Shown in pieces: positions 1 through 64,000 of a stretch of DNA of 64,000 nt. Below the pieces are notes generated by a model. That model saw only the letters and a program-made list of their open reading frames with translations, searched no databases and had not been told where the DNA came from. Position 1 is the first letter of the stretch. Each line of letters starts with the position of its first letter. Made by a program: the position numbers and the translations under genes. Source of the DNA: an uncultured delta proteobacterium (lineage in GTDB: Bacteria > Myxococcota_A > Polyangia > Fen-1088); the NCBI GenBank assembly GCA_963796685.1, contig CAWCMR010000013.1, forward strand, positions 192,001-256,000. The letters are read 5' to 3'.

Positions 1-837
1 CCCGAGCGCTGGATCTTGTCGCGCGTCCAGCGCGCCACCGAGGAAATCAACACCGCCCTCGAGGACTATCGCTTCGCCGAGGCGGCGCAGGCAGCGTACC
101 ACTTCATCTGGGACGAGATCTGCGACTGGTACATCGAGCTGGCCAAGGCACGCTTGCAGGATCCGGCGCGGGCCGACGAACGCTGGAAGATCCAGGGCAC
201 GCTGGTCACCGCTCTCGATGCGGCCATGCGCCTGCTTCACCCCTTCATGCCCTTCATCACCGAGGAGCTTTGGCAGAAGCTGCCCAAGCCGCAGGGCGCC
301 CCCCAGAGCATCATGATCACGCTCTATCCCATTTCGGACCCACGCTATCTGGACGACGCCACCGAGGCGTCCATGGCGTTGGTTCAGAAGGTGGTCACGG
401 CGGTGCGCTCGCTGCGCACCGAAAGCAACCTTCCGTCGTCGGCCAGGCCCAAGGTCATTCTCAACGTCACCGATGACTACAAGAAGACCATCCTCGACGG
501 CTACCGTGGCCTGATGTCGGAACAGGCGCGCCTGGGCGAGCTCGTGGTGCGTCGCTCGGGCGACGCGCCCGAGGGCTCGGTGACGACCGCCATGGCCGGC
601 GACGTGGAGGTGCTGCTGGTGGCGGAAGTCAAGGCCGTGGACACCGGCGTCGAGCGGGCCAAGCTGGAGAAGGATCGCGCGACCCTGGGCAAGGATCGCG
701 AGTACCTGGCCAAGAAGCTCGCCAATCCTCAGTTCGCCGAGAGGGCGCCCCAGGCCGTGCTCGACAAGGATCGGGCACGTCTCGCCGAAATCGAATCCGC
801 GCTGGCGAAGATCGAGGCGGCCCTGGCTAGGCTGTAG
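1..837 (+). CDS. valS: Valyl-tRNA synthetase, C-terminal part (5' truncated by window)
   Basis: Anticodon-binding motifs CDWYIE and LLHPFMPFITEELWQ; C-terminal coiled arm KKLANPQFAERAP. Confidence 0.95.
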   Translation, partial: PERWILSRVQRATEEINTALEDYRFAEAAQAAYHFIWDEICDWYIELAKARLQDPARADERWKIQGTLVTALDAAMRLLHPFMPFITEELWQKLPKPQGAPQSIMITLYPISDPRYLDDATEASMALVQKVVTAVRSLRTESNLPSSARPKVILNVTDDYKKTILDGYRGLMSEQARLGELVVRRSGDAPEGSVTTAMAGDVEVLLVAEVKAVDTGVERAKLEKDRATLGKDREYLAKKLANPQFAERAPQAVLDKDRARLAEIESALAKIEAALARL

Positions 838-866
838 TCAAAGTCGCCTTTGTCGGCAAACCGCGT

Positions 867-1014
867 GGGCGAACCCTCGCAGGGAACCCTTGCAGGCCCT
901 TGCAGGAACCCACCCAGGGTCCATTCCAGGGTTCCCATGATCGCGTAGGCGTAGCCGGGCTTTGCCCGGCGGAGCCAGAGCGCGGGAGGGTTTGGGAACC
1001 CTCCCAGGGTTCCC
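867..1014 (+). repeat. REP-like palindromic repeat, family A (full copy 939-1014, fragments upstream)
   Basis: GATCGCGT..GCCGGGC-TTT-GCCCGGC..GGGAACCCT-CCC-AGGGTTCCC; related copies at 29250, 41741, 48148, 48928. Confidence 0.85.
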
Positions 1015-1017
1015 ATC

Positions 1018-2299
1018 TCATTCGTCGAACAAGACCTGATCGCTCGTGTCGCCGAGGGCTTCGTTGCGCGCGCCCGCCAGATCGGCGTTGGTCTTGCGCA
1101 GACGCTGACCCAGGACCTGCACGAAGCTCCACAGCAGCTTGACCGACATGCGCGGGAAGTTGCGGATGAGGTCGTTGAAGTCCCGTCGGCGCAGCACCAG
1201 CGCGCGTGAGACTTCTTCCGCCGTGGCGCTGACCGAGCGCGGGCCGTTGTCCACAAGCGCCATCTCGCCAAGATGGGCGCCCTGTCCGAGGTACGTGACC
1301 AGCGCGCCCTCCTTGTGCAGGCGCACCTTGCCGGACAGGATGATGAACAGCTCGCTGCCCGGCTCGTCCTCGGTGATGATCTCGTCGCCGACCTTGTAGT
1401 CCCGCACCTCGGTGAGGGCGAGAACACGCAGGATTTCCTTGTAGGTCAGGTGGCGGAACAGCGGCATCTGCTTGAGCACCTCGACCTTGCGGTTCAGCTC
1501 TTGCGAGCGCGCGTCCGCGGTCGGGGTGGTGTCGGCGTGAACGCGCAGGACCACGGCCGTGATGTTGTCGTGGCCGCCCCCCGTGTTGGCGTGGTCGATG
1601 AGCTTGCCCGGGATCGCGGTGATGCTCTCCTCGGAAAGCTGGCGCGAGATCTCCTTTTCATCGAGGTAGGAGTGGAGCCCATCGGAGCACAGCAGAAATT
1701 GGTCACCAGGCAGGACTTCCAGGTCGATGGTGTCGACCTGGACCGTTTCGTACACCCCGAGAGCGCGCGTGACCGCGTTCTTGTACGAGGCGTAGGGCGA
1801 TTTCGCCAGCGTCTCGCGCGTGACCTTGCCATGCCGGATCAGCTCGTTGATGAGCGAGTGATCCTCGGTCGAGCTGCACCGTCTGCCCGCTGCGCACCAT
1901 GTAGACGCGGCTGTCGCCGACATGGGCGATGAAACCGCGCTCGCCGATGAGCAAGAAGGCGGAGATGGTGGTGCCCATGCCGCGCTTCTCGGGCTCCTTC
2001 TGGCCGCGTTCGAAGATGGCCAGGCCCGCGGTCTGCACGGCATATTCGAGGACACCCAGCACGTCGTGCGTGGTGACTCCCGTGTCGTGACGCCCATAGG
2101 CGTCGATGATGTCGCGCCGGCTGTCCACCGCGCTGCGGAATTCGTTCACTGCCATCTGTGACGCGATCTCACCAGAGGCGTGGCCGCCCATGCCGTCTGC
2201 CACCACGAACAGGGACAGCTTCTGGTCCACGAGGAAGTTGTCCTCGTTGTGCGTGCGCTTGCGCCCTATGTCCGTTGCAGCCCAGAAGCTCAGGTCCAT
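1018..2299 (-). CDS. PP2C Ser/Thr phosphatase with C-terminal cyclic-nucleotide-binding domain; +1 frameshift near 1871
   Basis: NEDN, VADGMGGH, HVGDSR in one frame; TEDHS, LCSDGL, GGHDNIT and cNMP motif GEMAL..PRSVSA in the next. Confidence 0.88.
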
Positions 2300-2402
2300 A
2301 TTTGCTCACTGCGCGGCCCTCTGAGCCGCTTGCCGTTGCCTAACCTACACTGAAACGAAGATGGGGCAAGATAGGCATTTTTCGGCGGAACGCACGCAGT
2401 CC

Positions 2403-2431
2403 TTGACAGCACCGCGCCCGTTGCTACAAAT
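2403..2431 (+). promoter_or_regulatory. Putative sigma70 promoter of the tRNA pair
   Basis: TTGACA at 2403-2408, TACAAAT 16 bp later, ~40 bp before tRNA-Gln. Confidence 0.55.
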
Positions 2432-2467
2432 GTCATCCGCGGCGGGGACAGCCCGCCGAAAACTTAT

Positions 2468-2541
2468 TCGGGGATCGTCTAATGGCAGGACGCCAGACTC
2501 TGGATCTGGCTATTAAGGTTCGAATCCTTATCCCCGAACCA
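2468..2541 (+). tRNA. tRNA-Gln (CTG)
   Basis: Acceptor TCGGGGA/TCCCCGA, anticodon arm CCAGA-CTCTGGA-TCTGG, T loop TTCGAAT, encoded CCA. Confidence 0.96.
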
Positions 2542-2566
2542 GCTTCAAAAAGTTGCACTCGGCAAC

Positions 2567-2638
2567 GGCCCCATGGTCTAGCGGTTAGGACGGCGCCCTC
2601 TCACGGCGTAATCTCGGGTTCAAGTCCCGATGGGGTCA
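2567..2638 (+). tRNA. tRNA-Glu (CTC); integration target
   Basis: Acceptor GGCCCCA/TGGGGTC, anticodon arm GCGCC-CTCTCAC-GGCGT, T loop TTCAAGT; CCA not encoded. Confidence 0.95.
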
Positions 2639-2686
2639 CAACCTCCTGCATGTGCTCTCGCCTGGCAAACTCGGCCACGTTCCAGC

Positions 2687-2875
2687 CTACTTGCCAAGCC
2701 ACTTGGCCATCCGTCGCTTGGCCTCGTCCTGGTCGACCACGCACCCGGCTTCAACGTCGCGCAGGCCGCGTTCGATCTTCTTGCGAACGTAGATGTGGTG
2801 CTGGATATCCTCCAGCGAGGCGTTGTCGGGAAGGTCATCGAGGAGGCGGCGGACGGTTTCTTTGGCGGTGCGCAT
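2687..2875 (-). CDS. Small antitoxin-like protein (type usually paired with ParE/RelE); orphan
   Basis: 62 aa, LLDDLPDNASLEDIQHHIYVRKKIERGLRDVEAG pattern. Confidence 0.7.
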   Translation of the reverse strand: MRTAKETVRRLLDDLPDNASLEDIQHHIYVRKKIERGLRDVEAGCVVDQDEAKRRMAKWLGK

Positions 2876-3040
2876 GGCGGCGCTTACCCGGATAGGATAG
2901 CGCGCTTAGGGCTTCCATGACACCCTCCCCTGAGTGCCTCTTGGCTATCCCATCGGGATGGTTGCCAGGCCAAGGGGCAGTCTGGGAACACCCGACGGTA
3001 GGACTTGCGGCCGAATCCGTGGCAAGATAGGACGTATTCA

Positions 3041-3436
3041 ATGTCGACGTCTTCCGCGCTCTACACAACCGTTCCGCAGCACATGCCCGACGTGCTTTTC
3101 AGCCAGGGCCTTGCCGATCCGCGCAAGACGGCGAACTTTCTAGGCTTCAAGAACGAGGACGTCGCCACCGCTACGGGGGTGCCGCGCAGGTCTGTGCATC
3201 TTGGGGCCGGCATTCCGGCAGAAGTGCGGGAACGACTGACCGAGATCGCAACCATCTGCGCGCTGGTGATGGACCACTTCTCCGGCGATGAAGACAAGAC
3301 CCACTTGTGGTTCACGACGCGGAATCCGCTTCTGGGCAATCTTTCGCCCCGCGAGATGATACGTCTAGGGCTCTATCGAAAGGTGTTGCGGTTCGTCCAG
3401 GAAGCGCGTGGTCAGGAGCCGCCCCTAGCAGCGTGA
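3041..3436 (+). CDS. Xre/MbcA/ParS-like antitoxin
   Basis: HTH-like N-terminus; C-terminal WFTTRNPLLGNLSPREMI; GTGA overlap with RES gene. Confidence 0.8.
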   Translation: MSTSSALYTTVPQHMPDVLFSQGLADPRKTANFLGFKNEDVATATGVPRRSVHLGAGIPAEVRERLTEIATICALVMDHFSGDEDKTHLWFTTRNPLLGNLSPREMIRLGLYRKVLRFVQEARGQEPPLAA

Positions 3437-4362
3437 CAAAGCGTGGCCAGAGGCGGTTCATCCACCGCCCGCGCATCAATCCCACACCGTCTGTTCCGGT
3501 GGTGCGTATCTTCGACACATTCACGCTGGAGTCTCTTCGCAAAGGGCCTCGGATCATGGCCGAGGTCCTACGGTTTGCGTGGGACCACTACTCCGCGCTT
3601 CAGCATCAGCGTTCGGCGGTTGCCGAGGCAATTGCCGAGGCGCTCGCCCGTGCCAGATCCGGCCCGTTTCCGTTCAGAGCATGGATGCGAGTCGTTGACT
3701 ACCGGTATACCAATCACCCTTTGTCAGTCGTCGGGAGCGTCAAGTCGATAGCGGGTGGCCGGTTCAACATCGGCGACCTCGATCCGATCAAGTTTGCGCC
3801 GTTCCCCGCGCTTTATCTGGCATCGGACCATGCGACGGTCTTGGCGGAGACACTTGGGCAACCTGGCGACTCCGACGGGCTCACTCAAAACGAACTGGCG
3901 CTACGAAGCAAGCGGTCCTATTCGTGCGTGGCCGTGAACGGGCTGATGGAGACGGTGATCGACCTCTCGAAGATGGACCGACTTCGCCAATTCGTGGACG
4001 TCATTGGGAAGTTCAAGCTGTCGGTCTCCATCCGCGAGGATGCGAAACGCCTCGGGATTCCGGGTGCAATTGTCTCGTCCATTGCTGGCCTGGAGACGGC
4101 TCTATTTGCGTTGCACTGGCGGGCTATGCCGATGCAGATGGGCGTTCCCGCATCATCCCAAATATTCGGACAGCTTGTTGCCCGTGCTGGAATCGAGGGC
4201 ATCGTCTTTCCGTCGGTAAGATCGGACTCGGGTGGAACGTCGCTGGCCGTGTTCCCCCAAAACCTTCAGGGCGATTCTTTCGTCGAGCTTGCCGATCCTG
4301 CGGCGCCCGCGACCAAGCACGCTCGTTTGGATGCCAAGACTTGGCGCACCTTTTTGTGCTGA
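3433..4362 (+). CDS. RES-domain toxin (putative NAD+ phosphorylase)
   Basis: WMRV, GGRFN, ALYLA..E, GIVFPSVR motifs; start uncertain (GTG 3433 or ATG 3556). Confidence 0.85.
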   Translation: MTKRGQRRFIHRPRINPTPSVPVVRIFDTFTLESLRKGPRIMAEVLRFAWDHYSALQHQRSAVAEAIAEALARARSGPFPFRAWMRVVDYRYTNHPLSVVGSVKSIAGGRFNIGDLDPIKFAPFPALYLASDHATVLAETLGQPGDSDGLTQNELALRSKRSYSCVAVNGLMETVIDLSKMDRLRQFVDVIGKFKLSVSIREDAKRLGIPGAIVSSIAGLETALFALHWRAMPMQMGVPASSQIFGQLVARAGIEGIVFPSVRSDSGGTSLAVFPQNLQGDSFVELADPAAPATKHARLDAKTWRTFLC

Positions 4363-4375
4363 CGGACTAGTCTAG

Positions 4376-4627
4376 TCAGCCATCGGCCAGTTCTCGCCTG
4401 AGCGAGCTCATGTCCACCGCGAAGGCATCCACATCCTCGCGGGCCAGGGCCAGGATGAAATCCGTGCGGCCAAGCCCAGCCAGCTGCGCGGCGCGCTCTT
4501 GCGAGATGAGGCCGCGCGAATACCAGTGGACGGCGGCGGCGAGACGCAGATCGCCGGCCATTTCGTCGGGAGACCGACGAAGCGCGGAGAAGGTTTCCTC
4601 GGGCAGTTGCACTTGAACCGTGACCAT
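4376..4627 (-). CDS. UPF0175 family antitoxin; orphan (no PIN partner)
   Basis: LAAAVHWYSRGLISQERAAQLAGLGRTDF motif. Confidence 0.85.
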   Translation of the reverse strand: MVTVQVQLPEETFSALRRSPDEMAGDLRLAAAVHWYSRGLISQERAAQLAGLGRTDFILALAREDVDAFAVDMSSLRRELADG

Positions 4628-4642
4628 GAGCTTGCGACAAGC

Positions 4643-4702
4643 CTACCACGACAACGCGTCTGGCGTTTCGGCGCGGGCATCGGGGTGGTAGCGGACCTTC
4701 AC
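4643..4702 (-). pseudogene. N-terminal remnant of a ParE/RelE toxin
   Basis: GTGA-coupled 19-codon ORF VKVRYHPDARAETPDALSW-stop. Confidence 0.6.
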
Positions 4703-4917
4703 CGGCCAGCCCGTGCGCGAAGACGTCTGGCGGCCTCGGCGTGGACTTCATCAGCATCGACCAAGGCCACCTTGCCATCCGCCACATCGCGCGCGCGGCG
4801 ATCAATCTCGGCCGCCCAAAGGGCGTCCGCGTTGGGATCGGCGTCTTCGGCGTCCAGGCTGGCGATGAGATCATCCGCCGCTGGCCTGGTCTTGGTCGAC
4901 CGCGCGCCCGGCATCAT
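4699..4917 (-). CDS. Addiction-module antitoxin component (TIGR02574-like), N-terminus probably altered
   Basis: LIASLD..DALWAAEIDRRARDVADGKV motif. Confidence 0.75.
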   Translation of the reverse strand: MMPGARSTKTRPAADDLIASLDAEDADPNADALWAAEIDRRARDVADGKVALVDADEVHAEAARRLRARAGR

Positions 4918-5417
4918 GGCAACTCTTCGTCGGCCAAACGAAGCACGGCCGCGCGTGTTTGCGCGTCCAGCCTGAATCGAAGAGCCGCGAGGCGATCGAG
5001 AACTGGGGCGACCGCGTCCAGAAAACCTTGCTGTTTGGCTTTCACCAAAACACCGGCTGTGCCGGTGAAGCGAACACCCAGATGGCCAGCGTAGCGGCGG
5101 GCGAGGCCGTCGTCGATGATCAGGATCGCGCCTGGCGTTTCTGCTGCCAGCGCAAGGGCTTCACGTTCTCCTGGCCCAAGGTCGCTCACTGCGGGCAAGA
5201 TGGCCATGCTCTGTGGGCGCACGATGCGCACCCAGGGAAAAGCGGTCGGGTCCGGAAGATCGAATCCCAGCGCGCGGCCAGCTGCCAGTTCCTGGACCAC
5301 GGCCGGTGGCACCAGGATCTCCTCGTACAGCTTCACCAGCAGATCGGTCAGGCCACACTGATGAAGGTACTGGAGCGGCGACGTGTTCGCGATCGTGACC
5401 GGACGCGGGTCAGGCAT
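4914..5417 (-). CDS. DUF3368 PIN-domain toxin
   Basis: IANTSPL, VPPAVVQEL, LGPGEREAL, IIDDGLAR, GTAGVLVKAKQQG. Confidence 0.9.
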   Translation of the reverse strand: MPDPRPVTIANTSPLQYLHQCGLTDLLVKLYEEILVPPAVVQELAAGRALGFDLPDPTAFPWVRIVRPQSMAILPAVSDLGPGEREALALAAETPGAILIIDDGLARRYAGHLGVRFTGTAGVLVKAKQQGFLDAVAPVLDRLAALRFRLDAQTRAAVLRLADEELP

Positions 5418-5658
5418 TCCGGACGTCTCGGGCAATTTCTTCGTCGGACAGCTTGAACACGGGAACGTCGTAGTCGGCCAGCTTGGTCATGAAGACTGGC
5501 TTGGGCAGGCCCGCTAGTTGAGCGGCGGCGCCAGCCGCGAGGCGCCCCATCTCGTATAGCTTCACAGCCGCGACCAACACGACCTCGCGCTCGGCGGCGT
5601 CCGCGCTCAGCTTCAACGCCAGCAGCGTTTCATCTGGGATGTTCAGGTGCCCGACCAT
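5410..5658 (-). CDS. UPF0175 family antitoxin
   Basis: AAVKLYEMGRLAAGAAAQLAGLPKPVF; overlaps the DUF3368 start. Confidence 0.88.
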   Translation of the reverse strand: MVGHLNIPDETLLALKLSADAAEREVVLVAAVKLYEMGRLAAGAAAQLAGLPKPVFMTKLADYDVPVFKLSDEEIARDVRNA

Positions 5659-5945
5659 GAAATGAACCTTACCACAGGGCTGATCCCTGAGCCGAGGAGG
5701 ATGCCATCGCGTCCCAAACACACCCCATCGGGTCGTTTGCCACGGCCGAAATTTTTGCCACGCTTTTGCCATGAAGTCCGACTTTGTGGTGGTCTTCTGC
5801 GGATAGACGCGGCTCGAAACGGAACGACCCCACCGAGCTGAACACCTGAAAACCACTCAGAAAACCAGCGCAAGGCCGCGTCGCGCCTGGGTCTTTTCTA
5901 AATGGCTTGCAGGTGTTTCAAGTCCCGATGGGTCACAAGGATTCG

Positions 5946-6035
5946 TCGGCCAGCTCTCGCCTGAGCGAACCTTCACCGGCTAGCCCGCGCGCGAAGACGT
6001 CTAGCGGCCTCGGCGTGGACTTCGTCAGCATCGAC
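5946..6035 (-). pseudogene. Internally deleted duplicate of 4383-4761 (3' ends of two antitoxin genes)
   Basis: 5946-5968 matches 4383-4405 at 22/23; 5969-6035 matches 4695-4761 at 63/67. Confidence 0.85.
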
Positions 6036-6160
6036 GCTGCCACGGCGCCGTTCAGGTCACGGATCAAGGGGGCCCAGTCCTTGGCGCTGTGCCGGGGACG
6101 CCCACCGAATCGCTAGAAACAAGGCGAAATACGCAGCGTTTCCGCGTCCTGGTCCCCGAA

Positions 6161-6182
6161 GTTACCCCCAAAGTTACCCCCA
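6161..6182 (+). repeat. Putative integrase arm-type sites, left end
   Basis: GTTACCCCCA at 6161 and 6173; same pair at 17848/17860. Confidence 0.8.
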
Positions 6183-6217
6183 GAGGCGCGGCCCTAGAGT
6201 GGTTCGATTCCCGTTCT

Positions 6218-6502
6218 TCACTCGTCGCCGCGACCGCGCTTGGGCACGAGGGTAGCAAGGTCGAAGCGCAAAGTTCTGCCGACACGCTGGCAAGGAATCG
6301 AGCCGTCCTTCACTCGGCGCCACAGCGTCGCGCGCGAGATGCCGAGGATCCTCATTGCATCTTCCGGCCTTCCAAGCGCCGACGGCGCAGCGGCGCGAAG
6401 CTGCTCGACGGCGATGATCAGCCGGTCCACCCGTACAGCCAGCGCGGCGACAGCTCGCCTTGTGGCGCGGACCTCGGCAAGCGTGGCCGTGGGACGGCTC
6501 AC
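6218..6502 (-). CDS. Excisionase-like helix-turn-helix protein
   Basis: EDAMRILGISRATLWRRVKDGSIPCQRVGRTLRF; GTGA-coupled; next to att. Confidence 0.8.
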   Translation of the reverse strand: MSRPTATLAEVRATRRAVAALAVRVDRLIIAVEQLRAAAPSALGRPEDAMRILGISRATLWRRVKDGSIPCQRVGRTLRFDLATLVPKRGRGDE

Positions 6503-7077
6503 GGAAAGAGGACACCCCGGTGGACATCGCGGACCCATTCGGCGGCCGCTCTAGGTGCTTCGTCGCGAAACTCGCGTGTTCCAAGCCCCCAGAGCAAGTC
6601 GATGCTCCGAAGGTAGGTCAAAACGCGTTCGTCCTCGTCGCTGCTACCAAGTATGCACTGGTGTTCGCCACCGATGTGCCTGTCAAAGCTGCCCAACTCG
6701 ACCGGCCAAGAATCGCCGTCGATGGACTTGCTGAATTCCCCAAGACGTCGTTGGTAGTCAACGATATCGGATGCGAAGTAGAACCTTGCCGCGACCCTAA
6801 CGGTCAATGTGCCTTTGTGTTCACCGATGAACTGAACCGGCGAAAGCAAGCCCGCCATGTACAGCTTCTCGATTACTTCGAACACTCGGACGTCGTGGTC
6901 CGAGTCCCACAAGACCGCGAGCGTGTGCACATGGGGAAGTTCCAGCCTCTCCCGCATCACGTCCAGCCATTCGGCACAGCGAACGATGCTGTAGTGGGTG
7001 TCCCACCCCAGGCCGACCGCCTCGGGCTGGTCGTAGATTGTCGAAAGGAGCGTGGAATACTGACGTGTTTCGCGCAT
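6499..7077 (-). CDS. Hypothetical cargo protein (192 aa)
   Basis: GGAGG RBS before ATG 7077; globular-looking composition; no recognised family. Confidence 0.7.
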   Translation of the reverse strand: MRETRQYSTLLSTIYDQPEAVGLGWDTHYSIVRCAEWLDVMRERLELPHVHTLAVLWDSDHDVRVFEVIEKLYMAGLLSPVQFIGEHKGTLTVRVAARFYFASDIVDYQRRLGEFSKSIDGDSWPVELGSFDRHIGGEHQCILGSSDEDERVLTYLRSIDLLWGLGTREFRDEAPRAAAEWVRDVHRGVLFP

Positions 7078-7358
7078 TGGTTTCCTCCGGTTTCGTAGGA
7101 AGTCGTGGGTTCCCCCACTGCGCCGACGCTTTCGGCATCGACGCGACTTGGAGCAGGATAGCATCGTGTCCGGTCGCCCGTCGAATGTATCGGCGAGCTC
7201 GGCCGGGGTTGCGCGGTCCAACCATCGGCCAACCACGCCGAAACGGGGTGGCCCACGGTTCGTCATGATCTGCGGGTGACGCCAGCGGATGGCAGCGGGG
7301 TCACTGATCACGTTTTGGAGATTGGGGAGATCGTGGATCTACTCGGGCCGGAGAACGC

Positions 7359-7859
7359 TCACCGCGAGATCAGAGCTTGGGTTCTTGCCTTTTCTGCGCG
7401 CTCTTTGCGTCGGCTTGAAGTGCCGGTGATGAATGTTATGACTATTCCCGCAACGCCCGTGCCGCCTATCGCTGCACCCGCCGCATCATGCCCATTTAGG
7501 ACCGCATACGTTCCACAGGCGATCATGGCCAAGGTGAGTACGAATCCGCAGACAACGCCAGCGGTTGCGCGAAAGTTCTCACCGCCGAGCGCAGTCGTCT
7601 CCATGGCCATCCTGTGCTCACCCTGCCTATTCGCCATGTCGACAATTTTTGCCGCGAGGCCTGGAACTACCTTGTCATATCCAGCAAGGACGTCTGGATG
7701 GGGGATAGGGCCGGAGAAGCTCGTTTGCGTGTGCGAAAGTGATACTGCCGCAGCGGCGGCGTTCCCGTTGCCTTGCAGAGCGATTGGGGATTGCCTAGCG
7801 ATCTGATGGTGACGGCCCATGGGTAGCCGACGGCGCTTTCTGCTTTTCCTCTTCCCCAT
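7359..7859 (-). CDS. DUF2335 family membrane protein
   Basis: FSGPIPHPDVLAGYDKVVPGLAAKIVDMA..HR followed by two hydrophobic helices. Confidence 0.85.
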   Translation of the reverse strand: MGKRKSRKRRRLPMGRHHQIARQSPIALQGNGNAAAAAVSLSHTQTSFSGPIPHPDVLAGYDKVVPGLAAKIVDMANRQGEHRMAMETTALGGENFRATAGVVCGFVLTLAMIACGTYAVLNGHDAAGAAIGGTGVAGIVITFITGTSSRRKERAEKARTQALISR

Positions 7860-8049
7860 GCACCGCATCTATCGCATTACACAAGTCTTGTCCAACTGCG
7901 CACCAGTCCGACGCCAACGCACGAGCGTCCGCTGTAGGGCCATCCGGCGAACGATTAAATTCGGTGAGCGTTCCACCCAAATCAAGAATCCTGGCCATTC
8001 CTTCAAAGAAGGATGGCCGCGCAAAGAGAAGGTCACTCATCTGAGTCAT
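7795..8049 (-). CDS. Small hypothetical protein, partner of DUF2335 gene
   Basis: PSFFEGMARILDLGG..DARALASDWCAVGQDL; overlaps DUF2335 ORF. Confidence 0.7.
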   Translation of the reverse strand: MTQMSDLLFARPSFFEGMARILDLGGTLTEFNRSPDGPTADARALASDWCAVGQDLCNAIDAVHGEEEKQKAPSATHGPSPSDR

Positions 8050-8260
8050 TCGTACAGATCCCATTTTACACTATGATCACCAGGATCAACTCTTCCGATT
8101 GGATGGCTCAAAACGTCTCTCGGTTCACGTGTGAATGCACTTCCTAGCACATCATCGCTGGAATCAAGAGAACCTTGAACATTAGCTGCAAAGCGCGTCA
8201 TCCACCTTACCACCCCTGCACCGTCCCTTTCGCCACTTTGGCCACGCCCCGCCACGCCCT

Positions 8261-8781
8261 TCACCCCTTCGTCCGGCTCGGCGACGTTGCCCACGGTTGA
8301 TCAACGATTTCGGCCGCCGGCTCTCGAGCAGTCTTCAGGGCCTCCGCTGTACATTGGAACGTCCTACGTACGAAAGCCCGATCGCCGCCTGCACAACCGG
8401 CAACGGCGCGCCGCCGGGAAACTGATCGGCGATATCCAGGGCGCAGCTCTTGTCCGCGGGCACTTCGGCCGGTTCGCGGTCGGGAAAGTTCAGCTTGATC
8501 GATCCTCGCGGGCTCACGTCGAGGTAGTTGTTGAATCGACAAGAAACCCACGGGCACGGCCTGGGGCCGTCTATGCAGTCACCGCGGGTCTTGGGCCGCT
8601 CCACGTCGCTGGGGTATTCCACCACCTCGCCAAACCATCGGTCGCGCAAGGCCCGCTGGGAATCCGGCGCTGCGGGGTGTTGCTGGTGGTAGGCAGCCAT
8701 CCCGGCTTGACCATGCCGCGTGACCACGCCGATTCCATCGCGCCACGATTCGAGCTGCCGAAGGTTTATCGATTTCCGCAC
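8261..8781 (-). CDS. Cys-rich protein with C-terminal sigma70 region-4-like HTH; probable frameshift near 8365
   Basis: RPKTRGDC..GPRPCPWVSC..YLDV..GSIKLNFP..CALDIAD; last helix (RTFQCTAEALK) lies in another frame. Confidence 0.65.
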
Positions 8782-8787
8782 GAGGCC

Positions 8788-9081
8788 TCACGCGGTCGGC
8801 GCTTCGAGTAGTGCCACCAACCTGGGTGGGAGCCACGCGGGCACGCAGTCGAGATGGTCCAGGACAGATCGCAGCCGATTGAGCACGCGATTGACTTGCA
8901 CGTGCGATGGCTTCCCGGCTGCCACAAAAGCGGCTAGGTTTGCATCGAGTGAGCCTTGTGTGCGTCCAAGCGTCTCGATTGCCCAACAGTCGAACGCCAG
9001 CACGGCCAGCGTGAGGTTGCCCCGCACGTCCAGCAGCACGGGGGATTCCTCGCCGCGAAGGTCTTGCTCGGCCGCGGTCAC
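8788..9081 (-). CDS. Hypothetical protein
   Basis: 97 aa, GTGA-coupled within the minus-strand gene string. Confidence 0.55.
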   Translation of the reverse strand: MTAAEQDLRGEESPVLLDVRGNLTLAVLAFDCWAIETLGRTQGSLDANLAAFVAAGKPSHVQVNRVLNRLRSVLDHLDCVPAWLPPRLVALLEAPTA

Positions 9082-9440
9082 GTTCCAGCCTCGGTTGAGA
9101 TCAGCTTGACCGCGGACACCACGGCGCGGGCAAACGTCCGGGCATCCTTCCCGCCCAAAGACCAGCAGATGTCGGTGCTACTGCGGACTGGCCACCATCG
9201 ACCGGCCGTGTCCTGATGCCACCGACGAATCAGAATCCTAGCTGGCCGCCCAGCGGTAGGTGGTTGGCTGGTGATTCGCAACTCGCTGCCGTTCTTGATT
9301 GCGATCGCTCCGTGGAGCCGGTGGGCCGCCTCCGGGCCGCGGTCGGTTGCTGGGCGCGGGCGTGCCGGCGTGGGCGCTGGCGTCTCGGCTTCGCCAAAGC
9401 CATGAAAGGCGAGGCGGGCGGATGTGTTGGGCGAGTTCAT
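9078..9440 (-). CDS. Hypothetical protein with PC4-like ssDNA-binding pattern
   Basis: ATGA-coupled; ELRIT..ILIRRWHQDTAGRWWP. Confidence 0.55.
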   Translation of the reverse strand: MNSPNTSARLAFHGFGEAETPAPTPARPRPATDRGPEAAHRLHGAIAIKNGSELRITSQPPTAGRPARILIRRWHQDTAGRWWPVRSSTDICWSLGGKDARTFARAVVSAVKLISTEAGT

Positions 9441-10033
9441 AGGCCCTTCGCCTCGCGGGCCAAGGACGCCTGCGCCTCCTCCCCGTAGATCGAGCCCAGT
9501 TCCGGATCCCCGAGAAGCAGGTGCAGCGCATCGTCGATGAAGCCTTCGATGTGATTCACGTCGAGATCGGATAGGTCGCGTTTGCGGGCGATGACTTTTG
9601 CCCAAACGAGTGACTCCCGCGCCGAGCGCAACCAGCGCCCGAAACTCTCAAGCTCTGCGTTCAGCCGGCGGGATTTCTTGGCTCTGGCGATGTCGCCCAG
9701 CACCTCGCGATGCCAGGCTAGACACTTGTTGGCCTCGGCGATGAGCGATGCCCGATCCGTGCGGCTGAGTTCGCCGAGTTCGGCCGCTACCGCCGCCGAA
9801 TGCCGCTCGTATTCCGTCTCGGGCGCCGGCGCGCCCCCATCTGGCGGACACCATTTTCCCGACGGGATCCACGAACGCATCGCGAGGTCAGGATTGATGA
9901 TGGTGATGTGGCTGCGCTTGCCGGGTTTCCCGGTGATGCGCACCGCTGCCGCGGGAATCAGGCCGTCGCGGACCGCGCGCGCAACGGTTCTCCGGGAGCA
10001 TCCGCGTAGCTTCGCAAATTCCTCTGTTGTCAT
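9437..10033 (-). CDS. Terminase small subunit-like protein (Nu1-type winged HTH)
   Basis: AAGGAG RBS; MTTEEFAKLRGCSRRTVARAVRDGLI..INPDLAMRSW then helical C-terminus. Confidence 0.65.
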   Translation of the reverse strand: MTTEEFAKLRGCSRRTVARAVRDGLIPAAAVRITGKPGKRSHITIINPDLAMRSWIPSGKWCPPDGGAPAPETEYERHSAAVAAELGELSRTDRASLIAEANKCLAWHREVLGDIARAKKSRRLNAELESFGRWLRSARESLVWAKVIARKRDLSDLDVNHIEGFIDDALHLLLGDPELGSIYGEEAQASLAREAKGL

Positions 10034-10050
10034 AGTGTGTTTCTCCTTAC

Positions 10051-10146
10051 GTGAGACAAGATGGGACATTCTTTTTCGGTGTTGTGCAGACACGTGGCGG
10101 GGCTCCTAGGCGCCGCGTCGTCCAAAACGGCCCAAAGGAGGTACCC
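10051..10146 (-). other. Candidate cos packaging site
   Basis: Minus strand GGGTACCT + 23 nt ending ACG + CGGCGCCTAGGA; TGRGACA repeats at 10052 and 10062; directly upstream of terS-like gene. Confidence 0.4.
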
Positions 10147-10159
10147 CCGTCCGGGCCCG

Positions 10160-10384
10160 TCATTGCCGCTTGCCGAGCCTTCGATCGATGCTCCAGCAGA
10201 GCCACGCCGACCTCACCACCTCCACGCCACACTTGGCACTCAGCCCCACGCCAACCAGGGCAAGCGCCGCCAACCTTGCGGCGGCGGACGCCATCGCCCA
10301 CAGTGCCACCGCCAGGCGCTTCAGCGCAGCCACCAGACCGCCGCGCTTCCCCTTGGCGACAGGGGCGGGCGCCTCACTACTCAT
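10160..10384 (-). CDS. Small basic/hydrophobic hypothetical protein
   Basis: 74 aa, overlaps upstream stop; long Ala/Leu/Val stretch. Confidence 0.5.
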   Translation of the reverse strand: MSSEAPAPVAKGKRGGLVAALKRLAVALWAMASAAARLAALALVGVGLSAKCGVEVVRSAWLCWSIDRRLGKRQ

Positions 10385-10814
10385 CCCTGGCCTTCGCTGT
10401 GCACGCGTGCGCTTCCGCCAACGCCTGTTCATCGAAGGCCTGCATCCTCGCGATGAAGGCATCCTCCTCGCTCCTGTTGTCGATGGGAGTGGGCCGGGCC
10501 TTGGCCATGACCGCTCGAAACTCGGCGTCGGGCCCGACCGCCGCCGCCGCCTTCGACGTGCCGGCAAGCAGCTCGGCCGCGCTCTCGATGGTCATGCCCG
10601 GCATGGCCGCCAGCCTGATGGCCAAGGGTCGCCGTCCCACTGCCTCCGCGTGCCCAACGATGCCTAGGATGCGTTCGCGCTCGACGGTGGCGGCCTCGGC
10701 TCGCGCCTTCGCCTTCGCGCTTTCCCGCGCCTCTGTGAGAGCCTCAGCCCTTGCCTCTGCCTGGATCTGCGCGACCACGTCGGGATACTCGGCCCGCAAC
10801 TGTTCGAGCGTCAC
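10377..10814 (-). CDS. Stand-alone Nu3-like capsid scaffold protein (145 aa)
   Basis: GGAGGT RBS; TLEQLRAEYPDVVAQIQAEA..ERERILGI..EAVGR..LAAMPGMTIESAAELLA resembles the scaffold tail of S49/ClpP head proteases. Confidence 0.65.
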   Translation of the reverse strand: MTLEQLRAEYPDVVAQIQAEARAEALTEARESAKAKARAEAATVERERILGIVGHAEAVGRRPLAIRLAAMPGMTIESAAELLAGTSKAAAAVGPDAEFRAVMAKARPTPIDNRSEEDAFIARMQAFDEQALAEAHACTAKARDE

Positions 10815-11017
10815 AATGCCACCTCCGTGGCCGTCGTGGTAAGCAGCTCGGCCGCAACCTCGACGGTCATTTCCGGCATGGCAGCGAGTCGGATAGCGGC
10901 TGCGCGCCACCCCTTGGCTGCGGGATGCGAGACGATCGCGAGGATGCGTTCACGCTCGGCCGTCGCCGCTCTCTCGTAGTTGCGCTCGAAGATCATTTGC
11001 CGCAGAGACGGGGTCAC
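10811..11017 (-). CDS. Short paralog of the Nu3-like scaffold core (68 aa)
   Basis: ERERILAIVSHPAAKGWRAAAIRLAAMPEMTVEVAAELL; DNA-level similarity to 10567-10690. Confidence 0.7.
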   Translation of the reverse strand: MTPSLRQMIFERNYERAATAERERILAIVSHPAAKGWRAAAIRLAAMPEMTVEVAAELLTTTATEVAL

Positions 11018-11370
11018 GACGCCACCACGCTGTCGTAGGACTTCATCCGCCGCAAAAAGGCCTCGGTTTCGGGATCGTCATCCTGGGCCGTGCCGGTCGG
11101 CGTTTCGCCTGCATCGAGTCTGCGCATGCGTTCGAGAAAAGCCGACTCCTCGGCCGCCTCGCTGGTTGCCGGCATCGCACGCGCGACAGGTGCGCTCGGC
11201 GTGGTGATGCGTGCGCTTGCCGTGGGCGTGGACACCGTTGTGGGCGCGGTGGCCGCGCATTCAGCGCTGCAAAAGCCCGACGTCCGCACTCCGAATCGGC
11301 CGCACGTGCATCGCGTTTGCGCGCGTTCCACGACGGCGGCCAGGGTCTCTTCGCCTTGCGTGTTCATCAC
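11014..11370 (-). CDS. Cys-motif protein with two copies of the scaffold C-terminal motif
   Basis: CTC..CSAEC, Thr/Ala linker, ESAFLERMRRLD and TEAFLRRMKSYD (cf. EDAFIARMQAFD in 10377-10814). Confidence 0.65.
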   Translation of the reverse strand: MMNTQGEETLAAVVERAQTRCTCGRFGVRTSGFCSAECAATAPTTVSTPTASARITTPSAPVARAMPATSEAAEESAFLERMRRLDAGETPTGTAQDDDPETEAFLRRMKSYDSVVAS

Positions 11371-11921
11371 GCACCCGCCTTGCGCGAGGACTTCGCCGGC
11401 TGCTGTGCTGCCAGCGCCGCTTCGAGAGCGGCCACTCGCTCGGCCAGCTTCGCCGGGTTCAGCTCGGCGGGGAGGCATTCAACACAGCACAACTCGCCCC
11501 GCGCGTTGAATCCCACAGCCGGGCGCCCAGCTTTGTAGACAGTGTCCGGATGCCTGACGCAAAACATCGGATCGATAGGAAGCTCGGCTTCCCGCTCGTG
11601 CCGGTCGCGTATCTTTGCCAGCTCCGCGTCGATTTCTGGCCGCCTTCGCGCGGACTCCGCTCGGCGCAAATCTTCCTCCGCTCGCCGAACGCACATCGTG
11701 CACCGCCGCTCCCCCACCGTTCCGTCGGCGGCGGTCACTTGGTGGGTTACGTCGCTCGGCAGATGACAGCGATCGCAGGTGTTCGGCATCTTTTCGAGGG
11801 GTATCGGAGGGCCATCGGTTGGCCCGGCCTCGGATGCCCCCCTTTCGGTGATCGGTGGTTGCAGATAGTTGGATTGCATGTCGGTTCCTTTCGGTTTGTT
11901 GGTTCGGTCGAAAATCCCCAC
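11367..11921 (-). CDS. Zinc-finger/coiled-coil hypothetical protein
   Basis: CDRC..CTMC, CVRH..CVEC; start uncertain. Confidence 0.6.
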   Translation of the reverse strand: MGIFDRTNKPKGTDMQSNYLQPPITERGASEAGPTDGPPIPLEKMPNTCDRCHLPSDVTHQVTAADGTVGERRCTMCVRRAEEDLRRAESARRRPEIDAELAKIRDRHEREAELPIDPMFCVRHPDTVYKAGRPAVGFNARGELCCVECLPAELNPAKLAERVAALEAALAAQQPAKSSRKAGA

Positions 11922-12036
11922 CGCCTAGCCTGTGCATCCGCCTGAAAGCAGAAGAGCGGTTGCATCCGGGCGACGATTCCCGACCGGGCGCATGGTCCCG
12001 GCAAGCGAAGTGGTGGGGTAAACCTTGAGCGGGAGA

Positions 12037-12225
12037 TCATCGGGCTGGCTCCCCTTGCGGCTGCACCAACTCGTGCTGGCGGGGCGTTTCCTGCGTCGAT
12101 GGCGTGCTGGTGCGAGCAATCGCGCGCCAACAGCGTGAGCACAGCAGTTTTCGAGCAACCGCTACGAAGTGCATCTCGGGCGTGGTCAGGTGGCACACGT
12201 CGCATGCATCGCGAGTCGCGGTCAT
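12037..12225 (-). CDS. Small zinc-ribbon protein
   Basis: CDVC..CSRC, 62 aa. Confidence 0.55.
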   Translation of the reverse strand: MTATRDACDVCHLTTPEMHFVAVARKLLCSRCWRAIARTSTPSTQETPRQHELVQPQGEPAR

Positions 12226-12629
12226 GGTGTGGCCTCACGCAGGCACTTGCGACAAACCCTGCCGGAGGTCAGGCCAGGAAGAACGGTTTCGGCTTTGGCG
12301 TCGGTGCCTCCGCAGTCGAGGCACAGCCGTTCGCTTTTCGCGTGGTCCGCCGCGGCCAGTGCCTTGAGCACCGCGAGTTCCCAGGCTCGCAACCGGATCT
12401 CGAGTTCGGCCAGGTCGCCCACACCACGCTGGCAGCGACTAGCCTCTCGACCACACGCAGCCATCGCGCGGGCCACGGCGGGGAGGCGCTCTACCGTAGG
12501 CCACCGATCGTCAAGATCGGGATGCTCCCCGGCTAGGCGGGCCCATGATTCCGCCCAGAGCGCCGCGACGACGTCAGGGGTGCCGGTGCCCAGGGCGTGA
12601 GTGGTGACCAAAGTGCAGGCGGCGGTCAT
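12222..12629 (-). CDS. Hypothetical protein with C-terminal zinc ribbon
   Basis: CLDC..CRKC; ATGA overlap at its start. Confidence 0.6.
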   Translation of the reverse strand: MTAACTLVTTHALGTGTPDVVAALWAESWARLAGEHPDLDDRWPTVERLPAVARAMAACGREASRCQRGVGDLAELEIRLRAWELAVLKALAAADHAKSERLCLDCGGTDAKAETVLPGLTSGRVCRKCLREATP

Positions 12630-12805
12630 TGCAACCCCGCTGGCTTGGGCACCATGAAGATCGGCGGGCGGCCATCTTCGCCAGGACGAAGCCCACGAAG
12701 GTCAACGAGTCGCCCGCGCCAGTCGTAGCCCCAACCGATGGGCGCCATGGGCGTGGCCGTGGTGTCGGTCGTGGGCGCGGCCGCGGTGAACAGCGGGGTC
12801 GTCAT
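12626..12805 (-). CDS. 59-aa hypothetical protein (below ORF-track cutoff)
   Basis: MTTPLFTAAAP..PAGLQ; ATGA overlaps at both ends. Confidence 0.55.
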   Translation of the reverse strand: MTTPLFTAAAPTTDTTATPMAPIGWGYDWRGRLVDLRGLRPGEDGRPPIFMVPKPAGLQ

Positions 12806-14148
12806 CGATCAGACTCCGGATCAGTGCCATCCGTTGCCGACAACCACGTGGTCAGCTCGGGGGCCCATCTGCACCTCGCCGCCCCTGTCCGTCCCTCGCG
12901 GTTTTTCGCCACGATGATCCGATCCCCATCGGCGCCATGGGTAAGAAACAACACAATGTCGGACTCCTGCTCGAAGGATCCCGTCTCGCGTAAGTCGGAC
13001 AGCATCGGGTCACCACCGCGCTTTTCAATCTCGCGCGAGAGCATCGCCACAAGGAGCACCACACACCCAAGCTCCTTGGCCAAGGTCTTCATGGCGACGG
13101 GCACCTTTGCCGCCTCTTGCTCGCGGGTGTCGCCCCTCTCGCGTCCCACTTGCACCCGTTGTGCGTAGTCGAGCACGATGAGCGCGCGCTTGTCGTCTTC
13201 CTTGCCACTGCGGAGAAATCGCGGGGCCACATGGCGGGCGTGCCACCGCCGGGCCTCGCCGGTGATCTGACCGAGCCGCACGGCCCGGTCGTTCACCCAC
13301 AGCAACGACGAATCGAACCGACCGGATGAGGCTCCAATCTTGCCCCATTCCGCTTTGTCCACACTCCCGACCTTGAGCTTGTGCGAGTTGATACCGGCGT
13401 CGCCGGAAAGCCAGCGCCGACCAAGTCGCTTGAGCATCATTTCAACCGAGAAAAACGCGGTCGGTACTCCGTGCATCCCACAGTACGCAGCGACGTTGCC
13501 CACGAATGCCGACTTGCCGACACCGGGACGAGCGGAGACGGTCACAAGATCGCCGGGCTCGAATCCTTCTGCGACATGGTCAAGCGTCGGAATGCCGGCG
13601 AAGACCCGCGGAACCAACTCGCCCCGCTGCTGTTTCTCGACATCGTCAGCAGCCTCGCGGATTGCCGTAGATACGTGGACCATGCCGCAGTCGCGCGAGA
13701 GATTTTCAAGCTCGGCCGTGCCGTCGCGCATGGCCTGGATCTGCTCTTCCCAGGGTTGGCCACCGTAGGCGAGCGCCAGCGTGTTGGTGCAGGTCTCGAT
13801 CAGTTTTCTACTGGCCGCCAGCTCCCGGACAATCTGCGCGTGGTGGCGCACCTGCTGCGGGATGGCCGCATCGCTCGCGCAAGCCATCGCCCACTCGTGC
13901 CAGCTCGGCGCGAAGTGCGGCTCGGCACCGGCCGCCTTGATGGCGCTGCTGAGTGAGATGGGATCGGTCGGAAGACCCTTGGAAACGGCGGCACTGGCGG
14001 CAGCCCAGGCCTCGCGATGGCACGGCACAAAGAACTCGTCCGGGCGTAGGCCGTCCGATTCCACGATCGCCGCATCGCCGTAGACCAGCTCGGATCCGAT
14101 GACGGCCCGCTCGGCCTCGACGTTGTGTGGTGGCGTCCGGTCGGTCAT
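12802..14148 (-). CDS. dnaB: DnaB-family replicative helicase (element-encoded)
   Basis: PPHNVEAERAVIG, Walker A ARPGVGKS, VLDYAQ, LSDLRETGSFEQESD, IVAKNREG. Confidence 0.93.
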   Translation of the reverse strand: MTDRTPPHNVEAERAVIGSELVYGDAAIVESDGLRPDEFFVPCHREAWAAASAAVSKGLPTDPISLSSAIKAAGAEPHFAPSWHEWAMACASDAAIPQQVRHHAQIVRELAASRKLIETCTNTLALAYGGQPWEEQIQAMRDGTAELENLSRDCGMVHVSTAIREAADDVEKQQRGELVPRVFAGIPTLDHVAEGFEPGDLVTVSARPGVGKSAFVGNVAAYCGMHGVPTAFFSVEMMLKRLGRRWLSGDAGINSHKLKVGSVDKAEWGKIGASSGRFDSSLLWVNDRAVRLGQITGEARRWHARHVAPRFLRSGKEDDKRALIVLDYAQRVQVGRERGDTREQEAAKVPVAMKTLAKELGCVVLLVAMLSREIEKRGGDPMLSDLRETGSFEQESDIVLFLTHGADGDRIIVAKNREGRTGAARCRWAPELTTWLSATDGTDPESDR

Positions 14149-14957
14149 GTGCCTACCTCGCCGAGTCCGGGCAGGTCTGGCCACGTGTATGGCGCCGGCT
14201 GGCCGGGCCTGGCTTGCGGGCGCGCAGCGGCCGTGCGCTCGTCTGTCCATCGCTGCTGATGCAGGTAGCTCGCCAGGTAGGGCACGTGCGCGGGATATTC
14301 GCGATCCGTCGCCTGCCAGTGCGGAACCTGCCAGGCTAGGGCCGAGGTCACGGCATCGGCTAGTGCTGCCTCGCCGCCGGCATAGTCGCGCGCCTGTCGC
14401 GTCCAGCTCACGGCGGCTTTGGCTTTCGCGTCTCGCCGGGGATAGATAGCCCAGATGCGGGCAAATGCCTCTGACACCTCAGCTCGACGAGCGCGCGCAC
14501 GCCCAGGAGCGGCAGCGGATGGGCATGTATCCTGATTTGGGGAAGGGGATCCGGATCGGGAAGGGGAACGGGAACGGGACGCTGCCACTGTCGCGCTATT
14601 CGACTGTCCATTAGACGCGCTACTAGCGCCGCTATTGGACGCTGCCCATTCTCGCTTGCGCTTCCGCTCGGCCTCGATGTGGGCCCGGCTCGGCTGGTAC
14701 TCGAGGTAGTCGTGGATCTGGTAGCCGCCCTCGACCATCTCCCACAAGCCGATGCGCACCAGCTCGGCCGCAGTGCCGGAGGCGTCGACTGTCCGCGCGT
14801 AGGCCGCGACCACCGGCAGATCGGCAGTGACGATGACGCCATCCGATTCGGCTTGCGCGGCGTAGGCCAGGCCCGCGAAGTACATCAGGCGGGCGGCATC
14901 GCTGCACCGGAACTTGCGATGCAGGAAGATCCTGTCGTCGATTTTGACCCAGCTCAC
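14145..14957 (-). CDS. Phage-type replication initiator
   Basis: SWVKIDD..H.KF N-terminus, YQIHDYLEYQP, Ser/Pro linker, FARIWAIYPR..YLHQQRWTDE; coupled to dnaB. Confidence 0.8.
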   Translation of the reverse strand: MSWVKIDDRIFLHRKFRCSDAARLMYFAGLAYAAQAESDGVIVTADLPVVAAYARTVDASGTAAELVRIGLWEMVEGGYQIHDYLEYQPSRAHIEAERKRKREWAASNSGASSASNGQSNSATVAASRSRSPSRSGSPSPNQDTCPSAAAPGRARARRAEVSEAFARIWAIYPRRDAKAKAAVSWTRQARDYAGGEAALADAVTSALAWQVPHWQATDREYPAHVPYLASYLHQQRWTDERTAAARPQARPGQPAPYTWPDLPGLGEVGT

Positions 14958-15232
14958 GGCCCGATTACCTCGTCGGCCAGGCGCGCGGCCTCGAGCACGT
15001 CGGCGTCGGTGACGGCGGGTCGCGCCCCCCTCGCTGCGTCGGCGATGCGCTCGCGGATCCAGTTTTCGATCTGGTCGCTCGGCCACGCCACACACCTGGC
15101 ACCCAGCTTGATCGGGGCCGGGAACGTGCCAGCCTGGATCGCGGCGTAGATGGCAGTCCTGCGCAGTCCCACGCGTGCGATCACGCCTGGCAATCTCAGC
15201 AGGCAGATCGGAGCGGGCGGTGCGGCGGTCAT
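14954..15232 (-). CDS. alpA: AlpA family regulator
   Basis: LLRLPGVIARVGLRRTAIY..GTFPAPIKLGARCVAWPSDQIENWI. Confidence 0.92.
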   Translation of the reverse strand: MTAAPPAPICLLRLPGVIARVGLRRTAIYAAIQAGTFPAPIKLGARCVAWPSDQIENWIRERIADAARGARPAVTDADVLEAARLADEVIGP

Positions 15233-15450
15233 CGCTGCACCGGAGCGAGGTCTGCGAGCTTTTGCGCCGCGAGCGCCAGGGTGCCCGCTCGCACGCCGAG
15301 CGACCCCCGGATCCTGGTGAGTGACGCCTCGGACACCCCGAGTAGTTTGGCGGTGCGGACAGTCCCTTCTCGCTCGACGAGCTCGCGCACCGCCCGGACA
15401 AATAGCGGGCCAGGTTGGACGAGGCCGCCCGAAAGAAAATGCTCATGCAT
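15229..15450 (-). CDS. Small HTH protein
   Basis: GTVRTAKLLGVSEASLTRI; ATGA-coupled to alpA. Confidence 0.6.
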   Translation of the reverse strand: MHEHFLSGGLVQPGPLFVRAVRELVEREGTVRTAKLLGVSEASLTRIRGSLGVRAGTLALAAQKLADLAPVQR

Positions 15451-15537
15451 ACAGAAAACTCTGGCATGGCACCTCAGCGGCCGACGCGACAATTGGACCA
15501 CCTGTCGGCGTCTATTGTCGCTGGCCCGTCGCTGTGA

Positions 15538-16467
15538 CTACTTGCCGGGCTTGCGCTGGCGTCGCTTCTTTTTGCTGGTCTTGCGCTGCCTGGTCTCTTC
15601 GGCGGCCTTGCGCTCGCGTTTCTTGGCCAGCGTCTTTTGGAGCGTGACGCTTGTGTAATCGTCGCCCACCAGGTCTAGGTTCTTGAGGGCCTTGACGACG
15701 TTGTCGTTATCCTTCTCGCCGCGCTTCTTCAACTCGGCCGCAACAAGCGTCGACACTGCATCGTGCGCGCCACGCTTCGGTGGCGAGGGGAATTTGAGCG
15801 ATAGCCCTTCATCCGTCCATGTGCTCGCGAAGCCGAGAAACTGGACGATCTCTTGAGACGGAAGCGTGCCCCATTGGAACGGGTGCAGATCGTCGATGGC
15901 TCGCGCGGCTTTGAGCGCATCTGTGAGGGCCGCCCTAAGTTTGCCGAGTTCGGCCTTGATCTTCAGTGAGTCCTGACCGTGCTTGAGGTTCGCATTGACC
16001 GAGTCGAGCGCCAGGGGAGCGCGCGCGGCTTTCGGATTCTTCAGGTACGAAGGATTGCACCCCGCATACGCCTGTTCGAGCTGGGGGAAGGTCCTTTTCT
16101 TGCCATCCTTGTCCTTGCCATTGAACCACTGATGGATTCGTTGACATAGTTCGAGCCCCTTCGATCTCTGGTCCGGTGCCTTGCTCGTCGGTGCCTTGCT
16201 CGGCTCCGGCAACGCAGGCAGTCCTTGCTTGGCCCGCATCTCCCGGATCACGTCCTCGGCCGACGGCTTCGGCTTTGCCGGCGTCGTGGCCTTCTTCCTG
16301 GCCAACGCCGCTTCGACCACCGCCCTACGCTGGGCCGGGTTCTTGGGCTGACCGACCTCCGGTGCCGTCGGCGCCGAGTTCGCCTCGCCTTGAGGCGCGC
16401 GCTTCGGTTGGCGGGGCTTCGGTTGGGTTGTCTTCGTCACGTGCATTTCCGTCTGCACTTCCTTCAA
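15538..16467 (-). CDS. Lys/Arg-rich hypothetical protein
   Basis: ~300 aa ORF downstream of integrase; no recognised family; start uncertain. Confidence 0.65.
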   Translation of the reverse strand: MKEVQTEMHVTKTTQPKPRQPKRAPQGEANSAPTAPEVGQPKNPAQRRAVVEAALARKKATTPAKPKPSAEDVIREMRAKQGLPALPEPSKAPTSKAPDQRSKGLELCQRIHQWFNGKDKDGKKRTFPQLEQAYAGCNPSYLKNPKAARAPLALDSVNANLKHGQDSLKIKAELGKLRAALTDALKAARAIDDLHPFQWGTLPSQEIVQFLGFASTWTDEGLSLKFPSPPKRGAHDAVSTLVAAELKKRGEKDNDNVVKALKNLDLVGDDYTSVTLQKTLAKKRERKAAEETRQRKTSKKKRRQRKPGK

Positions 16468-16545
16468 AAAAAGACCGTGGGCTGGGCCAGGGGAAATGCG
16501 GCCTGGCCCTCGACCGGGGGATCAGTCCCAATCGCTGCCCACGGT
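16466..16545 (-). terminator. Branched stem-loop followed by T7, after the integrase
   Basis: Outer ACCGTGGGC/GCCCACGGT, two inner hairpins, A7 at 16466-16472 on + strand. Confidence 0.6.
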
Positions 16546-16551
16546 GGAAAA

Positions 16552-17772
16552 CTAGATCGTCAACACTGCCCCCTCGGTCTGCTTGGGAGATTCACCGGCG
16601 GCGAGCTCGCCCAAGTAGTCCGCCCATCGTTGCATCATCGCCTTGCGCTCGGGAAGGAAGGCGGTGCGGTTGTAGGCGCGGCCGTTGGGATCGCGGACTG
16701 CGTGCGCAAGCTGCGCTTCGATCAGGTCCACGCGTTCGCCGAGGACCTCGTCAAGCAGGGTTCGGGCGGTCGCGCGGAACCCGTGGCCGCTCGCCGTGGC
16801 CTTGGCGATATCCAGGCGGCGAAGGGCGGCGTTGACCGCGGCGTCGGACATCGGCCGATCCCTGCTTCTCTGCGATGGGAACACGTAGGGGCACAAGCCA
16901 GTCAGTGGGTGCAGCTCGCGCAAGATGGCGACCGCCTGCTTGGCCAGGGGCACGATGTGCGGCGTCCCGGTCTTGCTGGCGGTGAAGCGCCACTCGGCCT
17001 TGGGAAGGTCGATGTCAGCCCACTTGGCCGCACGCAGTTCGCCGGGGCGGACGAAGAGCAGGGGGGCCAGCTTCAGCGCAGCGGCCACGATGGGCGTGCC
17101 CTCGTCGTACTTCCAGATCATGCGCAACAGGTCTGCCAGCTTCGCGGGCTCGGTTACCGCGGCCATGTGCTTGGCCTTCACCGGCGGCAAGGCGCCACGT
17201 AGGTCTGCCGTCGGGTCGCGTTCGGCGCGGGCGGTGGCGATGGCGTACCGGAAGATCTGCGAAAGGGCAATGCGCGTGCGGTGCGCGCTTTCTAGTCGCC
17301 CTCTGGCCTCGATACGTCGGAGCACGGCCAGCACTTCGGGGGGCGCGATCTGGCCGATGGGCCGCGACCCTATCCACGGGAATGCATCGTTCGTGAGCCT
17401 CGCGCGAACGCCGCGCGCATGGGACGGCACCCACGTACCTTCAAACCGCTTCAGCCACTCCTCGCCGACGGTTTGAAGGGTGTTGGCGCCTGCCTCCGCC
17501 GACGCAACCTTCGCTGCCTTCCGGTGCGCGCTGGGGTCGATACCGTCGCGAACCTGCTTGCGGGTTGCTTCCCGCTTCTCCCTGGCCTCGGCCAGCGTCG
17601 TCTCGGGATACGTGCCGAGCGATAGCAGCTTCTCTTTGCCGTCGAAGCGGTACTTGAGGCGCCACCACTTGCCGCCAGCCGGTGCAACCTCCAGATACAA
17701 CCCGCCGGTGTCGTAGAGGCGTGTCCTCTTTTCTGCCGGCTTGGCTTTCTTGCAGGCGGTGTCGGTCAGCAT
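16552..17772 (-). CDS. int: P4-like tyrosine integrase with N-terminal arm-binding domain
   Basis: LYDTGGLYLEV..KWWRLKYRF, VRPGE, HGFR, QLAH, RAYNR; adjacent to tRNA-Leu. Confidence 0.96.
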   Translation of the reverse strand: MLTDTACKKAKPAEKRTRLYDTGGLYLEVAPAGGKWWRLKYRFDGKEKLLSLGTYPETTLAEAREKREATRKQVRDGIDPSAHRKAAKVASAEAGANTLQTVGEEWLKRFEGTWVPSHARGVRARLTNDAFPWIGSRPIGQIAPPEVLAVLRRIEARGRLESAHRTRIALSQIFRYAIATARAERDPTADLRGALPPVKAKHMAAVTEPAKLADLLRMIWKYDEGTPIVAAALKLAPLLFVRPGELRAAKWADIDLPKAEWRFTASKTGTPHIVPLAKQAVAILRELHPLTGLCPYVFPSQRSRDRPMSDAAVNAALRRLDIAKATASGHGFRATARTLLDEVLGERVDLIEAQLAHAVRDPNGRAYNRTAFLPERKAMMQRWADYLGELAAGESPKQTEGAVLTI

Positions 17773-17819
17773 CTGGGGATCCTTTCGGCCCGGGAATCGA
17801 ACCCGCTAAGTTGGGGCTT

Positions 17820-17869
17820 TGGGGGTAACTGGTTTTGGAGTCGGCGAGTTACCCCCAAGGTTACCCCCA
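17820..17869. repeat. Putative integrase arm-type sites, right end
   Basis: TGGGGGTAAC 17820-17829 (inverted), GTTACCCCCA at 17848 and 17860. Confidence 0.8.
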
Positions 17870-17985
17870 CACGTTCACGGCTGTCAACAGACGCAGCCGG
17901 ACTCTAGCGGAGCCAAAGCGGCACTAAATAGCTGATTTCGCTAGATGCCGTGGACTCTCGCGGACAGTGACGGATTACCGCAGAG

Positions 17986-18070
17986 TGCCGGGGACGGGAC
18001 TCGAACCCGTACGCCGCTTTCGCGACAGCGGATTTTAAGTCCGCGGCGTCTACCATTTCGCCACCCCGGC
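17986..18070 (-). tRNA. tRNA-Leu (TAA); integration target
   Basis: GCCGGGG acceptor, GCGGA-CTTAAAA-TCCGC, long variable arm, GTTCGAGTC; CCA not encoded. Confidence 0.96.
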
Positions 18071-18091
18071 GGGAAGGCGATTGTACACCGG

Positions 18092-18733
18092 CTAGAGGCT
18101 GCGCAAACGGGCGTCGGCAAGCCCCGCTGGCGGAGCGACGTGCACCTGCCGCCCCTCCACCCTGACCTGGCCGCTGGCCATGGCACGGACCACGGCGGGG
18201 AGCAGCCGGTGCTCTTCGCCGAGGATGCGCTTGCCAAGGGACTCCTCATCGTCCCCGGGCAGCACCGGGACCGCGGCCTGGGCGATGATGGGGCCGGTGT
18301 CGGTGCCTTTGTCCACGAAGTGCACGGTGCAGCCGGCGAGCTTGACCCCGCCATCGAGTGCCTGTTTCTGCGCGTGCACGCCGGGAAAGGCGGGAAGGAG
18401 GGCAGGGTGGATGTTGATGACACGTTGGGGAAAGGCGTCGAGAAACGCGCCGGTCAGGACGCGCATGAATCCGGCCAGCACGACGAGCTCGACGTCGCGA
18501 CTGCGCAGCTCGGCGGCCAGCGCGCGGTCGAAATCCTCGCGCGCGGCAAAGGCCTTGTGCGAGAGCACGAAGGCTTGGATGCCGGCTTTCTGCGCGCGTT
18601 CGAGCGCGAGGCAGCCGGGAACGTTGGCCCCGACCACGACCAGCTCGGCGGGACTCAGTGCCCCGTTTTGCCAGGCGTCGACCAGCGCCTGCAGATTGGT
18701 CCCACTGCCCGAGGCGAGGACGCCTGTTCTCAC
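18092..18733 (-). CDS. purN: Phosphoribosylglycinamide formyltransferase
   Basis: SGSGTNLQA, LAGFMRVL, NIHPALLP, GCTVHFVD. Confidence 0.96.
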   Translation of the reverse strand: MRTGVLASGSGTNLQALVDAWQNGALSPAELVVVGANVPGCLALERAQKAGIQAFVLSHKAFAAREDFDRALAAELRSRDVELVVLAGFMRVLTGAFLDAFPQRVINIHPALLPAFPGVHAQKQALDGGVKLAGCTVHFVDKGTDTGPIIAQAAVPVLPGDDEESLGKRILGEEHRLLPAVVRAMASGQVRVEGRQVHVAPPAGLADARLRSL

Positions 18734-19800
18734 GCGATGAACTCCACCGGCGCATCCGCTTCGTCCGAGCGTTCGACCGAGCCGATGGTGAAGACCTTCT
18801 CACCTTCGAGCTCGAGGATGGACTGGGCGGCGTCGGCGGCACCGGCCGGCACCGCGACGATCATGCCGATGCCCATGTTGAAGGTGCGGCGCATCTCCTC
18901 GGGTGCGACGCGGCCGAGGCGCGCCAGCATGGCGAACACGGGCGGCGGCTGCCACGTGCGCAGATCGATCTGCAGTTTCAGCTTGGCCCCGGCGGCGAAC
19001 ATGCGCGTGGGATTGTCGACCAGACCTCCCCCGGTGATGTGGGCCGCCCCCTTCATCAGGCCCGAGGCGGCCAGGCGGCGCAAGGCCCTGACGTAGATGC
19101 GGGTCGGGCACAGCAGCGCCTCGCCCAACGTGACTTTCAGATCGGCCGGCTTGCTGCCGAGGTCCAGGCCGGCATGGTCGAGAAACACCCGGCGCACCAG
19201 CGAATAGCCGTTGGAGTGAAAGCCGCTCGAGCCCAGGCCGAGCAGGACGTCGCCGGGTTCGAGGGTGCTGCCGCCTATGACCTTGTCCTTGTCGACCACG
19301 CCCACGCAGAAACCGGCAAGGTCGTATTCGCCTGCGGCGTAGAAGCCGGGGAACTCGGCAGTCTCTCCGCCGATGAGCGCGCAGCCGGCCTGCTTGCAGC
19401 CGTCGGCGATGCCCGAGATGACCTGCTCGGCGACCCCGACTTCCAGGTGTCCGGCCGCGAAGTAGTCGAGGAAGAGCAGGGGCTCGGCGCCGCACACGAC
19501 CAGGTCGTTGGCGTTCATCGCCACCAGGTCGATGCCCACGGTGTCGTGCTTGTTCAGCATGAATGCCAACTTGAGCTTGGTGCCCACGCCATCGGTGCAC
19601 GCCACCAGAAGCGGGTTCTTGTAGCCCTTGGGCAGTCCACACAGGCCGGCGAAGCCGCCCAGGTTGCTCAGGACCTCGGGTCGCATGGTGCGCTTGACGT
19701 GGCCCTTGATGCGCTCGACCAGGGCGTCGCCCGCGTCGATGTCGACACCCGCTTCGCGGTAGGTGAGACCCTGCTTTGGCTTGTCAGACTCGCTCGACAT
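18730..19800 (-). CDS. purM: AIR synthase
   Basis: YREAGVDI, DGVGTK, GGETAE, HSNGYS, HITGGG, TFNMGIG. Confidence 0.97.
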   Translation of the reverse strand: MSSESDKPKQGLTYREAGVDIDAGDALVERIKGHVKRTMRPEVLSNLGGFAGLCGLPKGYKNPLLVACTDGVGTKLKLAFMLNKHDTVGIDLVAMNANDLVVCGAEPLLFLDYFAAGHLEVGVAEQVISGIADGCKQAGCALIGGETAEFPGFYAAGEYDLAGFCVGVVDKDKVIGGSTLEPGDVLLGLGSSGFHSNGYSLVRRVFLDHAGLDLGSKPADLKVTLGEALLCPTRIYVRALRRLAASGLMKGAAHITGGGLVDNPTRMFAAGAKLKLQIDLRTWQPPPVFAMLARLGRVAPEEMRRTFNMGIGMIVAVPAGAADAAQSILELEGEKVFTIGSVERSDEADAPVEFIA

Positions 19801-19803
19801 GGC

Positions 19804-20229
19804 TTACTCCTTGCCCATCAACGTGGCCACGACGGTTCGGCTACCGCCGTCGTCGCGATGCTCGCCTAGATAAACGCCCTGCCACGTGCCGAGAAGCAGG
19901 CGCCCGTCTTTGACCGGAATGGTCAGGGACGTACCATAGATGCCGGACTTGAGGTGGGCGGGCATATCGTCCGCTCCCTCCACGGTGTGCACGAAGTAAC
20001 TGGCACCATCGGGGATTGCCCGGTCGCTCCAGTGTTCGAAGTCCCGCCGCACATCGGGGTCGGCGTTCTCGTTCAGGAAGAGCGAGGCCGAGGTGTGCTG
20101 CAGAAACAGGTTCAGGATGCCCGTGCCCGCCTTCGCGATCTCGGGTAGTGCCGCAAGGATCTCGCTCGTCACGAGGTGAAACCCGCGCGGGCGCGACTTG
20201 AGTCTGACGATGGCTTGATGGAAGATCAC
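19804..20229 (-). CDS. yjbQ: YjbQ/UPF0047 family protein
   Basis: HTSASL, NENADPDV, DMPAHLK, LGTWQGVY. Confidence 0.92.
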   Translation of the reverse strand: MIFHQAIVRLKSRPRGFHLVTSEILAALPEIAKAGTGILNLFLQHTSASLFLNENADPDVRRDFEHWSDRAIPDGASYFVHTVEGADDMPAHLKSGIYGTSLTIPVKDGRLLLGTWQGVYLGEHRDDGGSRTVVATLMGKE

Positions 20230-20381
20230 GTTCGCTCGACTTTTCGCGCGTCCATGGTCACTTTGTAAAGAGAGGAGTTGGCGGGAAGAATTCGGGCCGC
20301 TCACGGGTTTTACGCATAGGATCACTCGGCCGTGCCGCCAGCGTGGCGCGGCAACAAGGGATAACCTGAAGAAGGACGACC

Positions 20382-21915
20382 ATGCGCAAGACGAGAGTGC
20401 TTTATTCCACGGGATTGGGAATCATCGTGCTGGCCGCGGGCTTGGGAATCGGCCTGCGGGCCACCTCGGGAACGGAGGCTCAGACCCAGGGAGCCATCAC
20501 GCCCAAGACCCAGGTGCCGCAGGAAGCCCGCTCGCTGTCGCAGGCGTTCGCCAGCACGGCGCGGGCTCTGCGGCCCAGCGTGGTGCGGCTCGACATCGTG
20601 ATGGAGGCCCCGAAGGTAAGCGGCGGCCGGCGTTTTCGCAGCGACGATGTCCCGCCCGAGATGGAGCACTTCTTCGAGCACTTCTTCGGCGGCGGCGGAG
20701 GAGAAGGGTTTCCCATGCCTTCGACGCCGGGCCGAGGCACCGGCTCCGGCGTGGTGCTCGACAGCAAGGGGGACATCATCACCAACAGCCACGTGGCGGA
20801 GCACGCGGCCAAGGTCACCGTGACTTTCGCCGATGGGCGTGAGTTCCAGGCCAAGGTCGTGGGCACCGATCCCAAGACCGATATCGCCGTGGTACGCATC
20901 GAGAACCCGCCCAAGGGATTGGTGGCGGCTCGCCTCGGCGATTCGAGCAAGCTCGAAGTCGGCGAATGGGTGCTCGCCATCGGCAGCCCGCTCGGTCTCG
21001 ATCAAAGCGTCACGGCCGGCATCATCAGCGGCATGGGGAAGGTCACGCGCAACGTCCATATGTCCGGCGAGCGCGTGCGCAAGTACATTCAGACCGACGC
21101 CAAGATCAATCCCGGCAACTCGGGTGGTCCGCTGGTCAATCTGCAAGGGGAGGTCATCGGCATCAACACGCTGATCAATGTCGGTCCGGGCGGCGCCTAT
21201 GGCTTCGCCATTCCCATCGATCAGGCGCGCGAGATGGCCATGGATATCATCGCCGATGGTCGGGTTCACCATGCGTGGATGGGCGTGGCCATCGGCGATA
21301 TCAAGGATGGGGTCCGGCTTAGTGACGACGGCGAGCCGGAACAGCAGGCGAAGCCCGGCAAGGGGATGCCTGCCAAGGCGGCCTGGGTTAGCCGCGTGAT
21401 GCCGAACAGCCCGGCCGACAAGGCCGGTATCCGCGTGGGCGACGTGATCACGCAGATCGACGGGCAGAAGGTCGAGAGCGCGACCGATGTGGTCGACTAC
21501 GTGGCCGGCAAGAAGGTCGGCGCGAAGTTGACGGTTTCCCTGCTCCGCGACGGCAAATCGTCCAAGGCGCAGGCTGACCTTGGGCGAGCTTCCGGCCAAC
21601 CCGTACGCGCTCGAGGAGCCCCGGGTTACCAAGGAGAAGATCGGCGCTCAACTGCAGACCTTGACCCCCGAGATGGCAAGCGCGCTTGGACTCGCGCCCG
21701 ATGCCAAGGGCGCGGTCGTGACCGATGTGGAGCCGAATAGCGTCGCGGCCAAGGCGGGACTGCAGCCCGAGGATCTCATCGTCGAGGTCGACCGCAAGCC
21801 GGTCGCCGGGGCCGATGAGGCCGCAGCAGCGCTGCACGCGAGCGGCAAGACCACACACCTGCTCAAGATTCATCGTGGCGGAGCCTATCTCTTCGTGACG
21901 GTGGGCAAGCCGTAG
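20382..21915 (+). CDS. HtrA/DegP serine protease with two PDZ domains; +1 frameshift near 21580
   Basis: GSGV, TNSHV, TDIAV, INPGNSGGPL; second PDZ in ORF 21580-21915. Confidence 0.92.
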
Positions 21916-21939
21916 CCGCCGGCACCGAAGGGCCACCCG

Positions 21940-23391
21940 TCAGCGTGGAACGCTACCGGATGGGCCGCCGTCGCTCGGCTGCAGGGAGGCCGGCGGCGAT
22001 TTGGGCAGATCGAGCGTGAAGATCACGCGGGCGTCGGCCCAAGTCGAAATGCCCAACGTTCCTCCCATCATGCGCACGATCTCGCGGGCCGGCCAAAGTT
22101 GGACCGCCAACCGCTCGTAATCGGACTCGCCCGACGGCCCGTAGGCCAGCGTGCGCACGCGCTCGCCGCTGTCGGACAGCGAGGGCGCATGGGGCAGGGT
22201 GAATTCGAGGCGAACACGCGCGAATTGTCGCAAATCGTCGAGGCGTAAACGGACGCGGGCATCGTAGCCTTGCTCGCGCGCGGTTCGAATCAACGAATAG
22301 AACAGCCGGGTGAGGCGTAAACGGTCCCAGGTGCCGACGATGCGCGCGGCGCCTTCCAGGGTCACCTCGACTTGGTCGCCTGCTTGGTCTTCGCATAGCT
22401 CGCCGATGGCGACGCGTGCCACCTCGACGAGGTTGAGGTCCTCGGGGCGCAGGACGACTTGCATCTGAAGAAAGGCGGCGATTTCGTCCAGGCCGCGCGA
22501 AAGCCTGGATACGGCGGCAAGATGTTCGTCGCAAGTTTCCAGCTCGGCATGGCATGGCTCGAAGCGCGGGTCCTTGGCCAGCTCGTCGAGCCGGGAGCAC
22601 ATGGCGGGGATGGGGCGGGCGAGCCAACGCGCCGCGGTGATGACGAGGCGATCACGTGCCTCGACGGCGCGGCTGAGCATCGCGATCTGTTGCCGTTGCT
22701 CGGCATCGCGCCTGCTTGCGCGCGAGCTTTCCAGGATCAAGGCCGCGCTCTCGGCCTCGAGAAGGTCGTGGGCGGTGGCGGACTCGAGAATCGTGGTGGC
22801 CATCCAGGCCGCTCGCTTGCCCGCGTGCTTGAAGTAGGGGTTCGCGCAGAGACGTCCGGCGATGATGGCGACCTCGTGGGTGGCCAGCGCAACCTCCAAC
22901 AAGGCCGGGTCGTCCGCGTTCTGCTCGAAAGTGCACAAGCAGGTTGCGTGAAGGTCTTCGCAGACTCGGGTCAACACATTCTCGATCGCCTCGAGTTGCC
23001 CACGCTCAACCGTCGATCGGACCTTGGTGCCGGGGTCGCTGGCGATGCGCAGCCCTACGTAGCCGTCCGTGCGCGCCGAAGCGACAGCGGCTTGCATCGC
23101 GGCAGTGTAGGCGCCTTCGCTCGATTGGGGCGGTGGAACCTGCGCGACATCGACCAGGACCAGCGAGCCGCGCTCGCGCAGCACCGACACGGGAACGCCT
23201 CTGCGCTCGAGATGCGGCGCCAGCGTTGCGAAACCCGCGTCCTGTCCCCAGTAAATGCAGCGCTCGCCGCGCACAAGCCCATCGTGGATGAACCCCGCAA
23301 CGATCCCGTGCCTCTCTTCCTCGAGCGCGTAGGGCAAGCAGACGTGACCACCTGACTTCAATGACAGGAAGTCATTTGGCGCTCCACTCAT
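21940..23391 (-). CDS. MEDS sensory domain fused to degenerate histidine-kinase module
   Basis: GGHVCLPY..GLVRGERCIY, GYVGLRI, LATH..NPYF; WDRLRL and MMGGTL..FTLDLP remnants without H/N/G boxes. Confidence 0.75.
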   Translation of the reverse strand: MSGAPNDFLSLKSGGHVCLPYALEEERHGIVAGFIHDGLVRGERCIYWGQDAGFATLAPHLERRGVPVSVLRERGSLVLVDVAQVPPPQSSEGAYTAAMQAAVASARTDGYVGLRIASDPGTKVRSTVERGQLEAIENVLTRVCEDLHATCLCTFEQNADDPALLEVALATHEVAIIAGRLCANPYFKHAGKRAAWMATTILESATAHDLLEAESAALILESSRASRRDAEQRQQIAMLSRAVEARDRLVITAARWLARPIPAMCSRLDELAKDPRFEPCHAELETCDEHLAAVSRLSRGLDEIAAFLQMQVVLRPEDLNLVEVARVAIGELCEDQAGDQVEVTLEGAARIVGTWDRLRLTRLFYSLIRTAREQGYDARVRLRLDDLRQFARVRLEFTLPHAPSLSDSGERVRTLAYGPSGESDYERLAVQLWPAREIVRMMGGTLGISTWADARVIFTLDLPKSPPASLQPSDGGPSGSVPR

Positions 23392-23520
23392 CCTCTCTCC
23401 CAAATTCCGCGCATGGCGCAAACACCCAAGCCGCTGAAAGTCAGCAGGGCAATGACCCCACCAATCAGAGGATTATCACTGAATGCTCGGACCCCGGTCA
23501 ATAGAGGACTGAGGAGGTTC

Positions 23521-24087
23521 CTATGTGTGGACTTGATCGACCGGCGGCGAACGGCGTGTGTCGCCGATGGCCTTGAAGGCGGATGGTACGTCGATGAGGG
23601 TCAGGCGTTCAAGCCATGCGCCGCCCGGCTGTTCGCTCTTTTCGAGGGCGTCCAAGAAGCATCGTACGGCGCGGTCGGGCCGAATGAGGTCGACGTCGCG
23701 GCCGGGAAGGGCCATGGCCACGCTGCTGGCTCCGATGCCACGCAGGGCTTGCAAGCTGCAATCGACGGTGGCGCGGAATGCGTCTTCGTCAAACGCGGTG
23801 CTCAGTCCAGCACCGACGGCGAGCACGCGGCGCCAAGGAACTCGACTGGTGACGAGGAGCAGCTTTTCGCAGGGAGCTCCCGACACGCGGCCATCGCGGA
23901 TCATCTGCGAGAGTCGCCCACAAAGTCGCCAGTCCAGGAGTCCCGCCGCTCCGCGCAGAGGACGAACGTCGCTCCACACAGGTACCACCAGGGCATCGCC
24001 GCCCGGACCGCGATCCCAGCGGGACAGGTCGACTGGCAGAAAAGCGATGGGGGGCGTCGAACCCGGCATGAGCGCGTTCCTTGCCAC
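23521..24087 (-). CDS. Peptidase M17 N-terminal-like domain protein
   Basis: DVRPLRGAAGLLDWRLCGRLS motif. Confidence 0.75.
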   Translation of the reverse strand: MARNALMPGSTPPIAFLPVDLSRWDRGPGGDALVVPVWSDVRPLRGAAGLLDWRLCGRLSQMIRDGRVSGAPCEKLLLVTSRVPWRRVLAVGAGLSTAFDEDAFRATVDCSLQALRGIGASSVAMALPGRDVDLIRPDRAVRCFLDALEKSEQPGGAWLERLTLIDVPSAFKAIGDTRRSPPVDQVHT

Positions 24088-24090
24088 AGA

Positions 24091-24582
24091 CTAGGGATGT
24101 TGGCCCAGGAGCTCCAGCGCGGAATCGAGCAGACCGTTGACGAAGGCGGGGGCCTCTTCGGCGCCGAAGCGCTTGGCCAGCTCGATGGCTTCGCTCAAGG
24201 CGACGCGGGCCGGGGTTTCCTTGCGGTGGCCGAGCTCGTAGATCCCCATGCGAAGGATGGTGCGATCCACGCGGGCCAGGCGCTCGACGCGCCACTTGCG
24301 CGACAGCTTGGCCAGCATCTCGTCGATCTCGGTCCGATGCGCACACACGCCACGAATGAGATCGATGGTCAGCTCTTCATCGAAGGGCGCGACGGGGGCG
24401 GCGTCGTGCCCGATGGCGGCGTAGCTCGAAACCGGCTCGGGCGTGAGGTCGGTTTCTTCCTCCGGCACGCCGAACTGGTGCAGGTGCGAGGCCAGCGCTG
24501 CGGCCGGATCGAGCACGTCGGTGCCGTCCAGGGCATACAGCACCTGCAGGGCGACGCATCGGGCGCGGCGGCGTGGGGTCAT
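24091..24582 (-). CDS. nusB: Transcription antitermination factor NusB
   Basis: RRRAR..ALQVLY, VDRTILR, EAIELAKRFG, FVNGLLD. Confidence 0.95.
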   Translation of the reverse strand: MTPRRRARCVALQVLYALDGTDVLDPAAALASHLHQFGVPEEETDLTPEPVSSYAAIGHDAAPVAPFDEELTIDLIRGVCAHRTEIDEMLAKLSRKWRVERLARVDRTILRMGIYELGHRKETPARVALSEAIELAKRFGAEEAPAFVNGLLDSALELLGQHP

Positions 24583-25103
24583 TTCCCTTTGGACTTTTTC
24601 GCGTTGGTCGCGGCTGGCGCTTCGCCCTTGCTGTCGCCATCGAGCGCGGAATAGAGGTTTGCCATCTCGATGGCCGCCATGGTCGCGTCAGAGCCGCGAT
24701 TGCCGCCCTTGCTGCCCGATCGCTCGATGGCTTGCTCGATGCTGTCGCAGGTGAGCACGCCAAAGCCGATCGCCAGCTTCGCCTCGGACGCGATGCCGGC
24801 GATGCCGCGCGTGACCTGGTTGACGATGACGTCGAAGTGCGGAGTCGCGCCACGGATGACCACCCCCAGGCATACCAAGGCATCGAATTTGCCCGAGTCG
24901 GCGACCTTGCGGGCGAGCCCGGTCAGCTCGAACGCCCCGGGGCAGCGGAAGACCTCGATGGCGTCGTCCTCGGCTCCGGTCTTGGCCAGGGCATCCAGCG
25001 CGCCTTCGATGAGCTTGTCCGCGATGAACTCGTTCCAGCGTGAAGCGATGATGGCGAACCGCTTGCCCTTGGCGCTCCAGGTACCTTGATGGATGTGCGG
25101 CAT
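24579..25103 (-). CDS. ribH: Lumazine synthase
   Basis: PGAFE, LGVVIRGATPHFD, FGVLT, QAIERSG. Confidence 0.96.
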   Translation of the reverse strand: MPHIHQGTWSAKGKRFAIIASRWNEFIADKLIEGALDALAKTGAEDDAIEVFRCPGAFELTGLARKVADSGKFDALVCLGVVIRGATPHFDVIVNQVTRGIAGIASEAKLAIGFGVLTCDSIEQAIERSGSKGGNRGSDATMAAIEMANLYSALDGDSKGEAPAATNAKKSKGK

Positions 25104-26257
25104 TACTTGGCCTCTCTTTCATGGAGCGAAACCACCCCGGAGGGTGGGCCGCTTGGGACGCATTCCACAACGTGTATACCGTAACCCTCGATCCCCGCCA
25201 GTCTTCGCGGGTTGTTGGTGAGCAAACGGATTGATCGGATGCCCATTTGCACCAGGACCTGCGATCCCAGTCCGATGTCGCGCAGGGGGGCGTCGGTCGG
25301 TCCCGCCGCGACGGACACTTCGCCAAGCTCGGAGGCGAACGAATGGCCGCCCCGAGGCAGAATGTAGAGCATCACCCCTCGACCCTCGCGCTCGATGCGC
25401 TTCAGCCAGTCGGTGGCCGGCACCGTGTCCCCAGGATGGGTAAAGGAAAAGAGATCGCGCAGCAGGCTTGCAACCTGCACGCGTACGAGAACCGCGTCGC
25501 CCGTCGTCGCATCGCCCAGCGAGAGCGCCAGGTACTCGGCATCGTCGACCTCGCTGGCGAAAAGGGTGGCCTTGTACGTGCCTTGAAGTCCATGCCCATG
25601 CGGCTTGATCTCGGTTTCGGCCACGCGGCGCACGAGCACCTCTTGCGCCAACCGGTACTGGATGAGATCCGCGATTTGCACGATGCCGAGCCCATGGCGA
25701 ACGGCAAACGCCTCGAGATCCGCCACGCGTGCCATCTCGCCATCCTCGCGCATGATCTCGCAGATGACTCCGGCCGCGGTTCGGCCCGCCAGACGGGCCA
25801 GATCCACGGCGCCCTCGGTGTGTCCCGAGCGCACGAGAACGCCGCCGCGCTTGGCCCGCAACGGGAAGATGTGTCCGGGCGTGACCAGATCTTCCGATTT
25901 GGTCTCGGGCGAGACGGCGACGCGGACGGTGTGCGCGCGCTCGCGGGCCGAGATGCCGGTGCTGATGCCCGTCTTGGCGTCGATGCTGACCGTGAAGGCG
26001 GTCCCGTGGGGCGAGCGATTGTCGTGGGTCATCATGGGCAGGCGCAGCTCCTCGACCCGCTCTTCGGTGAGCGCCAAGCAGATGAGCCCACGGCCCTGGC
26101 CGGCCATGAAGTTGATGGCCTCGGGGGTGACCAGATCCGCGGCCATGGTGAGGTCGCCTTCGTTCTCCCGATCCTGGTCGTCGACGACGATGACCAACTT
26201 GCCGGCGCGGATGTGTTCGATGGCCTGGGGCACGGAGATGTGGGGACTAGCGGGCAT
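25103..26257 (-). CDS. ribB: DHBP synthase with degenerate GTP cyclohydrolase II domain (RibBX-like)
   Basis: [19 protein letters not shown]; C-domain LLTNNP but no zinc-binding Cys. Confidence 0.9.
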
Positions 26258-26858
26258 GGATCCTTTCGACGAAGCGGGCGACTTGCTTGGCGATCATGTC
26301 GGCTTCGAGATTGACACGGCTGCCGGCGCGAAGCTCGCCGAGGAGTGTGACTGCAAGGGTGTGGGGAATGAGGAGAACCTCGAACGAGGAACCCTGGACC
26401 TGGTTCAGGGTCAGACTCACGCCATCGATGGCGATGGAGCCCTTCTTGAAAAGATAGGTCGCGAGCTCGTCGGGCGCGGCCACGCGCAGGGCGAGGGTGT
26501 CGGCTTGCTTGCGCGCGCTCTCGACGCGGCCGGTGCCGTCGACGTGGCCGCTGACCATGTGGCCACCCACGGAATCGCCCAGGCGTAACGCCGGTTCGAG
26601 GTGCACGCGGCTGCCGGGGCCAAGAGCGCCCAAGGTTGTACAGGCGAGGGTTTCGGGGCCGAGGTCGGCCTGGAACGTCGACGGGCGTCCCGCTCGACGG
26701 GCCACGATGGTCAGGCACGCGCCGTTGACCGCGATGCTGGCGCCGAGGGGCAGCTTGCCGACTTCCAAGGCGGTCTTCACCGTCAATCGGCGCGTCCCGC
26801 CCGCGCTTGCACGCAACGACTCGACCTTGCCCAATCCTTCGACGATGCCGGTAAACAC
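26247..26858 (-). CDS. ribE: Riboflavin synthase
   Basis: [29 protein letters not shown]. Confidence 0.96.
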
Positions 26859-26890
26859 GTTGTAAAGCCTGATTCAATTCGCTGCGGTTG

Positions 26891-28063
26891 CTATGGACGA
26901 CGACGCCTGCCACGGGTGATGACGTCCGCAGTGAGCAGGACGTCCTCGCCCAGCGCACGAACCGAGATGGGACCGAGCGCGGCTGGCTTGCGCCAGTCGA
27001 GGCCCCGGCCTTCTACGATGGGGACGCCGGATCCCACAAGGCGCGGCGCGAGAAACAGGGCCACCGAATCCACCAGGCCGTCGGCGATGAAAGCACCGTG
27101 GACTTGGCTGCCACCTTCGACCAAGAGGGATTGAACTTCGCGCGTCGCCAACTGCCGCAGCAGCGCGGACAGCAGCACCCGACCGTCGCGCGCGGCGGGG
27201 GCAAACCAGACCTCGGCGCCGGCCGCTTCGAGCTTCCGTTGACGGGCAAGCAAGCCGCGATCGGCCTTGCGTGGTTTGGCCGCCCTGGCCGCGACCACGA
27301 GCGGGGCCTTGGTTCTCGCCTCGCCGAACAATTCCGCCGTCGGGGGCGTGCGTAGGTGGCTGTCGAGGACGATGCGCAGGGGCTTCCTGCCTTTCGTTGG
27401 ACCGGCCAGACGAACCGTGAGGCGCGGGTCGTCGGCAAGGATGGTCCCCACGCCGACGAGGACGGCGTCGTGTTGCGCTCGCAGCGCATGGGCCATCGCG
27501 CGCGCCGCGCGGCCCGTGATCCATCGCTCGCTTCCGGTGCGCTGCTTTTCCCGTCCGTCGCCGATGCATCCGTCGAGGGTGGACGCAACCTTCAGGGTGA
27601 CCCACGGTCGCCGATTGCGGATCCAGGAGAAGAAGGCGCGGTTTTGTTGCCGGCACTGCTCCTTGAGGCAGCCGGCATCGACCCGCAGGCCCGCCCGGCG
27701 CAGGAGCGCGATGCCACGCCCGCTGACGAGCGGGTTCTCGTCGCAGCAGCCGACCACCACCCGATGGACTCCGGAGCGCAAGATGGTCTCGGTGCACGGA
27801 GGCGTGCGGCCGCGGTGGCAGCACGGTTCCAGGGTCACGTACAGGGTGGCTCCCGGCGCTCGCATGCCGAGCTGGGCGAGGGCTTCGATCTCCGCATGCG
27901 GCAGGCCGGCCTTGCGATGAAAGCCCCGCGCCAGCACCTTGCCGCCTTGGACGACAAGGGCACCCACCACCGGGTTCGGCTTGGTCGCGCCTCGTCCGAG
28001 CTCGGCCAGGCGCATGGCCTGCCCCATGAAGCGCCGATCGGCCTCGCTGAATCGCTCTTTCAC
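26891..28063 (-). CDS. ribD: Riboflavin deaminase/reductase
   Basis: PNPVVG, HAE, TLEPCCHRGRTPPC, VEGG. Confidence 0.95.
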   Translation of the reverse strand: MKERFSEADRRFMGQAMRLAELGRGATKPNPVVGALVVQGGKVLARGFHRKAGLPHAEIEALAQLGMRAPGATLYVTLEPCCHRGRTPPCTETILRSGVHRVVVGCCDENPLVSGRGIALLRRAGLRVDAGCLKEQCRQQNRAFFSWIRNRRPWVTLKVASTLDGCIGDGREKQRTGSERWITGRAARAMAHALRAQHDAVLVGVGTILADDPRLTVRLAGPTKGRKPLRIVLDSHLRTPPTAELFGEARTKAPLVVAARAAKPRKADRGLLARQRKLEAAGAEVWFAPAARDGRVLLSALLRQLATREVQSLLVEGGSQVHGAFIADGLVDSVALFLAPRLVGSGVPIVEGRGLDWRKPAALGPISVRALGEDVLLTADVITRGRRRRP

Positions 28064-28527
28064 GAGCCCTCCGTCTTGGACCGAATGAGTCGCTGCACCT
28101 CGTGCATGATCTCGCCCGCGTCCTTGAAGGGAAGGTAGACCGAGGCGAAGCGCAGGTACGCGACGTCGTCGATATCGCGCAGGCGCGACAGCACCGCATC
28201 GCCGATCTGCGACGAGGGAATTTCCTTGTCGCCGAGCTCGCGCAGGCTGCGCTCGATCTCGTCCGCGACTTGGTCGATGCGTGCCGCGGAGACCGGGCGC
28301 TTGTCGCAGGCTTTGTGCAGGCCGCTCAGGACCTTCCCCCGATCGTAGGGTTCGCGCCGCGAATCCTTCTTTACGATCATGGGCAGGGCTTCTTCCACGC
28401 GCTCGTAGGTCGTGAACCGCCGACCGCAGCCGATGCACTCGCGGCGACGGCGAATCATTTGCTCGTCTTCGGACGGTCGTGTGTCGACGACTTTGTCTTC
28501 GGTTGCTGAGCAGAAGGGACAGCGCAT
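28060..28527 (-). CDS. nrdR: Transcriptional repressor NrdR
   Basis: MRCPFC, RRRECIGCGRRFTTYE, AYLRFASVY. Confidence 0.97.
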   Translation of the reverse strand: MRCPFCSATEDKVVDTRPSEDEQMIRRRRECIGCGRRFTTYERVEEALPMIVKKDSRREPYDRGKVLSGLHKACDKRPVSAARIDQVADEIERSLRELGDKEIPSSQIGDAVLSRLRDIDDVAYLRFASVYLPFKDAGEIMHEVQRLIRSKTEGS

Positions 28528-28773
28528 GGCGATGCTTCCGTGGCTTTCTATCACCAAGCTTCGCGAACCGCGCGCCACTCATTCAGTGCGATGTGTCAAT
28601 CAACGTGGATCGGCAATTGTCAACTGTGCCGATTGTTTTCGTTTTCACTATTACAATCGAGACAATCATTGATGTGTGATCTCCGTCGCACATGAGGCAG
28701 TTGCAATGAAGTTATGCGTTATATATCTTGTTTGTGCCGAATATTCCTTCAGTTGCTGCAATGCTCGCGATGC

Positions 28774-28801
28774 TTGACAGAGACCTGAAGAAACGTACTC
28801 T
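28774..28801 (+). promoter_or_regulatory. Putative sigma70 promoter of csp
   Basis: TTGACA-16 bp-TACTCT, in AT-rich divergent intergenic region. Confidence 0.5.
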
Positions 28802-28882
28802 GACCTCGCGGGCGCCTCAGACAATTCCGTTGGGGCGCGGCGTAATCAGGACAGACAGACAGTTCGTAGCAGGAGGTAGTGC

Positions 28883-29095
28883 ATGGCAACTGGCAAGGTG
28901 AAGTGGTTCAGTGACGCCAAGGGGTATGGCTTCATTGCACGGGATGGGGAAGACGATGTCTTCGTCCATTACTCGGCAATCGAGGCCGAAGGGTACCGGT
29001 CTCTGAGCCAGGGGCAGACAGTGGAGTTCGAGATCACCAAGGGTCCCAAGGGACTTCAGGCAACCAGCGTGAAGAGGCAAGAGGCTCAGAGCTGA
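28883..29095 (+). CDS. Cold-shock protein (CspA family)
   Basis: GKVKWF, KGYGFI, VFVHYS; AGGAGGT RBS. Confidence 0.96.
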
Positions 29096-29204
29096 GTTTG
29101 AAGAGCCAAATCAGCGGCACTTGAAACGCGCTGGCACCGGTGGGCATGTCCCGTCGGTTGCCCGGCGCCGAGACCCCGAGGACCTTCATCGGGTCCTTCA
29201 GATG

Positions 29205-29240
29205 AAACGGCCGGTGCCCTCTGGGTGTCCGGCCGTTTTT
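29205..29240 (+). terminator. Intrinsic terminator after csp
   Basis: AAACGGCCGG..CCGGCCGTTTTT. Confidence 0.75.
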
Positions 29241-29249
29241 ACTTCTTAT

Positions 29250-29533
29250 GGGAACCCTAAGAGGGTTCCCAAACCCTCCCGCGCTCTGGCTCCGCCGGGC
29301 CAAGCCCGGCTCCGCCAACGCGATCATGGGAACCTGATCATGGGAACCCTGACCTGAAACCGCCTCGCCCCGCGAAGCGAAGCGAAGCGGGCGAGGGCGC
29401 GGCGAAGCCGCGGGGGCAGGGGTAGGGTGTGCAGGTCCCGAAGCGCCCAAGGGGCGGAGAGGTCGCCGAGCGCAGCGAGGCGGGTGAGGGGCTGTCACGT
29501 TTCACGCTTGAAGGATCCGGGCCATCGGCCCGG
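29250..29533 (-). repeat. Composite REP cluster (family A 29250-29325 plus modules shared with 41859-41976)
   Basis: Reverse-complement matches to 939-1014 and 41859-41976. Confidence 0.85.
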
Positions 29534-29566
29534 TGGCGTTACTGGGAGGGTTCTATCTGGAGGGTT

Positions 29567-30619
29567 CTATCTGTCCTCGGTTTGCCAGGACATCCGGATG
29601 TCCGCGCCTAGCTCGGCGAGCACCTTCTCGCGAAACCGTGTTTTCAGCTTCTCCGCGATCTGTCCCATGCGCTGTTTGGATACGCCAAAGCGCTGACCGA
29701 GAGCGGCCAGGGCCACCGGTTCCGAGGCGAAGGTGGCGAGGTGCTCGCGCCAAATGGCGCGCTCGCGTTCATCCGACAGCCCGTTTTCGAAATCTGTCAT
29801 CAGACCACGAACCGCCTCGGCCAGCTCGCTGCGCGCGGCCTGATCCTCGGGGGAAGCCTCGTGGCGCGAGATGCGCTCGGCCAGGGGGACGCCCTCGTCG
29901 TCGGGGCGGGGATCGAGCGATACCTCGCGCGAGGCCAGGTGGCTCGACACCTCGATGATGTCGGCTTCGTCCACGTCCAATTTGGCGGCCAGCAGCTTGG
30001 GCGTTGGATCGAATCCGGCGGAAAGCAACTTCTGGCGCTCCCTCTCGAGCCGGAAGAAGAGCTTGCGGCCGGCGCGTGTGTTGCCGACGTGAATGAGGCG
30101 CGCGTTGGTCATGAGGAAGCGCAGGACATAGGCGCGAATCCAGTACGCGGCGTACGAGCCGAAGCGCGTGCCGACCTCGGGATCCCAGCGCCGGACGGCC
30201 TCCATCAACCCGACCGAGCCCTCTTGAAACAGGTCCAGCACGTTCAACCAGGCCTGCCGGTATTGGTAGGCGATGGCGACCACCAGCCGCAGGTTGTGCA
30301 CGACCAGCCGTCGGGCAGCGTCGAGATCCCCACGGTCCCGCGCCGCGTGTCCAAGCTCGCGCTCCTCGTTCTCGTCGAGGCGCGCGTGACGGCGGGCTTC
30401 CTCGACGAAGCGTCGAACGGGGTCGCGGAAGGTGACGAGATGCTTTTCCGGCTCGGGCAGAATGCGTTCGAGCGCGGCGTCCTCGACGGGCGCCGTTTCC
30501 GCCGCGGCGGACAGGATGTCCTCCGCGTCGCTCTCGTCGTCGCCGACCGGGCGAGCAGGATCCTCAGCGCTCGCGGACGGTGCGGGGGACACTGGTTTCT
30601 TGGCGCGCGGTCGCTTCAT
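29567..30619 (-). CDS. RpoH/sigma32-family sigma factor
   Basis: HNLRLVVAIA, DLFQEGSVGLMEAV, FGSYAAYWIRAY, RKLFF, FGVSKQR. Confidence 0.88.
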   Translation of the reverse strand: MKRPRAKKPVSPAPSASAEDPARPVGDDESDAEDILSAAAETAPVEDAALERILPEPEKHLVTFRDPVRRFVEEARRHARLDENEERELGHAARDRGDLDAARRLVVHNLRLVVAIAYQYRQAWLNVLDLFQEGSVGLMEAVRRWDPEVGTRFGSYAAYWIRAYVLRFLMTNARLIHVGNTRAGRKLFFRLERERQKLLSAGFDPTPKLLAAKLDVDEADIIEVSSHLASREVSLDPRPDDEGVPLAERISRHEASPEDQAARSELAEAVRGLMTDFENGLSDERERAIWREHLATFASEPVALAALGQRFGVSKQRMGQIAEKLKTRFREKVLAELGADIRMSWQTEDR

Positions 30620-30624
30620 GGCTG

Positions 30625-31676
30625 TTAGCCGGGCAACGCCGCGAGCAAGGCGTCGTTTTGTTCCGCCGTCCCGATGGTGATACGCAGGTTGTCGTGGAGA
30701 CCTGGCTTGTCGAAGAAGCGCACCAGGATGCCGCGAGCCTTGAGCGCGCGATAGACCGCGGCGGCGTTGCCGCCCGGGCAACGGGCGAACACGAAATTGG
30801 CCTGTGATGGAATGACGTCGTAGCCGCGCTTGCCGAGCTCTTGCGACAGCCGGGCACGCTCGGCGCGAACGGCCTGCCATGACCGGCGGGCATAGTCCTG
30901 ATCCTCGAGCGCGGCGGTGGCGGCCAGGATGGAAATCGCATCGCAGTTGTAGCTATCCTTGACCTTCATCATTTCGGCCACCGTGGCCGGCGCGGCGATG
31001 GCGTAGCCGAAGCGCAGTCCTGCCAACGAATAGCCCTTGCTGAAGGTTCGGCACAACACGACGTTGGGGAAGCTCGCGCACCAGATCCAGGCAGGACTCG
31101 TCGGCGAAATCCACGTAGGCCTCGTCGACGAGCAGCAGGCCATCGAAGGCCAGGGCCAGGTCGCGCACGCGGGATTTCCTTACCAGGGTTCCGCTGGGCG
31201 CGTTGGGATTGGCGAAGAAGATGGCGCGCGCAGCGGTGGCCACCAGGGCGTCGATGGGCAGCTCCCAGCTCGCTTCCCAGGGGACGGTGCGGACGCGATT
31301 TTCCCCTTCCTCGGCGAGCACCGGATAGAGCGAGTAGGTCGGGTCCGGGTAGGCGATGGTGTCGCCCGGTCCGAGGTAGGTGCGCATGACGATGGCCAAG
31401 ATCTCGTCGCTGCCGTTGCCGGCGAGGATCATGTCGTCCGAAACTCCGTGCACGCGCGCGGCCATGGAGCGAAAGGCGTCGGACTTGGGGCTCGGGTAGC
31501 GACGCAGTCTGCTCGGGGTCCACGGTGCGGATCGCTTCCAGCACGCGCGGGCTTGGTGGGAAGGGGTTCTCGTTGGTGTTGAGCTTGATGACCTTCTCCC
31601 CCGGGCCGGGCTGCTCGCCGGGCACGTAGGGGGCCATCTTGGCTACATTCGAACGGGGGCTTGGAAGTCTGGGCAT
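30625..31676 (-). CDS. hisC: Histidinol-phosphate aminotransferase; +1 frameshifts near 31508 and 31072
   Basis: KLNTNENP / GNGSDE, NPNAP, DEAY / RTFSKGYSLAGLR in three successive frames. Confidence 0.9.
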
Positions 31677-31896
31677 GGAATAGGCAGTATTTCGCACATC
31701 GCCAGCCTCGCTGCCAGGCCTGCCAGGTGGGCGGGGGGAGAATCCGCCACTCGCCGTTCCGATTGGGTGCGAGCATCCATCGTGGAAAGGTGTCTCGTTC
31801 TGCCGCCTTCCGCGAGAGCACTGCACTTGTCGCGGGATCACGCGGCTTCTTCTGGCATTGACAGGCCAGGACAGTTCGGCGATACAGCCCACCAAG

Positions 31897-32517
31897 ATGC
31901 GACTTCTGCCCAGGGAAGAATCCTTCTTCGACGACTTCGAGAAACACGCGCAAAAGACCGTCGATGGTTGCCGGGCATTCGTCGAGATGGCCCAGGGCAA
32001 GGTTCCCCCTGCGGAAGCCTGTCCGAAGATCAAGGTCATCGAGAACGAGTGCGACCACATCACGCACCACGTGGTGGAACGCCTGCACAAGGTCTTCATC
32101 ACGCCCATCGACCGCAACGACATCTTTCGGCTGATTTCGAAGATGGACGACGTCATGGACTTCGTGGAGGCGGCGGCCCAGCGCGTGGCCCTCTACGAAG
32201 TGAACGGCAACAACAACGAGCTTTGGGCCCTGGCGCGCGTGCTGCAGTCGGGCTCCGAGCGCATCAGCGAGGCCGTGGCCGGGATGCGGAACTTGAAGCA
32301 TCCCGAGTTGATTCTGGAGAAGTGCGTGGAGATCAACCGGCTGGAGAACGAAGCCGACGTTCTTCTTCGCGTGGCCATCGCGAAACTGTTCAAGGAAGAG
32401 AAGGATCCCATCCAGATCATCAAGTGGAAGGAGATCTACGAGCTGGTCGAGACTGCCACCGACCGTTGCGAGGATGTAGCCAATATCATCGAGGGCGTGG
32501 TCCTCGAGAATTCCTAG
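31897..32517 (+). CDS. DUF47 phosphate transport regulator
   Basis: FITPIDRNDI, LENEAD, ETATDRCEDVAN; upstream of pit. Confidence 0.92.
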   Translation: MRLLPREESFFDDFEKHAQKTVDGCRAFVEMAQGKVPPAEACPKIKVIENECDHITHHVVERLHKVFITPIDRNDIFRLISKMDDVMDFVEAAAQRVALYEVNGNNNELWALARVLQSGSERISEAVAGMRNLKHPELILEKCVEINRLENEADVLLRVAIAKLFKEEKDPIQIIKWKEIYELVETATDRCEDVANIIEGVVLENS

Positions 32518-32524
32518 GAGCGCA

Positions 32525-33538
32525 GTGGACCACAAGCTCCTTCTCGTCATCGCGGTGGTGACCACCGCGTTCCTTTTCGACTACATCAACGGTTTCCACG
32601 ACGCGGCCAATTCCATCGCCACCGTGGTGTCGACCCGCGTGCTCACGCCGTTCCAGGCCGTGCTGTGGGCGGCGTTCTTCAACTTCGTCGCCTTTGCCGT
32701 CTTCCAGCTTCACGTAGCCGGCACCATCGGCAAGGGCATCATCGATCCCCACATCGTCGACATGTCGGTGATCATCGGGGCGCTCAGCGGCGCCATCGTG
32801 TGGAACCTGCTGACCTGGTGGTGGGGCCTTCCCTCCAGCTCGTCGCACGCCCTGGTGGGTGGCCTCATCGGTGCCGGGGTTTCCAAGGCGGGCTTCGGCA
32901 TCCTGGGATGGGAAAACATCAGCCTTACCGCGCTCTTCATCGTCGTTTCCCCGGTGGTCGGCTACATCGGTTCGGCGCTCATGACGATCGGCTGCTCCTG
33001 GCTCTTGCGCAGAATGAATCCCGGGCGGGTCGATCGTTGGTTCAGACGGTTGCAACTTCTGTCGGCCGCGGCCTTCAGTCTCAACCACGGCGGCAACGAT
33101 GCCCAGAAGACCATGGGCATCATCGTGGTGCTCCTTTACTCCCAAGGCTATCTCGGCACCAAGTTCCCGGTGGGACACGAAATACCGAAATGGATCGTGC
33201 TCGGCTGTTACCTGGCCATGGGCCTCGGCACTATGTCGGGTGGCTGGCGCATCGTCAAGACCATGGGCATGCGCCTGACGAAACTGCGGCCCTTTGGCGG
33301 TTTCTGCGCCGAAACGGGCGGCTCCGTCGCCATCTTCTTGGCCACCATGCTGGGGATCCCCGTTTCGACGACCCATACCATCACCGGCGCCATCGTCGGC
33401 GTAGGCTCGACCTCCAGTCCGGGCAAGGTGCGCTGGGGCGTGGCCGGCAGGATCGTGTGGGCGTGGATCTTCACCATTCCGGCAGCGGCCGCCATCAGTG
33501 CCGTCGCCTATTTCATCGCGCGCGCCTTGGGGGCATGA
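32525..33538 (+). CDS. pit: PiT inorganic phosphate transporter
   Basis: NGFHDAANSIAT, PSSSSH, HGGNDAQK, PVSTTH. Confidence 0.95.
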   Translation: MDHKLLLVIAVVTTAFLFDYINGFHDAANSIATVVSTRVLTPFQAVLWAAFFNFVAFAVFQLHVAGTIGKGIIDPHIVDMSVIIGALSGAIVWNLLTWWWGLPSSSSHALVGGLIGAGVSKAGFGILGWENISLTALFIVVSPVVGYIGSALMTIGCSWLLRRMNPGRVDRWFRRLQLLSAAAFSLNHGGNDAQKTMGIIVVLLYSQGYLGTKFPVGHEIPKWIVLGCYLAMGLGTMSGGWRIVKTMGMRLTKLRPFGGFCAETGGSVAIFLATMLGIPVSTTHTITGAIVGVGSTSSPGKVRWGVAGRIVWAWIFTIPAAAAISAVAYFIARALGA

Positions 33539-33565
33539 GGAGCCCCGCTCGGCTGCTAGGATCGG

Positions 33566-34852
33566 GTGGTGCTCTCTCGCGTCCTAGCCACGATTCGCGA
33601 GTATGGCCTGGTGGCCAAGGGCGAGCGTCTGTTGGTTGCCGTGTCGGGCGGTCCCGACTCGACCGCGCTCGCGCACGGACTGGTCAAGATCGCCCCACGC
33701 CTCGGCATCACCCCCGTGGCGGCTTGTGTGGATCATGGCCTGCGGCCCGAGTCGGCAGCCGAGGCGAATGGGGTCCGGCAACGTTGCCAGGAGATGGGCA
33801 TTGCGTGCGAAGTGCTGAGGGTCGATGTCGGCCGTGCTCGCAGGGCCCACGTCTCGGTGCAGGAGGCCGCGCGCAATGTGCGACTGGCAGCGCTCGAGAG
33901 TGCCGCCAGTCGGCTAGCGTGCACGAAGATCGCGCTCGGCCACACCGCCGACGACCAGGCCGAGACCGTGCTCTTCCGTATCGTGCGCGGAACCGGTCTG
34001 GCCGGGCTCGCCGGAATCCCCTATCGGCGTGGTCCGTTCATCCGGCCTTTGCTCGACGTGCGTCGAGCCGACATCCTGGCTTACCTGGCCAGGCGCAACC
34101 TGGCTTTCGTCGAGGATCCATCCAACGCCAACCGTCGCTATGCTCGGTCGCGCTTGCGCCACGACGTGCTGCCCATGCTGGCCCGCGAGAACCCTCGGGT
34201 CGTGGACGCCCTGCTGGCGTTGGCCCACGAAGCGCGGGACAAGGGCGCCGGGCTCTGGCGCCAGGCCTTGCCTGCCGGGCTCTACTTGCCAAGGTCGGCG
34301 GCTCAAACCGTGGATCGCTGGATGCGCGAAGGGCACGGGACGCGGACCATGACGGTCCGAAACGGCGAGCTCTCCGTAGGTTACGGGAAGGTTTCGTGGT
34401 TGCCGCGAGCGCTCGCACAGACGCTTTCAGACGAGGCACGAGCGGGGGAAGCAGGGGAAGCAGCGGAAGCAGCGAAAGATCGTCTCGTGCAAGGGCCAGG
34501 CCGGTACCGGATCTTCGAATCCCCGGCCCCCGGTCTGGAGATTTCGCCTGCGTGCGCGGGTGTCGCACCGGGGGGCAACGAGGCCTGTTTCGACGTCGCA
34601 AAGCTGGCGTGGCCGCTGCGTTTGCGCCTGCCATGCCCCGGCGATCGCATGGCGCCGCGGAGCGGTCGCGGCACGCGCAAGCTGTCAGACTTGCTCATCG
34701 ACGCCAAGATTCCCAAGCCGGAGCGGTCGCTTCTACCCGTCCTCTGCGATGCCTCGGGTGTCATTCTGTACGTTCCCGGCCTGCGACCGTCGCAATTGGG
34801 ACGCCCGGACGAGACGACCCGAGAGTGGATCCAGGTCCATGTGTTGCGTTGA
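33566..34852 (+). CDS. tilS: tRNA(Ile)-lysidine synthetase
   Basis: AVSGGPDS, DHGLR, GHTADDQAET, IRPLL, DPSN. Confidence 0.95.
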   Translation: MVLSRVLATIREYGLVAKGERLLVAVSGGPDSTALAHGLVKIAPRLGITPVAACVDHGLRPESAAEANGVRQRCQEMGIACEVLRVDVGRARRAHVSVQEAARNVRLAALESAASRLACTKIALGHTADDQAETVLFRIVRGTGLAGLAGIPYRRGPFIRPLLDVRRADILAYLARRNLAFVEDPSNANRRYARSRLRHDVLPMLARENPRVVDALLALAHEARDKGAGLWRQALPAGLYLPRSAAQTVDRWMREGHGTRTMTVRNGELSVGYGKVSWLPRALAQTLSDEARAGEAGEAAEAAKDRLVQGPGRYRIFESPAPGLEISPACAGVAPGGNEACFDVAKLAWPLRLRLPCPGDRMAPRSGRGTRKLSDLLIDAKIPKPERSLLPVLCDASGVILYVPGLRPSQLGRPDETTREWIQVHVLR

Positions 34853-34907
34853 CGGTACCCCTTTTGGTGTCAATATCTTGAGTACAAACTCCCCATGAGG
34901 AACTCGG

Positions 34908-36860
<1,953 letters not shown>

Positions 36861-36876
36861 CCGCGGTCGCGGCGCC

Positions 36877-37699
36877 ATGCCGGTCTTGATCGCCGGGGTG
36901 CTCAATCTCACGCCGGATTCCTTCTCCGACGGGGGACGGTTTACCTCGGTCGAAAGCGCGGTCGCGGCCGGGCTAGCCATGGTCCATGCCGGAGCGCAAT
37001 GGCTTGACGTGGGCGGCGAATCCACGCGCCCCAAGGCGGAGCCCGTGGCCGAGGGCGAGGAGATCCACCGCGTGGTCCCGGTCATCGAGCACTTGGTGGG
37101 CGAGCTAGGGGGGAGGACGCGTATTTCCATCGATACCTACAAGGCGGGGACGGCTCGCGCCGCGCTTGCAGCAGGGGCCAGCATCGTCAACGACGTCTCG
37201 GGCGGCCTGCTCGATCCCGTCATCCTCGAGGTGGCGGCCCATGCCAAGGCCGGCGTGGTCCTCGGGCATCTGCGCGGCCATCCCGCGACCATGACGGAGG
37301 GCGTGCATTTCGACGACGTGGTGGTCGAGGTGGCCGCCGAGCTGGGCCTGCGCATCGCGGCCGCGCGCGCGGCGGGCTGCGATGAGATTTGGGCCGATCC
37401 CGGCATCGGTTTCGGCAAGAGACTGGACCACAACCTTTCCTTGCTCGCCCATCTTCCCTTGCTGCGCGACCGCCTTGGCGTCCCACTCATGGTCGGGGTG
37501 TCGCGCAAGCGGTTCATCGGCGATCTCACGGGGCGGCCGGTGGCGGAACGGGCTTTCGGCACGGCCGCGGCCGTCGCGGCGTCCATACTCGGTGGCGCCG
37601 CCGTGGTCCGGGTTCACGACGTGCGGGAGATGGTCGACGTGGTCAAAGTGGCCGAGGCTATCGCAAGCGCACGCTCGGCCGGCTACAATGGCGATCCTC

Positions 37700-37707
<8 letters not shown>
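36877..37707 (+). CDS. folP: Dihydropteroate synthase
   Basis: [36 protein letters not shown]. Confidence 0.96.
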
Positions 37708-39070
<1,363 letters not shown>

Positions 39071-39117
39071 CCGGGCTTCCCGGTGGGAAGACTCAAGCCG
39101 TTCTGGAGGAAGATCAT

Positions 39118-39861
39118 ATGGTTCGCCTTTTCATCAACGTCGACCACGTCGCGACCCTGCGCCAGCAACGCGATACCCTCTATCCCGACCCGGTCATCGC
39201 CGCCGGTATCTGCGACCTCTGCGGCGTGGACGGGATCACGGTTCACCTGCGCGAGGATCGCCGCCACATTCAGGAGCGCGATGTGCGCATCCTGCGCCAG
39301 ACCGTGCGGGGTGGGCTGAATCTGGAAATGGCGGTGGTGCCCTCGATCCTCGACCTTGCGCTGCAGGTCGGTCCTGACATGTGCACGCTCGTGCCCGAGA
39401 AGCGCGAAGAGCGTACCACCGAGGGTGGACTGGACCTGCGCGGTCGCGCCAGCGAGATTGGCAAGGCCGTGCGCAGGTTGCGCGATGCCGGAATCGGCGT
39501 CAGCCTATTCATCGATCCCGAGGAGGATGTCGCCCGCGCTTGCGCCGACCTCGGAGCGACCCAGGCCGAATTGCACACCGGGGACTATTGCCATGCCAAG
39601 GTCGGAACCTCGGAGGCAAGCCGCGAGCTCGCCCGCCTGGAAAAGGCAGGTCGAATCGTGGTCGACTCCGGGTTGCGCCTGGCCGCCGGTCACGGCCTCG
39701 ACTACGCGAATGTCGGGCCGGTGGCGAGTCTCGCCAACCTGGAGGAAATGAGCATCGGCCACGCCGTGGTCGCGCGTGCGGTCATGGTGGGCATGGAGCG
39801 CGCGGTGCTCGATATGCGCAAGGCCATCGACGAGGGTGCGAGCGGCGCTCATCGCGGGTAA
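39118..39861 (+). CDS. pdxJ: Pyridoxine 5'-phosphate synthase
   Basis: NVDHVATLR, HLREDRRHI, TTEGGLD, AGHGL. Confidence 0.96.
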   Translation: MVRLFINVDHVATLRQQRDTLYPDPVIAAGICDLCGVDGITVHLREDRRHIQERDVRILRQTVRGGLNLEMAVVPSILDLALQVGPDMCTLVPEKREERTTEGGLDLRGRASEIGKAVRRLRDAGIGVSLFIDPEEDVARACADLGATQAELHTGDYCHAKVGTSEASRELARLEKAGRIVVDSGLRLAAGHGLDYANVGPVASLANLEEMSIGHAVVARAVMVGMERAVLDMRKAIDEGASGAHRG

Positions 39862-39872
39862 GATCGCCGATC

Positions 39873-41438
39873 ATGGCGCTTCTGCTCACGGCGGCCCAGA
39901 TGCGGGCCATGGATAACGCGGCGATCGCGCGGCTGGGTCTGCCTGGTGTAGTGTTGATGGAGAACGCGGGCCGCGGCGTGGCGGAGCTCATCGCTCGTGA
40001 ACGGACGCACCTTGCGGGAACGGAGGTTCGAATCGTGTGCGGCGCGGGGCAGAATGGCGGCGATGGATTCGTGGTGGCGCGACACCTCCTCGGCCGGGGA
40101 GCGAAGGTGCGGGTTTTGCTGGCCTTGCCGCGCGAAAAGGTAATGGGCGACGCCGCCATCTTCGCCAAGGTCCTGGGCGCGCTCGACGCGGATTGCATCC
40201 TGGATTTGTCATCGGAAACCGAGGCCAAGGTTTGGCAATCGCACCTGGCAGGCGCGTCTGTCGTGGTCGATGCTCTCTTCGGCACCGGGCTGCGTTCGCA
40301 AATCCAGGGCGCTCCTGCCGCCGCCATCGCTGGCATGAATGCCACGGATGCCTTGCGCGTGTCGGTGGACATTCCATCTGGGCTCGATGCAGACACGTCG
40401 GCGGTGCACGGCTGCATCGTGCGGGCCCACATCACCGCCACCATGGGGTGTAGAAAACTAGGGCTCGTTCTCGACGCCGATGTCCCGGTGGGCAGGGTCG
40501 ACGTCGTGGACTTGGGGGTCGCAGTCGAGAGCACCGTCGCGGCAGCTCTCGAACAGGGGCCGCTTTGTCATTGGCTGGAGAGGGAAGACATCGCACGCGT
40601 GCTGCCGGTTCGCGCTCCCACCGGTCACAAGGGCACCGCCGGGCATTTGCTCGTGGTCGCGGGCTCGGCGGGAAAGACCGGAGCTGCTTTGCTCGCGGCA
40701 CGCGCGGCCTTGCGCAGCGGCGTCGGGCTGGTCACCATCGCCACCAGCGGCTCGGCGCAAGCCGCGCTCGATGCCAAGGTGGCGTCCGAGATGACCTCCC
40801 GCTACACCGAGGGCGATGCCGCCGATGCAGGCAGTTTTGCCATGCTCGTGGCGCAGGCCGCGCGCATGAAGGCCATGGTCCTTGGTCCCGGCATTCCCAC
40901 GGGACATGGCATGGCAGACCTGGTTCGCCGCTTGGTGACCGAGGTGAGCCTTCCGATGGTTCTCGACGCGGATGCGCTCAATCTCCTCGGTACCGAGGTC
41001 GCGGCGGTCTCGACGAAGGCCGCGGGACCGCGCATCCTCACGCCCCATCCAGGCGAGATGGCGCGACTTTGCGGCATCACGACGGCCGAGGTGGCCCAAG
41101 ACCGCCTCGGGCTCGCCCGCCGATTGGCGACGGCCTCGGGCGCCGTGGTGGTGCTCAAGGGGGCGCGAACCATCGTCGCGGTCCCAGGCGGCGCGGCCTA
41201 CATCAACCCGACGGCCAATGCCTCGCTCGGAACGGCCGGCAGCGGGGATGTGCTGTCCGGAACCATTGGCGCGTGGTTGGCGCAGGGACTTTCACCCAGC
41301 GACGCGGCGTGTGCCGGCGTCTTCCTGCATGGTGCGGCGGCCGACGAGGCGACGCGAGCGCTTGGGTCGCGAAACCTCGTCGCGACGGATTTGCCGGATG
41401 CGATCGCTCGCGCATGCGAAGCGCTGCGGCCGGTGTAG
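39873..41438 (+). CDS. nnr: Bifunctional NAD(P)HX epimerase/dehydratase
   Basis: LMENAG, GQNGGDG, DIPSG, LTPHPGEM, GSGDVLSG. Confidence 0.95.
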   Translation: MALLLTAAQMRAMDNAAIARLGLPGVVLMENAGRGVAELIARERTHLAGTEVRIVCGAGQNGGDGFVVARHLLGRGAKVRVLLALPREKVMGDAAIFAKVLGALDADCILDLSSETEAKVWQSHLAGASVVVDALFGTGLRSQIQGAPAAAIAGMNATDALRVSVDIPSGLDADTSAVHGCIVRAHITATMGCRKLGLVLDADVPVGRVDVVDLGVAVESTVAAALEQGPLCHWLEREDIARVLPVRAPTGHKGTAGHLLVVAGSAGKTGAALLAARAALRSGVGLVTIATSGSAQAALDAKVASEMTSRYTEGDAADAGSFAMLVAQAARMKAMVLGPGIPTGHGMADLVRRLVTEVSLPMVLDADALNLLGTEVAAVSTKAAGPRILTPHPGEMARLCGITTAEVAQDRLGLARRLATASGAVVVLKGARTIVAVPGGAAYINPTANASLGTAGSGDVLSGTIGAWLAQGLSPSDAACAGVFLHGAAADEATRALGSRNLVATDLPDAIARACEALRPV

Positions 41439-41451
41439 ACTGCATCCCATC

Positions 41452-41733
41452 ATGACGAAGGAAACACTTCTCTACGCCCTGGGAGCTGAAGGACTGAAGG
41501 TTGCGAGTGACAGCGTCGCCATCCCGGATGATCGGGACGCGTCGTTCCTCGTTTCGGGTCCAGGGGAAACGATTCAAGTGGGCAAGGTCATCAGGATCGA
41601 GCTGCGCGACGGTGCCCTCTGCCTCGAAACCACCAAGGCCGAGCGTTTTTGGTTTACCTACGATCTCCTGCTCGGCATGCGCATAAGAGCGGCGCAAGAC
41701 ACCAAAGACCACGGCGCCGGCTTCAGTAGATAG
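41452..41733 (+). CDS. Hypothetical protein (93 aa)
   Basis: ORF continuing the operon; beta-rich pattern, ends AGF. Confidence 0.65.
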   Translation: MTKETLLYALGAEGLKVASDSVAIPDDRDASFLVSGPGETIQVGKVIRIELRDGALCLETTKAERFWFTYDLLLGMRIRAAQDTKDHGAGFSR

Positions 41734-41740
41734 GCCTATG

Positions 41741-41976
41741 GATCGCGTAGGCGGAGGCTGGCTTTGCCAGCCGGAGCCAGAGCGCGGGAGGGATAGGGAA
41801 CCCTCTCAGGGTTCCCTATGGATCGCGTAGGCGGAGGCTGGCTTTGCCAGCACCGACGCCGGGCCGAAGGCCCGGAGCCTTCAAGCGTGAAAAGGTGACA
41901 GCCCCTCACCCGCCTCGCTGCGCTCGGCGACCTCTCCCCGCTACGCGGGGCGAGGTGTCTTCAGGTCACGGTTCCC
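41741..41976 (+). repeat. Composite REP cluster (family A 41741-41816, partial tandem 41821-41851, CCCCTCACCC-type module)
   Basis: Direct comparison with 939-1014 and 29250-29533. Confidence 0.85.
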
Positions 41977-43682
41977 TATCTAAAGGACATCGACCAGTTT
42001 GCGATGGTGTTCTTTCCCTTGTACTGGGGGAAACCGAAGGTCTGCATCTGGTTCAAGATGCAAACCGGCATGGAACCCGAGCGCTGGCCGTTCACCTGTA
42101 CCGCCTTCACCCGGCCGGTCGGCTGGACGACGAAGTCCACTTCCACGGTGCGGGCACCGCTCTGCATCGCGCAGGGAACGAGCTTGCGGTAGTTGGCGCG
42201 CATCACGCGGTCGATGGTGCCCTCGTCGAGAATGGCATCGCCGCCATCCTTGGTAACGTCGCCATAGTCCATGGCGTTGTTGAAGTCCTCGGCGCGGCCC
42301 GCGATGCCGCCGCCCGTGTGCCGCCTCCCGCCGCCGCCCGCACGTTTGGGCTGAGCGAATTCGACCTTGACGCCGTTGAGAAACTTGTCGACATCGGCTT
42401 CACTGACGCGCGAGGCGAGCACATCGCTTTCCGCCGCTTTGCGGTTCTTGAGATAGAAGGTCATGCCCCCCGCGATGACAAGGACGGCGAGACCGATGAT
42501 GAGGATGGTCCAGCGGCTCTTGCGGCGCTCGGTGTGCTCGTGCGCCTGTTCAGCCCGCGTGCGGCGTTGCGCCTCGAGCTTGCGCTCGACGACACGCGCG
42601 AATTCGGCCAGCTGCGGGTGTTCTTTGATCTTCTGCCGGTCGCCTGAATCGGCATCGACGATGAAGTTGTCTCCCGAGAAGACACCCTTCTCCATCTGCG
42701 CCATGACCTGGGCCAGGGAGAACGGGCCGAAATCGAGGTTGTCCTTCTGGATGAGCCAGCGCTCGTACTCCTCGGAGATCCTGACCGCGTCGGACACGCT
42801 GAACGATTTACCCAGAGTCAGGCGTGGCGTCGCCAGGGCCGGATCCTTCTTGGGCGCGTTCTGGCTCGAAAGCAGCGTGCCCACCTCGGCGATGAGCTGC
42901 GAGGGCCGGGCATAGCGGGTCTCGGGCAACGAGGCCAAACCACGATCGATGATCTTGTCGATGCCCTTGGGGAGCTCGCTGTTGACTTGAGATGCCGGCC
43001 ACGGTGGCGCGGTCGGCGCGTGGCCGGTAACGAGCTCATAAAGAACCGCGGTCAGGGAGAAGACGTCGGAGGCGGGCGATGGCGCGGCGCCGGCCGCCAC
43101 TTCGGGGGCGAGGTAGGGACTGGCAGAGGCGCCTTCGGGCATGTCTAGATGCGCCAGTGCGGGCAGGGCGCGGGTGAGGCCGAGGTTGGCGACCTTGACC
43201 CTCCCGGAGTTGCCCAAGCGAATCGCGGCGGGATGGACGCCACCGTGACAGACCTGGGGGTAGGCAGCCTCGATCCCGTTGGCGGCGTGGCCGAGAAGGA
43301 CGTGGGCGTGCGGCAGTCCCACGACTTGGTTCTGGGCTTTCCTTGAATTGACGATCTGCCTCAGCGTCGCGCCGTCCGCGGGCTCGGTTGCCAGATAGAC
43401 ACGAGTGCCTTCGTAGCCCCAGGCCAGCAGCGTGCACAGATTCTTGTGCGTAACGCCTGCGGCATGGGTGAGGTCGCTCTCGAGCACATGCCGGGCGGAC
43501 GCCGGACACTGAAACATCCTCAACAAGGCCGGCGCGCTGTCACGCGTATCGAGGGCCTGGTAGAGCTCCATTCCGGCCTCTGCGTGAACAAAGGACTGGA
43601 TCTGGAATCGGCCACCAACGATGGTCTCGAGCGGCAGCGGCTCGGCGACCCCTTTTGCATCGAGTGATACTGCGTCGTTCAT
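41976..43682 (-). CDS. Ser/Thr pseudokinase with GYF-like, TM and AgmX/TonB-C-like C-terminal domains
   Basis: YLAPE and SDVFSL retained, catalytic motifs lost; DFGPFS; one TM helix. Confidence 0.75.
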   Translation of the reverse strand: MNDAVSLDAKGVAEPLPLETIVGGRFQIQSFVHAEAGMELYQALDTRDSAPALLRMFQCPASARHVLESDLTHAAGVTHKNLCTLLAWGYEGTRVYLATEPADGATLRQIVNSRKAQNQVVGLPHAHVLLGHAANGIEAAYPQVCHGGVHPAAIRLGNSGRVKVANLGLTRALPALAHLDMPEGASASPYLAPEVAAGAAPSPASDVFSLTAVLYELVTGHAPTAPPWPASQVNSELPKGIDKIIDRGLASLPETRYARPSQLIAEVGTLLSSQNAPKKDPALATPRLTLGKSFSVSDAVRISEEYERWLIQKDNLDFGPFSLAQVMAQMEKGVFSGDNFIVDADSGDRQKIKEHPQLAEFARVVERKLEAQRRTRAEQAHEHTERRKSRWTILIIGLAVLVIAGGMTFYLKNRKAAESDVLASRVSEADVDKFLNGVKVEFAQPKRAGGGGRRHTGGGIAGRAEDFNNAMDYGDVTKDGGDAILDEGTIDRVMRANYRKLVPCAMQSGARTVEVDFVVQPTGRVKAVQVNGQRSGSMPVCILNQMQTFGFPQYKGKNTIANWSMSFR

Positions 43683-43735
43683 CTGGAGCAGTCCGCATTA
43701 TAGGCTGCGTCCCGGCAGCCTTGGCCAGTAAAAAC

Positions 43736-44356
43736 CTACGAGAGCTTGAAACGACGAACCAATTCGCGCAAGCGGCGTGATCCTCCACCTTCGCGGAACA
43801 TGAATTTGATCCCTGTTTGGCTGGGCCCGGCGTGATAGAGGACGCGCCCGGATATGGACATCGGTGCGACCCCGCCGGGCGGAACGATGTCGACAACCAC
43901 GTCGGCGCCGATGTTCGGCTGACAGCGCGTGGCGAAAAGACAGCCGCTCACGCTGATCTCGCGTAACTCGGCGTCGACTGCGGTGGCATCGCTGCCGATG
44001 CGGACCCTGACCGCCAATCCAACGGGGATGCGCGTGTGCTTCCGCTTGCGCGAGACCAGGCGCGCGCCCATCAACGTTTGGACGACGAAGTCACGTTTCG
44101 CGGCTTCCTCGGCCACGAAACGGACGAGAGCCCCTGCGCGGATGCGCAGGCGGGGCAGCGCGGGACGCCACGAGATCACCACCCCACGAAGCAGAACCTT
44201 GTTGGGAAGTCCCTTGCACGCAAGCTCGACCACCACCGGCGCTTCCGCGGGGAGCTCGGTCGTAGTCGGGCAGAAGATGACTCCGTCGGGGTGATCGGTA
44301 TTGTAGAGGCTGCGAAAGTCTTCCGCGCTTCGACAGCGAACTCGGAGAATATTCAA
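43736..44356 (-). CDS. PilZ-domain protein
   Basis: RKHTR..EISVSG; TTG start with purine-rich RBS. Confidence 0.8.
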   Translation of the reverse strand: MNILRVRCRSAEDFRSLYNTDHPDGVIFCPTTTELPAEAPVVVELACKGLPNKVLLRGVVISWRPALPRLRIRAGALVRFVAEEAAKRDFVVQTLMGARLVSRKRKHTRIPVGLAVRVRIGSDATAVDAELREISVSGCLFATRCQPNIGADVVVDIVPPGGVAPMSISGRVLYHAGPSQTGIKFMFREGGGSRRLRELVRRFKLS

Positions 44357-44433
44357 GGTCTCCCTCTCTCCCGACGTAACGGCACTGTGGCTTACCTGCC
44401 CTGTCTGTACTAGCTTCGTCCGACCCAAGTCCC

Positions 44434-45303
44434 ATGTCAATTCGTGTCTACATTGGCGGTCAGCCGCGCGCACCGGAAACGGCCATGATTTCCGTGTTCG
44501 ACCGAGGCTTTCTGTTCGGGGATAGCGTGTATGAAACCATCGCACTCGTGGACGGGAGGCCGCTTTTTCTATCCGAGCACCTGGATCGACTGGAGCGCTC
44601 GGCGGGACGCATCTATCTGACACCGCCGCCGCGCTCGCAGGTGGAGCGGGCCATTCGCGAAACGGTGACCGCGGCCGCCGAGAGGAGTGCGCGCATTCGA
44701 GTCATGGTCACGCGTGGCGCGGGGGGAATCGACCTCGATCCCGCCACCGCGGGCACGCCCGAGCTCATCGTGATTGTGCAACCGCTCGGAGGCCCGACCG
44801 CCGAAATGCTCGAAGCCGGCGTCGCGGTGGCGCTGGTGAAAGCCACGCGCACGGCACCTTCGGGCGTGGCACCCACCGTGAAATCCGGGAACTATCTCGG
44901 CAGCGTCCTGGCCATCGCGGAGGCCAGGCGGCGGTGGCCCGGTGTCAACGAAGCGATCCTCTGTTCGGCCAGCGGTAGCGTTGCGGAGGGCGCCACCAGC
45001 AATGTCTTCGTGGTCCGGGCTGGCGCGCTCGAGACCCCCGCCCTCGATGTCGGCATCTTGGATGGCGTCACCCGTGGCAAGGTTCTCGATCTTGCCCGGG
45101 GCGCGGGCATCGAAACCCGCGAAGTCCTCTTCTTGGATTCGCAAAGCCTACGGGATGCCGACGAGGTCTTCCTTACCAGCGCGGTTCGTGGGATCTTGCC
45201 GGTCACCAAGGTGGACGGGACCGCGGTCGGAAACGGCCGCCCAGGCACGGTCACGCGCCATCTGTGGACCCTTTACCAGCGCCTGGCGAGCGAGGCACGA
45301 TGA
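44434..45303 (+). CDS. Class IV aminotransferase (IlvE/PabC/D-amino-acid aminotransferase family)
   Basis: DRGFLFGDSVYET, KSGNY, EGATSN, LDGVTR. Confidence 0.92.
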   Translation: MSIRVYIGGQPRAPETAMISVFDRGFLFGDSVYETIALVDGRPLFLSEHLDRLERSAGRIYLTPPPRSQVERAIRETVTAAAERSARIRVMVTRGAGGIDLDPATAGTPELIVIVQPLGGPTAEMLEAGVAVALVKATRTAPSGVAPTVKSGNYLGSVLAIAEARRRWPGVNEAILCSASGSVAEGATSNVFVVRAGALETPALDVGILDGVTRGKVLDLARGAGIETREVLFLDSQSLRDADEVFLTSAVRGILPVTKVDGTAVGNGRPGTVTRHLWTLYQRLASEAR

Positions 45304-45524
45304 ACAATATAGCGGCGTACGGACACAAGTTCTTTCTCATCGGCGGGGCGATCCTGATAGCAACGGCGGTGCTGCAGTGGTCGATCAGGCCACGGGCGAA
45401 GGACGGCAAGCGTGCCGCGCGCCTGCTTGACGCGACCACGATGAAGGTGATCCTGTTCGTGTCCTTTGGGGTTTTGGCCATCCTGGTGGGGATTGGGGTC
45501 ATCCCCATTGGCGGTGGACGCTGA
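45300..45524 (+). CDS. Small two-TM membrane protein
   Basis: ATGA-coupled; two hydrophobic segments. Confidence 0.65.
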   Translation: MNNIAAYGHKFFLIGGAILIATAVLQWSIRPRAKDGKRAARLLDATTMKVILFVSFGVLAILVGIGVIPIGGGR

Positions 45525-45636
45525 CACTCGCGCAAGGCATTGAATAGGGTCGGCACTTCCGCTAGAACCACGCCTTCCGTCTTTTGGCCTTCGCCGGGTA
45601 AACCGGAGCGCGGAGCCTGAAAACAGGATCGACGAC

Positions 45637-46962
<1,326 letters not shown>

Positions 46963-46983
46963 GCACGAGGGAGTAGTAGCCCC

Positions 46984-47943
46984 ATGATTTCAGACGATCT
47001 CATCAAAGCCCAGCTTGCAAAAACCCTGGAAACCACCGATTTTCCTGCCCTCGGCAAGAAGTACGCCGGCAAGGTCCGAGACTGCTACGTCAAGGACAAC
47101 CGACGCATCATCGTGGTGACCGACCGAATCAGCGCGTTCGATGTCGTGCTGGGAACCATCCCGTTCAAGGGACAGGTCTTGAACCAGATCGCGGCATACT
47201 GGTTCGAGGTCACCAAGCAGCTTGCCTCGAACCACGTCATCGAGGTGCCCGATCCCACGGTGACGGTTGCCACGGAATGCGAAATCATTCCGGTCGAGTT
47301 CGTCATGCGCGCCTATGTGACCGGCGTGACCACCACGTCGATCTGGTACCACTACTCGCACGGCGAGCGCCGCTTCTGTGGACACGATTTGCCGGAAGGT
47401 ATGCGCAAGAATCAGAAGCTGGACCGTCCGATCCTGACCCCGTCGACCAAGGCCGAAAAGGGCGGACACGACCGATCGGTTTCTCGCGACGAGATCCTGG
47501 CCATGGGCGCGTTGACCCCGGCCGATTTCGACCGCGCGGCCGAGATGTGCGCGCGGGTGTTCGCCTTCGGGCAGAGCCTGGCGTCGCAGCGCGGGCTGAT
47601 CCTGGTCGACACCAAGTACGAGATCGGCCGTCGCCGCGACGGCAGCCTGTGCTTCGTCGACGAGGTCCACACGCCGGACAGCTCGCGCTACTGGTACGCC
47701 GACGACTACCAAGCCCGTTTCGAGCGCGGTGACGAGCCGCGCGGCCTGGACAAGGAATACGTGCGCCACGCGCTCGCCGCCCAAGGCTACACCGGCGACG
47801 GTGCACCCCCGCCGCTCACCGACGAGGTCCGTTGCGAGGCATCCCGCCGCTACGTCTCCCTCTTCGAGCTCGTCACCGGTCGCGAGTTCGTGCCCGATTT
47901 CGACGAGCCCTTGGCGCGCATTCGCAAGAATCTGAAGCTCTAG
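46984..47943 (+). CDS. purC: SAICAR synthetase
   Basis: [32 protein letters not shown]. Confidence 0.96.
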
Positions 47944-47971
47944 CCGCAGGCCACGTCGGCTCAGCTCCATC

Positions 47972-48360
47972 GCGGCATCCGGGAGAGTGGCGCTCGGCTT
48001 CTCTCTGTGCTTCGGACATTTCTGAGCCCCAAGCCCATGCAAGCTCGGCGTGCGGGCGGCCGGGGGTGCTTCGAGGCGGCGTCGGCGAGCGCCGCGAGCG
48101 TCCTCGCTCGCATGCCAGCGAGCCAGGATAGGGGCCCGCGACCGGTCATCGCGTGGGGCTTGGCGGGCTTTGCCCGACGAGCCCCTTCGCGCGGAGGGTT
48201 TGGGAACCCTCCCATGGTTCCCATCATACCGGTCGCGTAAGGCCCCGGCTGCCGAGCGTGCCATGGACGCGCGCGGCGCGGCCGCTGGCATGCGGCCGCC
48301 GAGGGGCATCCCCGGCGCAAGCCCGCAGAAGCCGAGCGCCGCTCTCCCGGAGGTTGTTGC
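47972..48360. repeat. Long nested imperfect palindrome with a family A REP copy (48148-48222) in its centre
   Basis: 24/25 inverted repeat 47978-48002 vs 48327-48351 plus several inner stems. Confidence 0.75.
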
Positions 48361-48431
48361 CATTGCCGAGGAAAGCGACGCGCTTTTCCTGTGTGGTCGA
48401 TTTATGGCGGAGCGGCTATTCTCGGGGCACC

Positions 48432-48875
48432 TTGCACGCACTCCCCAATGTTCGATTCCGCAGACTGCGGGCTGCGGCGATCTTGCCACGCTACATGACC
48501 GACGGCGCGGCGGGAATGGATCTGGCGTCGGCGGCCGACGGGCCGATCACCATCGCGCCCGGCCAGCGTCTCGGCGTGCCGACGGGGTGGTCGATGGAGC
48601 TGCCGCTCGGGTACGAGGCGCAGGTGCGGCCGCGCTCGGGAATGGCTCTGCGCCATGGCGTGACGGTGGTGAACGCTCCGGGCACCATCGACAGCGACTA
48701 CCGTGGCGAGATCGTCGTTTTGCTGGTCAACCTCGGGCAAGAGTCACACACCATCTCGGCCGGCGACCGCGTGGCCCAGATGGTTATCGCACCGTTTGTC
48801 CAGGTCACCGTCGAAGAGGTGGCGGAGTTGTCACAAACCAACCGCGGCGAAGGCGGATTTGGCCACACGGGGTGA
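48432..48875 (+). CDS. dut: dUTP diphosphatase
   Basis: [30 protein letters not shown]; start approximate. Confidence 0.95.
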
Positions 48876-48911
48876 TTGATCTTGCGGCTCCCTGTGTGAC
48901 AAGTTCCGCGC

Positions 48912-50067
48912 ATGAGTGACGTATCAAATCGCGTGGGAGGCCCGCCGGCTTCGCCAGCGGCGGACCAGCGCGGGCGGGAAGGGGAACCCTCCCAGGGTTC
49001 CCAGCGAAAATTGTCTGCAGGCATCGTCGGCGTCTCCGGCTATTCGGGGATGGAGCTGGCGCGCATCTTGGCCGTGCATCCCGCGTTCACGCTCTCCGTG
49101 GTCACCACGGACAAGTGGCAGGGCAAGCGCCTCGGCCAGTTCGTGGCGGTGAGCGGAGACGCGGCCGATCTGACCTGCATGCCGCATGCGGCGGGGCAGC
49201 AGATCTTCGACACGCTCGACGTGGTCTTCTTTTGCACGCCGGCGGAAGCGTCGGTCGCGCTGGCGCCCGTCGCACTCGCGGCGGGAACCCGGGTCGTCGA
49301 TTTGTCGGGGGCTTTTCGTCTGGGTGCGGAGGACTATCCGGCGTGGTACGGCTTCGAGCACGGGCAACCAGACCTGCTAAGGCAAGCGCTCTATTCCATG
49401 CCCGAGGCCGCCGACATGTCCGCGCGACTGCGAGACGCCAGGTTGGTTTCCAGATCCCGGCTGCTATCCGACGGCGTCCGCGCTGTCCGTGTTGCCGCTC
49501 CTTCGCGCCGGTTTGATCGAGCCCGACCCGATCTTCATCGACGCCAAGAGTGGCACGACCGGTGCCGGCCGGAAAGGGGCCGAGGAGTGGTCGTTTTCCG
49601 AGCTTGCCGACGACTTTCGCGCCTATCGGGTCCTGCGCCATCAGCACCAACCCGAAATCGAACGGGTGCTCGCCCTGGGCGGCGCACCGGGTGCGAAGGT
49701 CACTTTCACGCCGCACCTTCTGCCTGTGCGGCGGGGAATCCTGGCCTCGGCTTATTGTCAGTTGAGACCGGGCGCGGGCGGGGCGGATCCGGCGCAGGCG
49801 GCGAAGTGCGCCATGGCGAGCTTCGCTGACGGCAAGCCCTTCATCCAGATCGTGACGCCGGACGAGGTTCGTCTGCGCGCCGTGGTGGGCACGAACCGCG
49901 TCTTGATGGGGGCGAGCGTCGAAGCGAAACGCGGCGTCGTCGTCTCCATCGCGGCCATCGACAACCTGGTCAAGGGGGCCGCCGGGCAGGCGGTGCAGAA
50001 CGCCAACATGATGTTCGGGCTGCCCGAGACCACTGGACTTCTTGCTCTTGCGGGACACATGCCATGA
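48912..50067 (+). CDS. argC: N-acetyl-gamma-glutamyl-phosphate reductase; +1 frameshift near 49452
   Basis: GVSGYSG, DLSGAFR; then PGCY, SGTTGAGR, HQHQPEI, DNLVKGAAGQAVQN. Confidence 0.92.
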
Positions 50068-50942
50068 CCGAATCCTTGCCCCCGGAATCTCTCGCCCTTC
50101 GCCGCGATATGCTCGTCGAGGCGCTGAAGTACATCCAGAAGTTCTCGGGTACCCGCGCCGTCATCAAGTACGGCGGAGCGGCCATGGTCCAGCCCGAGCT
50201 CAAACGCAGCTTCGCTCTCGACGTGGTGCTGTTGCAGGCCGCCGGCCTGCGGCCGGTGATCGTCCACGGCGGCGGTCCGGAGATCACGCGCACGCTGGAA
50301 CGCCTTGGGCAGAAGAGCGAATTCATCGACGGTCAACGTGTGACCGGCATGGCCGAGATGGGCGTGGTCGAGATGGTCCTCACGGGCAAGGTGAACACCG
50401 AGATCGTCGGACTCATCAACACCTTGGGCGGTTCGGCCATGGGCATGTCGGGCAAGGATGCGCACCTCATCCGGGCGCGCAAGCAGATCCCGCGGCCGGG
50501 CAAGCCCGACCTCGGCCTCGTGGGCGAGGTGGAATCCATCAACGCCGAGGTGGTCGAGATGCTGCTCGACAAGAAGTACATCCCGGTGATTTCGCCGGTG
50601 GGACTCGGGGCCGATGGCAGCAGCTACAACATCAACGCCGACCACGTGGCCGCCGAGATCGCCGTGGCGGCCAAGGCCCAGAAGCTCATCTTCCTGACCG
50701 ACGTGGCCGGGATTCTCGACGAGAACGGCCAACTCTTGAGCGAGCTGACGACCGCGGATCTGCGCGGTCGACTGCAAGAAGGCAAGGCCGTGAAGGGTGG
50801 CATGGCGGTGAAATCGAAGGCCGTCCTGCGCGCCCTCGAAGGCGGTGTCGAGGCCGTGCACGTGGTCGACGGCCGCGAGCCCCACAGCGTGGTTGTCGAG
50901 CTCTTCACCGACAAGGGCGTCGGCACGCTGGTCAGACCGTAG
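50064..50942 (+). CDS. argB: Acetylglutamate kinase
   Basis: IKYGG, VHGGG, YNINAD, GGMAVK. Confidence 0.96.
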   Translation: MTESLPPESLALRRDMLVEALKYIQKFSGTRAVIKYGGAAMVQPELKRSFALDVVLLQAAGLRPVIVHGGGPEITRTLERLGQKSEFIDGQRVTGMAEMGVVEMVLTGKVNTEIVGLINTLGGSAMGMSGKDAHLIRARKQIPRPGKPDLGLVGEVESINAEVVEMLLDKKYIPVISPVGLGADGSSYNINADHVAAEIAVAAKAQKLIFLTDVAGILDENGQLLSELTTADLRGRLQEGKAVKGGMAVKSKAVLRALEGGVEAVHVVDGREPHSVVVELFTDKGVGTLVRP

Positions 50943-50945
50943 GCT

Positions 50946-53183
50946 TCAATCCCTTGCGCCCGCGAATCCCGCGCGAAGGTTGTTGAGGGTGCCCCAACTC
51001 GCTTCGTGCCAGTGCGCGCGGTGGGCGAGGTAGATGCCGGCCAGGTCGCGGAAGTAGCGCAAGGCCAGCGGGCGCTTGGCGTTGATTTCGGATTTCTCCG
51101 ACGGATCCACGGATGTGTCGTAGAGGGATTCCTTGCCCGAGTAATCGACCACGTAGTGCAAGAATCGAGAACGGAGCGAGTAGCTGCGTCCGTACTCCGA
51201 CGGCTCCACGCGAGGTACCCACGGTCCTTGGCGCAGGATCATGGGCAAGAGGCTCTCGCCCTGCACGCGCGCATCGGGCGCGACCCCCAACACGTCCAGG
51301 ATGGTCGGCACGACGTCGGTGTGACTGACCACGGTGGGGATCTTCTCACCGTGGCCCGTGCCGGGCAGGAAGAACACCAGAGGCACATTGGTCAGCTCGG
51401 CCCAGTTGCCGTAGGCGTGCCCCAGGCTCCCGTGTTCGAGGAACCCTTCGCCGTGATCTGCCAAGAGGACGATGTCGGTGTTGTCGGCGAGACCGCGCGC
51501 TTTCAAGCCAGCGCTGAGGGTCCCGAAGCATTCGTCGAGGTGCTCGACCTCGCCGTCGTAGAGGCCCTTGAGCTGCGCCCAGCGCTCGGGGGTCATCTTG
51601 AGCCGGCCGCCCACGATGGCGCCCAGAATAGTCCCGTCAGGGCTCTTGCCGATGGCGGGATCCATGGGGCCGTCGTAGTAATGCTCGGTCGTGCCCTGGT
51701 GATAGAGGTAGGGCGTGTGGGCCTCGAACGCCACGGCCGAGACGAAAAAGCGCTTGCCTGTTTGCTTGTCCGCAAAGGCCAGGATCTGTTTGACCACGGC
51801 CGAGCAGTCGCCACCCTTGCCCTCGGCGTTCGGCATGTGGAATTCGTTCCACGTCGAGACCGGCTTCAGCCGGTTCATGGCGAACGAAGCGTCGCCCACG
51901 AAATCGGTGGCGAAGCCGGCCTTGGCCAAGATCGCGCTCACCATGGGCGTGCCGGGATTGACCTTGCTCTTGTCGCCGAGGATGCCGCTTACCCGCGGCA
52001 TGCAGCCGCTCTGGATGCTGGCGTGCGAGGGCGGCGATGAGGGCGACGCGGCCTGGGTCGACGTGAAGGTCACGCCCGACGCTTGCACGGCCTTGGCGAT
52101 GTTGGGGGTGCGAACGCGCGAGTCGGCGTACATGGGTAGCTTGTCCGCGCGCAAGGCATCGGCCACCAGCATCACCAGATTGCGCGCGGGCCGCGGGCGC
52201 GGCTCGACGGCGGCCTTGGGCAGAAGGATGCGGGGCTCGCACCAGGCCGCGTCCGTTGGTCGTCCGTCGCGGATCGACAGCTCGAGCGCGACGAGCTTTC
52301 CCGAATATTCCGCCAAGCCCAGTCTTCGCTCGCGTGTGCTTGCAGGCTCCTGCTTCTCGTCGAGCAGAATCTTGGCTGGCCGATCCTCCGGAGTCACCGC
52401 GACCTGGAAGCGCGCCGCGCCCGTGGTGGTGGCAGTTCCGAACACCAACCATCCATCCTGCGGAACCTCGACGGGCATCCTCAGGCGCGCAAAGCCGGTG
52501 AGGCATTCGCGCTCTTGCCCTGCAATTCTCACCTTGGCCACGGGGGAGGCCGCGAGCCAGGTCTCCTCTTGCGCCTGCGGCGGCGTGCCCGCCACGATTT
52601 CGACGGAATGGAAGACCGCGCCCTTCTTTGCGGTCGCCAACGCCAGCGTGTTCTCGCCGCGGGTCAGCACGTGGGCGGGGACGGACAGAAACAGCTGCTG
52701 CCAACCGGATTCGAGGGTTGCGTTCTTGATAGGGCGGCCATTGAGTCGGACGGACAGCTTCTTGCCCGTGGATCCGCCATGCACCCGAACGAGGATGCTT
52801 GCCTCGCCCGAGTCCTCGCTCCATGGAAAGTGGAGAGTGGCCGCCATGGTGCCCAAGGTGCGCCCGGCGTGCCCGTCGAGCTCGACCGTGGCTCGCCACG
52901 GATTGTTGTATTCCTGGCTGTACTTGCGGAACCCCTCGCCTGCAAATGGAATGACCAGGCCTTGCTCGTACAGGTGCCAGAGCGCGCTCGACGTCAGCAG
53001 ATTCAGCGCAGGTCCGGTCTCATCGAGGGCGGGCGAAGCCGGCACATTCACGGCGCGGGCAGATGGCGCGGTCGACGGCGCCGGGGCGCTTTCGGCGCTG
53101 TGCGCGCCCGTTCCGCCACAGGCAAAGAACGTGGCCGTCGCGACCAGGCCGTATGCACCCGCGTGGACAACAAGCTTCGACAT
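50946..53183 (-). CDS. Sulfatase/alkaline-phosphatase superfamily lipoprotein
   Basis: Lipobox-like FFAC; DALRAD, SSPPSHAS, AHTPY, ADHGE. Confidence 0.85.
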   Translation of the reverse strand: MSKLVVHAGAYGLVATATFFACGGTGAHSAESAPAPSTAPSARAVNVPASPALDETGPALNLLTSSALWHLYEQGLVIPFAGEGFRKYSQEYNNPWRATVELDGHAGRTLGTMAATLHFPWSEDSGEASILVRVHGGSTGKKLSVRLNGRPIKNATLESGWQQLFLSVPAHVLTRGENTLALATAKKGAVFHSVEIVAGTPPQAQEETWLAASPVAKVRIAGQERECLTGFARLRMPVEVPQDGWLVFGTATTTGAARFQVAVTPEDRPAKILLDEKQEPASTRERRLGLAEYSGKLVALELSIRDGRPTDAAWCEPRILLPKAAVEPRPRPARNLVMLVADALRADKLPMYADSRVRTPNIAKAVQASGVTFTSTQAASPSSPPSHASIQSGCMPRVSGILGDKSKVNPGTPMVSAILAKAGFATDFVGDASFAMNRLKPVSTWNEFHMPNAEGKGGDCSAVVKQILAFADKQTGKRFFVSAVAFEAHTPYLYHQGTTEHYYDGPMDPAIGKSPDGTILGAIVGGRLKMTPERWAQLKGLYDGEVEHLDECFGTLSAGLKARGLADNTDIVLLADHGEGFLEHGSLGHAYGNWAELTNVPLVFFLPGTGHGEKIPTVVSHTDVVPTILDVLGVAPDARVQGESLLPMILRQGPWVPRVEPSEYGRSYSLRSRFLHYVVDYSGKESLYDTSVDPSEKSEINAKRPLALRYFRDLAGIYLAHRAHWHEASWGTLNNLRAGFAGARD

Positions 53184-53287
53184 GCGCGGGTTTTACCCTT
53201 TTCGTTCATCCGCCGCGAGCCTGGCCTCGATGAGCGGTTCCTGCACGGTCCCATCTCGACTATGATGAGGGCCCAGCAGGGGATTTC

Positions 53288-54478
53288 ATGTTCTCCCGTT
53301 TCGCCCGCGCGCAGGACGCTTCTTCTCGAACCCTCCGGTCCGCCCTCATCGGCGGCACGATCCTCGTGGCGTGGACGCTGTGGTTCTTCCTCGCGCGCGT
53401 ATCGCTCTACGAGACCAGCCGGCAGGCCAGGATCGAGGTCGAATCCGCTCCGCACGACGTGGATGCGCCGGTCGCAGGCCGCTTGCTGCGGACCAACCTC
53501 GTGCTCGAAAAGCAGGTGGCGGCGGGCGAGGTACTGGTCGAAATGGACAGCGAGGCGTGGCAGCTGGAACGGGAGGCCGAGGAGGGCAAGATGCTCGCAG
53601 TCGCGCCCCAGATCGCGGCCCTCGAGCGCGAGCTTTTGTCCGACGAGGAGGCGCTACGCGGCGAAGACCGCGCCCTTTTGGCGGAGGTCAGCGAGGCGCG
53701 GGCCCGTCAGCGTGCCAGCGATGCGGTCGCGCAGCTCAAGGCCTCGGAGCGCGAACAGGTCGAGACCCTGCACAAACAACACGTGGTGGCCGACGTCGAG
53801 CGCCAGCGCACGCAGGCCGACTATGAGAAGCAGACGGCCGAATCCCAGGCGGCACGCGCCCAGGTCGGCCGCCTGGGGACCGAAGGCGTGGTGCGAAAGA
53901 ACGATCGACGGGCCAAGATCGCACGTCTCGAAGCCGAGATTGCCCGTTTGCAAAGCGTGCGGACCGATGCCGAGTCGCGCATGCGTATCCTCGATCAACG
54001 TATCGACTTATACACGGTGCGCGCGCCCATCTCGGGGCGCATCGGCTACACGGTCAATCTCCAGGCGGGGGCGGTGGTCACGGCGGGCACGCGCCTGTGC
54101 ACCATCGTTCCCTCGGGCAACCTGCGTGCCGTGGCATTCTTCGATGCCGCGACCGCCGCCGGGCGGGTCAAGCCGGATCAGTCCGCGCGCATGCGGCTCT
54201 TCGGCTTTCCCTGGACCAAGTTCGGCGTGCTCACGGCCCACGTGGAGCGCGTGGGCACCGAGCCCAAAGATGGGTTGATCCGCGTCGAGCTGGAGCTCGA
54301 TGCGACACAGAAATCGCGCATCCCGGTCGAGCACGGGTTGCAAGGCAGCGCCGAGGTCGAAGTGGAACAAGTTGCGCCCGTGGCACTGGTTCTCGACGCC
54401 GCCGGGCGCTACCTGATGAGCTCTGGAGGCGGTTCTGCTCAGGCCGCGCCCGTCTCGACGCCGGCCACACCCCGATGA
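53288..54478 (+). CDS. HlyD family membrane-fusion protein
   Basis: N-terminal TM, long coiled coil, VRAPISGRI, FPWTKFG. Confidence 0.9.
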   Translation: MFSRFARAQDASSRTLRSALIGGTILVAWTLWFFLARVSLYETSRQARIEVESAPHDVDAPVAGRLLRTNLVLEKQVAAGEVLVEMDSEAWQLEREAEEGKMLAVAPQIAALERELLSDEEALRGEDRALLAEVSEARARQRASDAVAQLKASEREQVETLHKQHVVADVERQRTQADYEKQTAESQAARAQVGRLGTEGVVRKNDRRAKIARLEAEIARLQSVRTDAESRMRILDQRIDLYTVRAPISGRIGYTVNLQAGAVVTAGTRLCTIVPSGNLRAVAFFDAATAAGRVKPDQSARMRLFGFPWTKFGVLTAHVERVGTEPKDGLIRVELELDATQKSRIPVEHGLQGSAEVEVEQVAPVALVLDAAGRYLMSSGGGSAQAAPVSTPATPR

Positions 54479-57165
54479 GCGAACGTGGATCACGGCGAGA
54501 AGGCGAGGAAACGGCGCGCCGGTTTCTCGCGCCCGAGGCGATCCAGACCTCGAACATGGACTGCGGTCCGGCGACGCTCAAGTCGATGCTGTCGGGCTTC
54601 GGCATCAGGGCCAGCTATGGCCGTCTGCGCGAGGCCTGCCATACGAGCGTCGATGGCACCTCCATCGATACCCTGGAGGAGCTGACCAACGCACTTGGCC
54701 TCAGGGCGGATCAGGAGATGATGCCCGTGGAGCAGGTGCTTTCACCCAAGGCGGACTGCCTGCCCGCCTTGGTGGTTACCCGCCTGCCGTCAGGGCTCAC
54801 GCATTTCGTGGTGGTGTGGCGAAGCGTGGGCACTTGGGTTCAAATCATGGATCCCGGACGCGGGCGACGCTGGGTCAAGCGCAAGGTGCTCGAGCGCGAT
54901 CTCTACGTTCACGAGAGCGAGGTCTCGGCAAGCGACGTCGCCGAGTGGTTGGCCTCGCCCGCGTTCGTTGGGCCCTTGCGCCTGCGCATGCAAAAGACTC
55001 TTGGCCGGGGCGTGGAAGAAGAGACACTCGATCGCGCCGTCGCTGGGGGGTGGAAGGGGGTGGCGGCGATCGATGCTGCCTTGCGCGCCACGTCCCGCAT
55101 GGTCGAGCACGGGGCCATGCGACCAGGCCGGGCGGCGGAAGTGTTCCGCCTTCTCCTCGACTCGACGGATGGGCCGGTGCCGAGTGCCTTGATTCCACCG
55201 GCGCTGTGGACGGTCCGCCGCAGCGAGGATGGCACGGGCGACAATCTCGTGGTTCGTGGAGCCGTCGTTCTCAAGGTCATGGGCAAGGGTGAGGTCGCGC
55301 CCGACTTGCCGCCGGAGCTCTCGGCGGCCATCCGGGCCGACGAGATCGGCCCTGGTCGCCGCTTGTTCCAACTCTTGCGCGAGGACGGCCTGTGGCGTGC
55401 GCTGCCCCTCTTGACCGGGCTTGCCATCGCCGGGATGGGCAGCGTGGTCGAGGTCCTGCTCTTCCGCGGCGCTTTCGACATTGGCCAGCGCCTGGCGGTC
55501 TTCGAGCAACGGCTTCTCGCCGCCCTGGCGCTTCTCCTGCTTCTGACGGCACTGTCGCTGGTCGAATGGCCGGTGGCGCGTGGCCTGTGGGACGCGGGCC
55601 GACGGCTCGAGATCCGTCTTCGCCGCGCCTTTCTGCACAAGCTGCCCCGACTCGGCGATCGCTATTTTCAAAGCCGTCCCATCTCCAACATGGCCGAAAG
55701 CTCGCACCTTCTGCACTGGGTGCGGCTGTTGCCGGGCCACGGGGGGCAGATCGTCCGCTGTCTGTGCGAGCTGGGAGCGACCACGACGGGCGTCATCTGG
55801 CTGCATCCGTCTTCGGCGCCGCTGGTGCTGTTGCTCGCCGCCTTGGTGGTGTTTCTGCCTCTTCTCGGTCAGCCCATCCTGCTCGAGAAGGATCTGCGCA
55901 TGCGCGGCCACGCGGGCGGGCTGGCGCGATTCTATCTCGATGCCTTGTTGGGTTTGTCCGCGATCCGCGCCCATACCGCCGAGGGTGCGGTGGCGGCCGA
56001 GCACGGCAGCCGGTTGCGCGAGTGGGCTCGCGCCGCGCGCGACGTGGCGCGTACGCAGATTCTGGTCGAGACGTCGCTTGGATTGGTGGGCTTCGGGTTG
56101 GCGGCGTTCATCGTGTTCCACTACCTGATTTCGGCCGAGGGTTCGGGGTGGGCCATTCTGCTCGTCTACTGGGTCCTCATGATTCCCTCGTTGGGAATCG
56201 AGCTGGCGTTCCTCATCCAGCAATACCCGCAGCACCGCAACGTCACCTTGCGCTTGCTCGAGCCACTCGGGGCAGAGGAGGGGGCGTCCGACGAGAACAC
56301 GGCCGACACGAAGCCGAGCGAGCAGAACGAGGCGCCCGTGCCCGCGCCAACCATCGTGTTCGAGAACGTCAGCGTGCAACAGGCCGGCAACCAGGTCCTG
56401 TCCGTGGCATCGCTGTCCATTCCCGCCGGCGCGCACGTCGCCATCGTCGGCGTGTCGGGCGCGGGGAAATCCAGCTTGGTCGGACTTCTGCTCGGTTGGT
56501 ATCAGCCCAACACCGGCGCCGTGCTGGTCGACGGCAAGTCCCTGGCCAGCGGGGTTCTCGCGCGTCTGCGTCGGCGCACCATCTGGGTCGATCCGACGGT
56601 TCAGCTGTGGAATCGGTCGCTGCTGGAAAACCTGCGCTATGGCCAGGAAAGTGAAAGGCGTCCCGTGGGTGAGGCGGTAGAGGCGGCCGAGCTCGATGAA
56701 GTGTTGGCGCGCCTTCCCATGGGCCTGCAAACGTCCGTGGGCGCCGGCGGGGCCTTGTTGTCCGGTGGGGAGGGACAACGGGTACGTCTCGGGCGTGGCA
56801 TCTGCCGGGGAGCGCCGAGCCTGGTGATTCTGGACGAGGCCTTCTGCGGACTGGAACGCACCCGGCGAAGCGCCATGCTGAAGGCCGCGCGCATACGCTG
56901 GAAGGATGCGACCCTGCTATGCATCACCCATGATATCGCCGAGACGCGAGGCTTCGAACGTGTTCTCGTGATCGAAGGTGGTCGCATTATCGAGGATGGC
57001 TCGCCGGCTGGACTGGCCGAGCACCGTGATTCGCGCTACGCGTGCCTTCTGGACGCCGAGCAGCGGGCCTTGGCGCGACTGGCTGGACCGGAATGGCGCC
57101 ACCTGCGTGTCGATGGCGGCCATGTCTCCGAGAGGGCGAAATCCTCTCCCGAGGAGCGGACGTGA
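54475..57165 (+). CDS. Peptidase C39-containing ABC transporter
   Basis: QTSNMDCGP, HFVV, IMDP; TM domain; GVSGAGKS, LSGGE, ILDE. Confidence 0.92.
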   Translation: MSERGSRREGEETARRFLAPEAIQTSNMDCGPATLKSMLSGFGIRASYGRLREACHTSVDGTSIDTLEELTNALGLRADQEMMPVEQVLSPKADCLPALVVTRLPSGLTHFVVVWRSVGTWVQIMDPGRGRRWVKRKVLERDLYVHESEVSASDVAEWLASPAFVGPLRLRMQKTLGRGVEEETLDRAVAGGWKGVAAIDAALRATSRMVEHGAMRPGRAAEVFRLLLDSTDGPVPSALIPPALWTVRRSEDGTGDNLVVRGAVVLKVMGKGEVAPDLPPELSAAIRADEIGPGRRLFQLLREDGLWRALPLLTGLAIAGMGSVVEVLLFRGAFDIGQRLAVFEQRLLAALALLLLLTALSLVEWPVARGLWDAGRRLEIRLRRAFLHKLPRLGDRYFQSRPISNMAESSHLLHWVRLLPGHGGQIVRCLCELGATTTGVIWLHPSSAPLVLLLAALVVFLPLLGQPILLEKDLRMRGHAGGLARFYLDALLGLSAIRAHTAEGAVAAEHGSRLREWARAARDVARTQILVETSLGLVGFGLAAFIVFHYLISAEGSGWAILLVYWVLMIPSLGIELAFLIQQYPQHRNVTLRLLEPLGAEEGASDENTADTKPSEQNEAPVPAPTIVFENVSVQQAGNQVLSVASLSIPAGAHVAIVGVSGAGKSSLVGLLLGWYQPNTGAVLVDGKSLASGVLARLRRRTIWVDPTVQLWNRSLLENLRYGQESERRPVGEAVEAAELDEVLARLPMGLQTSVGAGGALLSGGEGQRVRLGRGICRGAPSLVILDEAFCGLERTRRSAMLKAARIRWKDATLLCITHDIAETRGFERVLVIEGGRIIEDGSPAGLAEHRDSRYACLLDAEQRALARLAGPEWRHLRVDGGHVSERAKSSPEERT

Positions 57166-59318
57166 AGGCGGCCCGGGTGAATCATCCCTCCGGGCTCGAA
57201 GCCCTCGCCTGGCCGGCGGACACGCTCAGCCAGGCCATGGAGGCCATCGCGGAGCGCGTGTTGCCCAAGCAACGCCCGCGGCGTCTTTTCTCCGCGCCCC
57301 AAGGCATCGGCGAGGCCAGCGCCCTCGATCTAGCGCGCTGGCTGGAAGACGCGGGGGTTCGCCTCGGCGTCATCGTCGAGCCCAAGGAGCGGACGCTGCT
57401 GACCGCCGAGGCGCTGCTGGCCGAAGGCGGCCCCGTCTTGGTTGTCACGCCCACCGGACATGGGCGTCGTTTCTATGTTCTTCTCGGGCTCTGCGCGCGG
57501 GGTCGCCAGGTCGACCTGCTCGCGCCCAATCAGGGCGTGATTCGCGTCTTGACCACCGACGTGGATACCGTGCTTGCGGGGTCGCTGGATGTCCCCGTGC
57601 AGATCGCGGAGTTCTGCGCTCAGGCGGGCCTGTCCCAAGAGGGGGCACAAGCGGCGGAGCGCCTCTTGAACCCAGGAACCGGCACGAGCGAGCTTTGCTC
57701 GGGCTTCTCGTTCGCGCCGTCGGAGACGGGGTTTCCCGCAAGGTTCGCCGAGGCTGGCGGCGTGCGCGTCTTGGTGACGTCGATTGCGCTGTATGTGCTC
57801 ACCTTCGGACTCTTCATCGCCTCGTGGTGGCTGATCGGGTCGGCGGCCATGGAGGGCCATCTGTCGCGTGGCTGGCTTTGGGCGTGGGCCATCATGCTGC
57901 TCACCTTCGTGCTTTGCCGGGGCGCCGCGCTTTGGGGGGCGGGGCGCCTCGCGGTTCACGTCGGTGGGCTCACGCGCGAGCGTTTGCTGGCCGGGATCTT
58001 GCGACTGCCCTCCGACACTGTGCGCGCGCGCGGCGTGGGCAGTCTGCTAGGCGTCGTCCTGGACGCGGATGCTCTCGATGCACTGGCTCGGACGGGCGGT
58101 CCCACGTTGCTTGCCGACGTGGCCCAATGTCTGTGTGGCGTGATGGTGCTCATGGCCGGTGCCGCCCCGATTGCGCACGCTCTGTTCTTGTTGGTCTGGC
58201 TGCTCATCACGGCCTTTCTGGTTCGCCGACTCTACCGCCGCGTGGTCGCCTGGGCCGATGCGCGTCTGATGCTGACGGATGACCTGGTCGAAACCATGGT
58301 TGGCTATCGAACCATGGTGGCGCAGGTCCTGCCCGAGAACCGCCACCTCGGGGAGGATCGCGTGGTCGATGACTACGCTCGGAAGGAGGCCGCCATGGAT
58401 CGCGAGATGGCGAGGCTCGCGGTGCTGATTCCGCGCGGTTGGTTGATCGTGTCCATCGCGGCCCTGGCGCCCAGCTTCGCCGCCACGCGGGGCGGAACGC
58501 CCCTGGTGGCCGTCAGCCTGGGCGGAATTCTGCTCGTCTACCTCGCCCTCCGGCGCGTCGCGCTCGAAACCGGGCCTGGTCTGGCGTCCGCATTCGTGGC
58601 TTGGCGGGGCACGCAACCGATCACGGCCGCGGCGATCGTTCCAGAGCGGGCCGCCGAGCAGGTGGCGGTGCTGCCGACCGAGATCGACGACGCGACTCAG
58701 GGGCGGCGCGCCTTGCTGGTCGGCCGGGACGTCAGCTATCGCTATCCTGGGCGGCTCGAACCGGTTCTGCGCGGGGCCGACTTCGAGGTGAGACGCGGTG
58801 ATCGCGTCCTCGTCGAAGGCGCCTCGGGCTCCGGCAAATCAACGCTCGGGGCGCTGCTTTGCGGGGTTCGCCAGCCTTCGGGCGGGTTGCTCTTGCTGGG
58901 CGGGTTCGATCATCACAGCCTGCGCCCCGAACGGTGGCGGCAACGGGTGGCCAGCGTGCCGCAATCCCACGAGAATCACATCCTGTCCGCGCCCTTGCTC
59001 TTCAACATCGCCATGGCCAGGCGCTGGCCGCCGAGCAGCGATGACGTGGAGGAATTCGAGCAGATCTGCCAGGAGCTTGGGCTGGCGGGACTTCTGGCGC
59101 GCATGCCGGCCGGCATTCAGCAGATGGTGGGTGACAGCGGCTGGCAGCTCTCGCAGGGCGAGCGGGCCCGTGTGTGCATCGCGCGCGCGCTGGCGCAGCA
59201 AGCGGATGTGCGCGTGCTGGATGAGAGCTTTGCCACGCTCGACCCCGAGACCCTGGACCTCGTTCTCGAATGCATCTTGCGTCGCAGCGAAACGCTTCTC
59301 GTGGTTTCGCATGCCTAA
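57162..59318 (+). CDS. Second ABC transporter, N-terminal domain without recognisable C39 catalytic motif
   Basis: GTGA-coupled; TM domain; [17 protein letters not shown]. Confidence 0.9.
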
Positions 59319-59419
59319 AATGGGCCAACCGCACCGATGGGTTGACTATGGATGCCGGATGTAGGACATTAAGGCCTCAAAAAAACGTTGAGAAAATCGA
59401 TGGAAATGAGTGTGACCGA

Positions 59420-59689
59420 ATGGGTCTAGCCGTTGTCAAGAAAGCAGAAGTCGTCAAGAAGTTCGCCCGGAGCGAGTCCGACACGGGATCGCCTGAGGTT
59501 CAGATTGCCCTCTTGTCGGAACGTATCTCCTACCTGACGGATCACTTCAGGGTTCATGCCAAGGATCATCACTCGCGTCGCGGTCTGCTGATGCTCGTCA
59601 GCCAGCGGCGGCGCCTGCTCGATTACCTGAAGAAGAAGGACGTCAAGCGCTACCGGACGTTGATCCAGACGCTTGGCATTCGCAAGTAG
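59420..59689 (+). CDS. rpsO: 30S ribosomal protein S15
   Basis: [21 protein letters not shown]. Confidence 0.98.
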
Positions 59690-59701
59690 AGGCGTTTCAA
59701 G

Positions 59702-59733
59702 AAAGCGGGCGGCCCATGTGCCGCCCGTCGTTT
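59702..59733 (+). terminator. Hairpin/terminator between rpsO and pnp
   Basis: CGGGCGGC-CCATGT-GCCGCCCG then CGTTT-like short T tail. Confidence 0.55.
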
Positions 59734-59864
59734 ACTGGCGGAGGCCCCGGTGCCTGCGTTCATCCTTTTTCCCGCCGATCCGGCCAGCGTGCACGCGCGC
59801 CCTCGGATCCGCGAGACAAGGGACGAAGCCACGGGGGCTGAGGCGAAAATGAAGGAGACAAGAC

Positions 59865-61985
59865 ATGTTCGTTCGTGAAGGTGTACCCCTTGGTGGCAAG
59901 GAACTGAGTATCGAATTTGGTCGTATGGCCAAGCAGGCCGATGGATCCGTCGTGGTCCGCTACGGCGATTCCATGGTGCTGGTGACGGCGGTCGCTTCGG
60001 CGGGCGTCCGACCTGGCATCGATTTCATGCCTCTTACCGTGGACTATCTCGAGAAGACGTCCGCGGCGGGCAAGATTCCGGGTGGCTATTTCAAGCGGGA
60101 AGGGCGCATGACCGAGGTCGAGGTGCTGACCTCGCGGCTCATCGACCGTCCGTGCCGGCCGCTTTTCCCCAAGGGCTGGCGCTTCGACACCCAGGTCATC
60201 GCCATGGTGCTGTCGACCGATCGTGAAAACCTGACCGACGTGCTGGCCATGACCGGAGCCTCGGCGGCGCTGCACCTGTCGGACATTCCCTGGGCCGGCC
60301 CGTTCGCGGGAGTGCGTGTGGGGCGCGTGAACGGCGAGTTCATCGTCAATCCCACCGTGTCCCAGCGCGATGCCTCCGAGCTCGATCTGATCGTCGGGGC
60401 CAGCCGCGACGCCATCGTCATGGTCGAGGGAGGCGCGCAGCAGGTGTCCGAGGAAGTGATCGTGGATGCCTTGATGTTCGCGCACAAGGCGGCGCAGCCG
60501 CTCATCGATCTGCAAGAGAAGTTGCGCGCGGCGGTGGGCAAGACCAAGCGCGAGTTTGTGCCCCCGACGGTCGACCCGGCGATCGAGGCGCGCGTGTCGG
60601 AGTACGCGAAGGGGAAGATCGAGGCCGCCATGGCCATTCGCGAGAAGCTCGAGCGCTACGCCGCACTCGACAAGGCGGAAGGCGAGACGCTCGAAGCGCT
60701 CAAGGCCGAGTTCCCCGAGCGCGACGCCGAGATCAAGGAAGTCTTCGGCAAGGCCAAGAAGAAGAACCTGCGCGAGCTCGTCCTGACCACCGGCCGCCGC
60801 ATCGACGGCCGTGCCACCGATGAGATCCGTCCCATCACGTCCGAGGTCAGCCTGCTGCCACGCACGCACGGCTCGGCGCTGTTCACGCGCGGCGAAACCC
60901 AGTCGCTGGTGAGCGCCACGCTCGGAACGAAACAGGACGCCCAGCACATCGAAGGCCTCGGCGAGGAATTCGAGAAGACCTTCATGCTTCACTACAACTT
61001 CCCGCCGTTCTCGACCGGCGAGACCAAGCCGTTGCGTGGTGCCAGCCGTCGCGAAACCGGTCACGGCCACTTGGCCGAGCGTGCTTTGAAGGTGGTGCTG
61101 CCCGACGAGAAGACCTTCCCGTACACCATCCGCGTGGTGTCGGAAATTCTGGAGTCGAACGGGAGCTCGTCCATGGCTTCGGTGTGCGGCGGCGCGCTGG
61201 CCTTGATGGATGCCGGCGTTCCCATCAAGACGCCGGTCGGTGGCATCGCTATGGGGCTCATCAAGGAAGGCGACCGGGTGGCCGTGTTGTCCGACATCCT
61301 CGGCGACGAGGATCACCTGGGCGACATGGACTTCAAGATCTGCGGCACCAAGACCGGCGTGACCGCGGTGCAGATGGACATCAAGATCCAGGGCCTGACT
61401 CGCGCCATTCTCGAGCAGGCGCTGCAACAGGCGCAACGTGGCCGCTTCCACATCCTCGCCAAGATGGCCGAGGCGTTGGCCGCCCCACGCGAAGAGCTGA
61501 ACAAGTACGCGCCGCGCATCTTCACCATCAACATCAAGCCGGACAAGATCCGCGACATCATCGGACCGGGGGGCAAAACCATCCGCGGCATCACCGCGCA
61601 GACCGGCGTGGCCATCGATGTCGAGGACGACGGCACCGTGCACATCGCCTCGCCCGACGGGCTGCTGGCTCAGAAGGCCATCGACATCATCAAGGGTCTC
61701 ACCGCCGAGGCCGAGGTGGGCGAATTCTACATGGGGCAAGTCAAGCGTCTGGCGGAGTTCGGCTGCTTCGTCGAGATCCTGCCCGGCACCGACGGGTTGG
61801 TTCACATCAGCGAGCTCGACGAAAAGCGCGTGCGCCAGGTCGACGACATCTGCAAAGAGGGCGACGAGATGCTGGTGAAGGTCATCGGTGTCGACCGTGC
61901 CACGGGCAAGATTCGTCTGTCGCGCCGAGAAGCGCTCGGCAAGACCCCCGACATCGTACACAACTTCCGGACGTCTTCGGAGTAG
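59865..61985 (+). CDS. pnp: Polynucleotide phosphorylase
   Basis: [37 protein letters not shown] and S1 domains. Confidence 0.98.
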
Positions 61986-62070
61986 AGAGAGCGCAGAGAA
62001 GCTGGAGAGCGCAGAGCGTCCGGGCTGATTCCGGCTCCGTGCTCTCCGTCTGTCTCCGTGGTGTCTGTCG

Positions 62071-63393
62071 TCACTTCATGCTGCCGCTGAGCGGGTCGTC
62101 GGAGGTCGTCTTCTTTCGTTTTGCCTCGAGCGTTCGCTGGTACGCGATGTTCGACTCGGACATCCGCGCTCGCCACCTTTGGACGTCCTTGTGATGGGGG
62201 AAGCGGTTGAGGAGTTCTCGGTATGCGGTAGCGGCAGCTCTCCAATCCTGGCTGGCGTAGAAGCGTTCGGCTTTGCGCAGGCTCTCCTCCAGTGATGGAC
62301 CTGGCGTGTTGCTGCTCCTGGCGTTCTTGTCCTTTGCCTCGTTGACCTGCTTGGCCTCCTTGGCCAAGTCGTCATCGGTCCCCTCTGCGGAGCCCGGGGC
62401 TTCCTCGTTCGATTGTCTCCACGCCTTGCGTTTGACCGCCGGAGGCTCGGAGGGAGGGGGCGTGCTCGTCGTGGATTCGGCAGGAGAGGTGCGCGCGCGG
62501 AGTGGGGCAGGTGCGCCGAAGCGCGCACTGGGCGGGGCTGGGGCGGGTGCGAGGCCACCCGAGGAGGCACCCGCAGAATGCTGTGGTGAGACCATGCTGG
62601 GCTTTGCCATATCATGGGTTGGCGGGAGGCTCTCCGTTTCCTTGATGCCGCCGAGCAAGTCGTCGACATCCTTGCTCGCCTTTGCGGCCGTTGGTCGCGG
62701 TGGTGGTGGCTCGGCGAAGCGCATGGGGGCGCCTGCGCCGGACTTGCCTTGGTCCAATCTCAATCCACCCAGGCCTGTGGTCGCCTTGCCCTTGCCGGAC
62801 GACGCCGTTGCGTGGCTCCAGGCGACGCCTCTCTTGGCAGAGGCCTTGTCTGCGCCGACCCGCGAGCCGATTGCTTTGGTCTCGGCGAGGTTGCTTGGGC
62901 GTTCTGTATGAGCCGTGGGCGCCATCATGTGCTGAGCAGCTGGTACTGTTTCGGGCGACGGCCCTTGCGGCAACGCCAGCGAACGCTCTTCAATCGAATG
63001 GGGGCGCTGCCCTGGCAACACTTCAGGGTTCTTGAGCACGCGAACCAGGAAGACGACGGTGGCAATCGAGGCCGCCCCGAAGGCCGGCAGGAACCAGGGC
63101 GTGCGCCACAGGCGAGCGAAAAAAGCAGGCTCATCGCGTGGCGCGGGCGACTTGGTCCTGGTCGCTGCCTTGGCTGCCTCGACAGCCGCGATGTGGATGC
63201 GCGCGGGCGGCCCCTCGTCGAGCGGTCCACCCAGGGCGACCCGGGCGCTGCCGAGGGTATGCTCGAAGCTCGCGACCTCGGCCTTGCACGCGGGGCAGCC
63301 GTCCAGGTGTGAAACGAACGACGCGTGCGCGTTCGGTGGCAGCTCGTCGTAGAGGAAATCGACCAGTTGCTCTTTGACCTGGGCGCAGTTCAT
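62071..63393 (-). CDS. Zinc-finger anti-sigma factor
   Basis: HLDGCPAC, TM helix, low-complexity linker, TPR-like end; coupled to ECF sigma. Confidence 0.85.
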   Translation of the reverse strand: MNCAQVKEQLVDFLYDELPPNAHASFVSHLDGCPACKAEVASFEHTLGSARVALGGPLDEGPPARIHIAAVEAAKAATRTKSPAPRDEPAFFARLWRTPWFLPAFGAASIATVVFLVRVLKNPEVLPGQRPHSIEERSLALPQGPSPETVPAAQHMMAPTAHTERPSNLAETKAIGSRVGADKASAKRGVAWSHATASSGKGKATTGLGGLRLDQGKSGAGAPMRFAEPPPPRPTAAKASKDVDDLLGGIKETESLPPTHDMAKPSMVSPQHSAGASSGGLAPAPAPPSARFGAPAPLRARTSPAESTTSTPPPSEPPAVKRKAWRQSNEEAPGSAEGTDDDLAKEAKQVNEAKDKNARSSNTPGPSLEESLRKAERFYASQDWRAAATAYRELLNRFPHHKDVQRWRARMSESNIAYQRTLEAKRKKTTSDDPLSGSMK

Positions 63394-64000
63394 GGCGCAC
63401 TCCCCACGGCCGTGCTGCCGCTGTCATCGCGAAGCTCCTCCAGGGCGTCGCGCAGGCGTTCGAGGGCATAGCGCATGCGGCTTTTTACCGTGGGCTCGCT
63501 GGTCTTGGTGGCGGTCGCGATCTCTGCGAAAGACATGTCCATCACCTCGCGCATGAGGAACACCTCGCGCTGCTCGACTGGCAGGGTTGCGACCGCTTGG
63601 TCGACCAGGGATGCGATTTCGCGGTCCATGGCTGCCTTCTCCGCGTTGCCGTCGGGCGCCGCCACTTTGTCGATGCGATGGGGGCCGGACTCGTCGCGGG
63701 TGGCACCGGGCGTTCGATCCAGTGAATCGGCCCGGCGAAAGGCGCCGCGCCGGGCGTTGTCGGTGCAGAGGTTGCGCGCGATGGTGTAGAGCCAGGTCGT
63801 GACCTTGGCCGAGGGCTGCCATTCGGCCGCGCTCCTGACGACGCGCAAGAAGATCTCCTGCAGGAGATCCTCTGCCGTCGCCGAATCCGCCACGAATCGT
63901 CGCACGAAGCTCCACAAACGTCGCTCATGGCGTGCGACCAGCTCAGCGAATGCTGCGACGTCGCCTTGTTGATAGCGGGCCATGAGAGCCTCGTCCGTCA
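63390..64000 (-). CDS. ECF sigma factor (5' end at or beyond window edge)
   Basis: AEDLLQEIF, WLYTIARN, QREVFLMRE, TVKSRMRYA. Confidence 0.93.
   Translation of the reverse strand, partial: TDEALMARYQQGDVAAFAELVARHERRLWSFVRRFVADSATAEDLLQEIFLRVVRSAAEWQPSAKVTTWLYTIARNLCTDNARRGAFRRADSLDRTPGATRDESGPHRIDKVAAPDGNAEKAAMDREIASLVDQAVATLPVEQREVFLMREVMDMSFAEIATATKTSEPTVKSRMRYALERLRDALEELRDDSGSTAVGSAP

Follow-up and report, generated by a model that had tools for sequence, protein, structure and literature searches.

Among described phage satellites, the PICIs stand closest to the locus considered here. Their core, as listed in the available part of one account (PMC10085698), comprises an integrase and att site, a regulator (alpA, merR or stl), a primase-replicase, a capsid morphogenesis gene and a small terminase, together with the absence of tail, holin, portal, TerL and head-tail genes; the capsid gene is optional, as in type B PICIs. 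In PICIs a helper also induces excision and replication, followed by packaging and interference. As far as the accessible text of the reports goes, CpmB mimics the C-terminal helix of the scaffold and makes small capsids (PMC5644958), satellites of the PICMI kind can rely on virulent phages that are not resident and are packed as concatemers (PMC10803314), and a 2025 paper names Sid, TcaP, CpmAB, Ccm and Rcm as the known capsid switchers (PMC12409344).

Against this background, our locus is an element of 11,896 bp (6089-17996 in the window, by which we mean the whole 64-kb stretch analysed), inserted at the 3′ end of a tRNA-Leu(TAA) gene. It is best read beside a sister element of 11.8 kb that has a different integrase, tRNA and replicase/helicase. 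From the integrase end, the features are as follows:

17985-18070, minus, tRNA-Leu(TAA), the integration target, whose last 12 bases (17985-17996) are the att core
17820-17869, three 10-bp repeats (one inverted, two direct), probable arm-type sites of the integrase
16552-17772, minus, P4-type tyrosine integrase, 406 aa, with Arm-DNA-bind_3, Phage_int_M and catalytic domains
15538-16446, minus, Lys-rich protein, 302 aa, without a family match; sister islands carry unrelated genes at this position
15229-15450, minus, small protein, 73 aa, which looks HTH-like by eye and is retained immediately ahead of alpA in sister islands
14954-15232, minus, AlpA regulator/recombination directionality factor (PF05930, E 2e-12)
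14145-14957, minus, phage-type replication initiator Rep, 270 aa (phrog_2447, E 4e-19; also phrog_9474 and phrog_3926)
12802-14148, minus, DnaB helicase, 448 aa, with a Walker A motif and with Met at one motif position
12037-12805, minus, three small genes (59, 135 and 62 aa), two with Cys pairs, the first two with homologues in other islands
11367-11879, minus, Cys-rich protein, 170 aa, only in the element and its sister (67%)
11014-11367, minus, 117-aa protein with a four-Cys N-terminus, a flexible linker and two copies of the scaffold C-terminal helix
10811-11017, minus, 68-aa protein that repeats part of the Nu3 core domain and has no counterpart in the sister
10377-10814, minus, 145-aa scaffold of Nu3 type without a protease, its start coinciding with that of the phage scaffold domain
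10160-10384, minus, 74-aa hydrophobic ORF without homology support
10085-10146, minus, cos region, with a predicted 12-nt cohesive end (10102-10113) and an upstream conserved box (~10137-10146)
9437-10033, minus, divergent Nu1-family small terminase TerS, 198 aa (hhalign 96.7%, E 4e-10, 164 columns)
8788-9440, minus, two genes of 120 and 97 aa, both also in the sister; other islands carry further members of the 97-aa family
8261-8781, minus, 148-aa gene of DNA-binding type, from a family found most often in Myxococcota; compared with the sister copy it has a frameshift near 8365-8368
6499-8064, minus, cargo: an 89-aa gene, a DUF2335 membrane protein and a 192-aa protein
6218-6502, minus, HTH_17 excisionase-like gene with a 60% homologue at the alpA position of the sister
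6161-6182, a direct pair of 10-bp repeats at the distal end, probably also arm-type sites
6089-6100, minus, distal 12-bp att core, 11,896 bp from the first

The ends had largely been foreseen: the original prediction named a 12-bp att core, paired repeats at both ends and an intact P4-type integrase, all of which are present, and the tRNA-Leu(TAA) target was absent from that account. With five occurrences in the 7.3-Mb genome, the 12-mer alone is not rare, and the weight therefore rests on the adjoining tRNA and integrase. The paired 10-bp repeat has three sites in the genome: the two ends of the element and, on another contig, the vicinity of a related but truncated integrase. Three sister islands that share this integrase (L020, L021 and L027) carry the motif close to each of their ends as well; from the sequences, it probably serves as an arm-type site. 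The integrase shows a dN/dS of 0.14-0.16 against two sister integrases, and the two closest integrases (82-83%) lie in sequences labelled Myxococcales, which lends indirect support to the myxobacterial host proposed earlier. No empty attB could be reconstructed, since each of the relatives compared has other DNA downstream of tRNA-Leu. Gram-negative PICIs use att sites that prophages never occupy (PMC6092414); at this tRNA, small-island genes were seen in two (L022 and L026) of seven relatives, which annotation covered in part. The one sequencing run listed, with a share of 0.09, showed no excision joint, which is no evidence either way.

All 22 genes called lie on the minus strand and read away from the integrase end, so that the co-orientation claimed before holds and the count of about 21 becomes 22. 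Exact 4-base ATGA/GTGA overlaps, likewise anticipated, occur at 10 of the 21 gene junctions with the first start choices, and at 12/21 with the starts at 10814 and 6502 that the sister supports. Capsid, portal, large terminase, tail and lysis genes had been reported missing, and PHROGs searches agree, with none of these families matched by the 24 chosen ORFs or by the alternative-frame ORFs (0/33); phrog_8940, filed as "tail", is described as a capsid assembly protein, and its match is the scaffold region. AlpA, Rep, DnaB and the scaffold-like genes are confirmed by PF05930, phrog_2447, phrog_53, phrog_8399 and domain matches. The G+C of the element (60-68%, genome ~65%) is no marker of it, a promoter/terminator scan stayed at chance level, and a PADLOC search gave nothing convincing and, for the cargo, no match below E 0.01.

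These observations bear on whether the locus could be a prophage remnant with its structural genes lost, a reading that we regard as very improbable and largely refuted. It would account for Rep+DnaB, a prophage-type replication pair, and for the derivation of TerS, cos and scaffold from a single phage class. However, the order here is scaffold-cos-terS, as against cos-terS-terL-gpW-portal-protease/scaffold in related phages, and hence the element is not a head operon with genes deleted. Moreover, no fragment of the terL, portal, protease domain, capsid or tail of one such phage (G031) was found in the genome at E 1e-5, the module is common to two elements of 11.9 and 11.8 kb with different integrases and replicases, and the protease-less scaffolds form a clade of their own. 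The proposal of a PICI-like satellite, borne out by the anatomy, has thus survived the test against full prophages, and the element is probably a cos-type PICI-like satellite that parasitises phages with lambda-type heads and contractile tails.

From the PICI list the element has the integrase and att site, AlpA and TerS, and it shares the absence of tail, holin, portal, TerL and head-tail genes. No capsid-protein homologue occupies the capsid-morphogenesis slot, for which the Nu3-type scaffolds are a possible functional analogue. The int-alpA-replication-packaging order that had been predicted is borne out by the 22 minus-strand genes; it is also that of the Gram-negative PICIs EcCICFT073 and PmCI172, which, on the available text of their descriptions, are likewise without structural and lysis genes and have an island-borne cos, a lambda-type helper and a TerS-like DNA-binding protein that redirects packaging (PMC6092414, PMC6739421). 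Unidirectional transcription from the integrase end, a Gram-negative PICI trait in the same text (PMC6092414), holds for 22/22 genes. As far as that text extends, these islands differ in using a primase-Rep where the element has Rep+DnaB, in a head module that is a capsid-protein homologue where the element's is scaffold-derived, and in EcCICFT073 having no TerS homologue and using Rpp, whereas the element encodes a full-length Nu1 homologue; its host, moreover, lies outside the Gammaproteobacteria. The earlier statement that the module set is unlike P4, PICI, cf-PICI and PLE was overstated for the PICIs, which it fits in integrase, AlpA, TerS and the presence of a replication module, but it stands as regards Rep+DnaB and the scaffold head module. 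On the accessible descriptions, cf-PICIs (PMC10085698) and PICMIs (PMC10803314) share int, alpA and a replication gene with the element; the former carry their own capsid, portal, TerL, head-tail adaptor and connector, which it lacks, and the latter have a minimal gene set at fis without a capsid-remodelling gene, as against tRNA-Leu, 22 genes and head-related genes here. P4-like satellites and PLE resemble the element in the P4-type integrase, the AlpA/Vis-like regulator and a size of ~11-12 kb. P4 shares cos packaging with the element, and P4-like satellites are marked by Sid, Psu, delta and alpha; PLE is a Vibrio/ICP1 system, whose TcaP is an external scaffold. Neither Sid, Psu, alpha primase or delta nor the PLE markers capR, repA, nixI and lidI appear among the element's PHROGs and Pfam matches. 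P4 Sid is an external scaffold (PMC6893505), whereas the element's scaffolds are internal-scaffold homologues.

In the early region, the 73-aa protein is 43-48% identical to proteins in L020, L021, L027 and a second island of this genome. The Rep homologue of one relative sits in a prophage-like Rep-DnaC-like region, and short purine-rich repeats lie inside rep near 14540-14580; in Gram-negative PICIs, an iteron origin is placed 3′ of rep (PMC6092414). No primase domain was found in the element by PHROGs and Pfam, the replication module being Rep+DnaB, and several sister islands have Toprim, Prim-Pol or D5 replication types. The Met in DnaB is unusual, the expected residue at that motif position presumably being Gln. 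Together with the frameshift near 8365-8368, the partial scaffold duplication, a TerS far more diverged than the sister's and the lack of a resident helper, this residue could mean that a real satellite is now inactive in this strain, or that the breaks are assembly errors, which we think unlikely. Nothing is broken in the integrase, AlpA, Rep or DnaB, nor in cos and the two att ends; a 58% homologue of the divergent TerS exists elsewhere, and a chromosomal gene in the same window is also frameshifted (1703-1755), which suggests indel errors in the assembly. The element had been called apparently complete; that is right for both att ends and the core genes, but the word must be qualified in view of the frameshift by which the 148-aa gene departs from its sister copy.

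The site 80 bp upstream of terS is the predicted cos. The first base of the predicted 12-mer is also where two environmental phage contigs begin, L083 (10/12 bases identical) and L250 (11/12). The non-coding DNA before terS aligns with that of G031 better than 1000/1000 shuffles, and the sister's beats 999/1000 shuffles against either. When the profile is built on two phages and nothing else, the element's site comes out on top among 14.6 million genome positions, a narrow lead (14.1 vs 13.6) that becomes sixth place once the sister is added; in an ungapped scan the site ties with 10 others, and the sister's 12-mer has 3/12 bases in common with it. A loose cos pattern matched 13 upstream regions among the 55 phage loci listed and missed the closest phages, whose contigs start inside the site. 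Lambda (J02459) is alike in the Nu3 core domain and in having cos shortly upstream of terS; it differs in that the element's scaffold is a stand-alone gene upstream of cos, without a protease, and the closest relatives of that scaffold are uncultured myoviruses, not lambdoids. The terS-like gene of the original prediction proved to be a divergent Nu1-family TerS by hhalign and phrog_57, the latter match being N-terminal only (E 5e-4). It has no significant pairwise match to the sister TerS, which is of clear Nu1 type (phrog_57, E 1e-23) and is accompanied by a second, headless TerS copy of decoy-like appearance. Its fold model is poor (pLDDT 60.6, pTM 0.31), and fold and PDB sequence searches gave no match. 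One might take truncated TerS and scaffold copies as anti-phage decoys on an unpackaged integrative defence or cargo island, with a toxin-antitoxin-type islet next door; a cos placed as for packaging, together with a full TerS and replication genes that form a complete module, makes this highly improbable.

The closest phages carry a GpA terminase, lambda portal, S49 protease, gpE capsid and tail sheath, exactly the helper type (GpA and S49) that had been suggested. Since the cos-matching phages have lambda-type heads and contractile tails, phages of this build are the likely helper class. Where the suggestion failed is residence: GpA ATPase, Terminase_6N and HK97-type capsid families were not found in the element's own genome (88.6% complete), in which phrog_53 matches the element's scaffold and two other, protease-domain, genes. 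The nearest cultured phage by capsid protein (62.6%) has a genome of 49,168 bp, and a literature search for it found no paper. Among 401 genomes of the class, the helper-class capsid protein has only one match, at 30%, and helper-class phage DNA gave only short weak matches in 89 genomes beyond the scaffold genes, the two examined both lying in coding DNA. None of 200 CRISPR spacers of this genome matches helper-class phages (best 25/34 bases). GpA, present in 2/89 genomes of the order, was rejected as a host link: one of the two has 34% identity to the TerL of the helper class, and the other lies on a contig of chromosomal appearance. In that its sequence names the helper class, the element itself suggests that a group of uncultured myoviruses has myxobacteria as hosts.

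By sequence, the scaffold-like genes are protease-less copies of the helper-class Nu3 scaffold. The 145-aa protein matches lambda Nu3 (record J02459) at E 4e-8, 35% over 89 aligned positions, and is 46-56% identical to the Nu3 part of the helper-class proteases; at the DNA level, identity is 75% over 159 bp. In the 117-aa protein, the helix copies occupy residues 72-85 and 99-112, and when scored with a phage-only profile they are equalled by no more than 7 and 158 windows, respectively, out of 2.5 million in the proteomes; hhalign of this protein against scaffolds gives a probability of 12% (E 0.0024). It is 86% identical in the sister (dN/dS 0.31), the 170-aa protein has 2 matches among 1,381 candidates (dN/dS 0.38), and the three module genes span 0.31-0.59, the scaffold's 0.59 being only mildly purifying. 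A quick tree of 76 rows has a clade of 12 protease-less scaffolds (SH-aLRT 83; inner 11 rows 91), though among the 10 members from elsewhere some may be fragments of phages or scaffold genes that phages carry independently. When the scaffold was modelled in complex with the helper-class capsid protein, the score was 0.38 against 0.00 for the best control, which is weak support: the mark was reached by 116/157 solved complexes and 2/215 mismatches, and at ≤0.60 by 18 solved complexes and both mismatches (agreement between runs ≥75% of contacts; partner pLDDT ≥70). The scaffold search was positive in 2/89 genomes of the order; a named-genome scan yielded 0 scaffold-bearing satellites, 401 phylum genomes gave, besides our own, only two protease genes and two marginal scaffold matches, and viral and metagenome scans found phages only, among annotated loci (7/30; both new ones; 2/2).

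A cycle can be proposed in which helper infection switches on AlpA, the integrase with AlpA or the Xis-like protein excises a circle, and Rep and DnaB replicate it to concatemers. The element's TerS would join the helper GpA large terminase, or mix with helper TerS, and packaging would start at the element's cos. The protease-less scaffolds would enter the helper procapsid via the C-terminal helix and compete with helper Nu3, and the two-helix protein would bridge two coat subunits. The outcome that we favour, tentatively and by analogy, is small heads that would fit one 11.9-kb unit and exclude the ~50-kb helper, with the 117-aa protein bridging coat subunits. The available accounts of SaPI1 CpmAB and SaPIpT1028 Rcm describe the same ploy, a copied coat-binding C-terminal scaffold helix placed to compete (PMC5644958, PMC12409344); here the host is diderm, the scaffold lambda-type gpC/Nu3 and the helper a cos phage, the 117-aa gene holds two helices in a single chain, and no sequence relation is expected.

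The alternative outcome, a sub-case of the satellite reading to which we give serious if less than even weight, is full-size heads filled with concatemers of about four units, the scaffolds being extra chaperones or dominant-negative decoys. Four units make 47.6 kb (4 × 11.9), near the genome length of the nearest cultured phage (49,168 bp); lambda heads of normal size serve EcCICFT073 (PMC6893505), and PICMI, in the text available, packs 8-unit concatemers (PMC10803314). The 145-aa protein, moreover, is a near full-length Nu3 and no minimal mimic, and the sister's headless TerS has the look of a decoy. A dedicated gene with two terminal-helix copies, kept at 86% in both elements, is harder to accommodate, and the SaPI scaffold mimics, on the accessible accounts, alter head size. 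The size of the element is no pointer to small heads, because scaffold-less islands of the same genus are of equal size, at 8.1-12.5 kb (7 measured). Returning to small heads, it is conceivable, if still doubtful, that a family of myxobacterial satellites captured the Nu3 frame from a helper gpC and split it into a full scaffold, a core-only copy and a two-helix staple, which would out-compete the helper scaffold and force lambda-type coat protein into small heads. If true, a diderm host would harbour a mechanism of competing internal scaffolds that had arisen convergently with SaPI CpmB, and it would offer a natural means of locating the part of Nu3 that binds gpE and sets head size; the scaffold-coat question could be addressed in vitro or in E. 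coli, with no need for a cultured host.

None of the five capsid switchers named at the outset is a lambda-type Nu3 derivative, and Nu3 did not occur in the satellite, scaffold and PICI papers searched by full text. In mostly open literature, no full-text paper was found for "phage satellite" with "Myxococcota", or for myxobacteria with prophage, satellite and phage-inducible; supplementary tables (e.g. SatelliteFinder's) might list matches. New here are the predicted cos, the helper class, the Nu3-derived protease-less scaffolds with their two-helix gene, and the sister element with the 12-member clade. The sister keeps, in order, the 170-aa gene, the 117-aa gene, scaffold, cos flanks, TerS and downstream genes. 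Satellites look common in this group, since the genus has at least 7 further tRNA islands of similar plan (8-12.5 kb), most with another TerS-like type. As for the cargo, the 89-aa/DUF2335 pair recurs in island L032, and the 192-aa protein has a 72% homologue in another genome (G001) and an atlas match to DUF6919 (0.85) that is a lead only. An islet of toxin-antitoxin-type genes adjoins the element.

All 22 genes of the element lie on the minus strand, where about 21 co-oriented genes had originally been predicted, and int, alpA, rep, dnaB, scaffold-like, terS-like, cargo, and xis-like genes, as then named, are among them. The first part comprises the integrase, a 302-aa unknown, a 73-aa protein, AlpA, Rep, DnaB, and three small genes; the middle, a 170-aa Cys-rich protein, a 117-aa protein, two scaffold-like proteins, a 74-aa ORF, and TerS; and the last, three conserved unknowns, three cargo genes, and an Xis-like gene. 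Capsid, portal, large terminase, tail, and lysis genes had not been recognised, and no structural or lysis family was matched by the 24 chosen or 33 alternative ORFs of the element. An integrase, a regulator, TerS, and the absence of structural genes, as in the PICI core list of PMC10085698, are common to the element and Gram-negative PICIs, and its replicase and head components are possible analogues of the PICI ones. Judged by its genes, the element appears to work like a cos-type Gram-negative PICI. P4-like, cf-PICI, PICMI, and PLE were each rejected as its class; the earlier statement that the module set differs from P4, PICI, cf-PICI, and PLE is overstated for PICI, whose plan the integrase, AlpA, replication module, and TerS fit; the Rep + DnaB replicase and the scaffold-based head module do differ. 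The full-text literature searches that were run turned up neither a Myxococcota satellite nor a satellite scaffold derived from Nu3.

The sister, an 11.8-kb element of genome G002, sits in tRNA-Arg(ACG) and is bounded by a 43-bp repeat. Its integrase is unrelated and placed at the far end, its helicase is AAA_25, and the order of the 135-, 170-, and 117-aa genes, scaffold, TerS pair, and 120-, 97-, and 148-aa genes is kept. This bears on the possibility of a decayed prophage with its structural genes deleted, which is unlikely because the scaffold-cos-terS order is the reverse of the phage order and recurs beside other integration and replication modules. The two scaffolds are 79% identical; for this single pair, a simple counting method gives dN/dS of 0.59 (scaffold), 0.31 (117-aa gene), and 0.38 (170-aa gene). 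The sister TerS is clearly Nu1-type (phrog_57, E = 1e-23), and directly 3′ of it lies a second copy without the DNA-binding head (L017, 12740-13141), a candidate dominant-negative or adaptor subunit. Relative to the sister copy, the 148-aa gene of the element is frameshifted near 8365-8368; since a housekeeping-type gene of the window is likewise split, an assembly error is possible. A chromosomal homologue of the frameshifted gene (G000:C14:49172-49708, or L041 9172-9708; 51% over 83 aa) encodes a C-terminal sigma-70 region 4-like motif, and the satellite gene may be a captured host regulator.

The scaffold is present in 2 of the 89 genomes of the order. Seven other tRNA islands of the genus (8.1-12.5 kb) have an integrase-regulator-primase/helicase plan in common, without a scaffold, and most carry a TerS-like gene of HTH type (our reading; Pfam gives HTH families only). 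Scaffold-less PICI-like islands were noted at L001, L003, L038, L020, L021, L022, L027, and L032, the first three in the element's own genome (C13:688-698 kb, C6:38-45 kb, and C13:383-394 kb, respectively); replicases (D5, Toprim-AAA, Prim-Pol) are exchanged among them, and they would need a helper class other than the element's. A Baseplate-J-like ORF (by eye) adjoining the second (L003, 17297-18307) is possibly an old prophage trace.

Among viral proteins, the scaffold is best matched by the C-terminal part of S49 proteases from environmental phages that encode TerS, GpA terminase, gpW, a lambda portal, the protease, a decoration protein, a gpE capsid, and a contractile tail. Identity to these C-termini is 46-56% in protein and 75% over 159 bp in DNA, and the start of the scaffold gene coincides with that of the phage scaffold domain, just as lambda nu3 begins within gene C (lambda record); Nu3 itself matches at E = 4e-8. 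The element TerS matches weakly in pairwise comparison (25%, E = 0.01) and over 164 columns in profile alignment (probability 96.7%, E = 4e-10), and a homologue at 58% identity was found. The cultured phage nearest by capsid protein has 49,168 bp. Spacer, DNA, and capsid-protein searches gave no host link for these phages, and the 97 and 103 spacers of the two own-genome CRISPR arrays (G000:C5:380005-387094 and C9:89585-100538) had no match in the fetched phages and islands.

The phage scaffold ends in a short helix, acidic then hydrophobic, of which the 145-aa protein keeps one copy and the 117-aa protein two; the latter are equaled or bettered by 7 and 158 of 2,516,731 proteome windows (profile of four phages only), and hhalign is weaker for the 117-aa protein (probability 12%, E = 0.0024). 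More protease-less scaffold homologues came from searching 1.84 billion representatives. A quick tree (76 rows: top 71 matches plus 8 added sequences, rows with <60 matched positions dropped) groups 12 protease-less rows, those of both elements among them, in a single clade (SH-aLRT 83). One clade member lies on a 2,089-bp JGI contig, and so does the TerS homologue, possibly on one and the same. The predicted complex of scaffold and helper-class capsid protein scored 0.38, where the best among 3 controls reached 0.00 (contact agreement ≥75%, partner pLDDT ≥70); passes this low were seen for 18 of the 157 solved complexes and for the only 2 mismatches among 215 that passed, and the prediction weakly supports contact. 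In SaPI CpmB, according to PMC5644958, a C-terminal helix occupies the scaffold's coat-protein site and the dimer straddles two capsomers, a precedent for the element's putative scaffold proteins. By analogy we lean towards small heads, at somewhat less than even confidence; packaging as tetramers into heads of normal size, where the scaffolds would serve as helpers or decoys, has about the same likelihood, and genome size is compatible with both and does not discriminate.

In the most likely life cycle, helper infection would lead to AlpA activation and excision, Rep and DnaB would replicate the excised element, and its own TerS would package from the element cos, with TerL, portal, capsid, and tail supplied by the helper. 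AlpA is given this role on the model of EcCICFT073 (PMC6092414) and PICMI (PMC10803314), and Rpp is a precedent for TerS-type packaging hijack (PMC6739421). A non-coding motif between scaffold and terS is common to the element, the sister, and the first 60 bases of phage G031, with the same 23 bases from conserved box to 12-mer in all three, a layout resembling the lambda record ends. Two further phage contigs (L083 and L250) begin at the first base of the 12-mer, 437 and 116 bases upstream of their terS, with 10/12 and 11/12 bases equal to those at 10102-10113; such starts would be expected of contigs ending at a cohesive end, as these probably do. With a phage-only profile the element site ranks 1 of 14.6 million positions by a narrow margin, and it drops to sixth when the sister is added; the first 19 bases of L250 have 2 genome sites at ≤2 mismatches, one being the predicted cos. 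The sister keeps the flanks and only 3/12 bases of the 12-mer, perhaps reflecting a different helper.

The 12-bp att core claimed for both ends proved to be the tRNA-Leu(TAA) 3′ end, with copies at 6089-6100 and 17985-17996 and an insert of 11,896 bp. A doubled 10-bp motif close to each end occurs three times genome-wide; since the third doublet adjoins a related integrase fragment and the motif recurs near either end in three sister islands that have this integrase, we read the doublets as putative arm-type sites. Myxococcota is the probable host group, as proposed: of the 80 integrase loci kept, the top two (82-83%; third best, 59%) belong to records with Myxococcales in the title. The left flank holds the following.

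915-1020: palindrome-rich repeat, about 80-90 bp, many copies genome-wide, often in 80-bp tandem arrays
1018-2299: PP2C-like phosphatase with cyclic-nucleotide-binding-like tail (domains by eye), apparently frameshift-split near 1703-1755
2621-5938: tRNA-Glu islet; the 3′ end of that tRNA is repeated at its two borders (2621-2639 and about 5920-5938)
4690-4761 and 5964-6035: 72-bp direct repeat (93%), its second copy within the 150 bp separating islet and distal att

The islet (2640-5938 without its first repeat) is distinct from the element and carries toxin-antitoxin-type genes (Xre/RES, UPF0175 + DUF3368 PIN-like, and addiction-module genes; no integrase), parts of which also occur in genomes G001, G004, and G012 and, in sister satellites, at the distal end. 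DNA past tRNA-Glu and tRNA-Leu varies among species of the genus (L019, L022-L026, L035, L036) and maps to other own-genome contigs, and the distance between the two tRNA genes, 15 kb here, is about 150 kb in both G001 and G010, which suggests rearrangement at island-bearing tRNA genes.

What the first reader, a model, noticed from the sequence alone, without database searches (positions are those of the whole stretch)
10377..11370. Three coupled genes built from free-standing capsid-scaffold (Nu3-like) motifs: candidate new capsid-hijacking system
Seen: the 145-aa gene has core ERERILGI..EAVGR..LAAMPGMTIESAAELLA and tail EDAFIARMQAFD. The 68-aa gene is the core alone (DNA-level duplicate). 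The 118-aa gene has a Cys motif, a linker and two copies of the tail motif alone. So: one full protein, one core-only, one tail-only. Established (from memory): lambda Nu3/gpC contains ENSRIMGILNCEEAHGREEQARVLAETPGMTVKTARRILAA and is normally nested in the head protease gene between portal and capsid genes, none of which I see here. Satellites remodel capsids with SaPI CpmB, P4 Sid or PLE TcaP; I know of no Nu3-derived set. Inference: internal-scaffold mimics that shrink or poison helper procapsids to favour the 11.9 kb element.
Basis: partly seen in the sequence, partly recalled or inferred. Interest (0 to 1): 0.9.

Follow-up and report, generated by a model that had tools for sequence, protein, structure and literature searches.

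The report
Free-standing lambda Nu3-like scaffold genes in satellite-like island
A small mobile island that has no capsid genes of its own carries a conserved set of coupled genes copied from the internal head scaffold of lambda-like phages, so it probably tampers with a helper phage's head assembly, although no helper phage or binding has been shown.

Summary
The 145-aa gene (10377-10814) is a free-standing homologue of lambda Nu3: PHROG head-protease/scaffold families to E 4.8e-11, and hhalign against lambda Nu3 gives 96.7% probability. It is co-linear (48% identity) with the C-terminal scaffold part of S49 protease genes in lambda-type head modules, starting at their internal Met. The 68-aa gene is the core alone. 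The 117/118-aa gene is a Cys motif, a linker and two copies of the C-terminal "tail" motif.

They lie in an 11,896-bp island in tRNA-Leu carrying integrase, AlpA, replication initiator and DnaB, all on one strand, with no protease, portal or capsid gene. A second island (11,819 bp, different integrase and helicase, tRNA-Arg) in a congener carries the 184/118/145 cassette (dN/dS 0.31-0.49). A metagenome contig carries a Zn+tail gene, a core-only gene and a full scaffold gene in the same coupled order. In 77 of 80 viral contigs the domain is fused to the protease.

Best reading (about 0.5): a phage-satellite module that competes with a lambda-like helper's scaffold, analogous to SaPI CpmB/Rcm. 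No helper was found, binding is unshown, and the complex prediction gave no verdict. I rate it a new variant of a known kind.

The parts
6089..17996 (-). 11,896-bp integrated island; all genes on the minus strand
   Evidence: Exact 12-nt direct repeat GTGCCGGGGACG at 6089-6100 and 17985-17996, read. Synteny with congeners ends exactly at 17985. The left boundary rests on the 12-mer and the arm repeats only; no empty site was recovered.
17985..18070 (-). tRNA-Leu(taa). Its 3' end is the right attachment core.
   Evidence: ARAGORN; sequence.
6160..6182 (.). Arm-type repeat AGTTACCCCCAAAGTTACCCCCA near the left end
   Evidence: Family D2. The partner copy at 17847-17869 is 96% identical.
17847..17869 (.). 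Arm-type repeat near the right end, upstream of the integrase gene
16552..17772 (-). Tyrosine integrase (406 aa)
   Evidence: Arm-DNA-bind_3 2.6e-28, Phage_int_M 1.6e-34, Phage_integrase 2.8e-11; phrog_1 2e-60.
14954..15232 (-). AlpA-family regulator/excisionase (92 aa)
   Evidence: PF05930 1.7e-12.
14145..14909 (-). Replication initiation protein (start codon uncertain)
   Evidence: phrog_9474 8e-20, phrog_270 5.5e-15.
12802..14250 (-). DnaB-type replicative helicase
   Evidence: DnaB_C 1.2e-50, DnaB 3.7e-13.
11367..11921 (-). 184-aa ORF, first gene of the cassette, with two CxxC...CxxC units. It is probably 170 aa starting at MQSNYLQPP.
   Evidence: 65% identical orthologue in the G402 island starts at the equivalent Met. 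dN/dS 0.38. Its C-terminus is also present in L098. No family hit.
11014..11370 (-). Tail-only protein of 117/118 aa: Cys motif (11257-11310), PAT-rich linker, and two tail motifs (11113-11142 and 11032-11061)
   Evidence: 86% identical orthologue in G402, dN/dS 0.31.
10811..11017 (-). Core-only protein of 68 aa (core 10826-10963)
   Evidence: phrog_17040 3.1e-5, phrog_53 1.6e-4, phrog_8399 5.7e-4. 65-aa counterpart in L098. Absent from the G402 island.
10377..10814 (-). Free-standing Nu3-type scaffold protein of 145 aa: N-terminal long helix, core (10551-10688), and tail helix (motif 10431-10460)
   Evidence: phrog_53 4.8e-11 at profile positions 321-422 of 583; phrog_8399 5.2e-7. hhalign against lambda Nu3 gives 96.7%, E 3.6e-10. 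48% identity to residues 272-421 of the L017 protease-scaffold. AF2 pLDDT 92.6, all helical.
10160..10381 (-). 73-aa ORF overlapping the stop of the 145-aa gene; hydrophobic; reality uncertain
   Evidence: Weak match of its last 21 residues in L099. No family hit.
9437..10093 (-). 218-aa ORF (198 aa from the database start): N-terminal winged HTH plus a helical C-terminal part. It may be a small-terminase-like protein or a regulator.
   Evidence: HTH_17 5.2e-6. phrog_57 'terminase small subunit' 1.8e-5, over residues 15-50 only. 56% identical neighbour of the cassette in L098. AF2 is confident only for residues 1-55.

Best explanation
The island is a phage-satellite-like element built like a Gram-negative PICI: integrase, AlpA, its own replication initiator and helicase, one transcription direction, 11.9 kb, and no virion genes. 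The translationally coupled cassette (184 aa, Zn+tails 118 aa, core-only 68 aa, Nu3-like 145 aa) derives from the internal head scaffold of lambda-type phages, whose head module is portal, S49 protease with a nested Nu3-type scaffold, gpD-like decoration protein and gpE-type capsid protein.

Inferred mechanism:
- During infection by such a helper, the protease-less scaffold p145 co-assembles with the helper's capsid protein in place of, or mixed with, the helper's own scaffold.
- The core-only p68 caps or titrates scaffold-scaffold contacts, since it has neither the N-terminal helix nor the tail.
- p118 presents two copies of the scaffold's C-terminal helix on a flexible linker. It would occupy or bridge the sites where that helix docks, on the capsid protein or the portal.
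- The net effect would be procapsids of altered (smaller) size or poisoned helper heads, favouring the 11.9-kb element.

Shown here: the homology, the anatomy, the island context, the conservation and the purifying selection.

Inferred only: any binding, any size change, and the existence of a helper.
For: (1) Homology.
- PHROG head-maturation-protease and scaffold families match both p145 and p68.
- The family profile aligns to lambda Nu3 residues 105-179 at 96.7% probability, E 3.6e-10. BLASTP gives E 4e-8.

(2) Co-linearity with the nested scaffold.
- p145 residues 1-145 align at 48% identity to residues 272-421 of the 424-aa S49 protease-scaffold of viral contig L017.
- The L017 neighbours are a lambda-family portal, a gpD-like protein and a gpE capsid protein at 1.7e-60.
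- The alignment starts at an internal Met preceded by GAGGA in L017 and AAGGAA in L018.
- The L017 protein ends with the same tail motif, SAYLGRMKALD.

(3) Contrast with phages.
- In 77 of 80 IMG/VR loci the match lies in an open frame of at least 370 aa. Two are cut by a contig end and one is 241 aa.
- 79 of 80 have the S49 part and 67 of 80 have a gpE-type capsid gene.
- In the island and its relatives the gene stands alone.

(4) Satellite-like context.
- att repeats, arm repeats, integrase, AlpA, replication initiator and DnaB.
- No terminator-like site on the coding strand within the island (weak evidence).

(5) Recurrence.
- The G402 island is 11,819 bp between perfect 43-nt repeats of tRNA-Arg. 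It has a different integrase and an AAA_25 helicase, but carries the 184/118/145 genes at 65/86/79% identity.
- L098 has the 184-aa C-terminus, a Zn+1-tail gene, a 65-aa core-only gene, a 187-aa scaffold gene and a p218 homologue, with overlapping starts and stops.
- L099 has a 184-like gene, a Zn+tail gene and a Zn+core+tail fusion.

(6) Selection: dN/dS is 0.38, 0.31 and 0.49 for the three shared genes.

(7) Structure: p145 is predicted with high confidence as an elongated all-helical protein with a long N-terminal helix and a long C-terminal helix carrying the tail. Internal scaffolds are like this (recalled).

(8) Precedent: CpmB and Rcm of SaPIs are helical mimics of the helper scaffold that redirect capsid size (PMC12409344, abstract and Discussion).
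Against: - No helper. There is no other p145 homologue, no PF05065 capsid and no gpE-type capsid in the own genome, which is 88.6% complete.
- gpE-type capsid was found in 0 of the 36 other genomes of the same family searched. It was found in only 1 of 61 genomes in all, and weakly.
- No tblastn match of p145 in 50,697 deposited phage records at E 1e-3.
- The cassette is rare: 2 of 61 relatives and 3 of 401 genomes sampled from the phylum. The two outside the genus are weak hits inside 540-592-aa frames.
- The core-only gene is missing from the G402 island, so it is dispensable for whatever the cassette does.
- L099 places a related cassette next to a gpD-like decoration gene and a tail-like gene fragment. 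This could be a phage context rather than a satellite context.
- Among the best 150 library hits, 83 are under 220 aa and of unknown context. Free-standing forms may therefore also be ordinary phage scaffold genes.
- The tree of the domain is unresolved: 15 of 27 inner branches are open.
- No excision or circle junction was seen in the two runs laid. These were contigs with small shares, so this is not informative.
Confidence: 0.5

Rival explanations
1. Anti-phage interference without piracy. The island, or its host, uses scaffold decoys only to poison head assembly of invading lambda-like phages. This would be a defence function, and the island itself would not be packaged.
For: The same homology and anatomy apply as for the main reading. 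Core-only and tail-only fragments look like dominant-negative pieces. No cos or pac site and no confident small terminase was identified, because p218 matches terminase families only through its HTH. Satellite capsid remodellers are described as interference functions (PMC12409344, Discussion).
Against: Two islands with different integrases and replicons have nearly the same length, 11,896 and 11,819 bp. That fits a packaging constraint. The island has its own replication module, typical of satellites. No PADLOC defence family matched in the 9 island proteins scanned, apart from one HTH match.
Confidence: 0.17
2. Decayed prophage remnant. The three genes are left-over pieces of a broken protease-scaffold gene with no present function.
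For: In viral contigs the domain is almost always part of a protease gene (77 of 80). Core-only and tail-only genes could in principle arise by fragmentation.
Against: - No S49, portal, decoration or capsid remnant is in the island by Pfam, PHROG or tblastn.
- The genes are intact, have overlapping start and stop codons, and their start positions are conserved between loci.
- The cassette is shared by two islands with different integrases and helicases and by two metagenome contigs.
- dN/dS is 0.31-0.49.
- No lambda-type capsid gene was found in 37 genomes of the family, including the own genome.
- The Cys domain of p118 and the 184-aa gene have no counterpart in the phage protease genes.
Confidence: 0.08
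3. Part of a genuine but unusual phage or capsid-forming element. The cassette would be the scaffold module of a virus whose other head genes lie elsewhere, or of a larger element of which the island is a deletion derivative.
For: L099 has a gpD-like decoration gene, 65% identical to that of phage contig L017, directly upstream of the cassette. It also has a weak YqbQ-like tail gene fragment (E 0.0014) before that. Many short homologues are of unknown context.
Against: Both complete examples are bounded by att repeats at 11.8-11.9 kb and contain no capsid, portal, terminase large subunit or tail gene. L099 is only 2.3 kb long, so its context is open.
Confidence: 0.1
4. A function unrelated to capsids. 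The small helical core would be a DNA- or protein-binding module reused in regulation of the island, together with the several zinc-ribbon proteins.
For: The island encodes at least five CxxC...CxxC units. Pfam gives only a sub-threshold CggR_N DNA-binding hit on the core, E 0.18. No solved structure or fold match is available to constrain function.
Against: p145 matches the phage scaffold over its whole length, including the N-terminal helix and the tail, not just the core. Every annotated PHROG family hit is a head protease, scaffold or capsid assembly family.
Confidence: 0.1

Closest known systems
Lambda Nu3 (capsid assembly protein nested in the C-terminal third of the S49 protease gene C)
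   Same: Homologous core domain: hhalign 96.7%, E 3.6e-10; BLASTP 35% identity over 89 columns. In closer lambda-type head modules (L017, L018) the similarity runs from the internal Met to the C-terminus, and in L017 it includes the tail motif.
   Different: Free-standing and not nested in a protease gene. No portal, gpD or gpE genes are nearby. It is accompanied by separate core-only and tail-only genes and by zinc-ribbon proteins. It lies in an integrative island rather than a phage.
SaPI CpmB and Rcm (satellite-encoded internal scaffold mimics that redirect capsid size)
   Same: Small helical proteins encoded by a satellite that resemble the helper's scaffold and are thought to compete with it at the capsid protein (PMC12409344, abstract and Discussion). 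p145 is predicted to be all-helical and shares its C-terminal helix motif with a phage scaffold.
   Different: A different protein family and helper type: Nu3/gpE lambda-like rather than 80alpha-like. Sequence relation to CpmB or Rcm was not tested here. There are three separate products rather than one. Function is untested and the host lineage is a high-GC Gram-negative-type genome.
Gram-negative PICIs such as EcCICFT073 (helper: lambda)
   Same: Integrase, alpA, own replicon, unidirectional transcription, about 12 kb, no virion genes (PMC6092414, section 'Features of PICI candidates').
   Different: EcCICFT073 was reported to be packaged in full-size capsids without size redirection (PMC6092414, passages in Interference and Discussion). 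I saw no Nu3-like gene described there, but its supplementary tables were not available.
P4 Sid and PLE TcaP (external scaffolds)
   Same: Satellite-encoded capsid size determinants.
   Different: Those act from the outside of the shell and are unrelated to the helper's internal scaffold (recalled, and the PMC10945586 abstract). The proteins here derive from the internal scaffold.

Membership tests
Lambda gpC/Nu3-type internal scaffold domain | Profile-level sequence match to the Nu3 core | tested here: met
   phrog_53 4.8e-11, phrog_8399 5.2e-7. hhalign against lambda Nu3 gives 96.7%, E 3.6e-10.
Lambda gpC/Nu3-type internal scaffold domain | Co-linear with the whole nested scaffold product, from the internal Met to the C-terminus, of a lambda-type protease gene | tested here: met
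   p145 aligns to P0157 residues 272-421 at 48% identity. An internal Met with a Shine-Dalgarno-like sequence is present.
Lambda gpC/Nu3-type internal scaffold domain | Encoded within the S49 protease gene, between the portal and the decoration/capsid genes | tested here: not met
   No S49, portal, gpD or gpE gene in the island. In viral contigs 77 of 80 matches are fused to the protease.
Lambda gpC/Nu3-type internal scaffold domain | Enters procapsids and is needed for their assembly | not testable with these tools
   Needs biochemistry or genetics.
S49 head maturation protease | Peptidase_S49 catalytic domain | tested here: not met
   No PF01343 hit in p145, p68 or p118. The PHROG match covers only profile positions 321-422 of 583.
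PICI-type phage satellite (Gram-negative type) | Integrase at one end, specific att site, alpA, own replication module, unidirectional genes, about 10-15 kb, no virion or lysis genes | tested here: met
   A second island of the same size was found in G402.
PICI-type phage satellite (Gram-negative type) | Induced by, and packaged by, a helper phage | not testable with these tools
   No helper was identified.
CpmB/Rcm scaffold mimics | Sequence relation to CpmB or Rcm | not tested
   No CpmB or Rcm sequence was compared. None of the named PHROG families hit is a Cpm family.
CpmB/Rcm scaffold mimics | C-terminal helix like that of the helper's scaffold, binding the capsid protein | tested here: inconclusive
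   The tail motif is shared with the scaffold of phage contig L017, but that phage is not known to be the helper and binding is unshown.

The most novel reading that the evidence does not exclude
A 'split-scaffold' strategy. A satellite has taken the helper's Nu3-type internal scaffold and dissected it into separately encoded working parts. These are a protease-less full scaffold, a core-only cap, and a zinc-ribbon protein carrying two copies of the capsid-docking helix. Together they reprogram the shell size of lambda-type (gpE) capsids. This would be the first size-redirection system for lambda-like helpers and the first satellite family in this high-GC soil and peat lineage. The fused Zn+core+tail relatives would be evolutionary intermediates.
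Probability: 0.3. Interest if true: 0.8.

Novelty: new variant of a known kind. Interest (0 to 1): 0.62.

Why it matters
Only a handful of capsid-remodelling mechanisms are known for phage satellites: Sid, CpmA/B, Ccm, Rcm and TcaP. For lambda-type helpers the one studied satellite showed no size redirection (PMC6092414, passages). This would be a Nu3-derived module.

The docking helix and the oligomerising core are supplied on separate polypeptides. That would give a natural dissection of how an internal scaffold works: which part binds the shell and which part sets curvature.

It would also extend satellite biology to an uncultured high-GC lineage, and it would offer a sequence signature (the tail motif plus the Cys domain) for finding more such islands.

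Tried and rejected
- **Complex prediction.** I predicted a complex of the L017 gpE-type capsid protein (alignment A6) with residues 58-117 of the tail-only protein (alignment A4). The result was no verdict: median 0.53, but one control scored 0.56. It counts neither for nor against.
- **Solved structures.** A sequence search against PDB chains with the family profile and with p218 gave nothing at a useful E-value. Foldseek of the p145 model against PDB gave no match with E <= 0.001.
- **p218.** The AF2 model has mean pLDDT 59.7 and is confident only for the N-terminal winged HTH. I ran no fold search on it, so terminase versus regulator stays open.
- **184-aa protein.** The protein atlas gave a best score of 0.81 with no family. 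PADLOC found nothing.
- **Wider locus searches.** Genome-contig scans with A1 and A4 found no relatives. An IMG/VR scan with A4 found none.
- **Domain tree.** The tree of 30 rows is unresolved. Free-standing and fused forms need 3 changes, against 9.5 for shuffled labels, and a single origin is neither shown nor excluded. Rows used were 17 free-standing proteins, 12 C-terminal parts of fusions and lambda Nu3. All other library hits were left out.
- **Sequencing runs.** No RNA holder was listed. Two DNA metagenome runs hold small shares, 0.07 and 0.06. Laid as contigs, one run has short pieces identical to several island parts, and the other has a 380-nt contig covering 11014-11178 with 5 differences. 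No joint matched the island ends. This is not evidence on mobility or expression.
- **My first S49 count** used a faulty filter and was replaced.
- **Literature.** Three full-text searches found no paper combining Nu3 with satellites in the rows listed. The terms were Nu3 / satellite / PICI; phage satellite / scaffolding protein / capsid size / Nu3; and VEIME / scaffold. This is not proof of absence.
- **Papers seen.** PMC6092414: passages and one section. PMC12409344: abstract and Discussion. PMC10085698 and PMC10690885: passages. PMC10945586: listing and abstract only. Supplementary tables were closed and may list island genes that I could not see.
Full report
**What is there**

On the minus strand, four genes are joined by overlapping stop and start codons (GTGA or equivalent). 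They are a 184-aa ORF (11367-11921), a 117/118-aa ORF (11014-11370), a 68-aa ORF (10811-11017) and a 145-aa ORF (10377-10814, with GGAGGTG before its GTG).

- The 145-aa protein has an N-terminal segment, a core (ERERILGIVGHAEAVGRRPLAIRLAAMPGMTIESAAELLAG) and a tail (DAFIARMQAFD).
- The 68-aa protein is the core alone. It is 61% identical to the 145-aa core in protein. The DNA alignment has 76% mean column identity.
- The 118-aa protein has the Cys pattern C-x-C-x10-C-x3-C, a Pro/Ala/Thr linker and two tails.
- A pattern for the tail hits three times in all six frames of the 64-kb window, only in these genes. The pattern was derived from them, so this shows specificity only.

**Is it Nu3-like?**

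Pfam finds nothing. PHROG places p145 in head-maturation-protease family 53 at E 4.8e-11. The match covers only profile positions 321-422 of 583, the part behind the protease. p145 also matches head-scaffolding and capsid-assembly families, and p68 hits the same families more weakly.

I fetched lambda itself. The family profile aligns to Nu3 residues 105-179 with 96.7% probability, E 3.6e-10. BLASTP gives E 4e-8.

A profile search of 1.84 billion representatives gave 337 hits at E <= 1e-3. Of the best 150, 53 are at least 370 aa and match at their C-terminal part. 83 are under 220 aa and 14 lie between.

**Closest phage relatives**

An IMG/VR scan found 99 relatives and kept the best 80. The top two, L017 and L018, are lambda-type head modules. 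They carry a gpA terminase, a lambda-family portal, an S49 protease of 424/425 aa, a gpD-like protein and a gpE capsid protein at 1.7e-60 and 1.5e-59.

p145 aligns over its full length (48% identity) to residues 272-421 of the L017 protease. The alignment begins at an internal Met that is preceded by GAGGA in L017 and AAGGAA in L018. Lambda makes Nu3 in this way (recalled). The L017 protein ends with the same tail, SAYLGRMKALD.

Across the 80 viral loci:
- 77 have the match inside an open frame of at least 370 aa, 2 are cut by a contig end, and 1 is 241 aa.
- 79 have the S49 part and 67 have a gpE-type capsid gene.

So in viruses the domain is part of the protease gene, while here it stands alone.

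**Context**

The genes lie in an 11,896-bp island. It is bounded by an exact 12-nt repeat, at 6089-6100 and at 17985-17996, the latter being the 3' end of tRNA-Leu(taa). Arm-type repeats lie just inside both ends. Synteny with congeners stops exactly at 17985. I did not recover an empty site for the left end.

All island genes are on one strand:
- integrase (Arm-DNA-bind_3, Phage_int_M)
- a 309-aa unknown
- AlpA
- a replication initiator (phrog_9474, 8e-20)
- DnaB
- several small Cys-rich ORFs
- the cassette
- a 73-aa hydrophobic ORF
- a 218-aa HTH_17 protein
- two unknowns conserved in G402
- a DUF2335 membrane protein
- a 270-aa unknown
- a second HTH_17 protein

There is no protease, portal, capsid, terminase large subunit, tail or lysis gene. 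This matches the published description of Gram-negative PICIs (PMC6092414, section 'Features of PICI candidates').

**Recurrence**

Among 61 relatives, only the own genome and one congener, G402, have the gene. In a 401-genome sample of the phylum, only two further weak hits appear, both inside long frames.

- **G402.** The island is 11,819 bp between perfect 43-nt repeats of tRNA-Arg. It has an unrelated integrase and an AAA_25 helicase instead of DnaB. It shares the 184-, 118- and 145-aa genes (65, 86 and 79% identity by tblastn), the 97- and 148-aa genes and the HTH gene. It lacks the 68-, 73- and 218-aa genes. Nei-Gojobori dN/dS for the three shared cassette genes is 0.38, 0.31 and 0.49.
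- **L098 (2,089 bp).** This metagenome contig carries, in coupled order, the end of a 184-like gene, a Zn-ribbon protein with one tail, a 65-aa core-only gene, a 187-aa scaffold and a p218 homologue. The one-tail-only, one-core-only, one-full arrangement is therefore not peculiar to this window.
- **L099 (2,317 bp).** This contig has a gpD-like decoration gene, 65% identical to that of L017, then a 184-like gene, a Zn+tail gene (frameshifted in this contig but intact as P0163 elsewhere) and a Zn-ribbon+core+tail fusion, P0017.

The Zn+tail family has only four clusters. They share a strongly conserved N-terminus and carry one or two tails.

**Structure**

AlphaFold2 on an 18-row alignment gives p145 a mean pLDDT of 92.6. 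It is all helical: a long helix at 11-53, two short helices in the core (62-69, 76-85), a helix at 95-106 and a long C-terminal helix at 113-144 that carries the tail. No solved relative exists by sequence or fold.

**Helper**

None was found.
- The own genome (88.6% complete) has no second homologue, no HK97-type capsid Pfam hit and no gpE-type capsid.
- None of the 36 other genomes of its family searched has a gpE-type capsid.
- Deposited phage genomes give no tblastn hit.

**Interpretation**

Five facts fit a satellite module that interferes with the head assembly of a lambda-type helper, by analogy with the scaffold mimics CpmB and Rcm (PMC12409344):
- The scaffold gene corresponds exactly to the nested Nu3-type product.
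- It sits in a virion-less, self-replicating, precisely bounded island.
- It is conserved under purifying selection in a second island with other integration and replication genes.
- Both islands have almost the same size.
- It is accompanied by separately encoded pieces of the same scaffold.

The assignment of roles is inference: p145 as substitute scaffold, p68 as cap, p118 as bivalent docking-helix protein. The same holds for the target of the tail, capsid protein or portal. The complex prediction gave no verdict (see Tried and rejected).

The decayed-prophage reading is disfavoured. A pure-defence reading and a 'part of a larger virus' reading (from L099) remain open.

**Novelty**

The principle is known, namely a satellite mimic of the helper's internal scaffold. 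I did not find three things described in the papers searched (supplements not seen):
- a Nu3/gpC origin
- the split into full, core-only and tail-only products with zinc-ribbon partners
- a lambda-type target

I therefore rate it a new variant of a known kind, with interest 0.62.

Noticed in passing
window 2687-5856: A cluster of toxin-antitoxin-like genes lies just outside the island's left end. It has an Xre/MbcA/ParS-type antitoxin with a RES-domain protein (3005-4362), two UPF0175 genes (4376-4627 and 5410-5856), a DUF3368 PIN-like protein (4914-5435) and an Unstab_antitox gene (4699-4917). A 72-nt direct repeat at 93% identity lies at 4690-4761 and 5964-6035, next to the att core.
   Followed up: partly
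The genome search; L115: tRNA-Leu looks like an integration hot spot in the genus. Six congeners have a second partial copy (the first 53-56 nt of the query) 1-44 kb from the full gene. G404 has integrase-like sequence at the same site, aligning to window 17406-20233, but no p145 homologue.
   Followed up: partly
L099 1-945: A gpD-like head decoration gene (568-945), 65% identical to that of phage contig L017, sits directly upstream of a related cassette. Before it lie a tail-like gene fragment (YqbQ-like, E 0.0014) and a short tandem repeat that reads RQVRTWT four times. This could be a satellite with its own decoration protein, or a phage.
   Followed up: partly
P0016, P0017, P0019, P0024: These proteins form a well-supported clade (100/99). 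Three of the four (P0017, P0019, P0024) fuse an N-terminal CxxC...CxxC zinc ribbon directly to the scaffold core and tail. P0016 has no Cys motif and may lack its true N-terminus. This links the Cys domains of the island's small proteins functionally to the scaffold.
   Followed up: partly
P0021, P0023, P0028: Some relatives carry three tandem copies of the ~45-residue core. One of them sits behind an S49 protease. The core therefore behaves as an independent repeatable unit.
   Followed up: no
window 9437-10093: The 218-aa neighbour of the cassette has a winged HTH (HTH_17). The HTH matches small-terminase, excisionase and Cox-like PHROG families and PADLOC mad1. The protein has only one relative in the 5.8-billion-protein collection, the one in L098. 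A Nu1-like small terminase role is possible but unsupported.
   Followed up: partly
window 7359-7868 and 8335-9081: A DUF2335 membrane protein (phrog_3996, 9.7e-35) lies in the island. Two unknown genes of 148 and 97 aa are conserved in the G402 island at 50% and 38% identity.
   Followed up: no
Read laying: A soil metagenome run holds several short contigs identical to scattered parts of the island. A peat metagenome run holds a 380-nt contig covering the tail half of the 118-aa gene with 5 differences in 165 nt.
   Followed up: no
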